Source: a bacterium
GTDB taxonomy: Bacteria; Zhuqueibacterota; Zhuqueibacteria; Residuimicrobiales; Krinioviventaceae
Assembly (NCBI GenBank): GCA_963674595.2
Contig: CAXXFV010000009.1
Location: 96,001 to 160,000, forward strand
Direction of reading: 5' to 3'
Length of the DNA: 64,000 nt
How positions within the stretch are numbered: position 1 is the first letter of the stretch; the number at the start of each line of letters is the position of its first letter. Below the pieces are notes generated by a model that saw only the letters and a program-made list of their open reading frames with translations, searched no databases and was not told the origin of the DNA. Positions 1 to 64,000 of the stretch are shown one piece after another. The translations under genes were made by a program, and so were the position numbers.

Positions 1-1991
1 CTTTTTCCGGATTTTTGAATTGGATGACCGGCGATTCCAGTTGAGCGAGCACATCAGCATCAAGTGATTGGGCAAGTTTCCATTGACTCGCATATTGATT
101 TGCCAGCTCAATTAATTCATTAGATTCCGCACCATCCACATATTTTGGCGGTTCAGTAAAGGATAAAATCTGGCCTCCATTAGCCAGATATTTTTTCAGC
201 AGGGCCACCACTTCACTATCCATGTTTTCAATAGCAGGAGGGAGGACAACTAATTTATAGGTCCGTTCACCAACAACAAATTTTTGACCATCAAGTTTAC
301 CCCAGGTTTTTATTGTGTTTTCCGAACCCAAATCATATTCTACCTGTAAAAACTCGAGGTCTGTGATAAATTTTTGAAAAATCGGTCCCATTTTGTTAAA
401 GGCCGGATTGGCGTCTATGGTGGAATAATACATCCAGGCTGTGGTCGTCGGCTCCAATACTAAAGTATCATACAGTTGTTCCCCTGAAGAAAGCGCCAAG
501 GATAATCTGGCAAAATAATCACCGGATGCTTTGTAAAATTTCCACCAGGGTTCATGATATGAAAAAGACTGTGGATGATCACGCTTGCGCGCGCCTTTTA
601 TAGTAATATAAGATAGATGCTGGTTAAGGAAATTTACACCCAGCACATATTCCCAATCACCAATGCGCTTCATGTCCTCAAACCGCAAGTCCCAACCGCC
701 GGCTCCGTATGTTTCGCTCAATGTTCTTGTACGTCCCATTTGATTGGCGACACTTCTCAACTCTTTAACATTTCTGACATTGCCGAACTGGGCATTTACA
801 TCTTCGTTATATTGGTTCATCAATATATCAATGGCCGGCATTTGGTGCCAGGCATACATTGCCATATTATCAGACCCTTCCTTTGGATTGGGCCAGCCGT
901 GTTCCCAATAGTGACCGGTCCAGATCAAATTGTTTTTTTCACAATATTCAAACCAGGGCTTGCTCCAACGGTCAATAAACAGATCAAGTAATAAAGAGTA
1001 ATAATTGTGTCGGATTTTTTTCCAGTCACCAATTTCTTCAAATAATGACGGCAGATTTGTTTTCAGGTCATATCCCCATTTTTTTTCAAAGTCATCAAAC
1101 AACGAAGGTGTATACTTGATGCCGCCCGGCGGATTGATATTGGGCTCATCTGTAAAAATTCCAGGGACCTCTTTACCGAAATCTTGCCCGATTGACTTTT
1201 CATAGCCGTTCATTGTAATATCAATAAACTTTTCTGTTACACCGGGAATCAGTAAATCAACATATGAATAACCCCCGAACCACGGAGATTTTTTATAATA
1301 TTTTTTTTTCAAACAGATAATAGTCTCCACCGGTATTTTTTTTCTGGTCCAACTGAGTGGTTATATCGATAAATTTATCGTTTGCTTTTTCAAGTACAAT
1401 AAAATATTTATCTTTTACATTGTCCGGCAATTGCTGAACATATTCCATTTCCAGGCCCTGTCCCTGGTTATAGGATTCAGGCATTTGTGCCGGTACGTTC
1501 CCGCCGGCAAATCCACTGGGATAGGAATTTTCGTCGTACAACCAAACTTTCATTCCCATTTCCTTTGCTTTTGCAACCGTATATTTGCATAATTCAAACC
1601 ATCGGTCGGAGAGATAAGGTGTAATGAGCCCCGGTCTGGGATGGATAAAAACGCCGCCGATGCCGCCTTGCTTCATTTCCTGTAATTGCTGGTCGATTTC
1701 CTGCTCATCAGAGTCTTCATTCCATACCCACAACGGTGCGCTTTGGTATTCAACCGGTGGACTTTTAAACATGGATTCCATTTGTGAAAAGGAATTTATT
1801 GTTTGAGTTTCTGCCATACTGCTTTTTATGGAAAGGAAAATTGTTGCACAAATAATAAGAACGGTGAAAATCAGCGGTTTTTTAATTCTGGATCGGTGTG
1901 TTGCCGTCAATTTTTTTAAACTACAAAACTTGGAAACAGTTACAAAAGGAGCCCCAAAATTTAATATGCGGTTTTTTAATAAAGAACTCAA
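1..1991 (-). pseudogene. GH106 (alpha-L-rhamnosidase-like) glycoside hydrolase, frameshifted at an A9 run; continues past the left window edge
   Basis: N-terminal part has APLWVWN, GGVFIHPRPGL, WLYDENSYPSGFAGG. Removing one A at 1301-1309 continues the frame as EKKYYKKSPWFGGYSYVDLL...GIFTDEPN...GARKRDHPQSFSYHEPWW. Confidence 0.75.
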
Positions 1992-2077
1992 AATTCACCT
2001 CCGAATAATAGATGTATAAATTTTTAAATATCTATAAAAGTGAATGATAAAAAGTATAAAACCAGTGTTTTACTGTT

Positions 2078-3904
2078 TTATATGTTTTTAAAAAGAAACT
2101 GAAAAGATGATTTTTTTTGTGCTTCAATATTCTCAAATTCCAATGTATTTAATGGTTTAATCGTAACGCCGGATGAGGTTCTATATTTGCCCGGATCATT
2201 TGTAGCCTCGAATTTTATATGAGGAGAAAAATTAATTGTTTGGTTACTATTGCACCCTAATAAAACAGGACCATGAAAATATTTTGTATAACGTGTTTGA
2301 ATGTTCTCCTGATGGGGGGGCTTTGTATAAAACAAAATATCAAACGTAATGGAAATCGGGTCTGAGATGTTGGGTCCCAGCAAAAATGATAAAAAACCGT
2401 TTTTTTGTTTGTAATCAAGTTGTCCAACCCGGCTATTAACTTTAATACTATGGCGATCTATCCATTCCGGTATAAAAAGGTAGACTGTTTTTGTTTTAGC
2501 TAATGTGGATTTGATAACTGAAATACGGACATCACCTTTTTCCGGATAGCTGCTTTTTAGGCCCAAATGCAGGTCGCCATCCTGGAATTTTAATACAGCG
2601 GTGCTGTTGTGATAAAAAGGAATGTAAATATTGTCCTGATCATAAAAGTAACCATACTGGCCTGCTTTGGCTAAACCCTCACTGCCCCGCATGGTGCAAC
2701 ACCATGTAGCTTCAACTTTGTGAGTAAGGCGTGCATTTTCTTTAGTACCCAGGCAATTGTTGACACCAAAACCGCCGTTTGTCCATTGATTATGCCGCAC
2801 ACCGTTATAATAAATTAAATGAGCGTCATGTAAATAATTTTGCTGTCCGGTTGCTTTCCATAGTTCAACCGCAAGAAGAAATGAATCTATAACAGCACAT
2901 CCTTCTGTGTGTGCCGGTCTTCCGAACCAGTTATAGTTTTCATAATTTTCTGTCATTGCATATTTCTTATAGTCGGCATATATGCGTTCTACAAAATTCA
3001 GATATTTCTTTTTGTTTAAAAGTTCGTAAAATCTTAAAATTCCTCTCAACGCAGACAGTGTTGAGTGCGTTTGTGCTTTTATTTGCAGCAGATCAATTTG
3101 ACAATAAAAATTAAAAATTTGTTCTATCGCTGTTTTTAATTCGTTTGACGGAAATATCTGATATACCTGTGTCAAGCCGTCAAGGACCATAAATAATTGG
3201 CAAGTATCGGTAGAAAGCTGCCAGTTTTCTACCAATCCAGCGTCCATAGCTATTGTACCGCCCTTTTTCAGGCTTTTACGTTTGTTCTCAAGAGGATAAC
3301 TTTTGATGTCGTTGGCAAGGGGAATCATCATATTTTGAACAGTGGATTGGATGATGTCCCTTATAGTGTCATCCTTCTGCCAGAGGTACAATTCGCATAA
3401 ACCACGAAGAAAAAACTGATGGCCGGTTATTTGAATTTCATCATAAAAACCGTTTTCAAGAATTTTGCCGGTATACCCTTTATCATTAACAAGCTCTTTG
3501 GGAAATTTTTCCACAATTTCTGCCAGAAATTGTGGTTCCTGGTTTAGAACCTGGGCCAATTGTACCAGTCCCAAAATAGTGCGACCAATAAAGTCACCCG
3601 GATAAGGATCTTCAAGTGTGTGTTTGGCAATATTTTTATACTGAAAAAGGGGATCATGTAAACGATCAAAATTTCGTTGTGCGCGTTGAAGCAGATCTCC
3701 ATCGATGGTAATATCATAAAACTGTGGATTCAAAAGATTGTTTGTCTCGGGCTGTTTTTCTTTTTTTGTGCAAGATATCACCAAGCCAAGGCTTGATATG
3801 ACTGTAGTTATATAATAAACATTATCTAAAAAGTCACGTCGAGTTATCATAAATATCCTATTTTTAAAAGCTATATAGATGAAGCTGTTTGCAAAATTTT
3901 TCAT
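2078..3904 (-). CDS. GH127/DUF1680-like (beta-L-arabinofuranosidase-like) glycoside hydrolase, probably Tat-exported lipoprotein
   Basis: ITRRDFL Tat-like motif, LVISC lipobox-like segment, HTEGC and ATWCC motifs, C-terminal beta domains with HGPVLL. Confidence 0.65.
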   Translation of the reverse strand: MKNFANSFIYIAFKNRIFMITRRDFLDNVYYITTVISSLGLVISCTKKEKQPETNNLLNPQFYDITIDGDLLQRAQRNFDRLHDPLFQYKNIAKHTLEDPYPGDFIGRTILGLVQLAQVLNQEPQFLAEIVEKFPKELVNDKGYTGKILENGFYDEIQITGHQFFLRGLCELYLWQKDDTIRDIIQSTVQNMMIPLANDIKSYPLENKRKSLKKGGTIAMDAGLVENWQLSTDTCQLFMVLDGLTQVYQIFPSNELKTAIEQIFNFYCQIDLLQIKAQTHSTLSALRGILRFYELLNKKKYLNFVERIYADYKKYAMTENYENYNWFGRPAHTEGCAVIDSFLLAVELWKATGQQNYLHDAHLIYYNGVRHNQWTNGGFGVNNCLGTKENARLTHKVEATWCCTMRGSEGLAKAGQYGYFYDQDNIYIPFYHNSTAVLKFQDGDLHLGLKSSYPEKGDVRISVIKSTLAKTKTVYLFIPEWIDRHSIKVNSRVGQLDYKQKNGFLSFLLGPNISDPISITFDILFYTKPPHQENIQTRYTKYFHGPVLLGCNSNQTINFSPHIKFEATNDPGKYRTSSGVTIKPLNTLEFENIEAQKKSSFQFLFKNI

Positions 3905-4439
3905 TTTTTGAGTAAATCAGATTTACAATAATGTGCTCTTTTCTTTTTTAAAAGTAAATTAAAAAAATTTCCTGTTAAAACAATTTTTAACAAAAAGAAT
4001 TGTTTTATTATCAATTTTATTATCAGAAAATATTTTTCGATATTGGAATTTAGTCCTGCAAATGTAAATGATAAAAGATGCCCTTGAAAAAATGATATTA
4101 GAAGAGCAGGGGATTATGTTTATCAAAAAGTTTAGTTGCATGAATATAATAACTAACTTGTAAAATAATTTCAAGTAGTATTATTGAAACAATAATTATA
4201 AAGTAGAATTTCAGACTTTGTTGATAAAAGAAATTTTTTAGCCCGGGCTGAATGTCATTTCTCATATTTAAAAATTGTAAAGGTGCTTAAAACATTTAGG
4301 TATGTTTACTATTTAATAATTACAAATTATACAAAAACGAAACTAAAAAAATATTTTGTACTTGCATTTCAAAATAAGAATCTTTAAATTACCCAGCTTT
4401 TAATGTCAGTGAAATCAGAACGATAAGCAAAGGTAAATT

Positions 4440-5123
4440 ATGCTCAAGCCAAGAAAACGAATCACTAAAAAGGAACTTAAAGAAGACAAGCTTGTAACAT
4501 TTTATTTTGAGGCAAGCTCGTGGGTTGAAAAAAATCTTCGCTATGTTATAGGTGGTGCAACTGCTCTAGTTGTAATTATTGTAGCAATATTTTTGTATTC
4601 GCAATCCCAGAATAAAGCTAATCAAGATGCTGCCGTTGATTATGCACGTGCAATAAAAGCCTATGAAAGTTCCGATTATCAGGGCGCTTTAACACTTTTC
4701 AGTAATGTTGTTGATAATTATGGCGGTACGAAAAGTGGAAAAACAAGTCGTTTTTATTTGGCCAATTGTTTTTTCTTTACAAATGATTATGACAATGCAG
4801 AAAAATTTTATAATAAATATTTATCAAGAGGTAACGATAAACTTTTGACTCCGGCAGCAATGGCGGGAATAGCCGCTTGTTACGAACAGCGTAAAGAATA
4901 TGAAAAAGCGGCCAAGCAGTATGAAAAAACCGTTTCAAAACATTCGGATTATGTTCTCGTTTCCGAGTATCTGTTAAATGCTGCTGCCTGTTACCAGAGT
5001 GCCGGCAAAGCCGATCAGGCTGTTAAAGTGCTGGACCAAATTATTGATGATTATTCTGATTCACAGGAGAAAGATCAGGCTGTTATACTAAAAGCAATGA
5101 TTGAAAGTGCCCCTGCTATGTAA
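4440..5123 (+). CDS. Membrane-anchored TPR protein (YfgM-like)
   Basis: KKELKED N-terminus, one TM helix, tandem TPR repeats. Confidence 0.75.
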   Translation: MLKPRKRITKKELKEDKLVTFYFEASSWVEKNLRYVIGGATALVVIIVAIFLYSQSQNKANQDAAVDYARAIKAYESSDYQGALTLFSNVVDNYGGTKSGKTSRFYLANCFFFTNDYDNAEKFYNKYLSRGNDKLLTPAAMAGIAACYEQRKEYEKAAKQYEKTVSKHSDYVLVSEYLLNAAACYQSAGKADQAVKVLDQIIDDYSDSQEKDQAVILKAMIESAPAM

Positions 5124-5144
5124 GGCTGTAAATGTAAAAAAATC

Positions 5145-5206
5145 TTGCATTATCTTGTTTTTTTTTATATATTCCATGTCAAGTGGGCCAAAAGGCCCAC
5201 TTTTTT
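5145..5206 (+). promoter_or_regulatory. Sigma70 promoter and rimP leader hairpin
   Basis: TTGCAT-17-TATATT (5145-5173), then hairpin AAGTGGGCC-AAAA-GGCCCACTT plus T-run, the usual attenuator-like element ahead of rimP-nusA. Confidence 0.65.
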
Positions 5207-5229
5207 ATTGCTTGTAATTGAGGTTCGGC

Positions 5230-5682
5230 ATGTATGAAGATACAAATTTGAATAATATTATCGCTCCGGTTTTAGAAGAAATGGGTATAGAGTTAGTCGA
5301 ACTCAAGTTACTTGGTTCCGGTCCACGGAGAATTTTAAGAATATATGTGGATCAAGCTGGTGGTATCAGTTTGGAACGATGTGCCGAAGCAAGTAGACAA
5401 ATATCTGATATATTGGATCGAAAAGACCCGATTCCTTCTAGATTTGTTTTAGAAGTATCATCTCCGGGCGCCGATCGTCCACTTGTTTCTGAAAAAGATT
5501 TTTCTAAAAATATAGGTCGAAAAGTAAAAATTCGGTACAAGGCAGAAGATGAGAAAACAGATAAAATTATAGGAAAGATTTTGTCTGTAGATCAGGAAGC
5601 TGTCATTGTAGCTGTTGAAAATACGGAACATTCAATTAAATTTAATGATATTTTAAAAGCAAAAATAGTTTTTGAAATTTAA
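5230..5682 (+). CDS. rimP: Ribosome maturation factor RimP
   Basis: LRIYVD, LEVSSPGADRPL motifs; first gene of the nusA-infB operon. Confidence 0.95.
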   Translation: MYEDTNLNNIIAPVLEEMGIELVELKLLGSGPRRILRIYVDQAGGISLERCAEASRQISDILDRKDPIPSRFVLEVSSPGADRPLVSEKDFSKNIGRKVKIRYKAEDEKTDKIIGKILSVDQEAVIVAVENTEHSIKFNDILKAKIVFEI

Positions 5683-5724
5683 TTGAAAAAACAATACGTG
5701 TAGAGTTTATCACAGGATTGAACC

Positions 5725-7008
5725 ATGAAAAGTGACATTGTTGAGGCATTTGCCCTCCTTACAAAAGAAAAAAGCATCGATAAAGAAGTACTTTCCCGGA
5801 TTATTGAAGATATTTTTCTTTCGCTGATTAAAAAGAAATATGGTACATCTGATAATTTTGATGTTTTTGTGAACATGGAAAAAGGTGAAATTGAAATTTA
5901 TCAAAGCAAGACAATCGTTGAAGACGTTCAGGATGAAGTTTTGGAAATTTCTTTGGAGGCTGCACGTAAAGCTGAACCGGACCTTGAGCTTGGCGATGAA
6001 TATCTTGAAATTATTGATCCGACCACATTTGGACGAAGATTGGTTATCTCTGCTAAGCAAAATTTGAATCAACGCATTAAAGAAGTTGAAAAAGAACTTG
6101 TTTTTGAAGAGTTTAAGGATCGAATTGGTGAGATTATCAGTGGTGAAGTTCGGCAAATTAATCGTGATGAAATTTTTCTAAATGCCGAAAATACCGAAGT
6201 TTTATTGTCGAAAAACGAGCAGATACCAAACGAAAAATATCGTCGTGGTGATAATTTACGGGCTGTAATTAAGGATGTTCAATGGACCTCCAGAGGACCG
6301 GAAATTATCGTATCTCGGTCTGCTCCGATGTTTTTGACCCGATTATTTGAATTGGAAGTACCTGAGATTTATGAAGGTATTATTGAAATTAAAGGTATTG
6401 CCCGTGAAGCTGGTGAACGTACAAAAATTGCCGTTTATTCGAACGATAAACGCATTGATGCTGTTGGAGCGTGTGTTGGAATGAAAGGTATGAGGATTCA
6501 GGCTATTGTCCAGGAATTGAATAACGAAAAAATCGATATTATTAACTGGAGTGCTGAACCTGAAATTTTTATTACACGTGCACTTAGCCCGGCAAAACCT
6601 AAGCGAATTGCAATTGATGAAGAAGCCCATAAAGTTTATGCCATATTGGATGATACGCAAATATCCCTGGCAATTGGAAAAGGTGGGCAAAACCGTCGTT
6701 TGGCATCTAAATTAACCGGATATGATCTGCAGACAATGCGTGAAAAAGACTATAAGAAAATGACAACCACGGAAAGCGGATTAGACCTGCCGTTGTCAGA
6801 GATTGAAGATTTGTCTGAAAAGATTGCACATACCCTTATTATGGGCGGCTTTGAAACTATTCGGGACGTTTTGGATGCAGACCTTGAAGAACTGACCAGT
6901 TTACCTGGTATTGGTGAGAAAACAGCAGAAAAAATTAAAAGCATGTTGACACCTGCTGTTGACGAATTAAATGACGACGATGATGATATAGATGATGAAG
7001 AGTATTAG
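5725..7008 (+). CDS. nusA: Transcription termination/antitermination factor NusA
   Basis: S1 and KH domains (AREAGERTKIAV, GACVGMKG, AIGKGGQN), C-terminal HhH. Confidence 0.97.
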   Translation: MKSDIVEAFALLTKEKSIDKEVLSRIIEDIFLSLIKKKYGTSDNFDVFVNMEKGEIEIYQSKTIVEDVQDEVLEISLEAARKAEPDLELGDEYLEIIDPTTFGRRLVISAKQNLNQRIKEVEKELVFEEFKDRIGEIISGEVRQINRDEIFLNAENTEVLLSKNEQIPNEKYRRGDNLRAVIKDVQWTSRGPEIIVSRSAPMFLTRLFELEVPEIYEGIIEIKGIAREAGERTKIAVYSNDKRIDAVGACVGMKGMRIQAIVQELNNEKIDIINWSAEPEIFITRALSPAKPKRIAIDEEAHKVYAILDDTQISLAIGKGGQNRRLASKLTGYDLQTMREKDYKKMTTTESGLDLPLSEIEDLSEKIAHTLIMGGFETIRDVLDADLEELTSLPGIGEKTAEKIKSMLTPAVDELNDDDDDIDDEEY

Positions 7009-7083
7009 TAAATACTCCTATATTGATAATGTTAAATTTTAGTTGACTTGAGTGAATGTGAAATTCTTGGGAGTTAGAAACTT

Positions 7084-9753
7084 TTGGCTGTTAAAAAAAG
7101 AGTATTTCAAGTAGCCCGTGAGTTTAATATCGCAAACGAAGCGCTTATTGAATTCCTTAAAAAATTAGACTATGATATTCGAAACCATATGAGTCCTGTC
7201 GATGACGATGCTTATGCACTCGTACAGGAAAAATTTGGTGAAAAGCCTGCTCAGGTAGATGAGGAATATGAGTTTCGTAAAAGATTACGCGATAGAAAAG
7301 CTCAGGAAGAGGCAAGTAAAGAAAAAGCCAAAGAAGATTTGGAACGACGGATACGTGTGTCTCAGGAACTAGCTCAAGAGATACCAAAGTTAAAACGACA
7401 ACGTGGTCAGGAAAAAGAAATTGTCGATGTTCCTGAACAACCTGATCTTGTAACTGAACCTGTTGCCGAAGAGTCGCAGGTAGATGAGGCTAGAGCTGAA
7501 GTTACTGAAGCAGTTGGTGAGAAACCTGAAAAAATTATAGAAAAAACTCAAGTACCTTCTGTTGAAGAGCTTGATGAAGAAGCGCCGGCAAAGAAAAAGA
7601 GTGCACGTAAGAAATTACGAATCGTAGAGATACCATCCGAAGATTCCGGACGTAAATTAAAAGAAGATCATAAAAAAGTACCTCCTGCACAAGAAAAGGG
7701 CGAAGAAACTAAGGAAACGGAAAAGACTGCTCCTGTTAAAAAAGAAGAAAAAGAAGAATCCAGGTCCAAGAGGAAAAGAAAACGTAAACGTCCTGCTGCT
7801 GAAGAGGATGATTCTGAAGCTGAAGAATTACTGGTTCCTTCTAAAAAACATAAAAAGAAGAAAAAGAAAAAGAAAAAACCACAGTTTGATGAAGAGGAAA
7901 TTAAAGAAACCATTCGTCAAACATTGGCTTCAATTGATGATTCCGGAAAAACGAAAAAACGTAAACGACGAACTCAAGTTGAAGAAACTGATGAAGAAGA
8001 ACAATCCATCATACGCGTTAGTGAGTTTATGTCATTGTCTGAGCTTGCCAAGCTGATGGAAGTGGAATCATCAGAACTTATTAAAAAATGTATGGAACTG
8101 GGCATGATGGTATCCATTAATCAACGAATAGATATGGATACGATTACATTGCTGGCTTCTGAATACGAATTCCAGGTTGAAGCACTGGAAGAATTCGGTG
8201 AAGAACTTGTAGAAGAACTTGAAGAAGATGATGAGGGAACCAAACTTCCCCGTCCACCTGTTGTTACGATAATGGGACATGTTGATCACGGTAAAACATC
8301 GTTGCTGGATTATATTAGAAGCAGTAACATTATTGCAGGTGAAGCAGGTGGTATTACACAGCACATAGGTGCTTATGAAGTAGAAGTAAACGGCAAAAGT
8401 ATTTGCTTTTTAGATACTCCAGGTCACGAGGCTTTTACAGCCATGCGTGCCCGTGGTGCTCAAGTGACGGATATTGTCGTTTTAATTGTTGCAGCAGACG
8501 ATAGTGTGATGCCGCAAACAATTGAAGCTATCAGCCATGCCAAAGCCGCCAATGTTCCGATTGTCGTTGCAATTAATAAAATCGATAAACCCAGTGCAAA
8601 TTCAGATATGATACGAAAACAACTTGCTGAGCACGATGTGTTGGTTGAACAGTGGGGCGGAAAGTATCAATCCGTTGAAGTTTCTGCAAAAACCGGACAA
8701 GGTATGGAACAATTGCTGGAATTGATTTTACTGGAAGCCGAACTTTTGGACCTGAGAGCAAATCCGGACCGCAATGCTCGTGGTGTTGTTATAGAGTCCC
8801 GTCTGGATAGAGGCAAAGGTGTTGTTTCAACAGTTTTAGTACAAGCTGGTACATTAAGGGTTGGGCAACCATTTGTTGCAGGTGCTACTTTTGGTAAAGT
8901 CCGTTCAATGCTTGATGAAAGAAGTCATAGCATTAAACTAGCCGGGCCTTCTGTTCCTGTTCAGGTACTTGGTTTCGATTCATTACCACAATCCGGTGAT
9001 TCATTTGTTGTCCTAGATTCAGAACGTGATACAAAAGAAATAAGCCAAAAACGCCAACAACTTCAACGTGAACACGAACACTGGCAAAGCAGACCCAGAA
9101 CATTGGATCAGATTTCTAAACAGATCCAAAAAGGAAAGATCAAACAATTGTCCGTCGTGCTTAAAGCCGATGTGGACGGGTCTATAGAAGCCATTACAGA
9201 TTCACTGCAAAAATTAGCTACGGATGAAGTTGCTGTAAACGTCATTTTAAGAGGTGTCGGCGCTATTTCTGAAACAGATGTTATTTTGGCAGCCGCATCA
9301 AGTGCTATTATTATCGGTTTTCATGTCAGACCCGCAACCAAAGCCCGTGAATTGGCGGCCAAAGAACAGGTTGATATTCGGCTTTATGACGTTATTTATG
9401 ATATTATTTCAGATGTAAAATCTGCTCTTGAAGGATTTTTATCTCCTACATTGCATGAAGAAATTGTCGGTACTATTGAAGTTCGTGAAACATTCAAGGT
9501 GCCGAAAATAGGAACCATTGCCGGTTGTTATGTGTTATCCGGAAAAATTAATAGAAATGACAAGATTAAACTATACAGAGATGACCGTCTTGTTCATGAT
9601 GGCAAAATATCTTCTCTTAAACGATTTAAAGATGATGCTAAAGAAGTAGCTGCCGGATTTGAATGTGGTATCGGTATTGATCGATATGATGATATTAAAG
9701 TTAATGATGTCATTGAAGTATATAATATCATTGAAACAAAACGTTCTTTATAG
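7084..9753 (+). CDS. infB: Translation initiation factor IF-2
   Basis: [21 protein letters not shown]-domain motifs; long charged N-terminus. Confidence 0.98.
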
Positions 9754-9765
9754 TAAAAAATTATT

Positions 9766-10047
9766 GTGCTGGTAGGAATTTATCAAATAGAGTTGTTTAT
9801 CCCGGCGAGTCATTCGCTAAAAGAAAAACGTTTTGTTTTGTCCAGCATTAAAGCAAAACTTCAAAATAAATACAATATTTCAATTGCTGAAGTCGATGGA
9901 CTGGACAAGTGGCAGCGGGCTGTTCTTGGAATTGCCATGGTTGCAAACGAACGGCTCATTTTAGAGCAAACAAAAACCAAAATATTGAATTTTATTGATA
10001 CACAAGATCAGGTCGAATTACTTGATCAACAATTTGAAATTATTTAG
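9766..10047 (+). CDS. DUF503 (YlxP-like) protein
   Basis: SHSLKEKR...SIAEVD...DKWQ motif; position between infB and rbfA. Confidence 0.9.
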   Translation: MLVGIYQIELFIPASHSLKEKRFVLSSIKAKLQNKYNISIAEVDGLDKWQRAVLGIAMVANERLILEQTKTKILNFIDTQDQVELLDQQFEII

Positions 10048-10063
10048 CAGAGATAATATAAAT

Positions 10064-10423
10064 ATGCAGTATAAACGTGCTGATCGTGTAGCTGTTTTAA
10101 TAAAAGAAGAAATTAGCAAAATACTTTTAAAGGATGCCAAAGATCCTCAAATTGGTTTTGTGACCATAACCAAAGTTAAACTGAGTAGCGATTTAAAACA
10201 TGCAAAAATATACTATAGCGTGCTCGGTGACGAACAAAAAAAAGAGCAAGCCGGCGAGGCTTTAAACAGATTAACATCCTTTGTGAGAAGTGAAATTGCT
10301 CATCGTGTTCGCTTGAGATTTGTGCCGACGATCCAGTTTTTTTTCGATGATTCGTTGGAATATGCCGATCGTATTAACAAAATTATTAATAAATTGCATG
10401 ATGAAGACAATATCAAGTCCTGA
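10064..10423 (+). CDS. rbfA: Ribosome-binding factor A
   Basis: RADRV...KDP...ITKVKLSSDL...LRFVPTIQFFFDDS. Confidence 0.95.
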   Translation: MQYKRADRVAVLIKEEISKILLKDAKDPQIGFVTITKVKLSSDLKHAKIYYSVLGDEQKKEQAGEALNRLTSFVRSEIAHRVRLRFVPTIQFFFDDSLEYADRINKIINKLHDEDNIKS

Positions 10424-10429
10424 TGATTT

Positions 10430-11113
10430 TTGGTGAGTTTTAATATTATTATTGACAATAATTTCGGAAAAATATTTAATATTAATAAACCAATAGGTTG
10501 GACATCTAATGATGTTATCCGTTGGTTTAAAGGCAGGTTGCCAAAAATTAAAATTGGACACGCCGGAACTCTTGATCCTTTTGCAAACGGAATTTTACTT
10601 GTTTGTGTGGGCAAGGCCACAAAACAAGTTCCGTTTTTGATGGATGACGAGAAAGAATATATCGGCACTTTATGCTTTGGTTATGAAACAGATACACTGG
10701 ATATAAGCGGTAAAATTATTAAAAAAAGTCGTGTTCCTGAAATAAGCTGTAAAAGTTTTGTGGAGAATACGTTACAACTTTTAGGTGAAATTGAGCAGGT
10801 TCCTCCGAGGTTTTCTGCTTTAAGAGTAAACGGACAACGGTCCTATGATCTTGTTCGAAAAGGACAGGAAGTAACTTTAAAAAAACGCCGTGTATATATA
10901 CATAAATTGGAACCCATAAAGGCTTTTCATCAAATGATACAATTTCGTGTTGTCTGTTCGAAAGGGACTTATATCCGGTCTTTGGCCCGTGATATTGCCC
11001 ATGCCATGAACACTGTTGGATATTTAAAGACCTTGACACGTACCCGGAATGGATCATTTTATATTAAAGATGCTCTTTATTTGGATCAAATAATAGAATC
11101 ATCATTATTTTAA
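10430..11113 (+). CDS. truB: tRNA pseudouridine(55) synthase TruB
   Basis: KIGHAGTLDPFA, VPPRFSAL, CSKGTYIRSL. Confidence 0.95.
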   Translation: MVSFNIIIDNNFGKIFNINKPIGWTSNDVIRWFKGRLPKIKIGHAGTLDPFANGILLVCVGKATKQVPFLMDDEKEYIGTLCFGYETDTLDISGKIIKKSRVPEISCKSFVENTLQLLGEIEQVPPRFSALRVNGQRSYDLVRKGQEVTLKKRRVYIHKLEPIKAFHQMIQFRVVCSKGTYIRSLARDIAHAMNTVGYLKTLTRTRNGSFYIKDALYLDQIIESSLF

Positions 11114-11127
11114 GTTAAAAAAAATTA

Positions 11128-12069
11128 ATGCAAGTTTTTTGGGATTTAAATCATATATACCCAAAGAAAGACTGTATAGTCTCAGTCGGTACATATGATG
11201 GAATACATTTGGGACATCAAAAAATAGTAAACGAGCTGATAGAGAAATCCAAACAAAAGCAGCTTGTTTCAACATTGGTTACTTTTGAACCTCATCCTCA
11301 ACTTATATTAAAAAGAGCCGACAAGCCTGAAATAAAACTGTTGACAACGATTGAGGAAAAAATTGATGTTCTTGAAGCATTAGGACTTGATCGATTAGTG
11401 ATCGCCAGTTTTTCCAGTGCTTTTTCAAATATTTCGCCTGATATATTTGTCGAGTCAATATTAGTTCAAAAACTTGGCATGAAGCACATTATCATCGGCT
11501 ATGATCATTCATTTGGAAAACGACGCGCCGGAAATATAGAATTATTAAGGAATTTGGGTAAAGTTCACAATTTTGATGTGGATGTTACAAAACAAATTCA
11601 ATTAAAAAATGAAACCGTAAGCAGCACTCTTGTAAGAAGGCTGTTGCTTGAGGGAAATGTAAAACAGGCCAATATCTTTTTAGGCCGACTCTATAGCCTC
11701 AGAGGGCAGGTTATTCCGGGGCATGGAAGAGGCCGGGAATTTGGATTTCCAACAGCGAATATAAAAACCTATTCGCAGTACAAACTTGTTCCAAAATCCG
11801 GCATCTATGCAACACGTTTAAAATTAAATGAAACTTTATACAATTCTGTTACATATATAGGAAACCGGCCTACTTTAGGCCTGAAAGAAAATGTGATTGA
11901 AACACATATTTTTGACTTTGACCAGGAATTGTATAATTCAGAGATAGATTTGGAATTTGTAGATTTTATTCGAGACGATGAAACATTTCAAACAACTGAT
12001 GAACTTGTTCATCAAATAAAAGCTGATAAAAAAAAATCAATGGAACTTTTAACAATATTCTCAAGTTAA
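11128..12069 (+). CDS. ribF: Bifunctional riboflavin kinase/FAD synthetase
   Basis: [30 protein letters not shown]. Confidence 0.95.
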
Positions 12070-12085
12070 TATCTGGAGGATTTTA

Positions 12086-12355
12086 ATGCCTATTACAAAA
12101 GAACAAAAGGTTGATTTAGTAAAAACCTATGGAAAAAACGAGCATGATTCTGGAAACGCTGAAGCTCAGGTAGCTATTTTGACTGCTCGTATTAACGATT
12201 TAACAAAACACTTTAAAACCAATCCTAAAGATCATCACTCCCGTCGTGGACTTTTAAAGTTAGTTGGCCGACGTCGCAGACTCTTGGATTATATTAAAGC
12301 AAGAGACATCGAACTTTATCGATCTTTAATTGGTAAATTAGGTATAAGAAGGTAA
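12086..12355 (+). CDS. rpsO: 30S ribosomal protein S15
   Basis: [13 protein letters not shown]...[20 protein letters not shown]. Confidence 0.98.
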
Positions 12356-12435
12356 GCGATAATACCCTCTATTGTGTTTTTATATCGATAATAGCCGGGC
12401 ATGCAGTGTTTCTGTGAAGAAAGGAGGAATGATTA

Positions 12436-13386
12436 ATGATTGATGTGCAACATGTCAGTCGATTCTTTGGCGATGTCATGGCCGTTGATGATGTATCTTT
12501 TCAGGTTGAAAAAGGCGAAATCGTTGGTTTTTTAGGACCAAACGCTGCCGGAAAAACTACGACGATGCGTGTATTAACGACTTATTTACCTGCAACATCA
12601 GGTACGGCCAAAGTTGCAGGTTTCGATGTACATGACCAATCTATGGAAGTCCGAAAAAGAATAGGCTATCTGCCCGAACAACCTCCGCTTTATCTGGAGA
12701 TGCGGGTAAAAGATTATCTTGATTTTGTTGCAAAAATTAAAGGCGTAGACACAAAGCAAAGAAAAAGTGCTGTGGATGCTGCCATGTCAAAAGCTGCTGT
12801 ACAAAATGTTCAAGATCGTGTAATTAAAAACCTTTCTAAAGGATATAAACAACGTGTTGGGCTGGCTCAGGCAATTGTACATAATCCTGATGTTCTGATC
12901 TTAGATGAACCAACCGTGGGATTGGATCCAAAACAAATTATTGAAGTACGTGAGTTGATTAAAAGTCTTGCCGGAGAGCATACTATTATTCTCAGTACAC
13001 ATATTTTACCGGAAGTTAGTATGACATGTGAACGTGTTGTTATTATTAACAAAGGTAAAATTGTAGCTGAAGATAAACCGACAAATTTAACCAAAAATCT
13101 GACAGGCACAAAAAGATATATGATGTCTGTTGGCGGGCCCGTAACTGAGATTACTCAGGTACTTGGAAATATTCAAGGTGTACAAAAAATAGAAAATGAT
13201 AATAAAGCAAATACGGACGAACCCGGCACATTCTTTATAGAATCAAATGCTGACACTGAAATTCGTCCTATATTAGCAAAAAATATTATTGATAATGGGT
13301 GGTCCTTGTTTGAGTTAAAATCTGAGGATATCAGTCTGGAAGATGTCTTTCTGCAATTAACGACAAAAGAGGAGGGAACCGCCTGA
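12436..13386 (+). CDS. ABC-2 transporter ATP-binding protein (GldA-like)
   Basis: GPNAAGKT, LSKGYKQRVGLAQA, ILDEPT. Confidence 0.9.
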   Translation: MIDVQHVSRFFGDVMAVDDVSFQVEKGEIVGFLGPNAAGKTTTMRVLTTYLPATSGTAKVAGFDVHDQSMEVRKRIGYLPEQPPLYLEMRVKDYLDFVAKIKGVDTKQRKSAVDAAMSKAAVQNVQDRVIKNLSKGYKQRVGLAQAIVHNPDVLILDEPTVGLDPKQIIEVRELIKSLAGEHTIILSTHILPEVSMTCERVVIINKGKIVAEDKPTNLTKNLTGTKRYMMSVGGPVTEITQVLGNIQGVQKIENDNKANTDEPGTFFIESNADTEIRPILAKNIIDNGWSLFELKSEDISLEDVFLQLTTKEEGTA

Positions 13387-14171
13387 TGAAAAATTACTTG
13401 GCTATTTTTCAAAGAGAGACGAAATCTTATTTTTCATCTCCAATCGCTTATGTAGTCATCGGTCTCTTTGTATTATTATCCGGTGTCTTTTTTTACTTGA
13501 TTCTTTCGAATTTTGTAGAAATGTGCATGCGTGCTGATATGCAGGCACAATATTATAGAATGGCTCCACCGAAAATGAATGTAAATATGATGGCTATTCG
13601 CCCGGTTTTACATAATATGAGCCTGTTTGCATTGTTTTTTATTCCATTAATTACAATGCGTTTGTATACGGATGAAAAACGGACCGGTACATTAGAACTG
13701 TTATCCACGTCTCCGGTTACTAATTTACAGGCTATTTTGGGTAAATTTTCAGCCGGTGCATTATTGTTTTTGGTTATGCTGGCGTCCAGTTTTCTATTCA
13801 TCATTGTAACATTTATCTTTGGTAAACCTGAAATTGGACCTGTATTAACCGGATATTTGGGACTGTTTTTGTTAGGGCTTTCTTATATTTCATTCGGCCT
13901 GTTTTTTTCAACATTAACAGATAACCAAATTATTGCTGCCGTTAGTACCGTTACTTTTATTTTATTCTTTTGGGCAATAGGATGGTTTGCCAATTATCTT
14001 GGTCCACAGATTGGGCAAGCTTTATCCGGTTTTTCTCTAATTGATCACTTTGACGATTTTTCTAAAGGTGTTCTTGATACAAAACATATTGTCTTTTATC
14101 TAAGTTTTATTTCGATGGGTTTGTTCCTTTCATATATATCTATTGAATCCGCAAGATGGAGGGGCAGATGA
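13386..14171 (+). CDS. ABC-2 permease (GldF-like)
   Basis: YFSSPIAY, EKRTGTLELL, multiple TM helices. Confidence 0.85.
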   Translation: MKNYLAIFQRETKSYFSSPIAYVVIGLFVLLSGVFFYLILSNFVEMCMRADMQAQYYRMAPPKMNVNMMAIRPVLHNMSLFALFFIPLITMRLYTDEKRTGTLELLSTSPVTNLQAILGKFSAGALLFLVMLASSFLFIIVTFIFGKPEIGPVLTGYLGLFLLGLSYISFGLFFSTLTDNQIIAAVSTVTFILFFWAIGWFANYLGPQIGQALSGFSLIDHFDDFSKGVLDTKHIVFYLSFISMGLFLSYISIESARWRGR

Positions 14172-15721
14172 TAAACAAATACGCACATTTAGGTGGTCTT
14201 GCCGGACTTGCTCTTGTCCTGCTCGGCCTGATAATATATTCTATCAATTCAGTTTTTACTGTTGTTACCAATGTTTTAATTATTGTTGGTGCAATATTAT
14301 TAATCGCATTTATCGTTTTAAAATTTAAAACCATAAAACAAGGAATGACAAGTCGATCCGCAAAGTTTGGAAGTAATGCGGCTTTGTTAATTATTTTCGT
14401 TTTTGGTATTATTATTATTGTTAATGTTTTACTCAGTCGATTCTCTTATCGTGTCGATACAACTTCTGCAAAAATTTACAGCCTTGCAGAACAAACAACA
14501 AAAGTTTTAAGAAATTTGGATAATGATGTTAAAGTTATCGGGTTTTTTAAAACAGGTTCTGCCCAGCAAATAGAAGAATTATTGTTGGAATATTCCAATG
14601 TTTCTTCACGCTTTAAATACGAACTTGTCGATCCGGATAAAAAACCTGGGCTGGCAAAGCGTTATGGTATAAAAGCCTATGGAACGCTTGTTGTCGAAAG
14701 TAACGGCAAAGAAGAGAAAATTGAAAAATCCTCTGAGGAAGAAATAACAAATGCCTTAATTTCTGTAACCAGAGATGGTATTAAAAAAGTATATTTTACA
14801 ACTGGTCACGGAGAAAAAGATCTTGAAAATGAAGACAAGGCAGGTTTTAGTGCGGCAAAAGCGGCTGCAGAAGATGAAAACTATGTTATAGAAACAATAT
14901 TGTTGGCCGAACAGGATTCCATTCCATCAGACTGCTCTGTTTTGGTCATCGCAGGCCCGCAAAGCGACTTTTTTCAAAAAGAGCTGGACATGGTTGACAG
15001 TTATTTGGAAAAAGGCGGAAAACTTTTGTTAATGCTTGATCCGGGTGCTGCTAATGGATTTGTAAAATTTTTGACGTTCTGGGGTCTTGATGTTGGAAAC
15101 GACATTGTTGTTGATGCATCCGGTGTTGGTCAGTTGTTTGGTGCCGGTCCAACAATTCCCATTGTTTCGCAATATGAAGATCATGTGCTGACTAAAGATT
15201 TTAATGTTATGACATTTTATCCTGAAGCACGTTCCATTTCAAAAGCAGAATATGCTCCCAAGGGTGTTACCGCAACAGAACTGGCAAAAACCAGTCCAAG
15301 AAGCTGGGGTGAAACATCATCCCTAACTTCCGGTAAAATAGCCTTTGATGAGGGAAAGGACCTGCAAGGACCGGTCAATATTTTAGCTGTTGTTGAAAAG
15401 GATGCGGCAAAGGCTGCTAAAAAAGAAGACAAGTATAACCTTGGAACTTCAACAACCAAAGCACGACTCATTGTTTTTGGTGATTCTGATTTTGCAAGCA
15501 ATTCCTATTTCAGCGTCCAGGGAAATGGTAATATGTTTATGAATTCAATTAGCTGGTTGGCGGAAAATGAAGACTTGATTGCTATCCGTCCGCGTGACCC
15601 TGAGGACAGGCGGCTTAACCTGACTAAAAAACAATCAAAAATGATCCTTTATTTTGGTGTTATTTTACTTCCCTTGGTTGTTTTTGTAATCGGAATTGTT
15701 GTATATCGTAAAAGAAAATAG
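14168..15721 (+). CDS. GldG-family ABC auxiliary protein
   Basis: N-terminal TMs, YFTTGHGEK, VFGDSDF, GNGNMFMNSISWL, C-terminal TM. Confidence 0.85.
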   Translation: MINKYAHLGGLAGLALVLLGLIIYSINSVFTVVTNVLIIVGAILLIAFIVLKFKTIKQGMTSRSAKFGSNAALLIIFVFGIIIIVNVLLSRFSYRVDTTSAKIYSLAEQTTKVLRNLDNDVKVIGFFKTGSAQQIEELLLEYSNVSSRFKYELVDPDKKPGLAKRYGIKAYGTLVVESNGKEEKIEKSSEEEITNALISVTRDGIKKVYFTTGHGEKDLENEDKAGFSAAKAAAEDENYVIETILLAEQDSIPSDCSVLVIAGPQSDFFQKELDMVDSYLEKGGKLLLMLDPGAANGFVKFLTFWGLDVGNDIVVDASGVGQLFGAGPTIPIVSQYEDHVLTKDFNVMTFYPEARSISKAEYAPKGVTATELAKTSPRSWGETSSLTSGKIAFDEGKDLQGPVNILAVVEKDAAKAAKKEDKYNLGTSTTKARLIVFGDSDFASNSYFSVQGNGNMFMNSISWLAENEDLIAIRPRDPEDRRLNLTKKQSKMILYFGVILLPLVVFVIGIVVYRKRK

Positions 15722-15728
15722 TAACTTT

Positions 15729-15757
15729 ACAAGGCTTCTTTTTAGAAGCCTTGTTTT
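15729..15757 (+). terminator. Intrinsic terminator-like hairpin
   Basis: ACAAGGCTTCT-loop-AGAAGCCTTGT followed by TTT directly after the GldG-like stop. Confidence 0.55.
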
Positions 15758-15838
15758 AATATAAGCATATGATTATTCATTTGTATTTTGTAAATTATCC
15801 TTTAGTCTTGAGTTAATAAAACTGGGAGAATCGGAAAA

Positions 15839-17194
15839 ATGAATTTTAAAAAAACACTCTTAATCGGCGTTATTTTTGGGCTCAGCGTCTTGGGAGTCGT
15901 TTTATTAAATAAACAAGATAAAAAGAATAAAGAAATTGAAGAGAGTGAAGCCAAACTTTTAAATGTTGAAAAAGAAAAATTTACTAGTGTAGCTTTATAT
16001 CCATTGGGCATCCATGCTGTTAAAACAGGAGAAGAGTGGAAATTAATTGAACCTTTTGAAACAGATGCTGATAAGAGCGCTATTGAAGCTATCCTGAATA
16101 TTTTTAGTTGGGCAAAACTTGAACGTACTGTTTCTTCTGATCAAACGGAATATACGGATTTTGGTTTAAACCCTGAATACGGGAAAATGGTCCTAACTTA
16201 TGAAGGCGGTGCCGATACACTTTACATTGGTGATTCCAATCCAACCGGTTCGTTTCTTTTTGCACGCCGTGGTGGTTCTGATGTGGTTTTTTTAACTACA
16301 ACAAGTTTACGAACTCAGTTGGAAAAATCGTTGTTTGATTATCGTGATAAACGAGCGCTTGTTTTTAATAAAGACCAGGTAACAGCTTTTGATATTAAAA
16401 CATCAAAAAATACCTATTCTCTTGCAAAAAACGGAGCACAATGGGACCTTTTATCACCACTTGAGGATAAAGCCGATGATGGTAAAGTACAGGGTGTTAT
16501 AAACCGGATTGCAAATACACGTATCAAAGAATTTGTTGATGAAAATCCAAAATCATTAGCAACCTACGGCCTTTTAAAGCCAAACTATACAATTGATGTT
16601 TTTATTGGTAGCGAAAAAGCAAAAAAAACTTTATATATAGGCAATGCAAAGGCGAAACAGTTTTATGCAAAGGATGAAACCAGAAAACCTGTTTTTCTTT
16701 TAGATTCGTCATTTGTAAATATTTTTAAAGCCCCGGTTTCTGATTATAGAAATAAAAAGATAACTGACTTTAAAGAAGCAGATATTGCAAGATTTGAATT
16801 AAATTATTCTGATACGACAATTGTTTGTACAAAAGATTCTAACGGAAAGTGGGTGCTGGTTGAACCGGTAAAAAATAAGACAAAAAGCTGGAAGATTTCA
16901 GCTATTACATCAGCCGTGGCAAATTTAAGAGTTGAAAAGTTTGTTGACAAAAAAGGTTCTTTACGACAATTTGGTTTGTCTAAACCTTCTGTTATTGGGA
17001 CTTTTTATGACAATTTTGGAAATATTCTTTTAAAATTAGAGCTTGGCAAAATAAATAAAGATAATGTATACGCTAAAAAAGCGGATTTAAACGAAATATA
17101 TTTAGTTAATAAAGGCGTTATGACCAAATTGACGTCAAAAATTGATGAAATATCTGAAATTCAAAAAGATAGTTCATCAGAGGCAACTAATTAG
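15839..17194 (+). CDS. DUF4340 repeat protein
   Basis: Signal anchor plus three repeats with W-x-L-x-x-P and (Y/F)GL-x-x-P motifs; usual GldG partner. Confidence 0.8.
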   Translation: MNFKKTLLIGVIFGLSVLGVVLLNKQDKKNKEIEESEAKLLNVEKEKFTSVALYPLGIHAVKTGEEWKLIEPFETDADKSAIEAILNIFSWAKLERTVSSDQTEYTDFGLNPEYGKMVLTYEGGADTLYIGDSNPTGSFLFARRGGSDVVFLTTTSLRTQLEKSLFDYRDKRALVFNKDQVTAFDIKTSKNTYSLAKNGAQWDLLSPLEDKADDGKVQGVINRIANTRIKEFVDENPKSLATYGLLKPNYTIDVFIGSEKAKKTLYIGNAKAKQFYAKDETRKPVFLLDSSFVNIFKAPVSDYRNKKITDFKEADIARFELNYSDTTIVCTKDSNGKWVLVEPVKNKTKSWKISAITSAVANLRVEKFVDKKGSLRQFGLSKPSVIGTFYDNFGNILLKLELGKINKDNVYAKKADLNEIYLVNKGVMTKLTSKIDEISEIQKDSSSEATN

Positions 17195-17288
17195 GTTGTA
17201 ATTATCAACCCGATTGTTATTCGGCATAATAGTTTAGACTGTCAAATGAGTCGGGATTACTAAATATTCTCTGAATATTGGAGGATGA

Positions 17289-19376
17289 ATGATTTGTAAA
17301 AAAGAAATAGAATTCGGTGGAAGCAAGTTTATCATTGAAACTGGTCGAATTGCAAAACAGGCACATGGTGCCGCCTGGGTACAAATGGGTGATACCGTTG
17401 TCCTGGCTGCAGTTTGTAGATCCAGATCTGAGCTGGAAGGTGTAGATTTTTTCCCACTTCAAGTGGAATATCGTGAAAAAACCTATGCCGTTGGAAAAAT
17501 TCCAGGTGGATTTATCAAGCGTGAAGGCCGACCCAGTGAAACCGAAATTCTTAGCGCCCGACTTATTGATAGACCCATCAGGCCCCTTTTCCCTGATGGA
17601 TTTACCTATGAAATTCAGATTATTGTCAATGTGCTTTCTTCTGATCGGCAAAATGATGCAGATGTGCTGGGAATAACAGCCGCTTCTGCTGCCTTGTCTC
17701 TATCAGAAATTCCTTTTGAAGGCCCTATTGCCGGTGCACGTGTTGGACGTATTAATGGTGAATTTGTAATAAACCCAACATATGAGCAACGTGCAGAAAG
17801 TGACCTCGATTTGGTCATAGCTGGTTCAAAAGATTCCATTTCAATGGTTGAAGGTGAGGCTTTGGAACTTTCTGAAGAGGAAATGTTAGCTGCCCTGGAA
17901 TTTGGACACAAAGAAATCCAAAAATTAATTGAATTACAGGAGAGTATGCTGCCTGAGGCCGGTAAACCAAAAATGGAACTGGCTGAAAAGGAAGATTTTA
18001 CACCACTGGCTGATAAAGTTAAAGAACTTTGTTACAGCAAGTTACAGGAAAGTTTAAGAATCGCTGATAAAGAAACGCGAAATACTTCTCTTTCCGAAAT
18101 TCAAGATCAGGTTATTCAGGCTTTGGAAGAAGAATTCCCGGAACATGAAAAAAAGATCGGTGGAATTATTCACGATTTTGAAAAGGAAATTATCCGGCAG
18201 ATGCTTGTGAATGATAATATCCGGCTTGATGGAAGAACACCTGACGAGATTAGAAATATTGACATTGAAGTTGGTGTTTTGCCCCGTGCTCATGGTTCTG
18301 CCTTGTTTACTCGTGGGCAGACGCAGTCATTAGCTGCAACCACACTTGGAACAAAAGTTGACGAACAGCGTATTGAAGGGCTGGAAGGTGAATTTTGGAA
18401 AAACTATATGCTTCATTATAATTTTCCGCCATTCAGCACTGGTGAGACAAAACCATTACGTGGAACCAGTCGTCGTGAAATCGGTCATGGAAATTTGGCA
18501 GAAAGAGCGATAAAACCTACCATACCGACGGATAAAGTTTTTCCATATACCATCCGAATTGTTTCCGATATTATGGAATCTAATGGTTCTTCATCTATGG
18601 CTTCTGTCTGTGCTGGTTCTCTTTCTTTAATGGATGCCGGTGTACCGGTTAAAAGTCCTGTAGCCGGAATTGCTATGGGCCTGGTTAAAGAGGATGATAA
18701 AGTTGTTGTTCTTACTGATATTCTTGGTGACGAAGATCATTTCGGTGATATGGATTTTAAAGTTGCCGGAAATGCGGAAGGTATAACTGCTTTTCAAATG
18801 GATATTAAAATTAAGGGCATTTCAACAGAAATTATGAAAGAAGCTTTGGAAAAAGCTAAAAAAGCTCGTCTTTTTATCCTTGATAAAATGAACAAGGTTA
18901 TTTCTGTTCCACGCGACCAACTCTCTACATACGCACCGAGAATGTTAACACTTAAAATAAATCCGGATGCTATCGGAAGCGTTATAGGACCGGGAGGTAA
19001 AACGATCCGTGAAATAACTGAACGGACCGGAGCAACGGTTGACATTGATGATGATGGAACCGTTACGATAGCTTCTGTTTCCTCTGAGGCCGGCGAAGAA
19101 GCTTACAAAATCATAAAGTCAATCACCGCTCAACCGGAAGTCGATGAAATTTATACAGGCAAAGTCAAACGAATTATGAACTTTGGCGCTTTTGTGGAAA
19201 TTCTTCCTGGTAAAGAAGGCCTTGTTCATATTTCACAAATTGACCACACCCGTGTAAATAAGGTCGAAGATGTTTTGAAAATCGGAGACGAAGTTACGGT
19301 CAAGGTTATCAAGATTGATGGAGAGGGCCGAATCGATCTAAGTCGTAAAGCACTCTTGCCACAAGAAGAAAAATAG
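17289..19376 (+). CDS. pnp: Polyribonucleotide nucleotidyltransferase
   Basis: GKIPGGFIKREGRP, RREIGHG, GDMDFKVAG, KH and S1 domains. Confidence 0.98.
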   Translation: MICKKEIEFGGSKFIIETGRIAKQAHGAAWVQMGDTVVLAAVCRSRSELEGVDFFPLQVEYREKTYAVGKIPGGFIKREGRPSETEILSARLIDRPIRPLFPDGFTYEIQIIVNVLSSDRQNDADVLGITAASAALSLSEIPFEGPIAGARVGRINGEFVINPTYEQRAESDLDLVIAGSKDSISMVEGEALELSEEEMLAALEFGHKEIQKLIELQESMLPEAGKPKMELAEKEDFTPLADKVKELCYSKLQESLRIADKETRNTSLSEIQDQVIQALEEEFPEHEKKIGGIIHDFEKEIIRQMLVNDNIRLDGRTPDEIRNIDIEVGVLPRAHGSALFTRGQTQSLAATTLGTKVDEQRIEGLEGEFWKNYMLHYNFPPFSTGETKPLRGTSRREIGHGNLAERAIKPTIPTDKVFPYTIRIVSDIMESNGSSSMASVCAGSLSLMDAGVPVKSPVAGIAMGLVKEDDKVVVLTDILGDEDHFGDMDFKVAGNAEGITAFQMDIKIKGISTEIMKEALEKAKKARLFILDKMNKVISVPRDQLSTYAPRMLTLKINPDAIGSVIGPGGKTIREITERTGATVDIDDDGTVTIASVSSEAGEEAYKIIKSITAQPEVDEIYTGKVKRIMNFGAFVEILPGKEGLVHISQIDHTRVNKVEDVLKIGDEVTVKVIKIDGEGRIDLSRKALLPQEEK

Positions 19377-19387
19377 TATATACTAAT

Positions 19388-20626
19388 ATGAAAAATCCTC
19401 ATATAAAAAGAACAGTTTTAGAAAATGGCATTCGAATAATTACCGAACGGATGCCATTTGTTCGTTCTGTTGCTATTGGGGCCTGGATTAAGACTGGTTC
19501 CGGTGATGAAACAGAACAAAACAATGGAATTTCTCATTTTCTGGAACATATGCTCTTTAAAGGAACCGAAAAAAGATCTGCTTTTGAGATTGCTGAAGGT
19601 TTGGAATCCCTGGGTGGAAGTATTAACGGTTCCACAGGTAAAGAATTAAGTTTGTATAATGTTCATGTGTTGGATGAAAACACGGAAACGGCTGTTGATA
19701 TTTTAACAGACTTGATTCAAAACCCAAAAATTACTGAAAAAGACCTGGAGCTTGAAAGAAACGTTATCCTTTCGGAAATTAGCCATTCCATGGAAGATCC
19801 CGAAGAGTTTTTACTCGATCACTTTTACTACAATATCTATTCTCCGCACCCGCTTGGTTTTTTTATTTATGGAAAACCAGAAAATGTCGCCCGTTTTTCA
19901 AGCCGTGAAATATACGAATATTTTGAATCAAAATATATTCCTCAAAACATTGTCTTTTCCGCATCCGGTAATATTGAACATGATCGTTTTGTTGATCTGG
20001 TCCAAAAATATTATATCAAAAATAAAAATGCAAATTTGCAATCAAATGCTTGTAGTCTTGCGGAAAATTATGTAAATTATTGCGAACTTGAAGTACAGTC
20101 ATTACAACAGGCCCATATTTGTATCGGGACGAGAACCTGTGGAGTTAATGACGAAAAAAAATATGCAACAATCTTATTGGAACTAATCCTTGGCGGTGGA
20201 ATGAGCTCAAGACTTTTTCAAAATATTCGGGAAAAGTATGGATTTGCCTATAATGTCTATAGCTTTACGGACATTATGGCAGGGACTGGTGTTTTGGGCG
20301 CCTACATGGCCTGCAAAGAGTCCAAGGTTGTACAGTCAATTAGACTTTTGCGTGAAGAATTTAACAAAATGATTGAAGAACCGATTCCGGAAGAAGAGCT
20401 GGAACGCGGTAAATCACATATTAAAGGTAATATCATTCTTGGCTTGGAAAGCAGCAGCCGACGCATGAGAAAAAACGGTGAAACCGAAATTTATAATGGA
20501 ATGCACCTGACGCTTGAAGAGACACTTGATAAAATTGACAACATCACGTCTGCAGATATTCAAAATATAGCTTCGGATGTTTTTATGAATAATAAATTAA
20601 ATATAACAGTTCTCTTACCAAAATAA
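19388..20626 (+). CDS. M16 family (pitrilysin) zinc peptidase
   Basis: HFLEH inverted zinc motif, GGGMSSRLFQ; usual position after pnp. Confidence 0.92.
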   Translation: MKNPHIKRTVLENGIRIITERMPFVRSVAIGAWIKTGSGDETEQNNGISHFLEHMLFKGTEKRSAFEIAEGLESLGGSINGSTGKELSLYNVHVLDENTETAVDILTDLIQNPKITEKDLELERNVILSEISHSMEDPEEFLLDHFYYNIYSPHPLGFFIYGKPENVARFSSREIYEYFESKYIPQNIVFSASGNIEHDRFVDLVQKYYIKNKNANLQSNACSLAENYVNYCELEVQSLQQAHICIGTRTCGVNDEKKYATILLELILGGGMSSRLFQNIREKYGFAYNVYSFTDIMAGTGVLGAYMACKESKVVQSIRLLREEFNKMIEEPIPEEELERGKSHIKGNIILGLESSSRRMRKNGETEIYNGMHLTLEETLDKIDNITSADIQNIASDVFMNNKLNITVLLPK

Positions 20627-20642
20627 TTTTACGGAGGTTTCC

Positions 20643-21755
20643 ATGTTAATTGGTGTCCCTACTGAAATTAAAACAAATGAAAACAGAATTGCTTTGGTGC
20701 CGGCCGGCGCTGAAATTTTAAAACGAAACGGGCATTCTGTAATGGTTCAAAAAGATGGTGGTTTTGGCAGTGGCTTTACAAATGAAGATTATGAAGCTGC
20801 TGGTGCAGAGATTGTAAATACGGCTGAGGAAATATTTGATCGTGCTGATATGATCATGAAGGTTAAAGAACCTTTGCCGCAAGAATATGCTTTAATTAAA
20901 GAAAATCAAATAGTTTTTACTTATTTCCATTTTGCCGCTGCTGAAGATCTCACAATGGCAATGATTAAAAGCAAAGCCAAATGTATTGCTTATGAAACTG
21001 TTGAAACAGCCGATGGCAGTTTACCGTTACTCATCCCTATGAGTGAAGTTGCCGGTAGAATGGCTGTTCAGGAAGGCGCCAAATATTTGGAAAAGTTTTT
21101 TGGTGGGAGAGGTTTGTTGTTAGGTGGTATCCCCGGTGTTAGACCAGCTTCTGTTGTTATTTTAGGTGGTGGTATTGTTGGTACAAATGCTGCAAAAATG
21201 GCTGCCGGTATGGGAGCAAATGTTTCAATTTTAGACCTTGATTTGAATCGTCTCAGATACCTGGATGACGTAATGCCAAAAAATGTAGCAACAATTAAAT
21301 CAAATCCTTATACAATTCGGGAAGCAATATCTACAGCAGATTTGGTTGTCGGTGCTGTTTTAATAGCCGGTGCTAAAGCTCCTCATTTAATTACACGTGA
21401 CATGCTCAAATTTATGCCAAAAGGTTCAGTTATCGTTGATGTTGCTGTTGATCAGGGCGGATGTGTTGAAACAATTCGTGCCACAACCCATCAGGACCCA
21501 ACCTATGTTGTTGACGGCGTCATTCATTATGGTGTTGCCAATATGCCGGGTGCCGTACCAATGACATCTACTATCGGTCTGACAAATGCAACATTACCCT
21601 ATGCCGTACAGATTGCCAATATGGGCTATGTTGAGGCATGCAAGGCTAATGACGAAATTGCAAAAGGTGTAAATATTATAGATGGTAAAGTTACCTATAA
21701 AGGTGTTTCAGATGCATTTGGACTGGAATACACACCATTGTCTCAGGTGATATAA
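20643..21755 (+). CDS. ald: Alanine dehydrogenase
   Basis: IGVPTEIK, KVKEP, PMSEVAGR, DVAVDQGG, ANMPGAVP. Confidence 0.96.
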   Translation: MLIGVPTEIKTNENRIALVPAGAEILKRNGHSVMVQKDGGFGSGFTNEDYEAAGAEIVNTAEEIFDRADMIMKVKEPLPQEYALIKENQIVFTYFHFAAAEDLTMAMIKSKAKCIAYETVETADGSLPLLIPMSEVAGRMAVQEGAKYLEKFFGGRGLLLGGIPGVRPASVVILGGGIVGTNAAKMAAGMGANVSILDLDLNRLRYLDDVMPKNVATIKSNPYTIREAISTADLVVGAVLIAGAKAPHLITRDMLKFMPKGSVIVDVAVDQGGCVETIRATTHQDPTYVVDGVIHYGVANMPGAVPMTSTIGLTNATLPYAVQIANMGYVEACKANDEIAKGVNIIDGKVTYKGVSDAFGLEYTPLSQVI

Positions 21756-21759
21756 TTTA

Positions 21760-22509
21760 TTGAGTATTCTAGCCTATCATATGGTTGATGATCGATTTGA
21801 CTGGGGTGTTACCAAGGTAACACCCCGTCAATTCGAAAAGCAAATAAAAACCGCTCTGGAAGCGGGGTTCAGGTTCTTTAATCTTGAAGATTATTTTAAA
21901 GAAAATGGACCCAAAAAAGTGGCCATCACATTTGATGATGGTTACGAATCTGTTTATCAATATGCTTTTCCAATTTTGAAAAAGTATGGGGTGACGGCGA
22001 CGGTGTTTGTAATACCCGGCTATTGCGGGCAATTTAACACCTGGGATGTTAATATTGGCGGTATCAGGTTTAAACACCTCTCCTGGCAGCAGATAAAAGA
22101 TTTAAAATCAGCAGGGTGGGAGATTGGTTCGCATTCGTTTTTACACCGGGATTTGTCAGTTCTAAGTACGGATCAGTTATTTAAAGACTTGCTTTCGGCA
22201 GAAAAAATTCTTAAATATCATATTAGTGATTTTAGTTCAGTTATTTCTTATCCATTTGGAAATACAAACGAAAAAGTGATTCAGGTTTGTAAACAACTGG
22301 GTTTTAAAAATGGTGTTGTTATGGGCAGGGTATCCAAAAATTGGGACCCGTGCTTTTCACAAACCCGTTTAGGCGTTTATTTGCTTGATACCGAGTTCAC
22401 TTTTTTGAATAAACTTAATCACCATAATTGGCTTTTTCATAATATGCAAAAAGTTATGGACTTTTGTTCTGATGGTTCTGTTATTGTGAAAAAACGATCC
22501 TGGTACTAA
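21760..22509 (+). CDS. Polysaccharide deacetylase (NodB-like)
   Basis: ILAYH, ITFDDG, IGSHSFLH, SYPFG. Confidence 0.9.
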   Translation: MSILAYHMVDDRFDWGVTKVTPRQFEKQIKTALEAGFRFFNLEDYFKENGPKKVAITFDDGYESVYQYAFPILKKYGVTATVFVIPGYCGQFNTWDVNIGGIRFKHLSWQQIKDLKSAGWEIGSHSFLHRDLSVLSTDQLFKDLLSAEKILKYHISDFSSVISYPFGNTNEKVIQVCKQLGFKNGVVMGRVSKNWDPCFSQTRLGVYLLDTEFTFLNKLNHHNWLFHNMQKVMDFCSDGSVIVKKRSWY

Positions 22510-22589
22510 AAAATAATACTTGATTCTTGCAACAATTATCTTTATTTTATAATCTTGATAAAGCGGAGAAGACTCCACCTAGGAAACGG

Positions 22590-22952
22590 ATGGAAGATAA
22601 CTCTATTAAACGGCTTTATTATTCCATTGCTCAAGTTAGTAAAATTACCGGATTAAAACAGTATGTTTTAAGATACTGGGAAACAGAGTTTACAGAGCTC
22701 AAACCGGCAAAAAACAGAGCAGGAAAACGCATTTATAAAGAAAAAGATATCAAAATCATTTTTCTTATAAAGCGGCTACTTTATCAGGAAAAATATACCA
22801 TTGAAGGTGCGCGTAAAAGATTACGTAATATAAAACGTAATAAAGACACTCACCAACAGCTTTCATTGCTGGAATTGGAAAAAATTGATGTTTTGGAGCA
22901 GGTTAAAAATGAGTTAAAAGAGCTCCTTGACATTTTAGACAATAAAAAATAG
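22590..22952 (+). CDS. MerR-family regulator
   Basis: YYSIAQV, VLRYWETEF, YTIEGAR; the common merR-tRNA-Pro(GGG) context. Confidence 0.9.
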   Translation: MEDNSIKRLYYSIAQVSKITGLKQYVLRYWETEFTELKPAKNRAGKRIYKEKDIKIIFLIKRLLYQEKYTIEGARKRLRNIKRNKDTHQQLSLLELEKIDVLEQVKNELKELLDILDNKK

Positions 22953-22954
22953 TT

Positions 22955-23029
22955 CGGGGCGTAGCGCAGCCCGGTTAGCGCACTTGACTGGGGGTCAAGG
23001 GGTCGGAAGTTCAAATCTTCTCGCCCCGA
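22955..23029 (+). tRNA. tRNA-Pro(GGG); probable attachment site of the prophage
   Basis: Acceptor CGGGGCG/CGCCCCG, anticodon arm CTTGA-CTGGGGG-TCAAG, GTTCAAATC T-loop; CCA not encoded. Confidence 0.95.
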
Positions 23030-23057
23030 CTGTTTTATAAGCACTTAGACTGAGTGC

Positions 23058-23112
23058 TTGACCTTTGCCCAACGTTTGACCAAATATTGACCAAGTGTTG
23101 GGCATTTTTTTT
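23058..23112. repeat. Probable integrase arm-type sites overlapping a terminator hairpin
   Basis: TTGACC occurs three times plus TTGCCC; inverted repeat TGCCCAAC/GTTGGGCA followed by a T-run. Confidence 0.5.
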
Positions 23113-23119
23113 GTTTTTA

Positions 23120-24286
23120 TCATTTTTCTTCTATAAATCCAATTTCATTCATCAACTTTAAGTTGGTAATTTCCGTATAATGGGTTTCAGTGGTTTCCAC
23201 GGATGAATGTCCCAAGGATTTTTGGACTGATTCAAGGGTTGCCCCACCTTCTAATAAATACGATCCGTATGATTTTCTATTATTATGAAACTTGCTTTCA
23301 ATCCCCAATTTTTTTAATGTTTTTTTAAATGATTTGCTTATAGAGTCATCTCTATTTATCTCAAAAAATAAATATCCATTCTCTGCTCTCTTGTAATAGT
23401 ATGGAAAGCAACTATGATTTCCTAATCTGACGAGTTCTCTAATTTTGTCGGCATCAGAAAGTATTTTTATTCTTTCATTTATCAGATCAAAAGCTTTAGG
23501 TCCCAGGGGAATGTTTCTAATATTGCTACCTTTTCCATGTAATTGTAAAAAGGGAAATGATTGGGATTGCACTTTAATAAAGACCAAGTCCTCTTTTTTT
23601 AATTTGAAAAGCTCGCCTCTTCTTGCACCTGTCCACAACGATAAATTAAACGTGTCTAATTTCCAACGTTGTAACTGATTGCTTAATTCATCTCTGATTA
23701 GGTTAATCTCCTCATCGGTATGAATTCGTTTTACAATTTTTGTTTGAAGTATTGATACCTTTTTAAAGTAATTTGCTTGAATGTAATTTTTTTCGAGGGC
23801 ATAAGAAAAAGCTGACTTTAGATGTTTATGGTATGTATTAACTGTAAATTCCTTTTTTCCGTCTTCTTTTAAAAGATGTTTCTGATATTCCTTTATCAGA
23901 TTATCATCGATTCTATCAATAAAAAATTTTTTTCCGACAAATTTGAGAAAAGAAAGTAAAGCATAATAATCTGTTTCAAGGGTAGCTTTTGACAAGTTAC
24001 CAAGCTCGACTTCTCTTTCTCGATAAGTGAGATAATCTTGGGCAAATTTTTCCAGTTTAATTCGTTTTCGTACTATCTTTGAAAAATCGGCTAAATCAAA
24101 TGTTCCTAGCGCGATTCTGTCATTAATTTTTTCAACAAGGTCTTTTGCAGCTTCTGGAGAGCATCTTTTTGTTATAGTTTTACAAGAATTGTCTTCATAA
24201 TAAATTCTAATAACAGGATATTTTCGATCAAGTCGCAATGTTGCTCTTGTCGGTTTATTTTCTTTTTCTAATTCTTTTTTCGTCAT
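23120..24286 (-). CDS. int: Phage tyrosine integrase
   Basis: TGARRGE, GKG, FHNNR, LGHS and final Tyr; SAM-like domain; adjacent to tRNA. Confidence 0.93.
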   Translation of the reverse strand: MTKKELEKENKPTRATLRLDRKYPVIRIYYEDNSCKTITKRCSPEAAKDLVEKINDRIALGTFDLADFSKIVRKRIKLEKFAQDYLTYREREVELGNLSKATLETDYYALLSFLKFVGKKFFIDRIDDNLIKEYQKHLLKEDGKKEFTVNTYHKHLKSAFSYALEKNYIQANYFKKVSILQTKIVKRIHTDEEINLIRDELSNQLQRWKLDTFNLSLWTGARRGELFKLKKEDLVFIKVQSQSFPFLQLHGKGSNIRNIPLGPKAFDLINERIKILSDADKIRELVRLGNHSCFPYYYKRAENGYLFFEINRDDSISKSFKKTLKKLGIESKFHNNRKSYGSYLLEGGATLESVQKSLGHSSVETTETHYTEITNLKLMNEIGFIEEK

Positions 24287-24492
24287 ATTAGTAAAATCTA
24301 TTTTTCTGTTCTTTTAAATTACTAGTTTCTTTGTAATAATAAATTCCGATTAGATATTCTGGTAAGTGCAGCTAAAAGTGAATTAAATTGTTTCTTATTG
24401 AGCATTATCAATAAAATGGATTCTGCACAAATATAGATGTACATGAAAAGTAATTAACTTTTTCATGCCCGCCCTCGCGAATTTGTTTTAAT

Positions 24493-25197
24493 TTAATATG
24501 TGTTTATTGATTGAACTACCCTGAAGATAGCAACCTCCGGGTCCTTGGGGATTAAAAGTGGGGGTGTTTTACCTATTCCATGCAATATAATCATGTCATT
24601 TTGTTCGTGATAATAACCTACATAGTTTTTATCATTATATTTTACTGCTGATATATCCCCTTCCTTTAACGTCTGATCCGGGTCTGCAACTACAGATGAA
24701 CCCTTTTTAACAACATCTCCCATTGAATCGTCCTGCATTTCTACTGCAAACAACATTTCGTTTTCTCCAGTGTAAGTCGTCATTACCGTCCCAATTCGTA
24801 AATTAACAAATTGTTGTTTCAGGTTTTGCCTTGTGGTTGGCACTTCCCTAAGTAATGGGATATATTGCAAACGACGTACCATATCCGGAGTTAATCCCAA
24901 CATCTTGATTACAGCTTCATCTTTCTCTGTTAGAGGTATCGGCTTATACAAATTTGAAGAAGGTGTTTCGTTTTTGAAAAAAGTTACTTTATCACCTTCA
25001 AAAGTAGTTTTTCTATTTGCACCTTCAGCAATTTTTCTAGCAATAGCTCTCTGTGATGTAGGTCTATCTAATGACAAAATTCTATAAATAGTCCCAACAG
25101 CGACACCAGCTTTATTTGCTAATTCCTCAGGAGATAAACCATCTTCATTAAGAATTTTCTCTATTTCAGTTTTTAATATTTTAGTATTTATTTTCAT
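24493..25197 (-). CDS. CI-like repressor (HTH + S24-like domain)
   Basis: HTH SPEELANKAGVAVGTIYRI, IPLL linker, DDSM motif; divergent from the early operon. Confidence 0.85.
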   Translation of the reverse strand: MKINTKILKTEIEKILNEDGLSPEELANKAGVAVGTIYRILSLDRPTSQRAIARKIAEGANRKTTFEGDKVTFFKNETPSSNLYKPIPLTEKDEAVIKMLGLTPDMVRRLQYIPLLREVPTTRQNLKQQFVNLRIGTVMTTYTGENEMLFAVEMQDDSMGDVVKKGSSVVADPDQTLKEGDISAVKYNDKNYVGYYHEQNDMIILHGIGKTPPLLIPKDPEVAIFRVVQSINTY

Positions 25198-25275
25198 AAC
25201 TTTTTAAATTAGTATAAATATTTTGAATAAAAATATCCATAAATTGCTATTTGTTGTATTTTTGTAAAAATATTC

Positions 25276-25304
25276 TTGACAAAGTTCTCAAAAATTATTA
25301 TAAT
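25276..25304 (+). promoter_or_regulatory. Consensus sigma70 early (PR-like) promoter
   Basis: TTGACA-17-TATAAT. Confidence 0.8.
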
Positions 25305-25352
25305 TGAAAAGATTTTATAAGAAATAATAACTTATGAGAATGAGGTGGTTAA

Positions 25353-25538
25353 GTGGAAACAAAAACAATGAAAATTAACCGTAAAAATCATCAAGAACTT
25401 AAAATTCGTTCTGCAATTGGCAATGTTGGAATTAATAGTCTTGTGAATGAATATCTCGAAAGAGTCTTGTTCGGTTATGAACCTAGAGAATCAACAAATT
25501 CTGAGTTTAGTTCAAAAAGTAGTGAATATTCTCAATAG
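25353..25538 (+). CDS. Small ribbon-helix-helix-like protein in the Cro position
   Basis: TKTMKINRKNHQELKIRSA...INSLVNEYL pattern; GAGGTGG RBS. Confidence 0.55.
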   Translation: METKTMKINRKNHQELKIRSAIGNVGINSLVNEYLERVLFGYEPRESTNSEFSSKSSEYSQ

Positions 25539-25545
25539 CTAATTA

Positions 25546-25782
25546 ATGGATTTCAATATGTCAATAATTAACATTAGACGCGATCCAGACCAAACTGCCC
25601 TTTTAAACGCAATAAATGAGCTTGGTCAAGCCGGGATAAATGATTTGCAATCATACGTCAAACGACCTTTAAGTTATTTGAAAATCCGACTAAATGAACT
25701 GGTTAACCAGGGCGAAATCCAAACCAAAGAACAGAATAGCATATTATACTTTTGTTCCATTTGTGCCGAGGAAACAGTATGA
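25546..25782 (+). CDS. Small winged-helix-like phage protein
   Basis: LLNAINELGQAGINDLQ...RLNELVNQGEI. Confidence 0.5.
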   Translation: MDFNMSIINIRRDPDQTALLNAINELGQAGINDLQSYVKRPLSYLKIRLNELVNQGEIQTKEQNSILYFCSICAEETV

Positions 25783-26051
25783 AAACTTTGAAGACATGGC
25801 AACAAGTTTCTAAACAGGACCTTTTGACGTTTACTGATTTAGCTGTTTATATACGCGGGATAAGCGCCCGTAAATTGCAGGATATGAGAAATGCCGGGCG
25901 GTTGCCTTCTCAGATATTACCTGGATTATGGTCAAAATACCATATAGATCGATGGCTTGCAAAACCGGAATATCCCTACGATGAAGAGGTAACTGATCTC
26001 CCGGAAATGGGAAAAACAGCTCTCAGATTGGAAAGGGCTTTAAGTGTATAA
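25779..26051 (+). CDS. Excisionase/AlpA-like HTH protein
   Basis: LLTFTDLAVYIRGISARKLQ...GRLP...WSKYHIDRWL. Confidence 0.65.
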   Translation: MKTLKTWQQVSKQDLLTFTDLAVYIRGISARKLQDMRNAGRLPSQILPGLWSKYHIDRWLAKPEYPYDEEVTDLPEMGKTALRLERALSV

Positions 26052-26128
26052 TGCCAAAGAACATTTTATTTTAACGGAATTACGGTGCTCCTGCCTGAAA
26101 ATCCGTGATCCCTGTTAAAATAGTATTT

Positions 26129-26467
26129 TCAGGTCAATTCAAATAAAAACCCCCTGGTCTGATGAGTCGCCAAACTATGCAAACCAGAGGGTGAAGGCAA
26201 AGAACTGCAAAGAGCCTGTTGAATATCAACATAAACACCAGAGCAGCCTTTGTAATTTAAGGTAGTGAAATTCTTATTTTTTAACAATGAAGAAATAAAG
26301 GCTTTCTCTAAAACATCTGCAGTCTCGAATATTATTAATAGATCGAAATTGATTTCAGAGATTGAGTTCTGAGTGTATTCAACGGGTTCTTTCCTATTTA
26401 TTTTCATGATTGACCTCATTTTTAAGAATTGACAATTAAATATACTATGGGAGAATGATTTTTACAA
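26129..26467 (-). other. Antisense transcription unit: promoter, small ORF, structured 3' region and terminator
   Basis: On the minus strand TTGTAA-17-TATATT (26467-26439), GAGG RBS before an ATG near 26408, and hairpin CCCTCTGGTTTG/CAGACCAGGGG plus T-run. Confidence 0.4.
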
Positions 26468-26548
26468 TGGGCAGTACAATTAATTTTTACAAGAATTTGC
26501 AAAAATTAACGGTCAAGCTAAAAAACAATTGAAAGAGCGGGTAGAGAA

Positions 26549-26911
26549 ATGAAAGAACAACAATTTGAAAATATAGACACAATCTCAACCGTGGAGGAGA
26601 AATTGTTCCGATTTATTGCATCAGAAATTGATAACGCTATTGAAGATTGCATCTCACAGAACAGACAATTGACCAGGGAATGGTTCGCTCAGGAGGCAAA
26701 GATGACGATTGGGCGGTTGAACAATTTATGTAAAGGCGGACGGACGCCGATAGACGCCGGTGACTTTCGGATTATTTCAAATTTGATCAGACAAGCTAAT
26801 CGTTTAAGATGGCTTCGTATGGCCAGAAACATTATGGGTTGTGAAGATTTGTACCTGTATGATCATACCAGTAAACGCCGCAGAGACGGAAATCCTGATG
26901 ATGTATCATGA
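26549..26911 (+). CDS. Phage HTH protein
   Basis: LTREWFAQEAKMTIGRLNNLCKG HTH-like segment. Confidence 0.55.
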   Translation: MKEQQFENIDTISTVEEKLFRFIASEIDNAIEDCISQNRQLTREWFAQEAKMTIGRLNNLCKGGRTPIDAGDFRIISNLIRQANRLRWLRMARNIMGCEDLYLYDHTSKRRRDGNPDDVS

Positions 26912-27161
26912 TGACATGTACACAAATCCGTTATTTGTAGCGCCTTTTGATGTTCCTGAAGAGGAAAAAATCGACACAAAAGCTTTTACTATTATTTGTC
27001 CTCATTGTGGTACTGTTGTGGACGGATATTTGGATTCTGAAATCGTGGAAAAAGTTCAATCCGGAGAAACAGACTCTATAACATGTCCTATCGGCTATTG
27101 TAAGAGGATGTTTGATATAGAGTATGACCCGGCATCAGGACTCTTTGAGACATGGATGTAA
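26898..27161 (+). CDS. Small zinc-binding phage protein
   Basis: CPHC and CPIGYC motifs; start codon uncertain. Confidence 0.5.
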   Translation: MMYHDDMYTNPLFVAPFDVPEEEKIDTKAFTIICPHCGTVVDGYLDSEIVEKVQSGETDSITCPIGYCKRMFDIEYDPASGLFETWM

Positions 27162-27210
27162 AGTTTGGTACGGCCATGAAAAATGACATAAATATAATTG
27201 GAGATGAGAA

Positions 27211-27477
27211 ATGATAAAAGAAGTTCCTTCAAAAGAGAGGCAAGTCTCAGCAGCAAAAATGCTGATAGAGAATTTAAACATCGACATCACCATTGATCAT
27301 GATATTGTGTCTCTGGCACAGATCATTCTTGGTGGGAACAGTTCTATTGGAATGGTGGCATTACAAGGTGCTGTCAAAATAGCCTATTCCAATATGATAG
27401 TAAAAGAAGTACTTACGAATCAAATTATTGAGAATATGCAAATAGGATTTACAGATCAGGATAAATTAAATTTTTGA
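27211..27477 (+). CDS. Hypothetical phage protein
   Basis: GGAG RBS, within the early operon. Confidence 0.5.
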   Translation: MIKEVPSKERQVSAAKMLIENLNIDITIDHDIVSLAQIILGGNSSIGMVALQGAVKIAYSNMIVKEVLTNQIIENMQIGFTDQDKLNF

Positions 27478-27485
27478 GGTGAATC

Positions 27486-28370
27486 ATGAATGGAAATGGA
27501 AATCAATCTCAAGTTGCTTTGGCAATAAAGTCAGACCAAAATAAAGAAGTGACTGTTCAGGAAAATTGTGAAATCGATCTGTATAATAACATTGCTGAGA
27601 ATCCTGTTACAGATCAGGTTCAACGAAAGTTGTCTGCTGAAATAGATAAAAACGATGTTGCCATCCGGCCAGACGGCATTATTTATTTGCCGGGTGTTTT
27701 TTACCGTAAAAGATTAATTGAAGCTTTTCATGCCGGTGGATGGGCTTTGTATAGCCGAAATATTTTTTATGACAAAAACATCAATCTTGTCTGTTATCAC
27801 GGGGTCTTGTTTGTTCTCGGACAGTTTATATCTGAAGCTGTCGGAGAACAGAAATACCATCCGAACAACAAGTCCATGACCTATGCCAGTGCTGTTGAAG
27901 GAGCCAAAACAGATTGTCTGACCCGATGTTGTAAAGATTTGGGAATCGCTACAGAACTGTGGTCTCCCAATTTTATCATGGAATGGAAGAATGAATTTGC
28001 TATCAGTGAATGGTATACAGATAAAAGAGATAATAATAAGGTTTTATTGTGGCGACGCAAAGACTATCCTCAATATGGCTGGCCCTATGAGATTTCAAAC
28101 AATAACACGCACGGTGAATCTGATAATAACAATCAACTTGATCAAAAATTAAAAACTGAACCATCCTTTGAGGACAAATGTAAAAATGCCAAAGAGTGGC
28201 TTTTTAAACAGACCGGCACGCATACCATTTATTTAAAAATGCTTGAGGACATGGGTGTGACCACAGCCCAAAAAATAGACAAGAAAAAACAAAACTTTTT
28301 TCTGCAAAAGTTAAAAGAGAGAATGCAACAGGTTCAACAAGAAAAAAAGGAGAGTGATCATGGAAAATGA
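27486..28370 (+). CDS. Rad52-superfamily single-strand annealing protein, Mgm101-like
   Basis: IRPDGIIYLP...YRKRLIEAF..GGWAL, GEQKY, EGAKTDCLTRCCKDLGIATELWSPNFI. Confidence 0.8.
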   Translation: MNGNGNQSQVALAIKSDQNKEVTVQENCEIDLYNNIAENPVTDQVQRKLSAEIDKNDVAIRPDGIIYLPGVFYRKRLIEAFHAGGWALYSRNIFYDKNINLVCYHGVLFVLGQFISEAVGEQKYHPNNKSMTYASAVEGAKTDCLTRCCKDLGIATELWSPNFIMEWKNEFAISEWYTDKRDNNKVLLWRRKDYPQYGWPYEISNNNTHGESDNNNQLDQKLKTEPSFEDKCKNAKEWLFKQTGTHTIYLKMLEDMGVTTAQKIDKKKQNFFLQKLKERMQQVQQEKKESDHGK

Positions 28371-29076
28371 TTTTTTCGACAGCATTTTGAATGGTGGCCC
28401 TGATGTGATGGAAGCAGAAGCTTTACCGGAGTTGGCAGAGATTAATGATGCCATGATCATCTCAACATATAAAGACATTCGATTAACAGTTGTGGATATA
28501 ACCGTTGATGATGCTACTATTTTTGAGGTGACAGATTATACCGGGAAAATATCAAAGTTTATAAAATACCTTGAAACAGCTAAAAAAGAATCGGTAAAAG
28601 AATTAAAAGAACAGATAAAAACAAAAGAGCAGCCATTTAAGAACCTGATAGGCGAAGTTGATAAACTGAACAGCATGCTGCGTTCTAAACTTTTGGAATA
28701 TCAAAAGGGGAAAAAACGCAAAGAAGAGGAACGATTAAAAGCAGAACGAGCACAGCAAATCAAAGAGCTTGAACAAGCCAAAGAAGCGACGGGTGATGAA
28801 GAAACAAAACAGGCACTGGATAAAGCTGTCAAACATGTTGCCAGTCAGGAAATCGTCGCCAAATCATCCGTTCAATCCATTCAAGCGACATCAAGTGTTG
28901 TGACCTATTGGAAATACGACATAACAGATCCGGACCTGGTGTGCCAACATCACCCGGAATTGTGTGAACCGTCCCGTTCAAAAATTAACGCTCAAGTGCA
29001 AAAACTAAAAAAAGATGCTGTTGAGAAATTCAAAGGCATTAAGGTTTATTCAAAAGATGATATAAGAGTGAGGTAA
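28360..29076 (+). CDS. Coiled-coil phage recombination-module protein (Gp157-like)
   Basis: Long coiled coil then WKYDITDPDLV...PSRSKIN...KGIKVY; lies between annealase and ssb. Confidence 0.55.
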   Translation: MENDFFDSILNGGPDVMEAEALPELAEINDAMIISTYKDIRLTVVDITVDDATIFEVTDYTGKISKFIKYLETAKKESVKELKEQIKTKEQPFKNLIGEVDKLNSMLRSKLLEYQKGKKRKEEERLKAERAQQIKELEQAKEATGDEETKQALDKAVKHVASQEIVAKSSVQSIQATSSVVTYWKYDITDPDLVCQHHPELCEPSRSKINAQVQKLKKDAVEKFKGIKVYSKDDIRVR

Positions 29077-29081
29077 TAAAA

Positions 29082-29492
29082 ATGGCATACAATAGTAAAG
29101 CAACATTAAACAAAGTCATGCTCATCGGTCGATTAGGTAAAGACCCGGAGATAAAATACACTCCTTCCGAGGTCGCTGTTATGACATTAAACATGGCAAC
29201 CAATACATCCTATAAATCCCAGGACGGAGAAATTGTCGAAAAAACAGAATGGCATCGTGTCGTTGTTTGGCGTAAAACAGCAGAAATGATTTCTCAATAT
29301 GCTAAAAAGGGTGATCTGGTTTATATCGAAGGCAAATTGGCCACTCGTTCCTGGGATGATAAAGATGGAAACAAGCAATATATGACTGAAATACAAGCAG
29401 AACAGGTACAGATTTTACAATTCAGTCAAACCTATGAACAGGAACAGCAAACAAATTTTCCTGATGAACCGGCAGATGATTTACCGTTTTAG
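29082..29492 (+). CDS. ssb: Single-stranded DNA-binding protein (phage copy)
   Basis: LNKVMLIGRLGKDPE, TEWHRVV, acidic DDLPF tail. Confidence 0.95.
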   Translation: MAYNSKATLNKVMLIGRLGKDPEIKYTPSEVAVMTLNMATNTSYKSQDGEIVEKTEWHRVVVWRKTAEMISQYAKKGDLVYIEGKLATRSWDDKDGNKQYMTEIQAEQVQILQFSQTYEQEQQTNFPDEPADDLPF

Positions 29493-29584
29493 GATTTTTG
29501 GTTTGTTGCCATAGATGTAAAATCGGATACTGGTGAAATTAATAAAAAGAAAAAATCTTAATGTCTTATCATAGAGGTTGATAT

Positions 29585-30124
29585 ATGACTGAAAAAGATA
29601 GAGAATGTTTTTCAAAACTCATGTGGCAAATGGAAACGGTTGCTGTGAATAATAAACAACCATTGACAGTAGAGAAGATAGATTTTTATTTCAAGGTATT
29701 ACAGGACCTGAGTTTTAAGGAAATTGAAAAGAATGCTGTTTACTATTTTAGAAATAAAAATGCTCTTTTCCCATCACCGGCAGATTTACGGGGACAGGAT
29801 CCTCTTCAACAGCAAGCTCAGGTAGCCTGGAACCGGATTAAAATGTATCTTGACCATTTTTATGATCCATCCATTGGTTCCTGTATGATGACGGTAATAG
29901 AAAAACGAATGCAGAAAAACGGTGAAGGGCATTTATATCCACTTCTTGTGCAATGGGGACCTGAAATACGATCTACCACTGCCATAGCTGCCACACGTAA
30001 GCATTTTTTGGATGCTTATAAAAATAACAGCAAGGTGGAAGAGAAAAAGCAGTTTGCGACAGATACAATGTCCAGAGAATTAAAATGGAAAAAAATTGAA
30101 TTATCTAGTATCAATGAGAAATAG
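29585..30124 (+). CDS. Phage replication-module protein (loader-inhibitor/DUF6475-like)
   Basis: YFKVLQDL...FPSPADLR...QAQVAWNRI pattern. Confidence 0.5.
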   Translation: MTEKDRECFSKLMWQMETVAVNNKQPLTVEKIDFYFKVLQDLSFKEIEKNAVYYFRNKNALFPSPADLRGQDPLQQQAQVAWNRIKMYLDHFYDPSIGSCMMTVIEKRMQKNGEGHLYPLLVQWGPEIRSTTAIAATRKHFLDAYKNNSKVEEKKQFATDTMSRELKWKKIELSSINEK

Positions 30125-30198
30125 AAAAGGAGTTTGACATGATTCGACTACAGAATAATATGATTACAGCTTTGGTAGAATCTCGAAAGACAGAAACC

Positions 30199-30723
30199 AT
30201 GTCGAATTTAAACAGATTTTGGGGTGCGGTTGATCCGGGTAATCCGGGTGGGATCAGTGTGTTTAACAGTATGGGATCAAAGGTTTGTTCAAAGAATTTA
30301 CCTTTTAAAGACACACAACAATACAGACTGTTACTGGAACAAATTAAAAAAGAGTACAACCTTGAATTTATCCTTCTGGAAGATTATAAACCGTTTATCG
30401 GCATAAAAAGAAAAAATTCTTATAAAGTATCAATTCAAATCCAGGTCTGTAAAGAAGTGTTCCCGGATCACATCCTGATCTTTCACACGCAGTGGAACCG
30501 GAATAAATGTAAAGATAAATTTAAACGACAATGGGCAAGGGATCTATTCGGAGAACAATTGCCAAATTCTCATCAGACGGATTCTGCGCTTATGGGAAAA
30601 CTGACTTTTGAAATTATTGATTCTGACACAAATGGTGGTGGATTTGTTGCCATGAAGCAGATGGCTTTTGAACAACTGCCATATCCGACTGTCAATCAAT
30701 TAAAACCATGGCTTGAACATTAA
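30199..30723 (+). CDS. RuvC-like Holliday junction resolvase with catalytic D-E-D present
   Basis: GAVDPG, ILLED, HQTDSALMG; start uncertain (30139 or 30199). Confidence 0.7.
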   Translation: MSNLNRFWGAVDPGNPGGISVFNSMGSKVCSKNLPFKDTQQYRLLLEQIKKEYNLEFILLEDYKPFIGIKRKNSYKVSIQIQVCKEVFPDHILIFHTQWNRNKCKDKFKRQWARDLFGEQLPNSHQTDSALMGKLTFEIIDSDTNGGGFVAMKQMAFEQLPYPTVNQLKPWLEH

Positions 30724-30739
30724 AATAAAAGGTGTGATT

Positions 30740-31303
30740 ATGAATAAGGTGACTTTTGTGAGTATTTCCCCTGGTAGTTTTACCGGGTTGACCATCTGGG
30801 ACCAGTATGGTAAATATATAAACACCGGAACGATAAAATATTTTAAACATCTTGATTACAGTGAAAGATTATACAAAACCAGGCAACATCATAATATTGC
30901 TTTTGCAGTGATTGAGGACCATGAACAGCACATAAACGGGAACATGACATGGGAAGTAAATGCCCATTTCACTCAAACTCAATTGACGATCTGTAAAGAG
31001 ATATTTGATTCTCATATTCTCATTAGCCCGGCACAATGGAACCGGTCCGGGCACCAGGATTATATGAAGCGTCAAATGACGTTACAGACTCTGCAGTTGA
31101 ATTTAAGAAATATGCCAGAGATTGACAGTGCCTTAATTGGACGATATGTGTTTCAATTTGCTAATCGGTATGTTGGGCACAAGACATTTGAAGCATTGCA
31201 TCAACTGGCAACCACGAGTCATAAATGGCCTTTATTATCTCAAAAACAGCCCTGGAATGATTTAATAAAAGTTTATTCGGAACAACTAAGTATTAACATT
31301 TAG
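30740..31303 (+). CDS. RuvC-like paralog with the first catalytic Asp replaced by Ser
   Basis: VSISPG, AVIED, PEIDSALIG; collinear with the upstream paralog (CKEIF/CKEVF, HILI, QWNR, KRQ). Confidence 0.65.
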   Translation: MNKVTFVSISPGSFTGLTIWDQYGKYINTGTIKYFKHLDYSERLYKTRQHHNIAFAVIEDHEQHINGNMTWEVNAHFTQTQLTICKEIFDSHILISPAQWNRSGHQDYMKRQMTLQTLQLNLRNMPEIDSALIGRYVFQFANRYVGHKTFEALHQLATTSHKWPLLSQKQPWNDLIKVYSEQLSINI

Positions 31304-31500
31304 TACAAGAATTATAATGTATTCCTGACTGATAAAATCAATTATTAGACCGGAAGGTCGTTCAAGTGATAGGTGACCAGGGCTGTGTCGCCCGGATTCG
31401 GATTGATGTAAGATGATGGAAATAGTTATCGAATTATAAAGAAGGAGGTGGTGATTATCGAGCACTGAACATTAATAATATTGGAATTCGAGCGTTTACT

Positions 31501-31781
31501 AAGCCCTGCAGGAATGTGGGGCTTTTATTTTATATTAAATTTAAAAATTCATGTGCATTTCAAGCAGAAAAATATTGTAAATTCTTTAAAAACCACTTGC
31601 AGTGGTTTGAGAAAATTTGTATAATTATTTTATCAGTAATAAAGGACTCTTTTTCAGGACAATATGGTCGGATATGGGTGTCTCTGATGCCCTTTAGCTA
31701 CTTTACCATCTATAAAAATGGGATTCATACGCACGTACGAGGAATAGATTGAGTCAATCACAAAATCACATTCCTGTTATT
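31501..31781 (+). repeat. Repeat copy 1: terminator + promoter + putative structured RNA
   Basis: AGCCCTGCA..TGTGGGGCT-T-run; TTGCAG-17-TATAAT (31597-31625); ~150 nt aligning with 46314-46465. Confidence 0.7.
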
Positions 31782-31790
31782 GTTATGACA

Positions 31791-32070
31791 CTATTATTTG
31801 CAGGAAGACTTGAAAAATAATTTCCATGATTTTATTGATTCTTGTAATAATCATCGTTATCATAAATCATTGGGCAATGTTACGCCGACTGATGTCTATT
31901 TTGGTAGGTAAGAAAAAAAATCAGAGCGAGATACTAATAAACAATAAAACAGGCAGGATTATATATTTTGAATATCCTTGAGTGCAGTAACAAATTAAAA
32001 AAGTATCCTTTAAAAAGTGTCATTTATTTAATTTAAAAATCTGTCTATTTTATTCTGCGGGATACTACTA
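31791..32070 (+). pseudogene. IS3/IS481-type transposase 3' remnant with degenerate right end
   Basis: Translates as YYLQEDL...FIDSCNNHRYHKSLGNVTPTDVYFGR*; IR-like TGTCTATTTTATTCTGCGGGATAC near 32042. Confidence 0.65.
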
Positions 32071-32090
32071 AATAAAAGAGATAAGCTACT

Positions 32091-35000
32091 ATGCCACACC
32101 CCCTATTTTCAACAAACCAGCAGGTAAGAAAAAAATCAAATCGTGATAATATTGGGGTAGTTATTAAGCATACAGGTATACGTCAGCAAATTCATTGGTA
32201 CAAAGTAAATTTTAATGGACGTATAATTGTATGTCCCGAACATGATTTAGAATTGTTTGTTGGTGACTTAGACGTTGAATCTGAATTTGTTAGTGGGAAT
32301 TTTGGAAGCAAAAAGGGATTTTCAAAATTATTGACATATAAGAAACTTATTTCATCTATCCGAAATAATATTTACGCACTATATGCATCAAAAACAGAAT
32401 TTCATGCCTATCAATATAAACCATTGTTGAAGTTTTTAGAATCTCCCGATCAACGTCTTTTAATTGCAGATGAAGTTGGATTAGGAAAGACTATAGAATC
32501 TGGATTAATACTTATTGAACAACGTGCCCGAAATCCAATTAGCAGGATTTTGATTGTATGTCCTTCTTCACTTACGAGAAAGTGGCGCGATGAAATGAGA
32601 ATTCGATTCGATGAAGAATTCGAAATCATGAATAAATTTCGGTTGGAAGAATTTCTCGAAGATTTCTATCGAGATGGAAATAGTATAAAACTGAGAGGAA
32701 TATGTAGTCTTCAATTATTGAGAAATAAGGAAATTCTTGCACAAATAGATGAGACAAATCCATCATTTGATTTAGTTGTAATAGATGAAGCTCATCACCT
32801 TAGAAACTATTCCACCTTATCAAATAGAATGGGCAGATTGCTTGCCACTTTGACAGATGGAATGATATTGCTTACTGCTACACCAATTCATCTTGGTAGT
32901 GAAGATTTGTTTAATCTTTTTAAAATTTTAAGACCGGGAGAATATGAGAATTTTTTCCTGTTTCAAAGGCGTTTAAATTTGAACAAATACATAATTGATG
33001 CAGAACGGGCAATTTTAAGCAGTCCCCCCAATATTCAATCTTGTCTTTCGAGTTTAAAAGAACTAAGAAATACCGAAGAAAATGAACGGTTTGAAAATGA
33101 TCCGGTTTATTGTAGAACTATCTCGCATTTAGAGGATGATCAACACTTATCGAGTAGACGTAAAATTATAGAACTACACCGTGACATTAATAGCTTGAGT
33201 ATGACAAGCAATATACTAACAAGAACTAGGAAACGGGAATTTCAAAAGCTCTCTAAAAGAACAGCACAAACTTTATCTCATAATTTCACTCCCGAAGAAA
33301 AGCGATTCTACGATGCTGTTACATCATACGTGCGATCTCAATATGAACACTATGGATATTTCGGTATTGGTGTATTCGTCGCAATGAACTATCAACGTCA
33401 AGTTGCAAGCTGTATTCCAGCTATGGTTAAACATTATCAAGAACAGCTTCAAATAAATGGAAATGATTCTGAAGTTACTGATTTAGAAATTGAAGATTGG
33501 ATCTCGAATAATAACTATGATGAGGATTATCAGGATAATCATAAAGAATTACTTGAGTTAATAGAATCATGTCAAATCACTGATGGGATCGATAGTAAAT
33601 ATGATAATTTTGTAGAACAAATAAAAAAGTTGGAACATGCCGAAACCGGAAGGAAGATATTAATATTTTCGTATTACAAGAAAACACTTAACTATCTTTC
33701 TGATAGGTTGTCAATGGATGGATTGAGAAATGTTGTTATTCATGGTGATGTGGAGCCGCAAGATAGATACGATTTAATTGACAAATTTAGAGAAGACTCG
33801 GATATAAAAATTCTGCTATCTTCTGAAGTTGGAAGTGAAGGCTTGGATTTCCAATTTTGTCATATTATGGTCAATTATGATTTACCATGGAATCCAATGA
33901 AAGTTGAACAGAGGATTGGAAGGTTAGATCGTTTTGGTCAAAAATCTGATAGAATTATTATCCTCAATATTGTTACGAGTGACACTATCGAAGAAAGAAT
34001 CTTGAATAGATTGTATAATAGAATTAATATTTTTACTGAATCAATAGGTGATTTAGAGCCAATATTAGGGGAGAAATTACATAACCTTCATTTAGAACTA
34101 TTAAAAAGCCACCTTGATGAAGGCGAAGAAAGCGAAAGAATTAAGCAGGTTGCTGACGCGATTGAAAGAGAAAGGCAACAAACGGAGAAGCTTGAGAAGG
34201 AAAGTACTAAATTAATAGGATTTGATGACTATTTCAACCAAGAACTTGGTAGATTGACCAAATATAAAAATTTTATTTCTGATGATGAATTAAAGGTGTT
34301 TTTAGAAGAGTATTTAATCGTAGAATATCCAAATGTAAAATTATATCCTCAAAAAAATCCAAAATTATTCAAAATACGGATTCCATTAGAACTTCTTAAC
34401 CAAATAAAAGAAAGTACGCTTCCTAACAATCAATTATTAAGAAAGTTCTTGAATGAATACTACAAACAAAATAGAAATGTTTTAATTACTTTTAATTCTG
34501 AGGAAGCTAACAAAAATAAGACTATTGAATTTATTAATTCAAACCATCCCTTAATCCAAATGATTGTTAAGCACTATGAATTCAAAAAGACAGAGCTGCA
34601 TCCTGTTTCAAAGATTAAGGTCAAATTTGATAAATTGCCATCTGGATATTATTTTTATTTTGTTTATTTAATTGAATTTTCTGGCGCAAGAGAGGAAAAA
34701 CGTCTGGAAAATATTGTAGTAAATTCAAAATCTTGTCAAGCTCTCACGGATGAATTGGCAGATGAATTAATTGGTGTTGCTAAGGTGCAAGGATCAGATA
34801 TTGATCTTCTCCCTAGTCATTTCGATATGAATCTAAGAAAGTCTTTCGATATCGCTTATGAAACAGCGCACAACATGCGTGAAGAAAGAGGAAATGAGTT
34901 AAGAACCATCAATGACAGCCTGATAGCTGAGCGGATCGGAAGCTTGCAAAAGTCTTTTAACTACAAAATAGGAAAAGCGAAATTGAGGTTGGAAACGGCA

Positions 35001-35156
35001 AGGGAGAAGAAATCAGATCATAGAATAATTCGAATGACTGAAAGCCAAATTAGAAATCTTGAGGACGAAAAAGAGCGTAAAATTAATGAAATGGAGATGA
35101 AGAGAACAGTTAGCAGTTCTCTAGAAGTAGTAGCCGCTGGTGTTATTGTGATATAA
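32091..35156 (+). CDS. SNF2/RapA-like helicase-ATPase (DrmD/ZorD-like family)
   Basis: LIADEVGLGKT, DEAHH, LTATP, SEGLDFQ, YDLPWNPMKVEQRIGRLDR; C-terminal coiled coil. Confidence 0.9.
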   Translation: MPHPLFSTNQQVRKKSNRDNIGVVIKHTGIRQQIHWYKVNFNGRIIVCPEHDLELFVGDLDVESEFVSGNFGSKKGFSKLLTYKKLISSIRNNIYALYASKTEFHAYQYKPLLKFLESPDQRLLIADEVGLGKTIESGLILIEQRARNPISRILIVCPSSLTRKWRDEMRIRFDEEFEIMNKFRLEEFLEDFYRDGNSIKLRGICSLQLLRNKEILAQIDETNPSFDLVVIDEAHHLRNYSTLSNRMGRLLATLTDGMILLTATPIHLGSEDLFNLFKILRPGEYENFFLFQRRLNLNKYIIDAERAILSSPPNIQSCLSSLKELRNTEENERFENDPVYCRTISHLEDDQHLSSRRKIIELHRDINSLSMTSNILTRTRKREFQKLSKRTAQTLSHNFTPEEKRFYDAVTSYVRSQYEHYGYFGIGVFVAMNYQRQVASCIPAMVKHYQEQLQINGNDSEVTDLEIEDWISNNNYDEDYQDNHKELLELIESCQITDGIDSKYDNFVEQIKKLEHAETGRKILIFSYYKKTLNYLSDRLSMDGLRNVVIHGDVEPQDRYDLIDKFREDSDIKILLSSEVGSEGLDFQFCHIMVNYDLPWNPMKVEQRIGRLDRFGQKSDRIIILNIVTSDTIEERILNRLYNRINIFTESIGDLEPILGEKLHNLHLELLKSHLDEGEESERIKQVADAIERERQQTEKLEKESTKLIGFDDYFNQELGRLTKYKNFISDDELKVFLEEYLIVEYPNVKLYPQKNPKLFKIRIPLELLNQIKESTLPNNQLLRKFLNEYYKQNRNVLITFNSEEANKNKTIEFINSNHPLIQMIVKHYEFKKTELHPVSKIKVKFDKLPSGYYFYFVYLIEFSGAREEKRLENIVVNSKSCQALTDELADELIGVAKVQGSDIDLLPSHFDMNLRKSFDIAYETAHNMREERGNELRTINDSLIAERIGSLQKSFNYKIGKAKLRLETAREKKSDHRIIRMTESQIRNLEDEKERKINEMEMKRTVSSSLEVVAAGVIVI

Positions 35157-35213
35157 AAACGATAATTAGTATCCTTGTACATTGAAGATTATTAAATTTT
35201 TTTATAGAAAACG

Positions 35214-36674
35214 ATGAAAAATATTGAAAAAGAAATACGAACTATCAATGTTGGCATAGATTTAGGCACTAGCAGTACTAAGGTCATTTATCAAATTGTG
35301 GAATTGGCCGGAGCAGGCCAGCAGAATGCGTTTATCTTTGATTTTGGAGATAATCCGGAAATTTATCCGCCATTAACATTACCATCCTATGTTATTGTGC
35401 ATGATGAGAAATATTATTTTGGTTTAGAAGCTTATTTAAAAATGGAAATATCTGAAGCAGAATTTACTTCTTTTAAGATGTGTGTTGCTTGTTTAATGGG
35501 GATCACCAAGTGCAAAAAATGTAATCAATATCAGACAAATTCATTTGATAGGGGAATATTTTCTTATAAAGAGATCGAAATTAATGCATATGACATAATG
35601 CTCTTTTATTTGGCATATGTTATGGGAATTGTATGTGAAAGCTTAAATAAAAAATATGGAGATCATTTCAGGCTTATTTACTCTTACAACGTTTCTTTTC
35701 CATTAAATTACCTGCAAAAAAAGGAAAATAATAAATTATTGGAAAAACTCGTGTTTTGGGCTGAAGATTTAAAAGATATTGTACATCAGGGAATCCCAGT
35801 AAAGATGGCAGCAGATGCATTGATAAAAACTTATAATAGAAAAAGCTATTTGCCAAAGATAGAAGAAAAATGCACCTTCGTCTTTTCAGAAACAATTGTC
35901 ACAATGCATTCATTTAGAGTCAGCGCCACTCATGATGATGGCTTGTATGCAATAATTGATATTGGTGCTGGGACAACTGACATTTCGTTTTTTCGGCTTG
36001 GAGAATCCAAAGGAGTTGATCCTCTCTTTTCAATTTATTTTGATCAAAGTCATAATATTGGCGGAGATAATTTTGACCAGACTCTTCTTGACTATCTTAT
36101 GATTAAATTTAAGAACGAAATTTTAAATTTTTCAAATTTTCTTGAAGTAATTAAATCTGCTAAACAAAAAATGTCAGACCAAAATTTATTTATCATTACT
36201 AACTTTTCATTAGAGTGGGGATTAAGAAAATTTCAAGACATTTGCAGTGAAAACTATGTCCAACTAAGGAATGCATTTAGAGAAACAAGGTGTTGTGCAT
36301 TTAAAAAAGAGCAAGATTGGAAACGTTGGGAAAATATCAATATTTTAATTATTGGAGGTGGATCGAAATTACCTTATATCAAGGACCCTATTTATAATAC
36401 TGATATACCACATTTTGACTGGAAGCCTACTTTTCCTGATCTGCAATTACCTGACAATTTAGATATAGTAGGATCGAATATATCTAAAAACAAATTAAAA
36501 GATATATTTTACTACTTCTATACTGCTCATGGTTTATCTTACCATTTTGATGAATATGAAAGGTCACATTATCCAGATACAGTTAGTAATTTTAGGCCAA
36601 AGAAAATTTATCGAAATTTTGTAGATATTGATGATCAATACTCAGGAATGCCTGATACAACAAGGCTTGAATAG
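35214..36674 (+). CDS. Divergent Hsp70/actin-fold ATPase with Cys-rich insert and no substrate-binding domain
   Basis: GIDLGTSSTK, IDIGAGTTD, IGGDNFD, IGGGSKLP; CVAC...CKKC. Confidence 0.8.
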   Translation: MKNIEKEIRTINVGIDLGTSSTKVIYQIVELAGAGQQNAFIFDFGDNPEIYPPLTLPSYVIVHDEKYYFGLEAYLKMEISEAEFTSFKMCVACLMGITKCKKCNQYQTNSFDRGIFSYKEIEINAYDIMLFYLAYVMGIVCESLNKKYGDHFRLIYSYNVSFPLNYLQKKENNKLLEKLVFWAEDLKDIVHQGIPVKMAADALIKTYNRKSYLPKIEEKCTFVFSETIVTMHSFRVSATHDDGLYAIIDIGAGTTDISFFRLGESKGVDPLFSIYFDQSHNIGGDNFDQTLLDYLMIKFKNEILNFSNFLEVIKSAKQKMSDQNLFIITNFSLEWGLRKFQDICSENYVQLRNAFRETRCCAFKKEQDWKRWENINILIIGGGSKLPYIKDPIYNTDIPHFDWKPTFPDLQLPDNLDIVGSNISKNKLKDIFYYFYTAHGLSYHFDEYERSHYPDTVSNFRPKKIYRNFVDIDDQYSGMPDTTRLE

Positions 36675-36706
36675 AATTCACATGCACTTGAATTCCTTTC
36701 GGGTGC

Positions 36707-36859
36707 GTAATTGAGCTGGGTATCTGCTCCAGAATATTTTAATCATCCCAAGGTTTTGAACTATAGGTATAGAAAAATAAACTTTTGGCCTTCACAGATA
36801 TAGATGGTCGTCGTTTACAATATAGTTCGTTCTCAAGCTCGATTATTACTATGTTAAAT
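36707..36859 (+). repeat. Degenerate attC-like site (right half intact)
   Basis: TAATTGAGCT pairs with AGCTCGATTA; ends in GTTAAAT (GTTRRRY) 36 bp before the DUF4268 start; no RYYYAAC left end. Confidence 0.35.
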
Positions 36860-36894
36860 TGTAAAAAATTAATCATTATACCAAAGGTGGTAAA

Positions 36895-37851
36895 ATGACT
36901 TCATTTGGTAAAATTAAAAAACTTAAATTAAGAGATATTTGGCAAAAGGAAGCACATGATTTCACACCATGGTTAGCCAAAAATATTACAGGATTAGGTG
37001 AATCGATTGGTATGGAATTAGAGTTAAATACTATTGAAGCAAATGTTGGTGATTTTTCTTTAGATTTATTAGCAAATGATTTAGGAACAGGTAGTAGTGT
37101 TGTAATTGAAAATCAATTAACTCCTACAGATCATGACCATCTTGGTAAATTACTTACTTATGCAGCGGGATTTGATGCTAAAACAGTTGTATGGGTTGCA
37201 GAATCTATTCGAGATGAACATCGTCAAACATTAGAATGGTTAAACCAACGTACAGGCTCTGACACACAATTTTTTGCTGTAATAATTGAGGTTATACAAA
37301 TTGATGACTCAAAACCAGCTTATAATTTTCGGCCAGTTGTTTTTCCTAATGAATGGCAAAAATCAAGTAGACGTAAAGCAGATAGCAATATATCTACAAA
37401 GGGTGATGCATACAAATCGTTTTTCCAAAACTTGATTGATGATTTAAGAGAAAAACATAAATTTACAGGTGCTCGAATTGGTCAACCACAAAATTGGTAT
37501 GCCTTTTCAGCAGGAATAAGTGGAATTCAATTTTGTGCTGTCTTTAGTCAAGGTGGCAAAGTAAGAGTTGAAGCATATATTGATTTAGGAGATTATGATA
37601 AAAATAAAAAAGTTTTCGATAATTTATATGCCCAAAGAGAAAATATCGAACAAGAAATCGGTTTAAACTTAACATGGGAAAAACTCGAAGAAAAAAGAGC
37701 ATCTAGGATATCAATCTATCAAGATGGTTCAATTGAATCAAATGAAGAAGAATTGATCCAAATACATAATTGGATGATTGATAAATTATTAAAATTTAAA
37801 AAGGTATTTAAACCAAAATTTAATGTGATAATTAAAAAAATTGCCACCTAA
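36895..37851 (+). CDS. DUF4268 protein with NucS-like PD-(D/E)xK N-terminal domain
   Basis: EAHDFTPWL, LDLLA, VIENQL, DHDHLGKLLTYAAG; C-terminal LTWEKLEEKRASRI. Confidence 0.85.
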   Translation: MTSFGKIKKLKLRDIWQKEAHDFTPWLAKNITGLGESIGMELELNTIEANVGDFSLDLLANDLGTGSSVVIENQLTPTDHDHLGKLLTYAAGFDAKTVVWVAESIRDEHRQTLEWLNQRTGSDTQFFAVIIEVIQIDDSKPAYNFRPVVFPNEWQKSSRRKADSNISTKGDAYKSFFQNLIDDLREKHKFTGARIGQPQNWYAFSAGISGIQFCAVFSQGGKVRVEAYIDLGDYDKNKKVFDNLYAQRENIEQEIGLNLTWEKLEEKRASRISIYQDGSIESNEEELIQIHNWMIDKLLKFKKVFKPKFNVIIKKIAT

Positions 37852-37870
37852 CACAGGTTTAATCACTGAC
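37846..37870 (+). repeat. attC left half overlapping the DUF4268 stop codon
   Basis: ACCTAAC (RYYYAAC) followed by ACAGGTTTAATCACTGAC; right half not found. Confidence 0.35.
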
Positions 37871-38012
37871 AAATAGTTGCACATTTTTAGGAATTAAGGA
37901 GATTTTTTTCTCGCCCTTGGGAAGATTCTCTGGATGTCATTAAATGGGGTATTTGCCCCTAAATATTTTGCACACCCGGCGGTTTCGTGTCACCCTTGGT
38001 GTTGTTGGCGGG

Positions 38013-38038
38013 TGTCACCCTGAGCGGAGTCGAAGGGT
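38013..38038 (+). repeat. REP-like palindrome
   Basis: TGTCACCCTGAGCGGAGTCGAAGGGT resembles the widespread GTCACCCTGAGC..GTCGAAGGG REP family. Confidence 0.5.
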
Positions 38039-38220
38039 GGGTAGGGCATAATTCCGATTTTTATTGACGCCCTGGAGTGGCATTTTAGGTGAGCTGGAGA
38101 GTTTTAGCAAATAACAAAGAGATGAAATGATAATGAATTCGCTAATTAAAATATTTTTATCTATTTTTCTTTTAGCATTATTAAATACTATATTATGGTA
38201 ATAAACTTGCGAGATACCCT

Positions 38221-39225
38221 ATGAATGAAAAATGTTTTGTAATAATGCCATTTACTACTCGAAAAGAGGATGAAATAAAATATAATGATAATAATCACTG
38301 GACAGAAGTATATGAAGGCTTGATTAAAAAGGTCTGTGAAGATATGTCAATTATATGCGAAAGAGATGACGTTGATAAATCACCAAGACATATTTTAAAT
38401 GGTATCCTAAATAAGATTGAAAAATATGATTTCGTGTTATGTGATCTATCCAGTTCAAATCCTAATGTACTATTCGAATTAGGGTGGGCAATGCGAGCAG
38501 ACAGACCTATTGTTTTAATAAATGATGATAGAACTGATTTTCTTTTTGATTTGAATCAATTTTATACATGTATATATGATAATAGGTTAAAGCCATCAAC
38601 ATTAGAAAAAAATAAAAAAGAATTGAGCGATACAATCCAAAGTCTCCTAAAAGGCAGTGAAGAACATCCATCTTTTGTAAAGCAATTAGCTTTGGAAGTT
38701 AATTCGCTTCAAAATGTATCAGATGTCAACCCTCAAGAATATCTATTAAAAAAGATTTATGAATCAGTTCAAGACTTTAAGCAAGGTTCAAAAAGCCAGG
38801 GGAAAAGCTCATTTGGGACTTGGACTTTTTACATTAATACTGCTATTGGCCATTTTAGTAGATTAAACACAATTTTAAATAATTGTAACAATTTAATAGA
38901 TGCTGAAAGACAAATATTAGACTTCGTAAATTTAAATAATTTATTCAGAAACCAAGCATATCAATTTTCTCTGATTGATATGAATCGAAGATTCATCTAC
39001 CATGACTGGAAGAATACTATTAATCCGATTGCAACCAAGATTTCTTTGGATTCGTTTAATATTTATGATATAATAATTGAAAATAAAACAGGTATTGTTG
39101 CCTGGCAAGATAACGGTAACAACGCTTTACAGAACTCTGTAGAAAGAAGAGAAAATATTGCTGTATATGCCTATATTAAAAATATTGAGGCTATACTTAT
39201 TTTCGAAATTCATAATAATCTATAA
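38221..39225 (+). CDS. Nucleoside-deoxyribosyltransferase/TIR-like domain fused to a Cache-like domain
   Basis: N-terminus CFVIMPF, VLCDLSSSNPNVLFELG, FLFDL; C-terminus YQFSLIDMNRRFIYH...GIVAW...AVYAYI..ILIFEIH. Confidence 0.65.
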   Translation: MNEKCFVIMPFTTRKEDEIKYNDNNHWTEVYEGLIKKVCEDMSIICERDDVDKSPRHILNGILNKIEKYDFVLCDLSSSNPNVLFELGWAMRADRPIVLINDDRTDFLFDLNQFYTCIYDNRLKPSTLEKNKKELSDTIQSLLKGSEEHPSFVKQLALEVNSLQNVSDVNPQEYLLKKIYESVQDFKQGSKSQGKSSFGTWTFYINTAIGHFSRLNTILNNCNNLIDAERQILDFVNLNNLFRNQAYQFSLIDMNRRFIYHDWKNTINPIATKISLDSFNIYDIIIENKTGIVAWQDNGNNALQNSVERRENIAVYAYIKNIEAILIFEIHNNL

Positions 39226-39230
39226 GTATT

Positions 39231-39362
39231 TCATAACAAAAAGCTCAACCTGACATCCAGGGCAAGCGCTTTTGGGATTGTTATCAGATGCTTTAATGGG
39301 TTGGATTATTTCTGCAAGGTCATACCGGTTCGGCCTAAGTGCAAGTTAACTAAATGTTATAA
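39231..39362 (+). repeat. Integron attC site
   Basis: TCATAAC...AGCTCAACCTG / CAAGTTAACT...GTTATAA; 132 bp; starts 6 bp after the stop. Confidence 0.7.
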
Positions 39363-39415
39363 TAAAAAAATAATAAACTGTACAAAAGCGCAAGTTAATG
39401 TAGAGAATTATTGGA

Positions 39416-42400
39416 ATGACAGAGACTCAAAGACAAATAGATATAGCACGAAAAAGTTTACTTGATTTGACAAATCGAAATAGACTAATCAATTTTAAAT
39501 TAACCAAAAATACATCGCTGAAAGTAGTTGATGAATTACCAACGGAAATTTACAATCTTTTGGTAATTCAAGAAAAAAGCATGGCATTTAAAGCGACAAT
39601 TGAAAACTTAGATGATACGAAGAGCTTGGATTTATTTACTAATGTAGGTAATAAAAAAAATGATAATAGCTTTGCCAGAATTGATGATAGTGAATTACCT
39701 AAGAATTATACTGATTTGTTTCTTCAAACTGACCAGGTAAAGGAAAAGCTTTCTATTAAATTAAGAAAAATCTCGCAGGATGCGAGAGCAATATTAGAGG
39801 AACAAGGTTATAACATTTTATATTTAGCGCTTGGTTTCTTAGAGTATGAAGATGTTGAGCATGAAAGAACAAGACGTAAAGCTCCGCTCATATTAGTCCC
39901 GATTGAACTTTATAGAACTAAAGTAAAAAGTGATTTTAAGATAAAATGGACAGGTGAAGAAATATTGCACAACTTTGCTTTAAAGGAAAAATTAATAGAG
40001 CAAGGCATTATTTTACCAGATTTTGAGATGCCGGACGAAAAGTCTGAATTAGATAGATATTTTAATCGTGTTGAAAAGGAAATAAACACTCATGAAAATT
40101 GGCAGGTAAACAAAGACATTTACTTATCATTCTTTAGTTTTGCCAAATTTGTAATGTATAAAGATCTTGATGCCGATAGTTGGTCTGATATACATTTGTC
40201 TGAAAACAAACTGCTTGAAGGATTGTTTGAAAAAAATGAAGAGATTTTAACTGCAAATGATTTTAATGAAGATGATATTGATAAAAAGCTTGAAACAAAA
40301 AAGTTATTTCATATTTTAGACGCTGATCCATCACAGATATGTGTAATTGAAAATGCGAAAGCTGGTAAGAACTTAGTCGTAGAGGGGCCACCAGGAACAG
40401 GTAAATCACAAACCATAGCCAATATTATTGCTGAGTTACTTGCTAATGAAAAAACAGTATTGTTCGTTTGTGAAAAAATGGCAGCTCTTGAAGTGGTGAA
40501 AAAAAGATTGGACCAAACAGGTATTGGACAATTTTGTCTAGAACTACATAGTAAAAAAACAAACAAAAATGAGTTTTTGAAAGAGCTCGAAAAGTGTGCA
40601 TTTACAACTAGTGAAACAATACCAACATTTGACACTAAATTCAGCAATTTTGAAATATTAAAGAATGAGCTCAACGATTATGCGAAAACTTTAAGGACGA
40701 GGGTGGGAAATTTAGAATTTAATGTATATGAATTACTGATGCTAAAAGAGAAAAGTTTGTTGCATTTCGAAAGGGTGAAGAGAAATGAACTCGATTTATC
40801 GATTGGAGATTGGATTAATATAACTTCTGAGGATTATACCGAGGCAATAAAATCGCTTAATGACCTATCACAAACAATACAGCTTGTACAACCTATAAAT
40901 AAAAATCCATGGAAATGGTGTGCCCCAAATCAGATTATACTACCAAGTGATGTGAAAATTATCAAGGAGAAACTTAATTATGCCATTAGAAACCTAACTT
41001 TGTATGCAAATAGCTTAAAATTTTTATCAACCTTGAGTGGTATCAGAATTCCAAGAACCATGAGTAATCTTAAAGAAGCTGTTAATGCAGCTGTAATGAT
41101 TTCAAAAGCAGGAAAAGTTGATGAAAACGTACTTCTAAACGAAGAATGGAACACCCCTTCAAACATTGCAAGTAAGATTGTTGAAACGATTCGTAAAATA
41201 AAGAACCTTAAGCCTATATACTCACAAAAGTTTAGAAACAATGCATCCGGTTGCGATATTGTATTCTTATTGAAGGAATATAAAGAAACCTATAACAAAA
41301 TATTTAAAATTTTCTACCCACGCTACTATAAAACGAAGAAAATGCTAAAAAGTATTTATCTTAATTCAATCCAAAGAAACAAATATCTGATACTTGAAGA
41401 TCTTTTAATGTTGAAAGAATACATTAATGCTAAGAACTACATAAAAAATATCGAAACCAAGGGGCTTGCTCTCTTTGGAACACATTGGAATGGAGAAAAT
41501 AGTAATCCTGAAATGCTAGAGTATTTGTCGGGATGGCTTGTTTCATTCAGAAAGGAATTGGTCGCACAAACTTTAAGTAATAATTCACTTAAATTAGTCT
41601 CAAACGGGATTTCGAAGGAGAATATAGTAAAAACTTTGAAAAAACTAAAAACAGAGTATATTAATTTTGCACAATCTATTAAAACGTTAGATAGAATTTT
41701 AAAGCCAAATTATGATAAATATTTTGAAATGAAGTTTGAGAATGCAGATATTAATAAAATTTATAATTTACTAAAAATGTGGGAAAAGCATACTGACAGA
41801 ATTCAAAAATGGACACAATTTTTACCATATATTGAACGATGTAGAAAAACAATAGCATGGCCTATTGCTGATTATTTATTTATGAATAATTTATATTCAG
41901 AAGATATCGTCCCTAGTTTTCAAAGTTGCTTTGCTGACTTTTTTATCCGACATGCATTTGAAACGATGCCAACACTAAATAATTTTGTTGCAAATTTTCA
42001 TCAGAAGAGAATAAATTCCTTTATTGAAATTGACCAAGAATTAATTAAGTTAAATAGAGTGAGGTTATATAACAAATTAAGTGCTGCGAAACCCAAAATA
42101 TTCTATGGCATATCACCTGATTCTGAAGTGGGCCTTTTAGTGGGCGAGTTTAATAAAAAAAGGCGGCATATGCCAATAAGAAGACTCCTATCTGCAATAC
42201 CTAAATTAGTACAGAAAATAAAGCCGTGTTTTATGATGAGTCCAATCTCAATAGCACAATATTTAAAGCCAGGAAATGTTAAATTTGATGTGATTATATT
42301 CGATGAAGCGAGCCAAATCAAGCCACAAGATTCTTTAGGTGCATTTTTACGTGCAAAACAAGCTATTGTTATTGGGGACACAAGGCAATTACCACCAACA

Positions 42401-44176
42401 AGTTTCTTTGATTTTATAGTGGACTCTGAAGATGATGGAAATTTTATATCTTCTATTTCAGATCTGGATAGTATACTACACTTATGCAAACAAAGATACC
42501 CAACACTGATGCTCAAGTGGCACTATAGAAGTAAACATGAGTCATTAATTGCTGTGTCCAATAACCAGTTTTATGAAAACAAACTTTTAGTCTACCCTTC
42601 AGCGACCTCACAATCAGAAAAATTAGGGCTCCATTTAAAATATTATAGTGACACAGTTTATGATAGAGGTAAGAGTCAGAAAAATTTAAAAGAGGCACAG
42701 ATTGTTGCAAAAGCTGCATTTGATCATTTTAAAAGGTCCCCGGACAAGAGTTTAGGAATAGGGACTTTTAGTATAAAACAGCAAGAAGCAATATTGGACT
42801 ACATCGAATTAATGTTACAGAAGAATCCCGAAATGGAAAACCATTTTTCTTCGCAGAAAGAAGAAAATTTTTTTGTAAAGAATTTGGAGACAATACAGGG
42901 TGACGAGCGAGATGTTATATTTATTAGTATTGGGTACGGAAAAGATGTAAACGGTCGAATTACCAATAATTTTGGCCCACTAAACCATGATGGGGGGGAA
43001 CGAAGATTAAATGTATTAATTACTAGAGCAAGAGAGAAAACCGTAGTTTTCTCAAATTTTAGAGCAATAGACATGCAGTATAGTAATGGCTTTTCGAAGG
43101 GAGTTAAGTCATTAAAACTATTTATGCAATATGCTGAAAGTAAAGAGATGCCTTATGAGGAGCAGTTTTTAGAAGACGCGGATTCACCGTTTGAGGAGGC
43201 AGTTTGTGATTTTCTAGTTGACAATGGATTTGAAGTTAGGAAACAAGTTGGATGTACCGGTTTTCGTGTTGATTTAGCAATAGTTGACGCAAAAGCCCCT
43301 GGAAAGTACTTACTAGGGATTGAATGCGACGGGGCAAAATATCACAGTTCTCCTGTTGCTAGGGATAGGGATAGACTACGACAACAGATACTTGAACAAA
43401 TGGGCTGGGTCATATATAGAATTTGGTCAACAGATTGGTATCGGAATAGAAACGAAGCACAAAAAGAGCTATTAGCATTCATACAAAGTTTAAATGATAG
43501 AGAAGACGTGGGAAATGACAAGGATGTTAATATTGAAAAAAATGGAAAGGAAGAAGAGGAAAAAAGTAAAATAAATAATTGTATTACCACTTATAAGCCA
43601 ACAAATTTTATCAAAAAAACTAAAAAATACAAGATGGCTACACAAAAGGATACTATTGGATTTAAAAGTTTTGATTTATGTGAGGAGTTTGATATAGCAA
43701 AAATAATAACTCAAATAGTAAAAATTGAAAGTCCAATCCATAATGATTATTTGATAAATAGATTGCGAATAATTTATGAACTAAAGAGGATTGGAGAAAG
43801 AATAATGGATAAGTTAGAATCAGCAATCTCTTTCGCTGTTAGATCGAAGATGATCAAACGTGATGGTGACTTTTATTTAGAAAAATATAATAAAAAGATA
43901 ACACCCCGATATCGGCAGGAAAAAAAAGAATTAGATTTATCGAAAATATATACAAAAGAAATAGAACAGGCGATTAAGTTTGTTTTGAAACACCAGCTTT
44001 CAACCTCACTTGAGGATTTGCTATATCAGGCTGCTAAAGTGATAGGTTTTAAGACTGTAAATCTGCAAACAAAAGAGAAAATTAAAAGAATCACTCTTGA
44101 AATGCTAACAAATTATGAATTAGAGTTTGATAGTAATGATTTTATTAAAATAGCCAAAAATGATAGCGACGAATAG
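39416..44176 (+). CDS. DUF4011-SF1 helicase-Vsr-like nuclease-DUF3320 protein (Hhe-type anti-phage architecture)
   Basis: LLDLTNRNRLINF, GPPGTGKSQT, FDEASQ, ETIQGDERD, RRLNVLITRA, GIECDG..YH...RDRDRLRQ..GW...RIWSTDW. Confidence 0.9.
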   Translation: MTETQRQIDIARKSLLDLTNRNRLINFKLTKNTSLKVVDELPTEIYNLLVIQEKSMAFKATIENLDDTKSLDLFTNVGNKKNDNSFARIDDSELPKNYTDLFLQTDQVKEKLSIKLRKISQDARAILEEQGYNILYLALGFLEYEDVEHERTRRKAPLILVPIELYRTKVKSDFKIKWTGEEILHNFALKEKLIEQGIILPDFEMPDEKSELDRYFNRVEKEINTHENWQVNKDIYLSFFSFAKFVMYKDLDADSWSDIHLSENKLLEGLFEKNEEILTANDFNEDDIDKKLETKKLFHILDADPSQICVIENAKAGKNLVVEGPPGTGKSQTIANIIAELLANEKTVLFVCEKMAALEVVKKRLDQTGIGQFCLELHSKKTNKNEFLKELEKCAFTTSETIPTFDTKFSNFEILKNELNDYAKTLRTRVGNLEFNVYELLMLKEKSLLHFERVKRNELDLSIGDWINITSEDYTEAIKSLNDLSQTIQLVQPINKNPWKWCAPNQIILPSDVKIIKEKLNYAIRNLTLYANSLKFLSTLSGIRIPRTMSNLKEAVNAAVMISKAGKVDENVLLNEEWNTPSNIASKIVETIRKIKNLKPIYSQKFRNNASGCDIVFLLKEYKETYNKIFKIFYPRYYKTKKMLKSIYLNSIQRNKYLILEDLLMLKEYINAKNYIKNIETKGLALFGTHWNGENSNPEMLEYLSGWLVSFRKELVAQTLSNNSLKLVSNGISKENIVKTLKKLKTEYINFAQSIKTLDRILKPNYDKYFEMKFENADINKIYNLLKMWEKHTDRIQKWTQFLPYIERCRKTIAWPIADYLFMNNLYSEDIVPSFQSCFADFFIRHAFETMPTLNNFVANFHQKRINSFIEIDQELIKLNRVRLYNKLSAAKPKIFYGISPDSEVGLLVGEFNKKRRHMPIRRLLSAIPKLVQKIKPCFMMSPISIAQYLKPGNVKFDVIIFDEASQIKPQDSLGAFLRAKQAIVIGDTRQLPPTSFFDFIVDSEDDGNFISSISDLDSILHLCKQRYPTLMLKWHYRSKHESLIAVSNNQFYENKLLVYPSATSQSEKLGLHLKYYSDTVYDRGKSQKNLKEAQIVAKAAFDHFKRSPDKSLGIGTFSIKQQEAILDYIELMLQKNPEMENHFSSQKEENFFVKNLETIQGDERDVIFISIGYGKDVNGRITNNFGPLNHDGGERRLNVLITRAREKTVVFSNFRAIDMQYSNGFSKGVKSLKLFMQYAESKEMPYEEQFLEDADSPFEEAVCDFLVDNGFEVRKQVGCTGFRVDLAIVDAKAPGKYLLGIECDGAKYHSSPVARDRDRLRQQILEQMGWVIYRIWSTDWYRNRNEAQKELLAFIQSLNDREDVGNDKDVNIEKNGKEEEEKSKINNCITTYKPTNFIKKTKKYKMATQKDTIGFKSFDLCEEFDIAKIITQIVKIESPIHNDYLINRLRIIYELKRIGERIMDKLESAISFAVRSKMIKRDGDFYLEKYNKKITPRYRQEKKELDLSKIYTKEIEQAIKFVLKHQLSTSLEDLLYQAAKVIGFKTVNLQTKEKIKRITLEMLTNYELEFDSNDFIKIAKNDSDE

Positions 44177-44417
44177 ACTTGATATTAGTTGTAGTTTAAC
44201 TACAGTACAAGAGCTTGTTGTAAAAATAACTATTTGTGGCTGATTTCCCGTGGTGATCAGTCTTTGTTTAAAAAGGATAAAGTTGTAATATTTCTGTGGA
44301 CAAAGTTAGGCTTTTTATATTATAATCCATAGTAGGTACCATACTTCTAAGTAACCCTCAACATCCATCTCACCAAAACAATCCAATCTAAAACCATCAT
44401 CAGAACATTTCAAACGC

Positions 44418-45968
44418 ATGTCATTTATCAATCGGGACTGGCTGCAGGATTTATATGCTCCGCCTGGCTTTTTTAATGACATTGCCAAAGGTATAAAACC
44501 TCAAACCGAAATGCCGCAGTTTATCGTGTTCATCAAGCCGGTTCAGGTCGGAATAACCGAGCGCCTTTTAGTTGAACTCTTGCATTATGTTTCCAGTGGA
44601 TTACGTGGTTTGTATGTCATGCCGAACCAAACCCTGAGATCGAACTTTGTACATGACCGAATTGATAAACTTCTCAGTTATGTTCCCTTGTACAAAAGTC
44701 ATTTGGATGAAGGAGGTGAAAGTGACAGTGTTTTACAGAAACATTATGGTAAAGGGACCATGCGATTTGTAGGATCGAATTCAAGGACAGAGTTTGTTGA
44801 AAATCCGGTTGATATCGCTTTTGTTGATGAATATGATGAATCAGACATGGACAACCTGGACCAGTTAAAAGACAGGTTAAAAGCATCTGAATATAAAATG
44901 CTTAGATATTCGTCACGACCCACTGTTGAAAATTGTGGTGTGGATGGTTTATACCGGTCTACGAATCAATCCCGATACCTGACCCGGTGTCAGCATTGCA
45001 ACAAATACATTGAACTTGACTGGTTTAAACATGTTGTTCGGCAGGTTGATTCTGAGGGTTTGATTTATAAAGTCATTAAAGAAGAAAATGGCAAACCTCA
45101 AATTATATGTGATAAATGTGAAAAGATTATATATGAACCATGGGTCGGTGAATGGATTGCCAAATACCCGGATAAACCGAGAGTCGGTTACCGGTTTTCA
45201 AGGTTGATCAGTTTTGATACTGATCTTTTGGAATTGTGGAATGAATTTCAGGAAGCTCTTGGAGATACGACCAAGACACAATTGTTTCACAATTCAAATC
45301 TGGGCCGTGCTTTTGCTCCAAAGGGAAGTAAAATAACTGAAGCTTTGATGGAAAAGTGTAAAGATGATTATCTCATGCCGTCTACGGGAAATAATACTTT
45401 TATGGGAGTTGATCCAGGTGGACGGCATCATTATTTCATCTGGGAACGATATAATGGAAGAAAACGACTTGTTGCTTGTGGTGCGGCGTATGATTGGGAT
45501 ACACTGGATTTTCTGATTGATCAGTATAATGTTGAAGTATGTACAATTGATGGTGAATATGATACTACGAAAGCAAAAGAGTTACAGTTAATGAGACCTG
45601 GTAAGGTATGGTTGTGTTGGTATAAAAAAGGGGGGAGCTTACAGGATCAGACAGTTGACATTGATAATAAAATTATTGCTCTTGACCGGACACAAGCTCT
45701 TGATCGTGTTTTAAAGAATATTTTAAAAAGTGAACAGGATGGATTTATCCTTCCGAGAAACTGGAGAAAGGTATCTGATGGTGAGTTGTTGGACCATTTT
45801 ACATTACCAGTCAGGTATTTTGACCCAAATACAAATCGTCAGGTTTGGAGTAAGCCCATTAGTGGAGACCATTTATTACATGCCGCAGCTTATTCTTTAA
45901 TCAGTGAAGAAATTGGTGGAACCATAGGGGGATCAATGGTGTGGAGCAGAGCTGGAAAGGCTAGATAA
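44418..45968 (+). CDS. Phage terminase large subunit, GpA-type (N-terminus probably eroded)
   Basis: KPVQVGITE Walker A, FVDEYDE Walker B, SRPT, CQHC/CDKC zinc site, GVDPG nuclease, DHLLHA. Confidence 0.85.
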   Translation: MSFINRDWLQDLYAPPGFFNDIAKGIKPQTEMPQFIVFIKPVQVGITERLLVELLHYVSSGLRGLYVMPNQTLRSNFVHDRIDKLLSYVPLYKSHLDEGGESDSVLQKHYGKGTMRFVGSNSRTEFVENPVDIAFVDEYDESDMDNLDQLKDRLKASEYKMLRYSSRPTVENCGVDGLYRSTNQSRYLTRCQHCNKYIELDWFKHVVRQVDSEGLIYKVIKEENGKPQIICDKCEKIIYEPWVGEWIAKYPDKPRVGYRFSRLISFDTDLLELWNEFQEALGDTTKTQLFHNSNLGRAFAPKGSKITEALMEKCKDDYLMPSTGNNTFMGVDPGGRHHYFIWERYNGRKRLVACGAAYDWDTLDFLIDQYNVEVCTIDGEYDTTKAKELQLMRPGKVWLCWYKKGGSLQDQTVDIDNKIIALDRTQALDRVLKNILKSEQDGFILPRNWRKVSDGELLDHFTLPVRYFDPNTNRQVWSKPISGDHLLHAAAYSLISEEIGGTIGGSMVWSRAGKAR

Positions 45969-45989
45969 ATTTTAATAGAAAGGAATGAT

Positions 45990-46184
45990 ATGCCAGTACA
46001 AATAAATCCTAAATTAGAATCGACAAAGAAGCGTTTGACAATATTAAGAAATCATATATATGATATGAGTAAATATTTTGAAAAGAGTGGTTCAAAAAGT
46101 CCGGCAAGTGATGCGATCCGGGAGGTATCTAAAAAGACCGGATTTTCTGTGAGTTATTTACGTGATGTTTATTACAAGTATTGA
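45990..46184 (+). CDS. Small HTH protein
   Basis: AIREVSKKTGFSVSYLRDVYY; AAGGA RBS. Confidence 0.6.
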   Translation: MPVQINPKLESTKKRLTILRNHIYDMSKYFEKSGSKSPASDAIREVSKKTGFSVSYLRDVYYKY

Positions 46185-46214
46185 GGAAAAAGTTGAGAAT
46201 TTAATCGGTTGTCG

Positions 46215-46465
46215 AGCCCTGCAGAAGTGTGGGGCTTTTTTTGTTATATATGGGGTAGATAAATTTTTTAAAAACAACTTGCGCCAATGTTACAAAATTT
46301 GTAATATAATTATATCAGCTGTAAAGGTCTGTTTTCAGAACAATCCGGTCGAGCATGGGAGTCTCTGAAAACCTTTAGCTGATTTACCACCTTTTTAACA
46401 AACAGGATTTAAAAGCACACACGAGGAAGAGGTTGCATCGGTCACAAAATCAGATCCCTGTTATT
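46215..46465 (+). repeat. Repeat copy 2: terminator + promoter + putative structured RNA
   Basis: AGCCCTGCA..TGTGGGGCT-T-run; TTGCGC-17-TAATAT(AAT); stems ATCAGCTGTAAAGGT/ACCTTTAGCTGAT and AACAGGAT/ATCCCTGTT. Confidence 0.7.
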
Positions 46466-46819
46466 TCGCGGTTACAATTATTGGGTTGGGTGGAGTCGGT
46501 CTATGTAAACCGGAAAACTCATTACAAGGAAATCAATTGGTTATTCGTTTTTTTAATTGATTTTATACAAGCTGTATAACATATATTTGAAAATATGATT
46601 TTAATAAAAATAACATGTTGTATTTATGGTTGTTACGGCATATTATTTATATTATATGACATGGTTTTTCAGTCTATAGTTAGTTATCAAAATCGTTCAA
46701 TACTATGTTCAGTGTATAGAAATATAAAGTCTATTAAATAAATGTTTTAGTTAAGCTAAAAAAAATTAGCCCTTTTTATGAATGGAAACCAGTTTTTTCG
46801 CTGGAGAGAGAAATGAAAT

Positions 46820-48241
46820 ATGAATACTGAAGAAAAAACCATTTTACTTGTTGAGGATCAAGCAGTCATTTGTCAGGATCAAGCTGCTATCTTGAGTAGC
46901 GAAGGTTACAATGTCATTACTGCTCTAAATGGAAAAGCAGCTCTGGATAAATTTAAAAATGGGCATAAAATTGATCTCATTTTAATGGATCTTGATCTTG
47001 GTAAAGGAATGGATGGAACTCAAGTTGCAGAAATCATTTTACGTGATCATAATATTCCTATTATTTTTCTATCGGGTCACACTGAAACGGAAATGATTAA
47101 AAAAACAGAAAAGATTACGTCCTATGGTTTTGTGGTAAAAGGTTGCGGAGAGAATGTACTTTCCACGGCCATTAAAATGGCTTTCAGGTTACATTGTTCA
47201 TACATGGAAAATTTTAGACAAGCAGAAGCATTAAAAGATTCTGAACTTCGTTACAGACGTCTTTTTGAATCCGCCCAGGACGGTATATTAATTTTAGATT
47301 CAGATCAGGGCGTAATAATAGATATTAATCCATATTTAATGGAATTGATCGGTTATAGTTTCAATGAAGTTTTGGGAAAGTCTCTTTGGGAAATCAGCCC
47401 TTTTCTGGACATTGCGGCGAATAAGGACAAATTTCTTGAGCTTCAAAAAACTGGGTATGCTCATTATGATCATCTCCCGCTTATAAATAAAAATGGAATG
47501 GTTAAGAATGTTGAATTTGTAAGTAATGTATATCTAGTAAACGATAATAAAATTATTCAATGTAATATCCGTGATATAGAAAAACGAAAAAAATATGAAA
47601 ATGGAAGAGAAGCAATATTGACAGGAAAAACAACAATGCTTCGGGAGCTCCAGCACAGAATCAAGAACAGTATGTCCATTATTGTCAGTCTTATTAGCCT
47701 TGAATCAAATCGATCACATGATTCCGAGACAAAAGAAGCTTTTCTCAGAATCCGTGATAGAATAAACTCAATGGCAAACCTTTATAATATGCTCGATAGC
47801 TTCAAGAATATGAATGAAGTTCAATTTGATAAATATCTTAAAAAAACACTTGATGAACTGTTTAAAGTTTATGTGAATTCTCATGGACAAATAACTCTGG
47901 ATACAGATCTGGAAAAAATAATGCTTGATGTAGATCTAGCACTACCCATTGGACTTGTTCTAAATGAATTGGTTACGAATTCTCTCAAATATGCATTCCC
48001 TGATTCTCACAGTGGGAACATTAAAATTACCCTCAAACGTATAAATGACGATGTAACCATTGATGTTTCAGATGACGGGATTGGATTTCCTGTAGAATCT
48101 ACTATCAATAATTCTGTAGGTCTGGGTATGTCGCTTGTACAAATGTTAATAGATCAAATTGACGGCAGTATTAAACATGTTCCTGTTGAATCTGGAACCA
48201 TGTTCAGTATTAAATTCCCTTTACAAAATAAGATTGAATAA
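46820..48241 (+). CDS. REC-PAS-HisKA_2 histidine kinase
   Basis: ILLVED, LMDLDL, PAS, ELQHRIKN, NELVTNSLKYAF, DDGIG. Confidence 0.9.
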   Translation: MNTEEKTILLVEDQAVICQDQAAILSSEGYNVITALNGKAALDKFKNGHKIDLILMDLDLGKGMDGTQVAEIILRDHNIPIIFLSGHTETEMIKKTEKITSYGFVVKGCGENVLSTAIKMAFRLHCSYMENFRQAEALKDSELRYRRLFESAQDGILILDSDQGVIIDINPYLMELIGYSFNEVLGKSLWEISPFLDIAANKDKFLELQKTGYAHYDHLPLINKNGMVKNVEFVSNVYLVNDNKIIQCNIRDIEKRKKYENGREAILTGKTTMLRELQHRIKNSMSIIVSLISLESNRSHDSETKEAFLRIRDRINSMANLYNMLDSFKNMNEVQFDKYLKKTLDELFKVYVNSHGQITLDTDLEKIMLDVDLALPIGLVLNELVTNSLKYAFPDSHSGNIKITLKRINDDVTIDVSDDGIGFPVESTINNSVGLGMSLVQMLIDQIDGSIKHVPVESGTMFSIKFPLQNKIE

Positions 48242-48278
48242 CATGAAAATTTATGTATTGTATTATCAGAAGAAAAGC

Positions 48279-48402
48279 GCATAACCCAATTTTACATGCG
48301 GATCGAACCACGCCCCCTTTTTTCTAATCTGGGAAGTAGCTGGAATCACTTGTTTTTTTATAATAACATTTGGTGGTTCGACCGGTGAAAATCACGTTAA
48401 AT
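48279..48402 (+). repeat. Integron attC site
   Basis: GCATAAC...ATTTTACATGCGGATCGAACCAC / GTGGTTCGACCGGTGAAAAT...GTTAAAT; 124 bp. Confidence 0.75.
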
Positions 48403-48476
48403 ATCTTATCAATTGCTTCAAGGATTCATCGAAAAATCTGAAAGACTGAAATAGTAAAATAGGAAAACACATCTAA

Positions 48477-49502
48477 TTGATCATAGCTAAAAGAAAACTT
48501 GTACTGAAAAGCAAACGAAATATTTTTTCACCAAATCTGAAATATAAATATTTTGAAAATTGCAAGAAACATCCATTTAGAGCAAATGAAAAAGATTTCA
48601 GTTTAGTAAATGCTTGGTGGCTTTCAGAATGTTCTTTTTTATCATATACTCCTCAGGATTTCATAAAATCTCAAATTAATCAAGCAGGAATTAAATCTTT
48701 TCGATTTTTTGAAAGTTTTAAGTGTAAGTGTTTCGTTGCCAATACATCTGATTTTGCTATTGTCACTTTTCGAGGAACTGCGACTACAAGCACTGATTTA
48801 TTTATCGATTTAATTGATAATCTAAGTTTTAAGCTAACCGATTTTAGAGAAGGAGAGAAAGTTCATTACGGTTTTTATAGTGCATTTAAAGATATTTGGA
48901 ATGGTAACACTGGCTTCAAGGAGTATCTTTATTATTTACAGAAAGATAATCCTGATATAACTTTTTGGTTTACAGGACATAGTCTTGGAGCAGCTGTTGC
49001 GAGTTTGGTAGCTGCTTCTTTTGAGAGTTATCATGCTCTTTATACTTTCGGGGCGCCAATGGTGGGAAATTTAGATTTTGCAAATAGTCTTAAGCAAAAA
49101 ACATATCGCATAGTAAATTATGGTGATCTAATTACACTGCTTCCCCCTTCGTTTAGTAATAAAATAGAAAAGGAATATGTACATCATGGAATAACGAAAT
49201 TCATTGATAAACATAAATCATTAGCTACTGAAATAACATTTCCTGACAATCAGTTTACAGGTTCAATAGAGATAACCTCCAAGATTATAGATATAATTTT
49301 TGATAAAGATAAAAGCGTATTATTAAAAATTATTGATCTTTCGGATTTAAATAATAAAACTTCTTTATCACCAGTTTCATTGTTAATTAGACTATTAAAA
49401 AAAATAAAAAGAACCATTTCAAGAACAAAAGTGATAAAAATATCAAATCATGCTCCAATATGCTATGCAGTTTATTTATGGAATATTTATATAAAAGACT
49501 AA
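48477..49502 (+). CDS. Class 3 lipase gene cassette
   Basis: VTFRGT, VHYGF, TGHSLGAA, YTFGAP, GDLITLLPP; flanked by attC sites. Confidence 0.85.
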   Translation: MIIAKRKLVLKSKRNIFSPNLKYKYFENCKKHPFRANEKDFSLVNAWWLSECSFLSYTPQDFIKSQINQAGIKSFRFFESFKCKCFVANTSDFAIVTFRGTATTSTDLFIDLIDNLSFKLTDFREGEKVHYGFYSAFKDIWNGNTGFKEYLYYLQKDNPDITFWFTGHSLGAAVASLVAASFESYHALYTFGAPMVGNLDFANSLKQKTYRIVNYGDLITLLPPSFSNKIEKEYVHHGITKFIDKHKSLATEITFPDNQFTGSIEITSKIIDIIFDKDKSVLLKIIDLSDLNNKTSLSPVSLLIRLLKKIKRTISRTKVIKISNHAPICYAVYLWNIYIKD

Positions 49503-49510
49503 ATACCAAT

Positions 49511-49645
49511 ATTTAACAAAGTATTCCAGCGGAACACAGGGCGTTTTTTCAATTTGAGTTTGGTTCATTAATTTCTTAAAAGTTCAGATAAAATCTGAAA
49601 TATCGTGCATGTAAGCCCTGTGTCCCCTGAATACTCTAGTTAGCC
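49511..49645 (+). repeat. Integron attC site
   Basis: ATTTAAC...AGTATTCCAGCGGAACACAGGGC / GCCCTGTGTCCCCTGAATACT...GTTAGCC, with unpaired C and A on the top strand as expected for extrahelical bases; 135 bp. Confidence 0.85.
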
Positions 49646-50178
49646 ACTTTAAAAAGATATTATCGTCTCGAAAGCGATTAACTTTTGGGACATTAATCGA
49701 CCATTTAGATTTTTTTCATAATACCCAACAATTTTTTCCAAGCTATGGGTGAATTACCATAAAATATGCTTAAATAGTGCCTTTAAGATAAAAAAAGTAA
49801 TGCTAACAATCTGTAGAAATTTTAATAAACCTAAAAAACAGTTGTATTAGTCATAAATAACTTGTATTTTTACACATACTGTTATTAATGGTTTCTTTTA
49901 GAACGTTTGGTAATTGTAGATAATCATACTCGGCCCTTATCCCTCTTTCTAAAATAATACTAAATATAAAGTTTAATCCTAGAGTTTACAACAAGCTCAA
50001 TGCAAAGAAGCAGTGGATCTGCCGCATTTCATCAATTTTAACTTAAAAAGATTGGTCTAAAACCGAATAATCGGACAAGAACTATTAACTCGCAACCATT
50101 GATGAAGACGCTAGCTGCATAATTATCCACAAACTATCTTACTTCCTACATCTGTATTTAACTATCGAATATTTTAAT

Positions 50179-52353
50179 GTGGTAGTCCTCATGCCCCATC
50201 AAACGAAGAAAACGAACAACCGATGCAAAATAAAACTATCTGAAGAGATTAAAGATTCAATTCTCAATCTATCACCGGATTTAGTCTGTGTTATCGGTAT
50301 GGACGGATATTTCAAATATGTAAACCCTGCCTGGGAAAAATTACTTGGATATACCGAAAAAGAATTACTCTCAAAACCCATCCTGGAATTAATACATCCT
50401 GATGACCATACTAAAAATAATGAACAACTTGCTCGTTTATCAAAGGGAGAAATTACTAAAAACTTTGAAATTCGAATCATCTGTAAGGACAGTACAATTA
50501 AGTATATTCAGTGGACTGCAACACCTGATATTAAAGAAAAGACAGTTTATTGTACTGGCAGAGATATTACCGAACGCAAAAAGGCTGAAAAAATATTCCA
50601 GGATTCAGATATAAGGAACAAAATATATGTTAAAAACGCACCACTTGGAATATTTGTCGTTAATAGCAAAGGTAAATATATTGATGTTAATCCGAAAGCA
50701 TGTAAGTTATTGGGTTATACACGGAATGAATTATTACAACTATCCATTTCAGATGTTTCAAATTCTAAAGAAACTATCGAAATTTTCCAGCGATTAAAGG
50801 AAGCAGGGCTCGTTGATTGTGAAATTGAACTAAAGAAAAAAGATGGTTCAATTGTCAATGTTTTATTAGATGCTGTCTCTTTGCCTAAAGATCAGTTTAT
50901 GGCTTTTTGTACTGACATTACCGAGAGAAAATTGACGCAGGAGGCTTTGAAAGAAAGTGAAAGACAATTTAGAAGAGCAATTACTGATTCGCCTGTGCCT
51001 ATTATGATCTATAACGAGGATGGTAATGTTCTACAATTAAGTAAAGGTTGGACAGATTATTCGGGTTATACCATTGAAGATATTCCAACTGTATCTGCCT
51101 GGACCCAAAAAGCCTATGGATCAGCTTCGGGTAGTAAAAAAAAGTATATTGATAAACTCTTTGAGATTGATAAAACAGTATATAATTGCGAATTGAATAT
51201 TACGGCAAAGAATGGTTCAAAAAGAATCTGGGAATTCAGAACGACGCCCATAGGAAAAAACTCCAGTGGAAAAAGATTGCTGCATAGTATGGCTGTGGAT
51301 ATCACCAAACGTAAGCAAATGGAAGAAGCCCTCCTGAAAAATCAAAAACGTTACAAAAAAGCTCAGGCCATGGGCCATGTCGGCAACTGGGAATATGACC
51401 CTGTCACAACAAAATTTTGGGGTTCGGATGAAGCCAAAAGGATCTATGGTTTTGAATTGGAGAGCCCGGATTTTACAACAGAGAATGTGGAAAGCTGCAT
51501 TCCGGAAAGAGAACGGGTGCATCAGGCGTTAATCGATCTGTTAGAACACAATAAAAAATACGATCTGGTCTTTGATATCATAACGGCTGATAAGGGAATT
51601 CGTAAAACGATTCATTCAATAGCCGAGGTAGAAAGCGATGCTCAGGGCAACGTTAAAAAGGTTACCGGTGTTATCAGTGATATTACCGAACATAAAATAA
51701 ATGAAGACAAAATTAAAGCTTCACTTGAAGAAAAAGAAATTCTATTGCGCGAACTCTCTCACAGAACGAAAAACAATATGCAAGTCGTTTCATCCATGCT
51801 TAGACTATACGCAAAACGGGAATCTAATGAAAAAATTGACCTCATATTTACGGAGATTGAAGGAAAAATCCTATCAATGGCACTTGTACATCAATTGTTA
51901 TATGAATCCAAAGACTTGTCACATTTAAATTTAAATGATTATATAACAAAGTTGATACCTTTGATAAAATCGAGTTACCTTATTTCAAACCATATCCGGT
52001 TTTTTTGTGAATGCGAGGACATTAATATACTCATCGATACGGCTGCCCCCCTAGGATTGGTTATAAATGAATTGATATCAAATAGTATTAAACATGCCTT
52101 TCCCGATAACCGGGAGGGAATGATAAAAATTAACATATCAACATCCAGGGAAAATGAACTTGTTATTATTATTAGTGATGATGGTATTGGTTTTAAGGAC
52201 GGATTTGATATAAAAAAAGATATTAATTTAGGGCTTAAAACAGTATTTAATCTGGTTAAAAACCAGCTTGATGGGCGGATTCAGGTTGACAGTAATAATG
52301 GCTTAAGATGGGAGATTGAGCTAAAAGAGGAACAATATATGCCAAGGCTCTGA
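50179..52353 (+). CDS. Multi-PAS HisKA_2 histidine kinase
   Basis: Four PAS/PAC repeats (DITERK), ELSHRTKNN, NELISNSIKHAF, DDGIG. Confidence 0.9.
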   Translation: MVVLMPHQTKKTNNRCKIKLSEEIKDSILNLSPDLVCVIGMDGYFKYVNPAWEKLLGYTEKELLSKPILELIHPDDHTKNNEQLARLSKGEITKNFEIRIICKDSTIKYIQWTATPDIKEKTVYCTGRDITERKKAEKIFQDSDIRNKIYVKNAPLGIFVVNSKGKYIDVNPKACKLLGYTRNELLQLSISDVSNSKETIEIFQRLKEAGLVDCEIELKKKDGSIVNVLLDAVSLPKDQFMAFCTDITERKLTQEALKESERQFRRAITDSPVPIMIYNEDGNVLQLSKGWTDYSGYTIEDIPTVSAWTQKAYGSASGSKKKYIDKLFEIDKTVYNCELNITAKNGSKRIWEFRTTPIGKNSSGKRLLHSMAVDITKRKQMEEALLKNQKRYKKAQAMGHVGNWEYDPVTTKFWGSDEAKRIYGFELESPDFTTENVESCIPERERVHQALIDLLEHNKKYDLVFDIITADKGIRKTIHSIAEVESDAQGNVKKVTGVISDITEHKINEDKIKASLEEKEILLRELSHRTKNNMQVVSSMLRLYAKRESNEKIDLIFTEIEGKILSMALVHQLLYESKDLSHLNLNDYITKLIPLIKSSYLISNHIRFFCECEDINILIDTAAPLGLVINELISNSIKHAFPDNREGMIKINISTSRENELVIIISDDGIGFKDGFDIKKDINLGLKTVFNLVKNQLDGRIQVDSNNGLRWEIELKEEQYMPRL

Positions 52354-52505
52354 AAGTGTTTAGTTTAAAATTTATTTGTTAAAAACAGTGAGCAAGCAGG
52401 CTGGGGCTGTATTTGAGATTTGGCAACTAACAAAAATATAGTGATTAACTGTTGGGTCCAAAATGATGAAGTCAACCTGTGATTGAGGAATATGACTGTT
52501 TTCGT

Positions 52506-52757
52506 AAGCTCTATTTTTGGAGCTTTTTTATTTTTATTATGGGTGAATTACCCACAAAATATGATCCTCGGATATTTGATATATTTTTAAAATTTGCTTG
52601 CTCAGGTTTAATAAAATTTGTATTATTTAATTGACTTGATCAACACAGAGGGATTAAAATATAACGGACTACATGACTGCATTGTACTAACCGAAGACTA
52701 GGGAGTATCCCGAACCTACCTTCCATAGTGCATTGTCTCTCATGGGTCCGTTTTTTT
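52506..52757 (+). ncRNA. Terminator, promoter related to the repeat copies, and putative ~125-nt hairpin sRNA
   Basis: AAGCTC/GAGCTT-T-run; TTGCTC-17-TATTAT (52598-52626); long irregular stem AACGGAC...GTCCGTT then T-run. Confidence 0.45.
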
Positions 52758-52890
52758 ATTGCAATTCCATCCAAGAGAAACTGCCTTATCTCAAGCTATG
52801 GGTGTATTACCCACAAAATATTGATTAATTACCCCTATTCTGCTATATATAGAATGTGTTGTTTAAATATATTCTATATATGGGCAGTTA

Positions 52891-53598
52891 ATGAACCTTC
52901 CAAAATTCAATCTTAATAAATATTTCCCACCAAAACAATCCAACAATGTTATTGTTAAATCCCAACTTTATTCTGCAAGTGACAGCCCGTTTCAGACCTA
53001 TTTAAACGGATATGAGCCGTTACGGTACAATTTAAAGATTTACAATATTCTCCGCGAAGCCATCCCTATTTTAGATGTTGCTGTGTTAAAGCTTCGGAGA
53101 TTGATCGGGGATTTTGAATATCGTTGTGATAATCCGAACGTTTTAAAAGCTTTGAACAACTTTAAAAAAGAAATCAAGGTCGGATATTTTCACAAAGGAC
53201 TACACGGGTGTTTACAACAAGTCTATGATTCAGCTCTGGCAAATGGTTATGGTGTCTTTGAGACAGTTCCTTTTGCCGGGTTAAATGGTGTTGACCGGTT
53301 AAAAGTCGGTGATGCTTCAAAGGTCCGTTTTATCCGGAAAGACGGCAGACTGTGGTTGGCTTCCATATCTCATGATGCTGCAAAACCTGTTATTTTAGAA
53401 CACCCGGAATTTGTTCAGTATTTGACATTTGATTTAAGAGACGGCCATCCCCAGGGTGTGAGTCTGTTTAATTCCATGCCTTTTGTTGCTGAGATATTAT
53501 TAAGAATTCAGCAATCGATAAAGAATGCTGTTGTCAGGATCGGTGATCCGACATTTGTGTTACTGATTGAAGGAGGGGTCTCAATCGTTCCGTGGTAA
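52891..53598 (+). pseudogene. Phage portal protein, C-terminally truncated
   Basis: IYNILREAIPILDVAVLKLRRLIGDF, HPQGVSLF, SMPFVAEILLRIQQSI...RIGDP; sequence becomes unrelated after LLIEGG; 235 aa is short for a portal. Confidence 0.7.
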
Positions 53599-53900
53599 TT
53601 AGGCCTTTTCATGTTTTCACTGTCTCAATCTCAGCGGAGCGTAGCGACGCAAGGCCGCCCTCCATAGATTATTGATTTTGAAACATTGCAAAGCAAGCCA
53701 TAGAGAACAATCCTTTCGAACTCGCCACAAACGGCCCCTCCGTGGTGATTAGGTCTATTTCTACTTAATTCGAGTGATTTCTCGTTTTTTATTGTTACAT
53801 TAATTCATAGTAACTAAAATCATTAAAACCATTTAATGGAATTGTGTTTAATGCCTCTTTTGGACTAGACCAGGTTCACATTATTTTTTTTAAATGAGGT

Positions 53901-54578
53901 TTGAAAAAACTCTTGAAATTAAAATCTATTAGTATTTTTATTGCAGATGATAATTGTCTGCTCCTTGAAGGTCTCGTCTCCATGTTAAAAGAACAGAGGG
54001 ATTTTACTGTTTTAGGCACCGCATCCTGCGGTCAGAATGCTATTGAACAAATAATTGAATTACAACCCGATGTAGCACTTATAGACATTGGCATGCCTGA
54101 CAAAGACGGGCTGGAAGTGACACAAATTTTGCATCAGAAATTACCCAAAATAAAAGTGATTATTCTTGGTTTGGTAGATTTGACTGATGAAATTATGGCC
54201 TGTATCGAAGCCGGGGCAACAGGATATGTATTAAAAGAAGACTCTTTTGAGCACCTGGTTGACACGATTCGAGCTGTTTACCAAAATGAAACATTCTGTT
54301 CACCCCGCATGGCGGCTTCGCTTTTCTCACGGATTGTCGAGTTGACAAAAGAAACCAGGGGACAAATACCAACAAATTCTGTAAACCTTACAGGGCGGGA
54401 GCTGGATGTAATAAATCTGATTGCAGAAGGCCTGCCGAATAAAGAAATTGCCAAACGGCTTTTTATAGAAACACAGACAGTAAAAAATCATATCCATAAC
54501 ATTCTTGACAAGCTGCAATTGCATAACCGCTTTGAAGCTGTAAACTATGCCCGTGAACGCAGTCTGTTAAAAAAATAA
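53901..54578 (+). CDS. NarL/LuxR-family response regulator
   Basis: IADD, DIGMP, GYVLK, LTGRE...GLPNKEIA...TVKNHIHNILDKL. Confidence 0.92.
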   Translation: MKKLLKLKSISIFIADDNCLLLEGLVSMLKEQRDFTVLGTASCGQNAIEQIIELQPDVALIDIGMPDKDGLEVTQILHQKLPKIKVIILGLVDLTDEIMACIEAGATGYVLKEDSFEHLVDTIRAVYQNETFCSPRMAASLFSRIVELTKETRGQIPTNSVNLTGRELDVINLIAEGLPNKEIAKRLFIETQTVKNHIHNILDKLQLHNRFEAVNYARERSLLKK

Positions 54579-55103
54579 ATATGGGTCTCCCTTTTAAAGT
54601 ACTGGTACTTTTTGCATAAACTTCAAATCCGGTCTATCTCAAGTCTGGTCCCTTTCATAGTTCCATATTGAACCCTGGGGTCTATTGTTTCTCAACACTA
54701 AAATGCTGATATTATCAGGTATTTTATTTAAAAGAATGTCGTACCGAAAACTAATGTAATGTTTAAGTCGCCGATCTTGTATAACTTATTTTCGCCCCCA
54801 GAGAAATATCTATAAATATAGTCATCATTATACCACTAAAAGTAAACGGCGATCCTAAAATTTGCAGCCAATTACTTAAAGAACATCCACAATTAAAAAT
54901 TTTATACTAACAGTTGAGTACCAAGCTGTCTATATTTATTAAACAGGTTCATCAAGAAAATGCTTCAATTAACCTTCAGGGCAAACAATAGTAGATGTTA
55001 TCCGAGAATTGTTACAATTGTAACCGAAAAAATAAACTATTATCAATTGCGAGTGTTGGGATTAACTTTTAATACTTAGTTGCCAATAAGAAAGGAGTAA
55101 AAA

Positions 55104-55229
55104 ATGGACAACAAGGGCAAGAAAAATCAAAATAAAAGAATAAAACAAAAGTCAAAGCAAAAGGAAACCAAAGTTAAAAAGAAGGTGGTAAGAAATCAGA
55201 CGGCAGTGTTAGGGGACGACAAAAAATAA
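55104..55229 (+). CDS. 41-aa Lys-rich small protein (below the ORF-track cutoff)
   Basis: AAGGAG RBS; MDNKGKKNQNKRIKQKSKQKETKVKKKVVRNQTAVLGDDKK. Confidence 0.55.
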   Translation: MDNKGKKNQNKRIKQKSKQKETKVKKKVVRNQTAVLGDDKK

Positions 55230-55767
55230 TTCCTTCTACGGATGAAAATCCTGTTCAAAATCATTCTTTTAAATAAAGGTAAATGTATCAATCAACACGT
55301 AACATTTATACAAAAACAATAGGTCCGAAAAGATTAAGTCTGGAAAAAGAGTATGGTGGTAAAAATGCAGAACGAAGGCAATATTATATTTGTAGGAATA
55401 AAAACAGTAAAAATCTGCACGATTAGCTTAATTCCAGTAAAGTATCTAAGAGACCTTTTTTCAGGAACAATGATCCCGAATTTCTCCAAGTGTTGTAAAT
55501 TGATTTCAAAGATTATATCATTAAAATTAGTAAAAGCTGGTCTTCTTTCGAAAATTTAAACAACTTGCTTCTGAATTTAAAAACCATGCTTAAAATGATA
55601 ACGTAATCAAAATATATGCACATACATCATTGCCGAATAGAACCTATAATTAGGGAATATTTCCATTATAATTCGGCTCAAAAATATTTATCGAGAATCA
55701 GCAGCGATACTTGGGAACTTTAATTAAATGAAATTCGATTATAAACGTTTAAATCAAAACGGAGAAT

Positions 55768-56046
55768 ATGATGAATATTTATGTTGGCAACCTATCACAT
55801 AATGTCAGTGAAGAGGATTTAAAACAATCGTTTGGAACCTTTGGGCAGATAGAATCAGTATCTATTGTCAAGGACAAATACAGCGGCGAATCACGAGGCT
55901 TTGGATTCGTAAAAATGCCGGTTAAAAATGAAGCACAATTGGCCATCGACGGCTTAAATGGCAAGGACTTGAAAGGAAAAAGTCTTAATGTCAATGAGGC
56001 CCGTTCTCGATCGGACAACAGCCGTAGTGAAGGGCAACGCTACTAA
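55768..56046 (+). CDS. RRM RNA-binding protein
   Basis: RNP2 IYVGNL, RNP1 RGFGFVKM, VNEAR. Confidence 0.93.
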   Translation: MMNIYVGNLSHNVSEEDLKQSFGTFGQIESVSIVKDKYSGESRGFGFVKMPVKNEAQLAIDGLNGKDLKGKSLNVNEARSRSDNSRSEGQRY

Positions 56047-56189
56047 AAATTAGCGTTTTTTCATAGGATGTAAACGCTTTGTAGGTGTACAATACCTTAT
56101 CGCTACTTAAACTCAATCGTCCGGATTTTTAGAATCATTCAAGTCAAAGCTTGATAATGACTGAGTGTAAAAACTGACGCAGAGCCTTC

Positions 56190-56346
56190 TGCGTATTCCG
56201 GAAGTCTGCAACTAGTTCCGGCTGAAAGTTTACCACTGGACAATCCAAACCTTTAGACAATTTTTATTTATAGAGGTGGCAGTTTTCAGCCGGATTGGGT
56301 GGCAACTTTCACCGGAATGGGTGGCAATTTTACTCCGGAATATGCA
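56190..56346. mobile_element. IS21-family-derived MITE (157 bp)
   Basis: Ends TGCGTATTCCGG / CCGGAATATGCA, internal tandem GGTGGCA..TTT..CCGGA repeats, near-perfect 5-bp flanks CCTTC/ACTTC. Confidence 0.75.
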
Positions 56347-56420
56347 ACTTCTTATCCAACAGGGACTTGGCCGCTGCCCATAGAATTATTTGGTTATCCA
56401 CAACAGAAAGGAGAGAAATA

Positions 56421-57539
56421 ATGACTCGACAAAACATATCGCTCGGAAAGGTCATGGGAATTCCTATTAGCCTGGATTATTCCTGGTTTCTGATTTTTGC
56501 ACTACTGACGTGGACACTGGGGACCAGTTACTATCCCGCCGAGTTTAAGAACTGGTCACCGCTGCTATATTGGTTCATGGGATCGGTAACGGCCATTATG
56601 CTCTTTATAAGCGTGCTGCTTCATGAGTTGGGACACTCTGCGATCGCTCTGCGGTACAAGATTCCTGTACGCAGCATCACGCTTTTCCTTTTTGGAGGAG
56701 TCGCACACATTGGGGCTGAACCGCCCAGTGCCGTTGCCGAGTTTCGTATCGCGATCGCGGGTCCCCTCGTGAGTTTAATTCTGGCAGTCTGTTTCTACGT
56801 GGTGCAGCCAGTGGTGGCAGGTATAGAACCTCTCATGGGTCTGGTAAAGTATCTGGCCTATATTAACCTGGCGTTGGTGATTTTCAATCTAATCCCTGGT
56901 TACCCACTGGATGGCGGCCGTGTGTTTCGTGCGATTGTCTGGGCTGTTACGAAGAATATGCGTCGCGCCACTCTTGTTGCTGCCAATGTAGGCCGGTTCT
57001 TTGGTTTCCTGTTCATTTTTATTGGGGTCTGGCAGATGTTCACAGGAAACTTTAGCGGCGGACTTTGGATCGCTTTTATAGGTTGGTTTCTCGACCATGC
57101 CGCCTCGGCGCAAGTACATCAAGTTTCGTCTCAGAGTTTATTAGCGGGCCATACCGTATCGCAAGCGATGAGCAGTCACTGTGCCGCTGTTCCTGAAGAC
57201 CTGACGCTGCAAAAATTGGTGGACGATCATATCCTCGGTAGTGCACAGCGCTGTTTCCTTGTCAACCGAGGAGAAAAATCCGTCGGTATGATGACACTGC
57301 ACCGGATAAAGGAAGTGTCGCGGCCTGACTGGGCCACGACGCGAGCGGGCCAGGTCATGCTTCCTTTAGAACAGCTAAAATGTACCAGTCCTGATGCTGA
57401 ACTTTGGGCTGCTCTTCAACAGATGGATCGCGATGGGGTCAACCAGTTGCCTGTCACGCGGGATAGCCGCATCATTGGTATGCTAAGCCGGGAAGATGTT
57501 ATTACCTTCCTGCGCACGTTGCAGGAACTCGGTAACTGA
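56421..57539 (+). CDS. Site-2 protease (M50) with tandem CBS domains
   Basis: HELGH, AGPLVS, FNLIPGYPLDGG, two CBS domains; AGGAG RBS before ATG 56421. Confidence 0.92.
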   Translation: MTRQNISLGKVMGIPISLDYSWFLIFALLTWTLGTSYYPAEFKNWSPLLYWFMGSVTAIMLFISVLLHELGHSAIALRYKIPVRSITLFLFGGVAHIGAEPPSAVAEFRIAIAGPLVSLILAVCFYVVQPVVAGIEPLMGLVKYLAYINLALVIFNLIPGYPLDGGRVFRAIVWAVTKNMRRATLVAANVGRFFGFLFIFIGVWQMFTGNFSGGLWIAFIGWFLDHAASAQVHQVSSQSLLAGHTVSQAMSSHCAAVPEDLTLQKLVDDHILGSAQRCFLVNRGEKSVGMMTLHRIKEVSRPDWATTRAGQVMLPLEQLKCTSPDAELWAALQQMDRDGVNQLPVTRDSRIIGMLSREDVITFLRTLQELGN

Positions 57540-57861
57540 CCGGCAACGCACGTGAATAATTGGTTATTGAACAGTAGTGCAAATAAATATATATCAAAAT
57601 ATTGTGAGAATAATTAACTTTTTATAAGTTGATTAACCGAATAATTTTTAAAAATTTATAGTTTCTCTTATAAAATTAGTTTCGTTGACACAACGAATCT
57701 GCAACACTAAAAGAAAGCAATTTCAGTTGACACAAGGGCTGTATTTAATTTTAAAGAAAATTGAAAAAATCGCCATTATACATGTTGCTTGCCTGAATTT
57801 TGCGGCACAGCATCCAGGTTATATTCATTATTATTAAAACACCAATTCTATAGGACAAAAC

Positions 57862-58806
57862 ATGTCTGATAAAATTTTTAGATGTAGAATGGATTTTTTA
57901 CCAGAAATAATTTCAATTGATGATGAATCTAATTCCTTAACGGTACTACTAAAACCCGACCCTATGAGATATGAGTGGCGAAAAGCAGAACAAAAAAAAT
58001 ATTTATATGACAAACTTGATAATATTCTATGCCCTGAACAAGTCTTTTATGATTTATCCAGACAAATAGTAAATCATCGCATCTCTTTGCAATCTCAAGA
58101 AATTGATGACATACCAATATGTACAGATTTCAGTAAACCTTTTATCGAAAAGGTTCTTAAAGGACAACAAATAGCACCCAGGTTGGAGGATAAATCAGAG
58201 GAATTTTTACAGTCTCTTGAAAGTGATAAATTGACTTTTGCTATCATTTCATTAGATGTTGTTGGTTCAACATCTCTATCTATTTCTCTGAATCCCAGTA
58301 CTTATGCAAATTTAATCTCTGTTGTTTTATGGAAATTAAGTGCAATTATCCCAAAATTTCATGGGCATGTTTTAAAATATACCGGTGATGGTCTTATTGC
58401 ATACTTTCCAGAGCCAGGTTTTATTACAAAAAACGATCTAGCCGTTGATTGTGCCGTGGCATTGAGACGAGTGATATATAAAGGATTGGATACAATATTT
58501 AAAGAGTTTGGTTGCCCTCCGATTGAAGTAAGAATCGGTATTGATACCGGTGAAGCATTTATTAAAATCATTGGCGATCCTAGTACCAAACAACACAAAG
58601 ATATAATCGGTGCTGTCGTCAGCCTGGCTGCAAAAATACAGGCTGTTACCAAACCAGGTGAAATATACATGGGAGAAACGACCTGTAGAAATTTACACAA
58701 TATGTGGAAAGAGAATATTGAGCTTGTTGAATTGAGTGATTACTGGAATTATAAAGGTAAAGACGGAAATATGTATAAGGTATATAAAATTAAATTTATA
58801 GAGTAG
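57862..58806 (+). CDS. Class III nucleotide cyclase with unknown N-terminal domain
   Basis: SLDVVGST, KYTGDG, RIGIDTGE, DIIGAVVSLAAKIQ. Confidence 0.85.
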   Translation: MSDKIFRCRMDFLPEIISIDDESNSLTVLLKPDPMRYEWRKAEQKKYLYDKLDNILCPEQVFYDLSRQIVNHRISLQSQEIDDIPICTDFSKPFIEKVLKGQQIAPRLEDKSEEFLQSLESDKLTFAIISLDVVGSTSLSISLNPSTYANLISVVLWKLSAIIPKFHGHVLKYTGDGLIAYFPEPGFITKNDLAVDCAVALRRVIYKGLDTIFKEFGCPPIEVRIGIDTGEAFIKIIGDPSTKQHKDIIGAVVSLAAKIQAVTKPGEIYMGETTCRNLHNMWKENIELVELSDYWNYKGKDGNMYKVYKIKFIE

Positions 58807-59193
58807 TTTTAATAATGTTGGTAAACATTTAAAAACGATATTTTGTAAATGAAAGACCGGCACAAAATAAATTAGCATACTATTTGGCTATTTTAAAAAA
58901 TGTGTAGCAAATTTGTAGTACCTGAAAATAGTAAATATTTGCTTTTTACTGTTGAATTAAGGTTAAAATCGTTTGTGATTTTAATTTATAATTTTTATAA
59001 TTAATTGTACAGGTTAAATAGGCGAGGAATTGACTGATCCTGTCATTGGGAATTGAAACAGCCTTTGGCGCAAATCTATAGATGATGTAATAAATAGTTT
59101 TTTTTAATGGATTTCGGCTTTGATTACTGATAGATACTTGAAAAACAAGAACCGATATTAATAAAATATTCATTTTTGGTCAGGATAATAATT

Positions 59194-59850
59194 GTGTCAA
59201 AAATACAGATTTTGTTAATCGAAGACAACAACCTTCTGAGAGAAGGTATCGCTGCCATGCTCAACGATCATAGTGAATTCAAAGTCATCGCAAAATCTGA
59301 AGATGGTGATGCGTTGCTTCAGGTAAAGAGCCTGAGGCAGCCCCCCGATGTTGTCCTTTTGGATCTGGGTCTGGAAAAAGTTAATAGTTTAAAGTTGATG
59401 GTCGTTCTTAAGAAAGAATTACCCACGACAAAGGTCATCGCAATGGACATTCTCCCCGATCACGTCGATATTATTGAGTTTGTGAAAGCCGGGGGATCCG
59501 GATTCATTCTTAAAAATGCCCCTTTAATGGATTGGATCGAAACCATCAAGATTGTCGCAACAGGTGAAAAAGTATTGCCCCCGGTTTTGACCCAATCACT
59601 CTTTACACAGATCGTCGATTTAGCCCTCAAAAAGAACCAGGGCATACCCACCGACTCTTACCAATTTACGAGTCGAGAACATCAAGTCGTCGATCTGATT
59701 GCGAAAGGCCTGAGCAACAAAGAAATTGCTGAATCACTCCACATCGCCACCTATACTGTCAAGAGCCATGTGCACAATATCCTGGAAAAGCTGGAACTCA
59801 GCACACGTCTGCAGATAGCGGCCTTTGTTCGCAAGGGAGAATCCGAATGA
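59194..59850 (+). CDS. NarL/LuxR-family response regulator
   Basis: LIEDN, LLDLGL, GFILK, TSREHQV...GLSNKEIA...TVKSHVHNILEKL. Confidence 0.92.
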   Translation: MSKIQILLIEDNNLLREGIAAMLNDHSEFKVIAKSEDGDALLQVKSLRQPPDVVLLDLGLEKVNSLKLMVVLKKELPTTKVIAMDILPDHVDIIEFVKAGGSGFILKNAPLMDWIETIKIVATGEKVLPPVLTQSLFTQIVDLALKKNQGIPTDSYQFTSREHQVVDLIAKGLSNKEIAESLHIATYTVKSHVHNILEKLELSTRLQIAAFVRKGESE

Positions 59851-60142
59851 TCGGGTTCACATACTTATAATCATTCACTTTTTAAAAAACATTACATCAC
59901 CCCCTCCTGCTTTATCTCCTGAATAACGCATTTTTAAATTTCCTGAATATTATCTCATGTTTTTCCCTACAAGGAATTAGTTCTTTATAGTACTAAAGAA
60001 CGAGTTCCTTTTTCATCCTTTTGGGCGATTGACTTTAGGGTTGAATTTGATTAACTACTATTATCAACAAAATTATACAATGAAACATATAGTGATGACA
60101 TAGATATTTAAAATCAAGTCAAAAAAAATAAGAGACCAAACA

Positions 60143-60748
60143 ATGCAACTGAGCATTCATTATTATGTCCTGTTATTGAGCGAACAAATGAGCAGGCTTT
60201 ACGAGGGATTTCGAGACAAACTCATTGATATTCAAAACACGCATTTTCCGTTTGAAACTACAATTGATGTTGGTAATCCTGCCTCCAAAGACATACAATT
60301 GAAAAAATTTTATCACCAAACAGACCAGCACTTTGCCCATTATTATAAACAAGATCCACTTGCATTAGTGGTAGTCGGCGAAGAGAGAAGCCAGGCCATT
60401 TTTAAAACTTTGACGAAGCATAGGGATGAATATATCGGCGTGGTTGAAGGCGATTATACCACCACTTCTCTGCACGATTTGGGCAAGATTATATGGCCCG
60501 TCGTCAAGGAGGCCATCGCGGGTGTAAATAAAAATGCCATGCGTGATCTGGAAATAGCGGTCGAGAGGCATAAAGTCGTTTTCGGAATTGACTTGGTGGG
60601 CATATTGTGGACAGAGTCTTCTTTCACATATAATGTGGAAGAAGACTATCATCTAAAAGGTAGTACACGCAAAACGGATCAAGGCTTGTTAATATCAAAG
60701 TAAGTGGATATTAACAAGGTTCTTGATGATGTGGTGGATATAATCATA
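60143..60748 (+). pseudogene. Bacterial archaeo-eukaryotic release factor family (baeRF3-like) fragment
   Basis: YYVLLLSEQMSRLYEG, FPF, lacks N-terminal domain; VDINKVLDDVVDIII continues in frame after the stop at 60703. Confidence 0.55.
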
Positions 60749-60776
60749 ATAATAATTCTTATTAATTATTAAAAGT

Positions 60777-61550
60777 ATGGTGAAAAATATGAAAAAAAGA
60801 GTCGAGAAAAAAGTTATTGTCGTAACTGGTGGTGCATTGGGAATAGGACGAGAAACATGCATTTTATTAGCAAAAGAAGGTGCAAGCGTTGCCGTAACAG
60901 ATATACTTGAAAAAGAAGGTCAAGAATTAGTTGGAGAAATTAACAATATAGGTGGAACTGCAAAATTCTGGCATCTTGATGTATCTCACGAAAAAGAAGT
61001 GGAAAAGGTTTATGCCAAAGTAGTTAAAGAATTTGGGAGACTTGATGCAACTGTGAACAACGCAGGAATAGCAGGTGCAGACAAGCCAACTCATGAATTA
61101 ACTGAACATGAATGGGATGCCGTGATGAATATAAATGTTAAAGGAGTTTTCTTTTGCACTAAACATGCGGTTCTACACATGAAGAAATCAGGCGGTGGAA
61201 GTATAATAAATTTGTCCTCGATTTATGGTTTAGTTGGGGCCGGAGATATACCTCATTATCATGCTTCAAAAGGTGCTGTTAGGTTAATGACCAAAAATGA
61301 TGCGTTGATCTATGCAAAAGATAATATAAGAGTAAATTCTGTACATCCCGGATTTATTTGGACGCCATTAGTTGAAGAATTAGGTAAAAATACCCCTGGA
61401 TTTAAAGATAAACTTGACAGGTTACATCCTATAGGACATATTGGAGAATCCATAGATATAGCATATGGAATTCTTTATCTTGTATCTGACGAATCAAAAT
61501 TTGTTACTGGAAGTGAGTTAGTTATTGATGGTGGTTATACCTGTAAGTGA
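60777..61550 (+). CDS. Short-chain dehydrogenase/reductase
   Basis: TGGALGIG, NNAG, YHASK, VNSVHPG, VIDGG. Confidence 0.93.
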   Translation: MVKNMKKRVEKKVIVVTGGALGIGRETCILLAKEGASVAVTDILEKEGQELVGEINNIGGTAKFWHLDVSHEKEVEKVYAKVVKEFGRLDATVNNAGIAGADKPTHELTEHEWDAVMNINVKGVFFCTKHAVLHMKKSGGGSIINLSSIYGLVGAGDIPHYHASKGAVRLMTKNDALIYAKDNIRVNSVHPGFIWTPLVEELGKNTPGFKDKLDRLHPIGHIGESIDIAYGILYLVSDESKFVTGSELVIDGGYTCK

Positions 61551-61780
61551 TGAGTTTAAAAACGTGAGCGAACAAATGTCATTTATTATAGAGGATGAAA
61601 TGAAATATCAGACGTTTAGGTTTAAGTTAATTGATGTTCAAACTTTTGTATCCTCTTTCGGCTTAATATAATGGAGATCAAACTTGAAATGATATACACT
61701 AATTCCTCCTCATTGAAAGGCTCAGGAAAATTATTTTCATATATCCCATGTCTGGTTGAAACCTGTTACTATGGGACAAA

Positions 61781-62989
61781 ATGTTTATGATCCACCTCAA
61801 AGACTTTTATCGTAAGCTGGGAGCACTGCTTGAAAATATAGATGAAGGATGGACAAAAGAAGACTTTTTATTTTCTGTCATTTCCAAGTTGAAAAGCTCT
61901 TTCGGACAAGATTTGCATATTGGCAACGGTCGTCTTTACGTTGAGGAGTTCGATCAGTATCTTTTAGTAAGACATTCTGAACGGAATGAGACCGCAGATC
62001 AGGGAGGTTTAACAGCACTATATCTAGATATAGTACGTCTGGTGATTGGACATAGGAGTTACATTTTTGACGATCAGTCCTTGGGCATCAATAGTAAAAG
62101 CGATCAGACTAGAGACTATACCATTCCTGCTGTGTTTTTGGTTCATAATCCCGACAAGAGATGGAAATTCGTTTTTACTCTTGAAAGAGAGTGGATACGG
62201 GAAGAAATTGAATTTTGTTTAAATGCTGTACGACCATTACTGAATTATCGCCTCCACGCAACAGCAATGAAAAATAATATGCAACAAGCAACACTTGTAC
62301 GACAGAGCCTTTTGCCAAGCAGCCTGCCACAAATTGGCGGGTACGAAATAGCAGCTCAATCATATCCAGCAGAAGTCGTTGGTGGTGATTTTTATGATTT
62401 TAAAGTTTTTGATAATCAAGTGTTTAGCGTAGCGGTTGGCGATGCTAGTGGCCACGGGGTACCAGCAGCGATTATGGTCCGAGATATTGTAACAGGTTTA
62501 CACATGGGAGTAGAAAAAGAGATGAAAATGGCCGAGTCGCTGCAAAAACTAAATAATGTTTTACACCGCAGCCGTGCTCTGTCGTCAAGTTTTGTCTCAC
62601 TGTTTTATGGTGAAATAGAATGTAATGGAAATATTTTTTACGTGAATGCCAGCCACATCCTCTACCACTTTTGGTTTATAATTCAAAAGTTAGTCAACTC
62701 AATTCGACTAGGGTTATTCTCGGTGCAGTTTCTGATAACACATTACATCGTGACGCCTCAACCATTGAACCAGGTGCTGTTTTAGTTTTGGCGATGGTTT
62801 GTTTGAAAGATTCGGTCCTGATTAGGAAGATTTTGGTCTCGCTCAATTAGAAAGAATAGTTGTTCAAAATCAAAAAAAAGTGCTCAAGAGAATCTTGAAG
62901 TTATTTATTAGTCCGTTTATGCGTTCGGAAAAGATTTTAAATGGTAGGATGATGTTACTATTGTAATTATAAAAAGATTGAGTACATGA
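61781..62989 (+). pseudogene. PP2C/SpoIIE (RsbU-like) phosphatase with frameshifts and stops
   Basis: VGGDFYD, GDASGHG; after YVNA the domain continues in other frames (HPLPLLV...DGLFE...DDVTIVIIK) with internal stops. Confidence 0.8.
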
Positions 62990-63231
62990 AGGTTGCATAT
63001 GATAATATTACGTGACTGTTGCATGGATTTATAAACAACCAACTTGGTTAATTTCTGATAGTAAGGAGAAGTTGATATTGGAAAAATTTGTTGATCATGT
63101 GATGAAATATTTGGTCGATAGACTGACGTTGAAGTGTTAGAAAGAATTATCGAAAAGCCTGGTGGTTTGAATGCTGAATCTTCCACTAAATTGAAAACTT
63201 AATTCAGCGAATAAAAATAAGGAGATGTATC

Positions 63232-63663
63232 ATGGCACTAGCAAGATGGCAAGAGATTGAGAACATGTTTGATCGCTACACGAGAGCGATGGGGCTACCT
63301 CGATCTGGAAATCAAGAGGTTATTGCAACAGGTGACTGGGCCCCTAGGGTAGACATTGCTGAAACCGACAAAGCATTCGAGATAAAAGCGGAGATTCCTG
63401 AAGTCAACAAGGAGGATGTTAAAGTTACTATTGACAATGGCGTCCTGACGATTCGGGGAGAGAGAAAACAGGAAAAAGAAGAGGAAGGAAAAAAGTTTCA
63501 CCGAATTGAACGATACTATGGGAGTTTCACCCGTAGCTTTACATTGCCTGACAATGTCGATGAAAATAAAATAAAGGCTTCTTTCAAAGATGGAATGCTG
63601 AATCTCCAGATTCTAAAGACTGAAGTGGCTAAACCAAAAGCCATTGAGGTCAAAGTGGAATAA
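63232..63663 (+). CDS. Hsp20 small heat-shock protein
   Basis: WAPRVDIAE, LTIRGER, ERYYGSFTRSFTLP, KDGML. Confidence 0.95.
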   Translation: MALARWQEIENMFDRYTRAMGLPRSGNQEVIATGDWAPRVDIAETDKAFEIKAEIPEVNKEDVKVTIDNGVLTIRGERKQEKEEEGKKFHRIERYYGSFTRSFTLPDNVDENKIKASFKDGMLNLQILKTEVAKPKAIEVKVE

Positions 63664-63773
63664 AGGAGAGCAACTCTAAGCATTGGCGGAACACTGGTTG
63701 GGAAACGCAACTATTCTCCCAACCAGTTGGTCGTATAAGTGAAAATTCCAAAAACTAAAAAAGGATGTTGCTA

Positions 63774-64000
63774 ATGAAAGAGTTTATTGAATATGTGATT
63801 AAACATTTGGTTGACAACCCTGACAAAGTTCATGTTGCAGAAACTATTGGCGAACATACTGCCTTATACGAACTTTGGGTGAACGACAGGGATATGGGAA
63901 AAGTGATCGGTAAAAGAGGACAAACAGCAGACTCTCTCCGAACTATACTGGCAGCAGCCGTATCAAAAAGCGGAAAACGATACGTTTTGGAAATAGTGGA
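63774..64000 (+). CDS. khpA: KhpA-like KH-domain RNA-binding protein (runs off window)
   Basis: MKEFIEYVIKHLVDNPDKV...DMGKVIGKRGQTA..LRTIL. Confidence 0.85.
   Translation, partial: MKEFIEYVIKHLVDNPDKVHVAETIGEHTALYELWVNDRDMGKVIGKRGQTADSLRTILAAAVSKSGKRYVLEIV

Follow-up and report, generated by a model that had tools for sequence, protein, structure and literature searches.

The two similar stretches in the window (the whole stretch of DNA analysed, 64,000 nucleotides in length) are interpreted, with about even confidence, as belonging to a family of about 90 portable expression modules that is specific to the lineage, every module consisting of a promoter and a leader. The module is a discrete stretch of ~240 bp made up of an A/T tract, promoter-like elements and a block-conserved leader of ~190 nt. 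The family is large, its members stand ahead of diverse cargo genes, one member is joined directly to an integron integrase gene, and attC sites occur in the cassettes that follow two members. The promoter is predicted to fire and the leader to be transcribed, with hairpins that would stabilise the transcript or gate translation.

In the mechanism proposed, a sigma-70-type promoter and the leader of ~190 nt would be transcribed together, the leader acting in cis. A long hairpin would lie at the very 5' end of the leader, which would end in a Shine-Dalgarno-like AGGAA and a TTG, partly sequestered by a hairpin to TTCCT. Copies of the module would have been propagated ahead of genes for secreted proteins, toxin-antitoxin pairs, kinases, defence and integron cassettes, and would also fill two cargo slots of phage-like integrative elements; copy 1 would drive a defence island and copy 2 an integron cassette array without an integrase. 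Since the same module is shared ahead of all of this cargo, one type of promoter and one leader-level control would serve for all of it. If this is correct, a single plug-in promoter and leader serves to standardise the expression of much of the accessory genome of one uncultured bacterium, and the same module also drives the integron integrase of the host. Such a natural portable "expression cassette head" would join promoter re-use, integrons and phage-like cargo slots, which are usually studied separately, and would offer ~90 natural variants for dissecting which leader blocks are important.

The module and its family in the host genome

Copies 1 and 2 were found to align at 79% mean column identity over the terminator, the promoter-like region and ~190 nt beyond (Table 1), in agreement with the sequence-only reading, and the conserved blocks which that reading had listed are present in both. 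The terminator that it described as common to the two was also called in each, at 31501-31524 and 46214-46237, with 10 pairs and a T run in each case against 0.3-0.4 such calls expected in shuffled sequence. In the copies that lie inside phage-like elements, this stretch forms the upstream portion of a longer common repeat unit. The terminator of copy 1 ends a phage-like early operon. At the other end of copy 1, the G-rich tail typical of most copies is replaced by the remnant of a transposase C-terminus.

Table 1. Features of the two module copies and their surroundings in the window
Feature	Position	Strand	Details	Basis
Copy 1, upstream terminator-like hairpin and T run	31501..31534	+	common to copy 2	terminator scan; nhmmer matches starting at profile positions 2-6
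Copy 1, promoter region (predicted)	31578..31625	+	UP-element-like A/T tract; -35 TTGCAG 31597-31602; 17-nt spacer; TG abutting -10 TATAAT 31620-31625	sequence reading; positions kept in family consensus
Copy 1, predicted transcript start	near 31632	+		sequence reading
Copy 1, leader 5' domain	31632..31708	+		minimum-energy fold; pair counts over 60 copies; near-invariant columns
Copy 1, leader 3' domain	31717..31780	+	GGGA box, ACGAGGAATAGATTG, ATTCCTGTT (31770-31778)	pairing analysis, fold
Possible rve-type transposase C-terminal remnant after copy 1	31789..31911	+	E 0.002-0.003, under curated cut-off	weak Pfam rve_3 and rve_2; alignment with other copies
Copy 1 cargo, five defence-type genes	32091..44176	+		Pfam, PADLOC
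Backbone, gpA-type terminase large-subunit-like gene and 64-aa ORF	44418..46184	+	4-5 genome copies	Pfam; tblastn, blastn
Copy 2, upstream terminator-like hairpin and T run	46214..46247	+		terminator scan
Copy 2, promoter region (predicted)	46262..46307	+	A/T tract; -35 TTGCGC 46279-46284; 17-nt spacer; -10 TAATAT 46302-46307	sequence; in register with copy 1; family consensus
Copy 2, predicted transcript start	near 46314	+		sequence reading
Copy 2, leader	46314..46496	+	5' hairpin domain 46314-46383, TTTACCA, GGGA-type box, ACGAGGAAGAGGTTG, ATCCCTGTT 46454-46462, G-rich tail ~46481-46496	sequence, alignment, fold; covariance-model match C9:142313-142476, 153.7 bits
Block homologous to sequence directly downstream of sister intI	46556..46760	+	~170-200 nt	nhmmer, alignment
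First cassette-like unit, response-regulator/PAS/HisKA_2 kinase gene	46820..48403	+	weaker attC-like site 48272-48403	Pfam
Second cassette, class-3 lipase gene	48477..49648	+	clear attC-type site 49508-49648	Pfam

The consensus of the family consists of an A/T tract, CTTGC (-35 TTGCnn), a 17-nt spacer ending in AATTTG, a -10 TATnAT and the leader. A TG stands directly upstream of the -10 (TATAAT in copy 1 and, in register, TAATAT in copy 2). It is the conservation of CTTGC, the 17-nt spacer and TATnAT throughout the family that argues for the sigma-70-type promoter predicted in the sequence-only reading; a consensus promoter scan called no promoter at either window copy, because the -35 (TTGCAG or TTGCGC) matches TTGACA at three of six positions. 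A Bacteroidota-type promoter motif, in its generally known form, was ruled out on reading the family consensus. The promoter hexamers, TCAG, TTTTCAG, GG, GGG, CTGATTT, CGAGGAA.A.ATTG and ATTCCTGTT are at least 90% invariant. Conservation is block-wise and not uniform, with nearly constant spacing between the blocks, and the promoter elements are as strongly conserved as any other part of the module. Many copies carry a G-rich tail, beyond which conservation stops.

What had been taken for a duplication in two copies was found to be a far larger set. A DNA search of the window's own genome (metagenome-assembled, 6.6 Mb in 37 contigs, 97.6% complete with 5.1% contamination) gave 40 scored matches among 105 candidates. 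A two-copy nhmmer profile gave 97 matches in the same genome, and its iterated form 138 at E<=0.01, of which 93 score at least 45 bits and 70 are near full length. A covariance model of the RNA part only (164 positions, 27 pairs) was built from 50 of the 60 best copies, the 10 with a disrupted 3' half being left out, and returned 90 matches at E<=0.01. By the iterated profile, contig C29 carries 28 copies, C26 and C3 12 each and C13 10, usually 1-12 kb apart and co-oriented.

Outside the host genome the covariance model had no match, whether in the family (18 genomes) or in the order (42 genomes, from 21 other genera), and blastn of the module against 40 relatives was likewise negative (0/40); the genus is represented by the host genome alone. 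The search of metagenomes for further members suggested by the sequence-only reading yielded none in two pattern scans. In viral contigs one pattern gave no stretches and a looser one 20, none of which pass the covariance model at E<=1. A pattern scan of genome contigs returned 107 singleton stretches from unrelated taxa, which were rejected as chance because the 80 loci checked against the profile match over the pattern only (best 16 bits). The collections covered by these pattern scans may exclude the closest relatives of the host genome. With one known host genome, selection on the module is inseparable from shared ancestry and gene conversion.

Overall identity within the family is 65-79%, and most copies are 69-80% identical. 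Among 42 copies compared, eight pairs have an HSP of at least 84% identity spanning the core, and three copies on C29 are 90-93.5% identical across 232-244 nt, with unrelated flanks on both sides. With the end of CCTGTT taken as zero, homology runs from about -220 to +0-52 nt, and the right-hand breaks form a zone 0-52 nt after this motif, not a single position. Inspection of the consensus ends and of the three near-identical copies gave no terminal inverted repeats or target-site duplications.

Putative mobile promoters have been described as closely similar non-coding sequences upstream of non-paralogous genes in one genome, mostly as pairs with a mean identity of 92% over 50-100 nt (Matus-Garcia, Nijveen and van Passel, 2012; PMC3575422). 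On the parts of that account cited here, the module resembles them in having no recognised mobile element, no Rfam match and an obscure mechanism of mobilisation (PMC3575422). It differs in its ~90 members, in being a defined ~240-bp unit with a long block-conserved leader, and in its association with phage-like cargo slots and an integron integrase. The three C29 copies fall within the definition of such promoters (identity of 80% or more across 50 nt or more, ahead of non-paralogous genes); most module copies have less than 80% identity and are hence missed by it. Within these sources, promoter propagation is the closest described phenomenon, and the present case is far larger. Correia, ERIC and REPIN sequences are multi-copy short repeats able to bring a promoter to their neighbours, as far as they are treated in the cited text (PMC3575422). 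Unlike them, the module has an A/T tract at one end and, at the other, a G-rich tract that is not its reverse complement, and it is always oriented toward the downstream gene. JUMPstart/ops leaders and the put RNAs of HK022 are conserved leader elements that occur in several copies past promoters, in horizontally acquired or phage operons, and alter transcription in cis. We know of no sequence similarity between these and the module, which is present in far more copies. A link to a NusG paralogue was rejected; the genome has two NusG-family genes, one of them a paralogue, and neither is near a module.

It may be that a strong promoter was multiplied within variable islands through recombination, gene conversion and segmental duplication, with the leader as a functionless passenger whose conservation reflects recent copying and concerted evolution. 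We regard this as possible though not probable. The restriction of the family to one of 43 genomes of the order would be accounted for, as would the greatest likeness being found between neighbours (90-93.5% for the three C29 copies), the similar behaviour of an unrelated promoter-leader family of ~10 copies, and the weak covariation and folds no better than shuffles that are described below; promoter re-use is itself documented, within the scope of the cited account (PMC3575422). However, copies of 69-80% identity have kept short blocks at 90% or more, where neutral decay would spread changes evenly, the spacing of the blocks is near-constant, and the proposed pairs show two G-U for every A-C. 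Were the leader passenger DNA, the family would still be an unusually large case of promoter propagation.

Structure of the leader

No consensus pair was returned by RNAalifold on 60 copies. Per-sequence pair probabilities projected onto the alignment gave three features, namely a 5' hairpin of two nested stems beginning at the predicted 5' end, a 3' hairpin which pairs AGGAA with TTCCT, and an inner stem which pairs GAtt with AATC. In copy 1 the 5' domain is a long hairpin (outer and inner stems) located 0-2 nt from the predicted start and followed by a conserved single-stranded TTTACCA. Further along, ACGAGGAATAGATTG in copy 1 comprises the Shine-Dalgarno-like AGGAA and a TTG at 31749-31751, and ATTCCTGTT is able to pair with either AGGAA or GGGA; in copy 2, ACGAGGAAGAGGTTG holds the TTG at 46433-46435.

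Two stems had been put forward as kept in both copies despite sequence change. The first (ATCAG../..CTGAT with TAAAGG/CCTTTA) is indeed in the minimum-energy fold of both and is 78-90% paired over the 60 copies. The second, AAYGGGA/TCCTGTT, forms part of one minimum-energy fold alone, that of copy 2, and competes with AGGAA/TTCCT, the two being mutually exclusive pairings of the same TTCCTGTT; the 3' folds of the window copies differ. A pseudoknot between TTTACCA and TGGT was dropped, with two compensatory cases by eye against several mismatched ones.

Shuffling leaves the fold stability of the two window copies essentially unchanged (z -0.25 and -0.24). With the supplied structure, 86.4% of cells are paired compared with 84.7% in shuffles (a difference of 1.7 points). 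The check for covariation that had been proposed gave a mixed outcome. Cells with double changes number 35 against 20.8 in shuffles, a value reached by one of 500 shuffles, while at the level of pairs neither the number with double changes nor that of further pair types rises above the shuffles (149/500 and 56/500). With the null result of RNAalifold and counts barely over shuffles, the outcome comes close to an absence of significant covariation. When partners were slid by 1-3 columns pairing fell to 34-53%, a control that is biased in favour of the structure because the structure was derived from those same sequences. In the three helices G-U outnumbers A-C mismatches by 142 to 71, and this excess favours a plus-strand RNA over a DNA hairpin. 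Mutual information with average-product correction ranked highest column pairs that are mostly not base pairs, and reflects a subfamily signal. The modelled leader structure is thus compatible with the data and weakly supported by them.

The view that the leader belongs to no known RNA family has held up. A scan of the whole window at the gathering thresholds of Rfam 15 returned tRNA-Pro only, and in permissive scans of both copies nothing scored better than JA04, with 27.9 bits against a threshold of 81, and fstAT, with 19.5 bits against one of 72. A conserved terminator after the leader was looked for and none was found. The start codons of the cargo lie ~20-670 nt past the conserved part in most copies, across unconserved sequence, and the leader therefore cannot directly gate the ribosome-binding sites of the cargo in most copies. 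The exception is intI, which has its ribosome-binding site inside the AGGAA/TTCCT hairpin.

Because AGGAA and TTG initiate a genuine protein, that of intI, in one copy, they might start a small peptide in every copy, the translation of which would be coupled to downstream expression or attenuate it. Shine-Dalgarno sequences are used by cargo genes of the host genome, and a recognisable anchor is present in 42 of 65 copies, with frames of 1-75 codons beginning L-R-R-x-Q-N-H-I-P-V. This explanation is nevertheless considered highly improbable: the anchor pattern was not found in 23 of the 65, and the frames vary erratically in length, ending inside 5 codons in four copies. In addition, changes in ATTCCTGTT are mostly non-synonymous in alignments read by eye (Pro to Leu or Ser; Val to Phe, Ile or Ala), and the variation upstream fits U-A to U-G pairing and not conservative residue changes.

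Cargo genes and the integron link

Nearly all copies have a same-strand ORF of at least 80 aa downstream, mostly within a few hundred nucleotides. Tabulation of the downstream genes, as had been suggested, showed that the cargo is unrelated: the first downstream same-strand ORFs (n=74) fall into 64 blastp clusters, the largest with eight members, and a Pfam search with 80 such ORFs gave matches to 136 families. Among these 80, the type IX secretion C-terminal sorting domain is the most frequent (10 ORFs); FlgD_ig was found in five, PAS/HisKA_2 kinases in three, and helicases and Gp49/HigB-type toxins in two each. Two module-headed two-gene units on C29 are read from their sequence as probable toxin-antitoxin pairs, and these units end in hairpins without AAC/GTT cores. 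Copy 1 heads a defence island. Its members are a DrmD-like SNF2 helicase (PADLOC E 1e-170), an Hsp70-like PDC-M61B, DUF4268/PDC-S11 (PADLOC E 1e-116), a weak match to a TIR effector and a DUF4011 helicase-nuclease (PDC-S37/Hhe), and the depth of this cargo is that of single-copy sequence, unlike the flanking backbone.

The module of a sister element on C3, which lies after a 64-aa ORF, runs straight into intI. Here the TTG after ACGAGGAAGAGA opens a 330-aa ORF with a TIGR02249 match of 454 bits (cut-off 265) in which the model begins at residue 16, and no other plausible intI start was found upstream of this TTG. The AGGAA...TTG of the module is therefore read as the ribosome-binding site and start codon of intI, which would make the module the promoter and 5' UTR of that integron. 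The AGGAA/TTCCT hairpin, in which TTCCT is provided by intI codons 8-9, would sequester the intI ribosome-binding site. Downstream of this intI there is a block of ~170 nt, followed by co-oriented genes separated by attC-type hairpins, a 243-aa gene and a CRISPR array; one of these attC sites (..GCTAAC...GTTAGGT.., L284:9135-9273) has a DNA fold z of -2.96. Integrase remnants were identified beside two more modules (residues 20-89 on C6; the last codons together with the block on C29), and C29 carries a further integrase C-terminal fragment.

No IntI was found in the window, where the sole integrase (23120-24286) is of phage type. Copy 2 has the G-rich tail, no integrase and then, ~60 nt on, the post-intI block, which is a candidate attI region by its position. 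Whole or in part, this block has 11 matches, eight of which adjoin modules. The two cassette-like units of Table 1 follow. An attC site is an imperfect bulged hairpin bounded by ..AAC and GTT.. cores and located at the 3' end of a cassette. The site at 49508-49648 (..TTTAAC...GTTAGCC) is a bulged imperfect hairpin with a DNA fold z of -2.88, none of 200 shuffles being as stable, whereas that at 48272-48403 is only suggestive because its z is -0.75. The attC sites reported here were identified by sequence reading and DNA fold; three genome-wide detectors were dropped, having missed clear sites and produced many false matches. From this arrangement copy 2 is predicted to be an integron platform without an integrase. 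The comparison with an integron Pc promoter made at the outset has thus turned out to be nearly literal for copy 2: the same module is placed to drive intI in the sister element, and in the window it is followed by the post-intI block and then by attC cassettes.

In the atypical integrons of Treponema, intI is transcribed toward attI and the cassettes (PMC3607928). As far as the type is described there, the C3 sister element is like it, with promoter-leader, intI, short block and co-oriented attC cassettes in that order, and copy 2 shares the promoter-leader, block and attC cassettes but has no integrase. The promoter-leader differs from what that description covers in not being unique to the integron, since it is repeated ~90 times. 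The order of module, block and cassettes positions the module as the predicted cassette promoter.

These loci bear on a further explanation, in which the module acts as DNA. The module, or its 3' boundary between CCTG and TT, would be a site at which the integron integrase or another recombinase captures cargo, so that the ~90 copies would be scattered attI-like entry points and the stems features of folded DNA. The fusion to intI in one intact and two remnant loci is in keeping with such a role, as are the end of homology between orthologous slots 0-52 nt after CCTGTT, the canonical attC cassettes after two modules and the finding that, of 19 genomes in the family, 7 have integron integrases scoring above the cut-off. 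We nonetheless consider it unlikely. The breakpoints form a zone and not one position, and on sequence reading GTT stands at the outer end of the inverted repeat, unlike in attC, where it is at the inner end. The real attC sites here differ in sequence from the module, and the module-headed toxin-antitoxin units of C29 lack the AAC/GTT cores. Furthermore, the covariance model detected no module upstream of intI in the loci of five relatives, and the promoter elements are conserved as strongly as the rest. It is also conceivable, though quite unlikely, that promoter, leader and integrase start form the capture-and-expression platform of a dispersed integron-like system, seeded ~90 times. Genes would then be recruited at the 3' boundary of the module and expressed at once. 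Seeding would have taken place across chromosome islands and phage-like elements, and the latter would use the platforms as exchangeable slots for defence genes and cassette arrays.

Phage-like elements and their slots

The element in the window has the order tRNA-Pro, tyrosine integrase, S24/HTH repressor, Mgm101/Rad52-type annealing protein, SSB, small ORFs, copy 1 with its cargo, gpA-type terminase-like gene, 64-aa ORF and copy 2. Each copy directly follows a phage-like operon, which is where the sequence-only reading had placed them, at the end of a phage operon and the start of cargo, and the two positions recur as slots in related elements. The genome contains at least five further related backbones (three on C3, the others on C10 and C5), and a fragment on C25. 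In slot 1 the module follows a 196-aa ORF in three elements: that of the window, one with ~90% identity and one in which it is replaced by a family member of 69%. Four elements have it in slot 2, following the terminase-like gene and 64-aa ORF. In the two elements examined, the terminase-like gene is followed by no capsid, portal or tail genes, and the cargo at this point consists of secreted proteins and an IS256-type transposase. With no such genes, the elements resemble decayed or satellite-like prophages, with two slots in which cargo can be exchanged.

It had been proposed that the module is a phage ncRNA or riboregulated leader. On that view it would be specific to prophage cargo junctions, and it could act in trans or through put-type anti-termination. 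Its recurrence at two fixed positions in a set of at least five related phage-like elements agrees with this, as does one sister element with a different promoter-leader family at both slots, as if leaders were matched to the element. The genome-wide distribution contradicts it, with ~85 of ~93 copies outside phage-like elements and ahead of ordinary accessory genes. Moreover, no copy was found in viral contigs in the two pattern scans described above, where none of the 20 loci passed the covariance model, no terminase-like relative was found in viral contigs either, and the leader is not followed by a conserved terminator. The proposal is largely refuted and its probability is regarded as very slight.

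A direct repeat of the tRNA-Pro 3' end was sought with 13-mers in the window and not found. An empty-site form was also considered and set aside, as the one contig that joins 31353 to 46258 is too weak (26 letters on the shorter side, one run). The different family in the sister element has TTGACT, a 17-nt spacer, TAGAAT and a leader of its own, and is present in ~10 copies in the host genome. In contigs of three runs from two studies, the depth of the backbone is 3-4x the summed depth of the cargo.

Phage-like element family

At least five phage-like integrative elements located beside tRNA-Pro were found to form one family, each carrying genes for an integrase, a repressor, a Mgm101/Rad52-type protein and an SSB together with a terminase-like gene. 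The two element copies that were examined showed no structural genes, and the window yielded no attR repeat.

Coordinates of features in the window and in other stretches of its own genome (L280, L281 and L284 are stretches of contig C3, in their own coordinates)
Feature	Location	Strand	Basis or remark
Phage-like element backbone	window 23120-31303 and 44418-46184		contigs C3, C5, C10 and C25 carry related copies
Second promoter-leader family	L281 4560-5230; L280 15200-15570 (contig C3)	minus	
IS256/Mutator-type transposase gene, 408 aa	L280 9346-10572	+	Pfam
IS256/Mutator-type transposase gene, second copy	L280 4747-5973	-	inferred from equal length
CRISPR array	L284 (contig C3:105000-124000), ~4800-6900	minus	
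Non-coding stretch, ~230 nt	window 52640-52900; L284 7600-7850 (minus strand)		
GC-rich imperfect hairpin, ~70 nt	contig C29:49505-49600 and 50840-50935		
RRM-domain protein	window 55768-56046		
Bacterial release-factor-like protein (baeRF family 3)	window 60143-60703		

Cargo of the sister elements

A second promoter-leader family, unrelated to the module and present in ~10 copies in the genome, consists of TTGACT, a 17-nt spacer and TAGAAT followed by a conserved leader, and fills the two cargo slots in one of the sister elements (L281/L280). The transposase genes in the L280 cargo sit amid type IX secretion substrates. The CRISPR array of the L284 sister element comprises ~30 copies of a 37-nt repeat and is positioned downstream of both the integron cassettes and the 243-aa gene; this repeat had no matches in the window when up to 3 mismatches were allowed.

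Non-coding stretch, hairpins and neighbouring genes

The ~230-nt non-coding stretch is near-identical between the window and L284 elements, being located 5' of a homologous gene in each (235 and 243 aa, respectively), and contains a hairpin with a T run. A direct repeat occurs at this stretch (window 52538-52562 and 52797-52821). The 235-aa protein was without a Pfam or PADLOC match.

The ~70-nt hairpins on C29 are found 3' of an antitoxin-like gene in two duplicated two-gene units, directly upstream of the next module, and AAC/GTT cores are absent from them. To the right of the window's cassette region, the baeRF family 3 and RRM-domain proteins are encoded amid two-component regulators.
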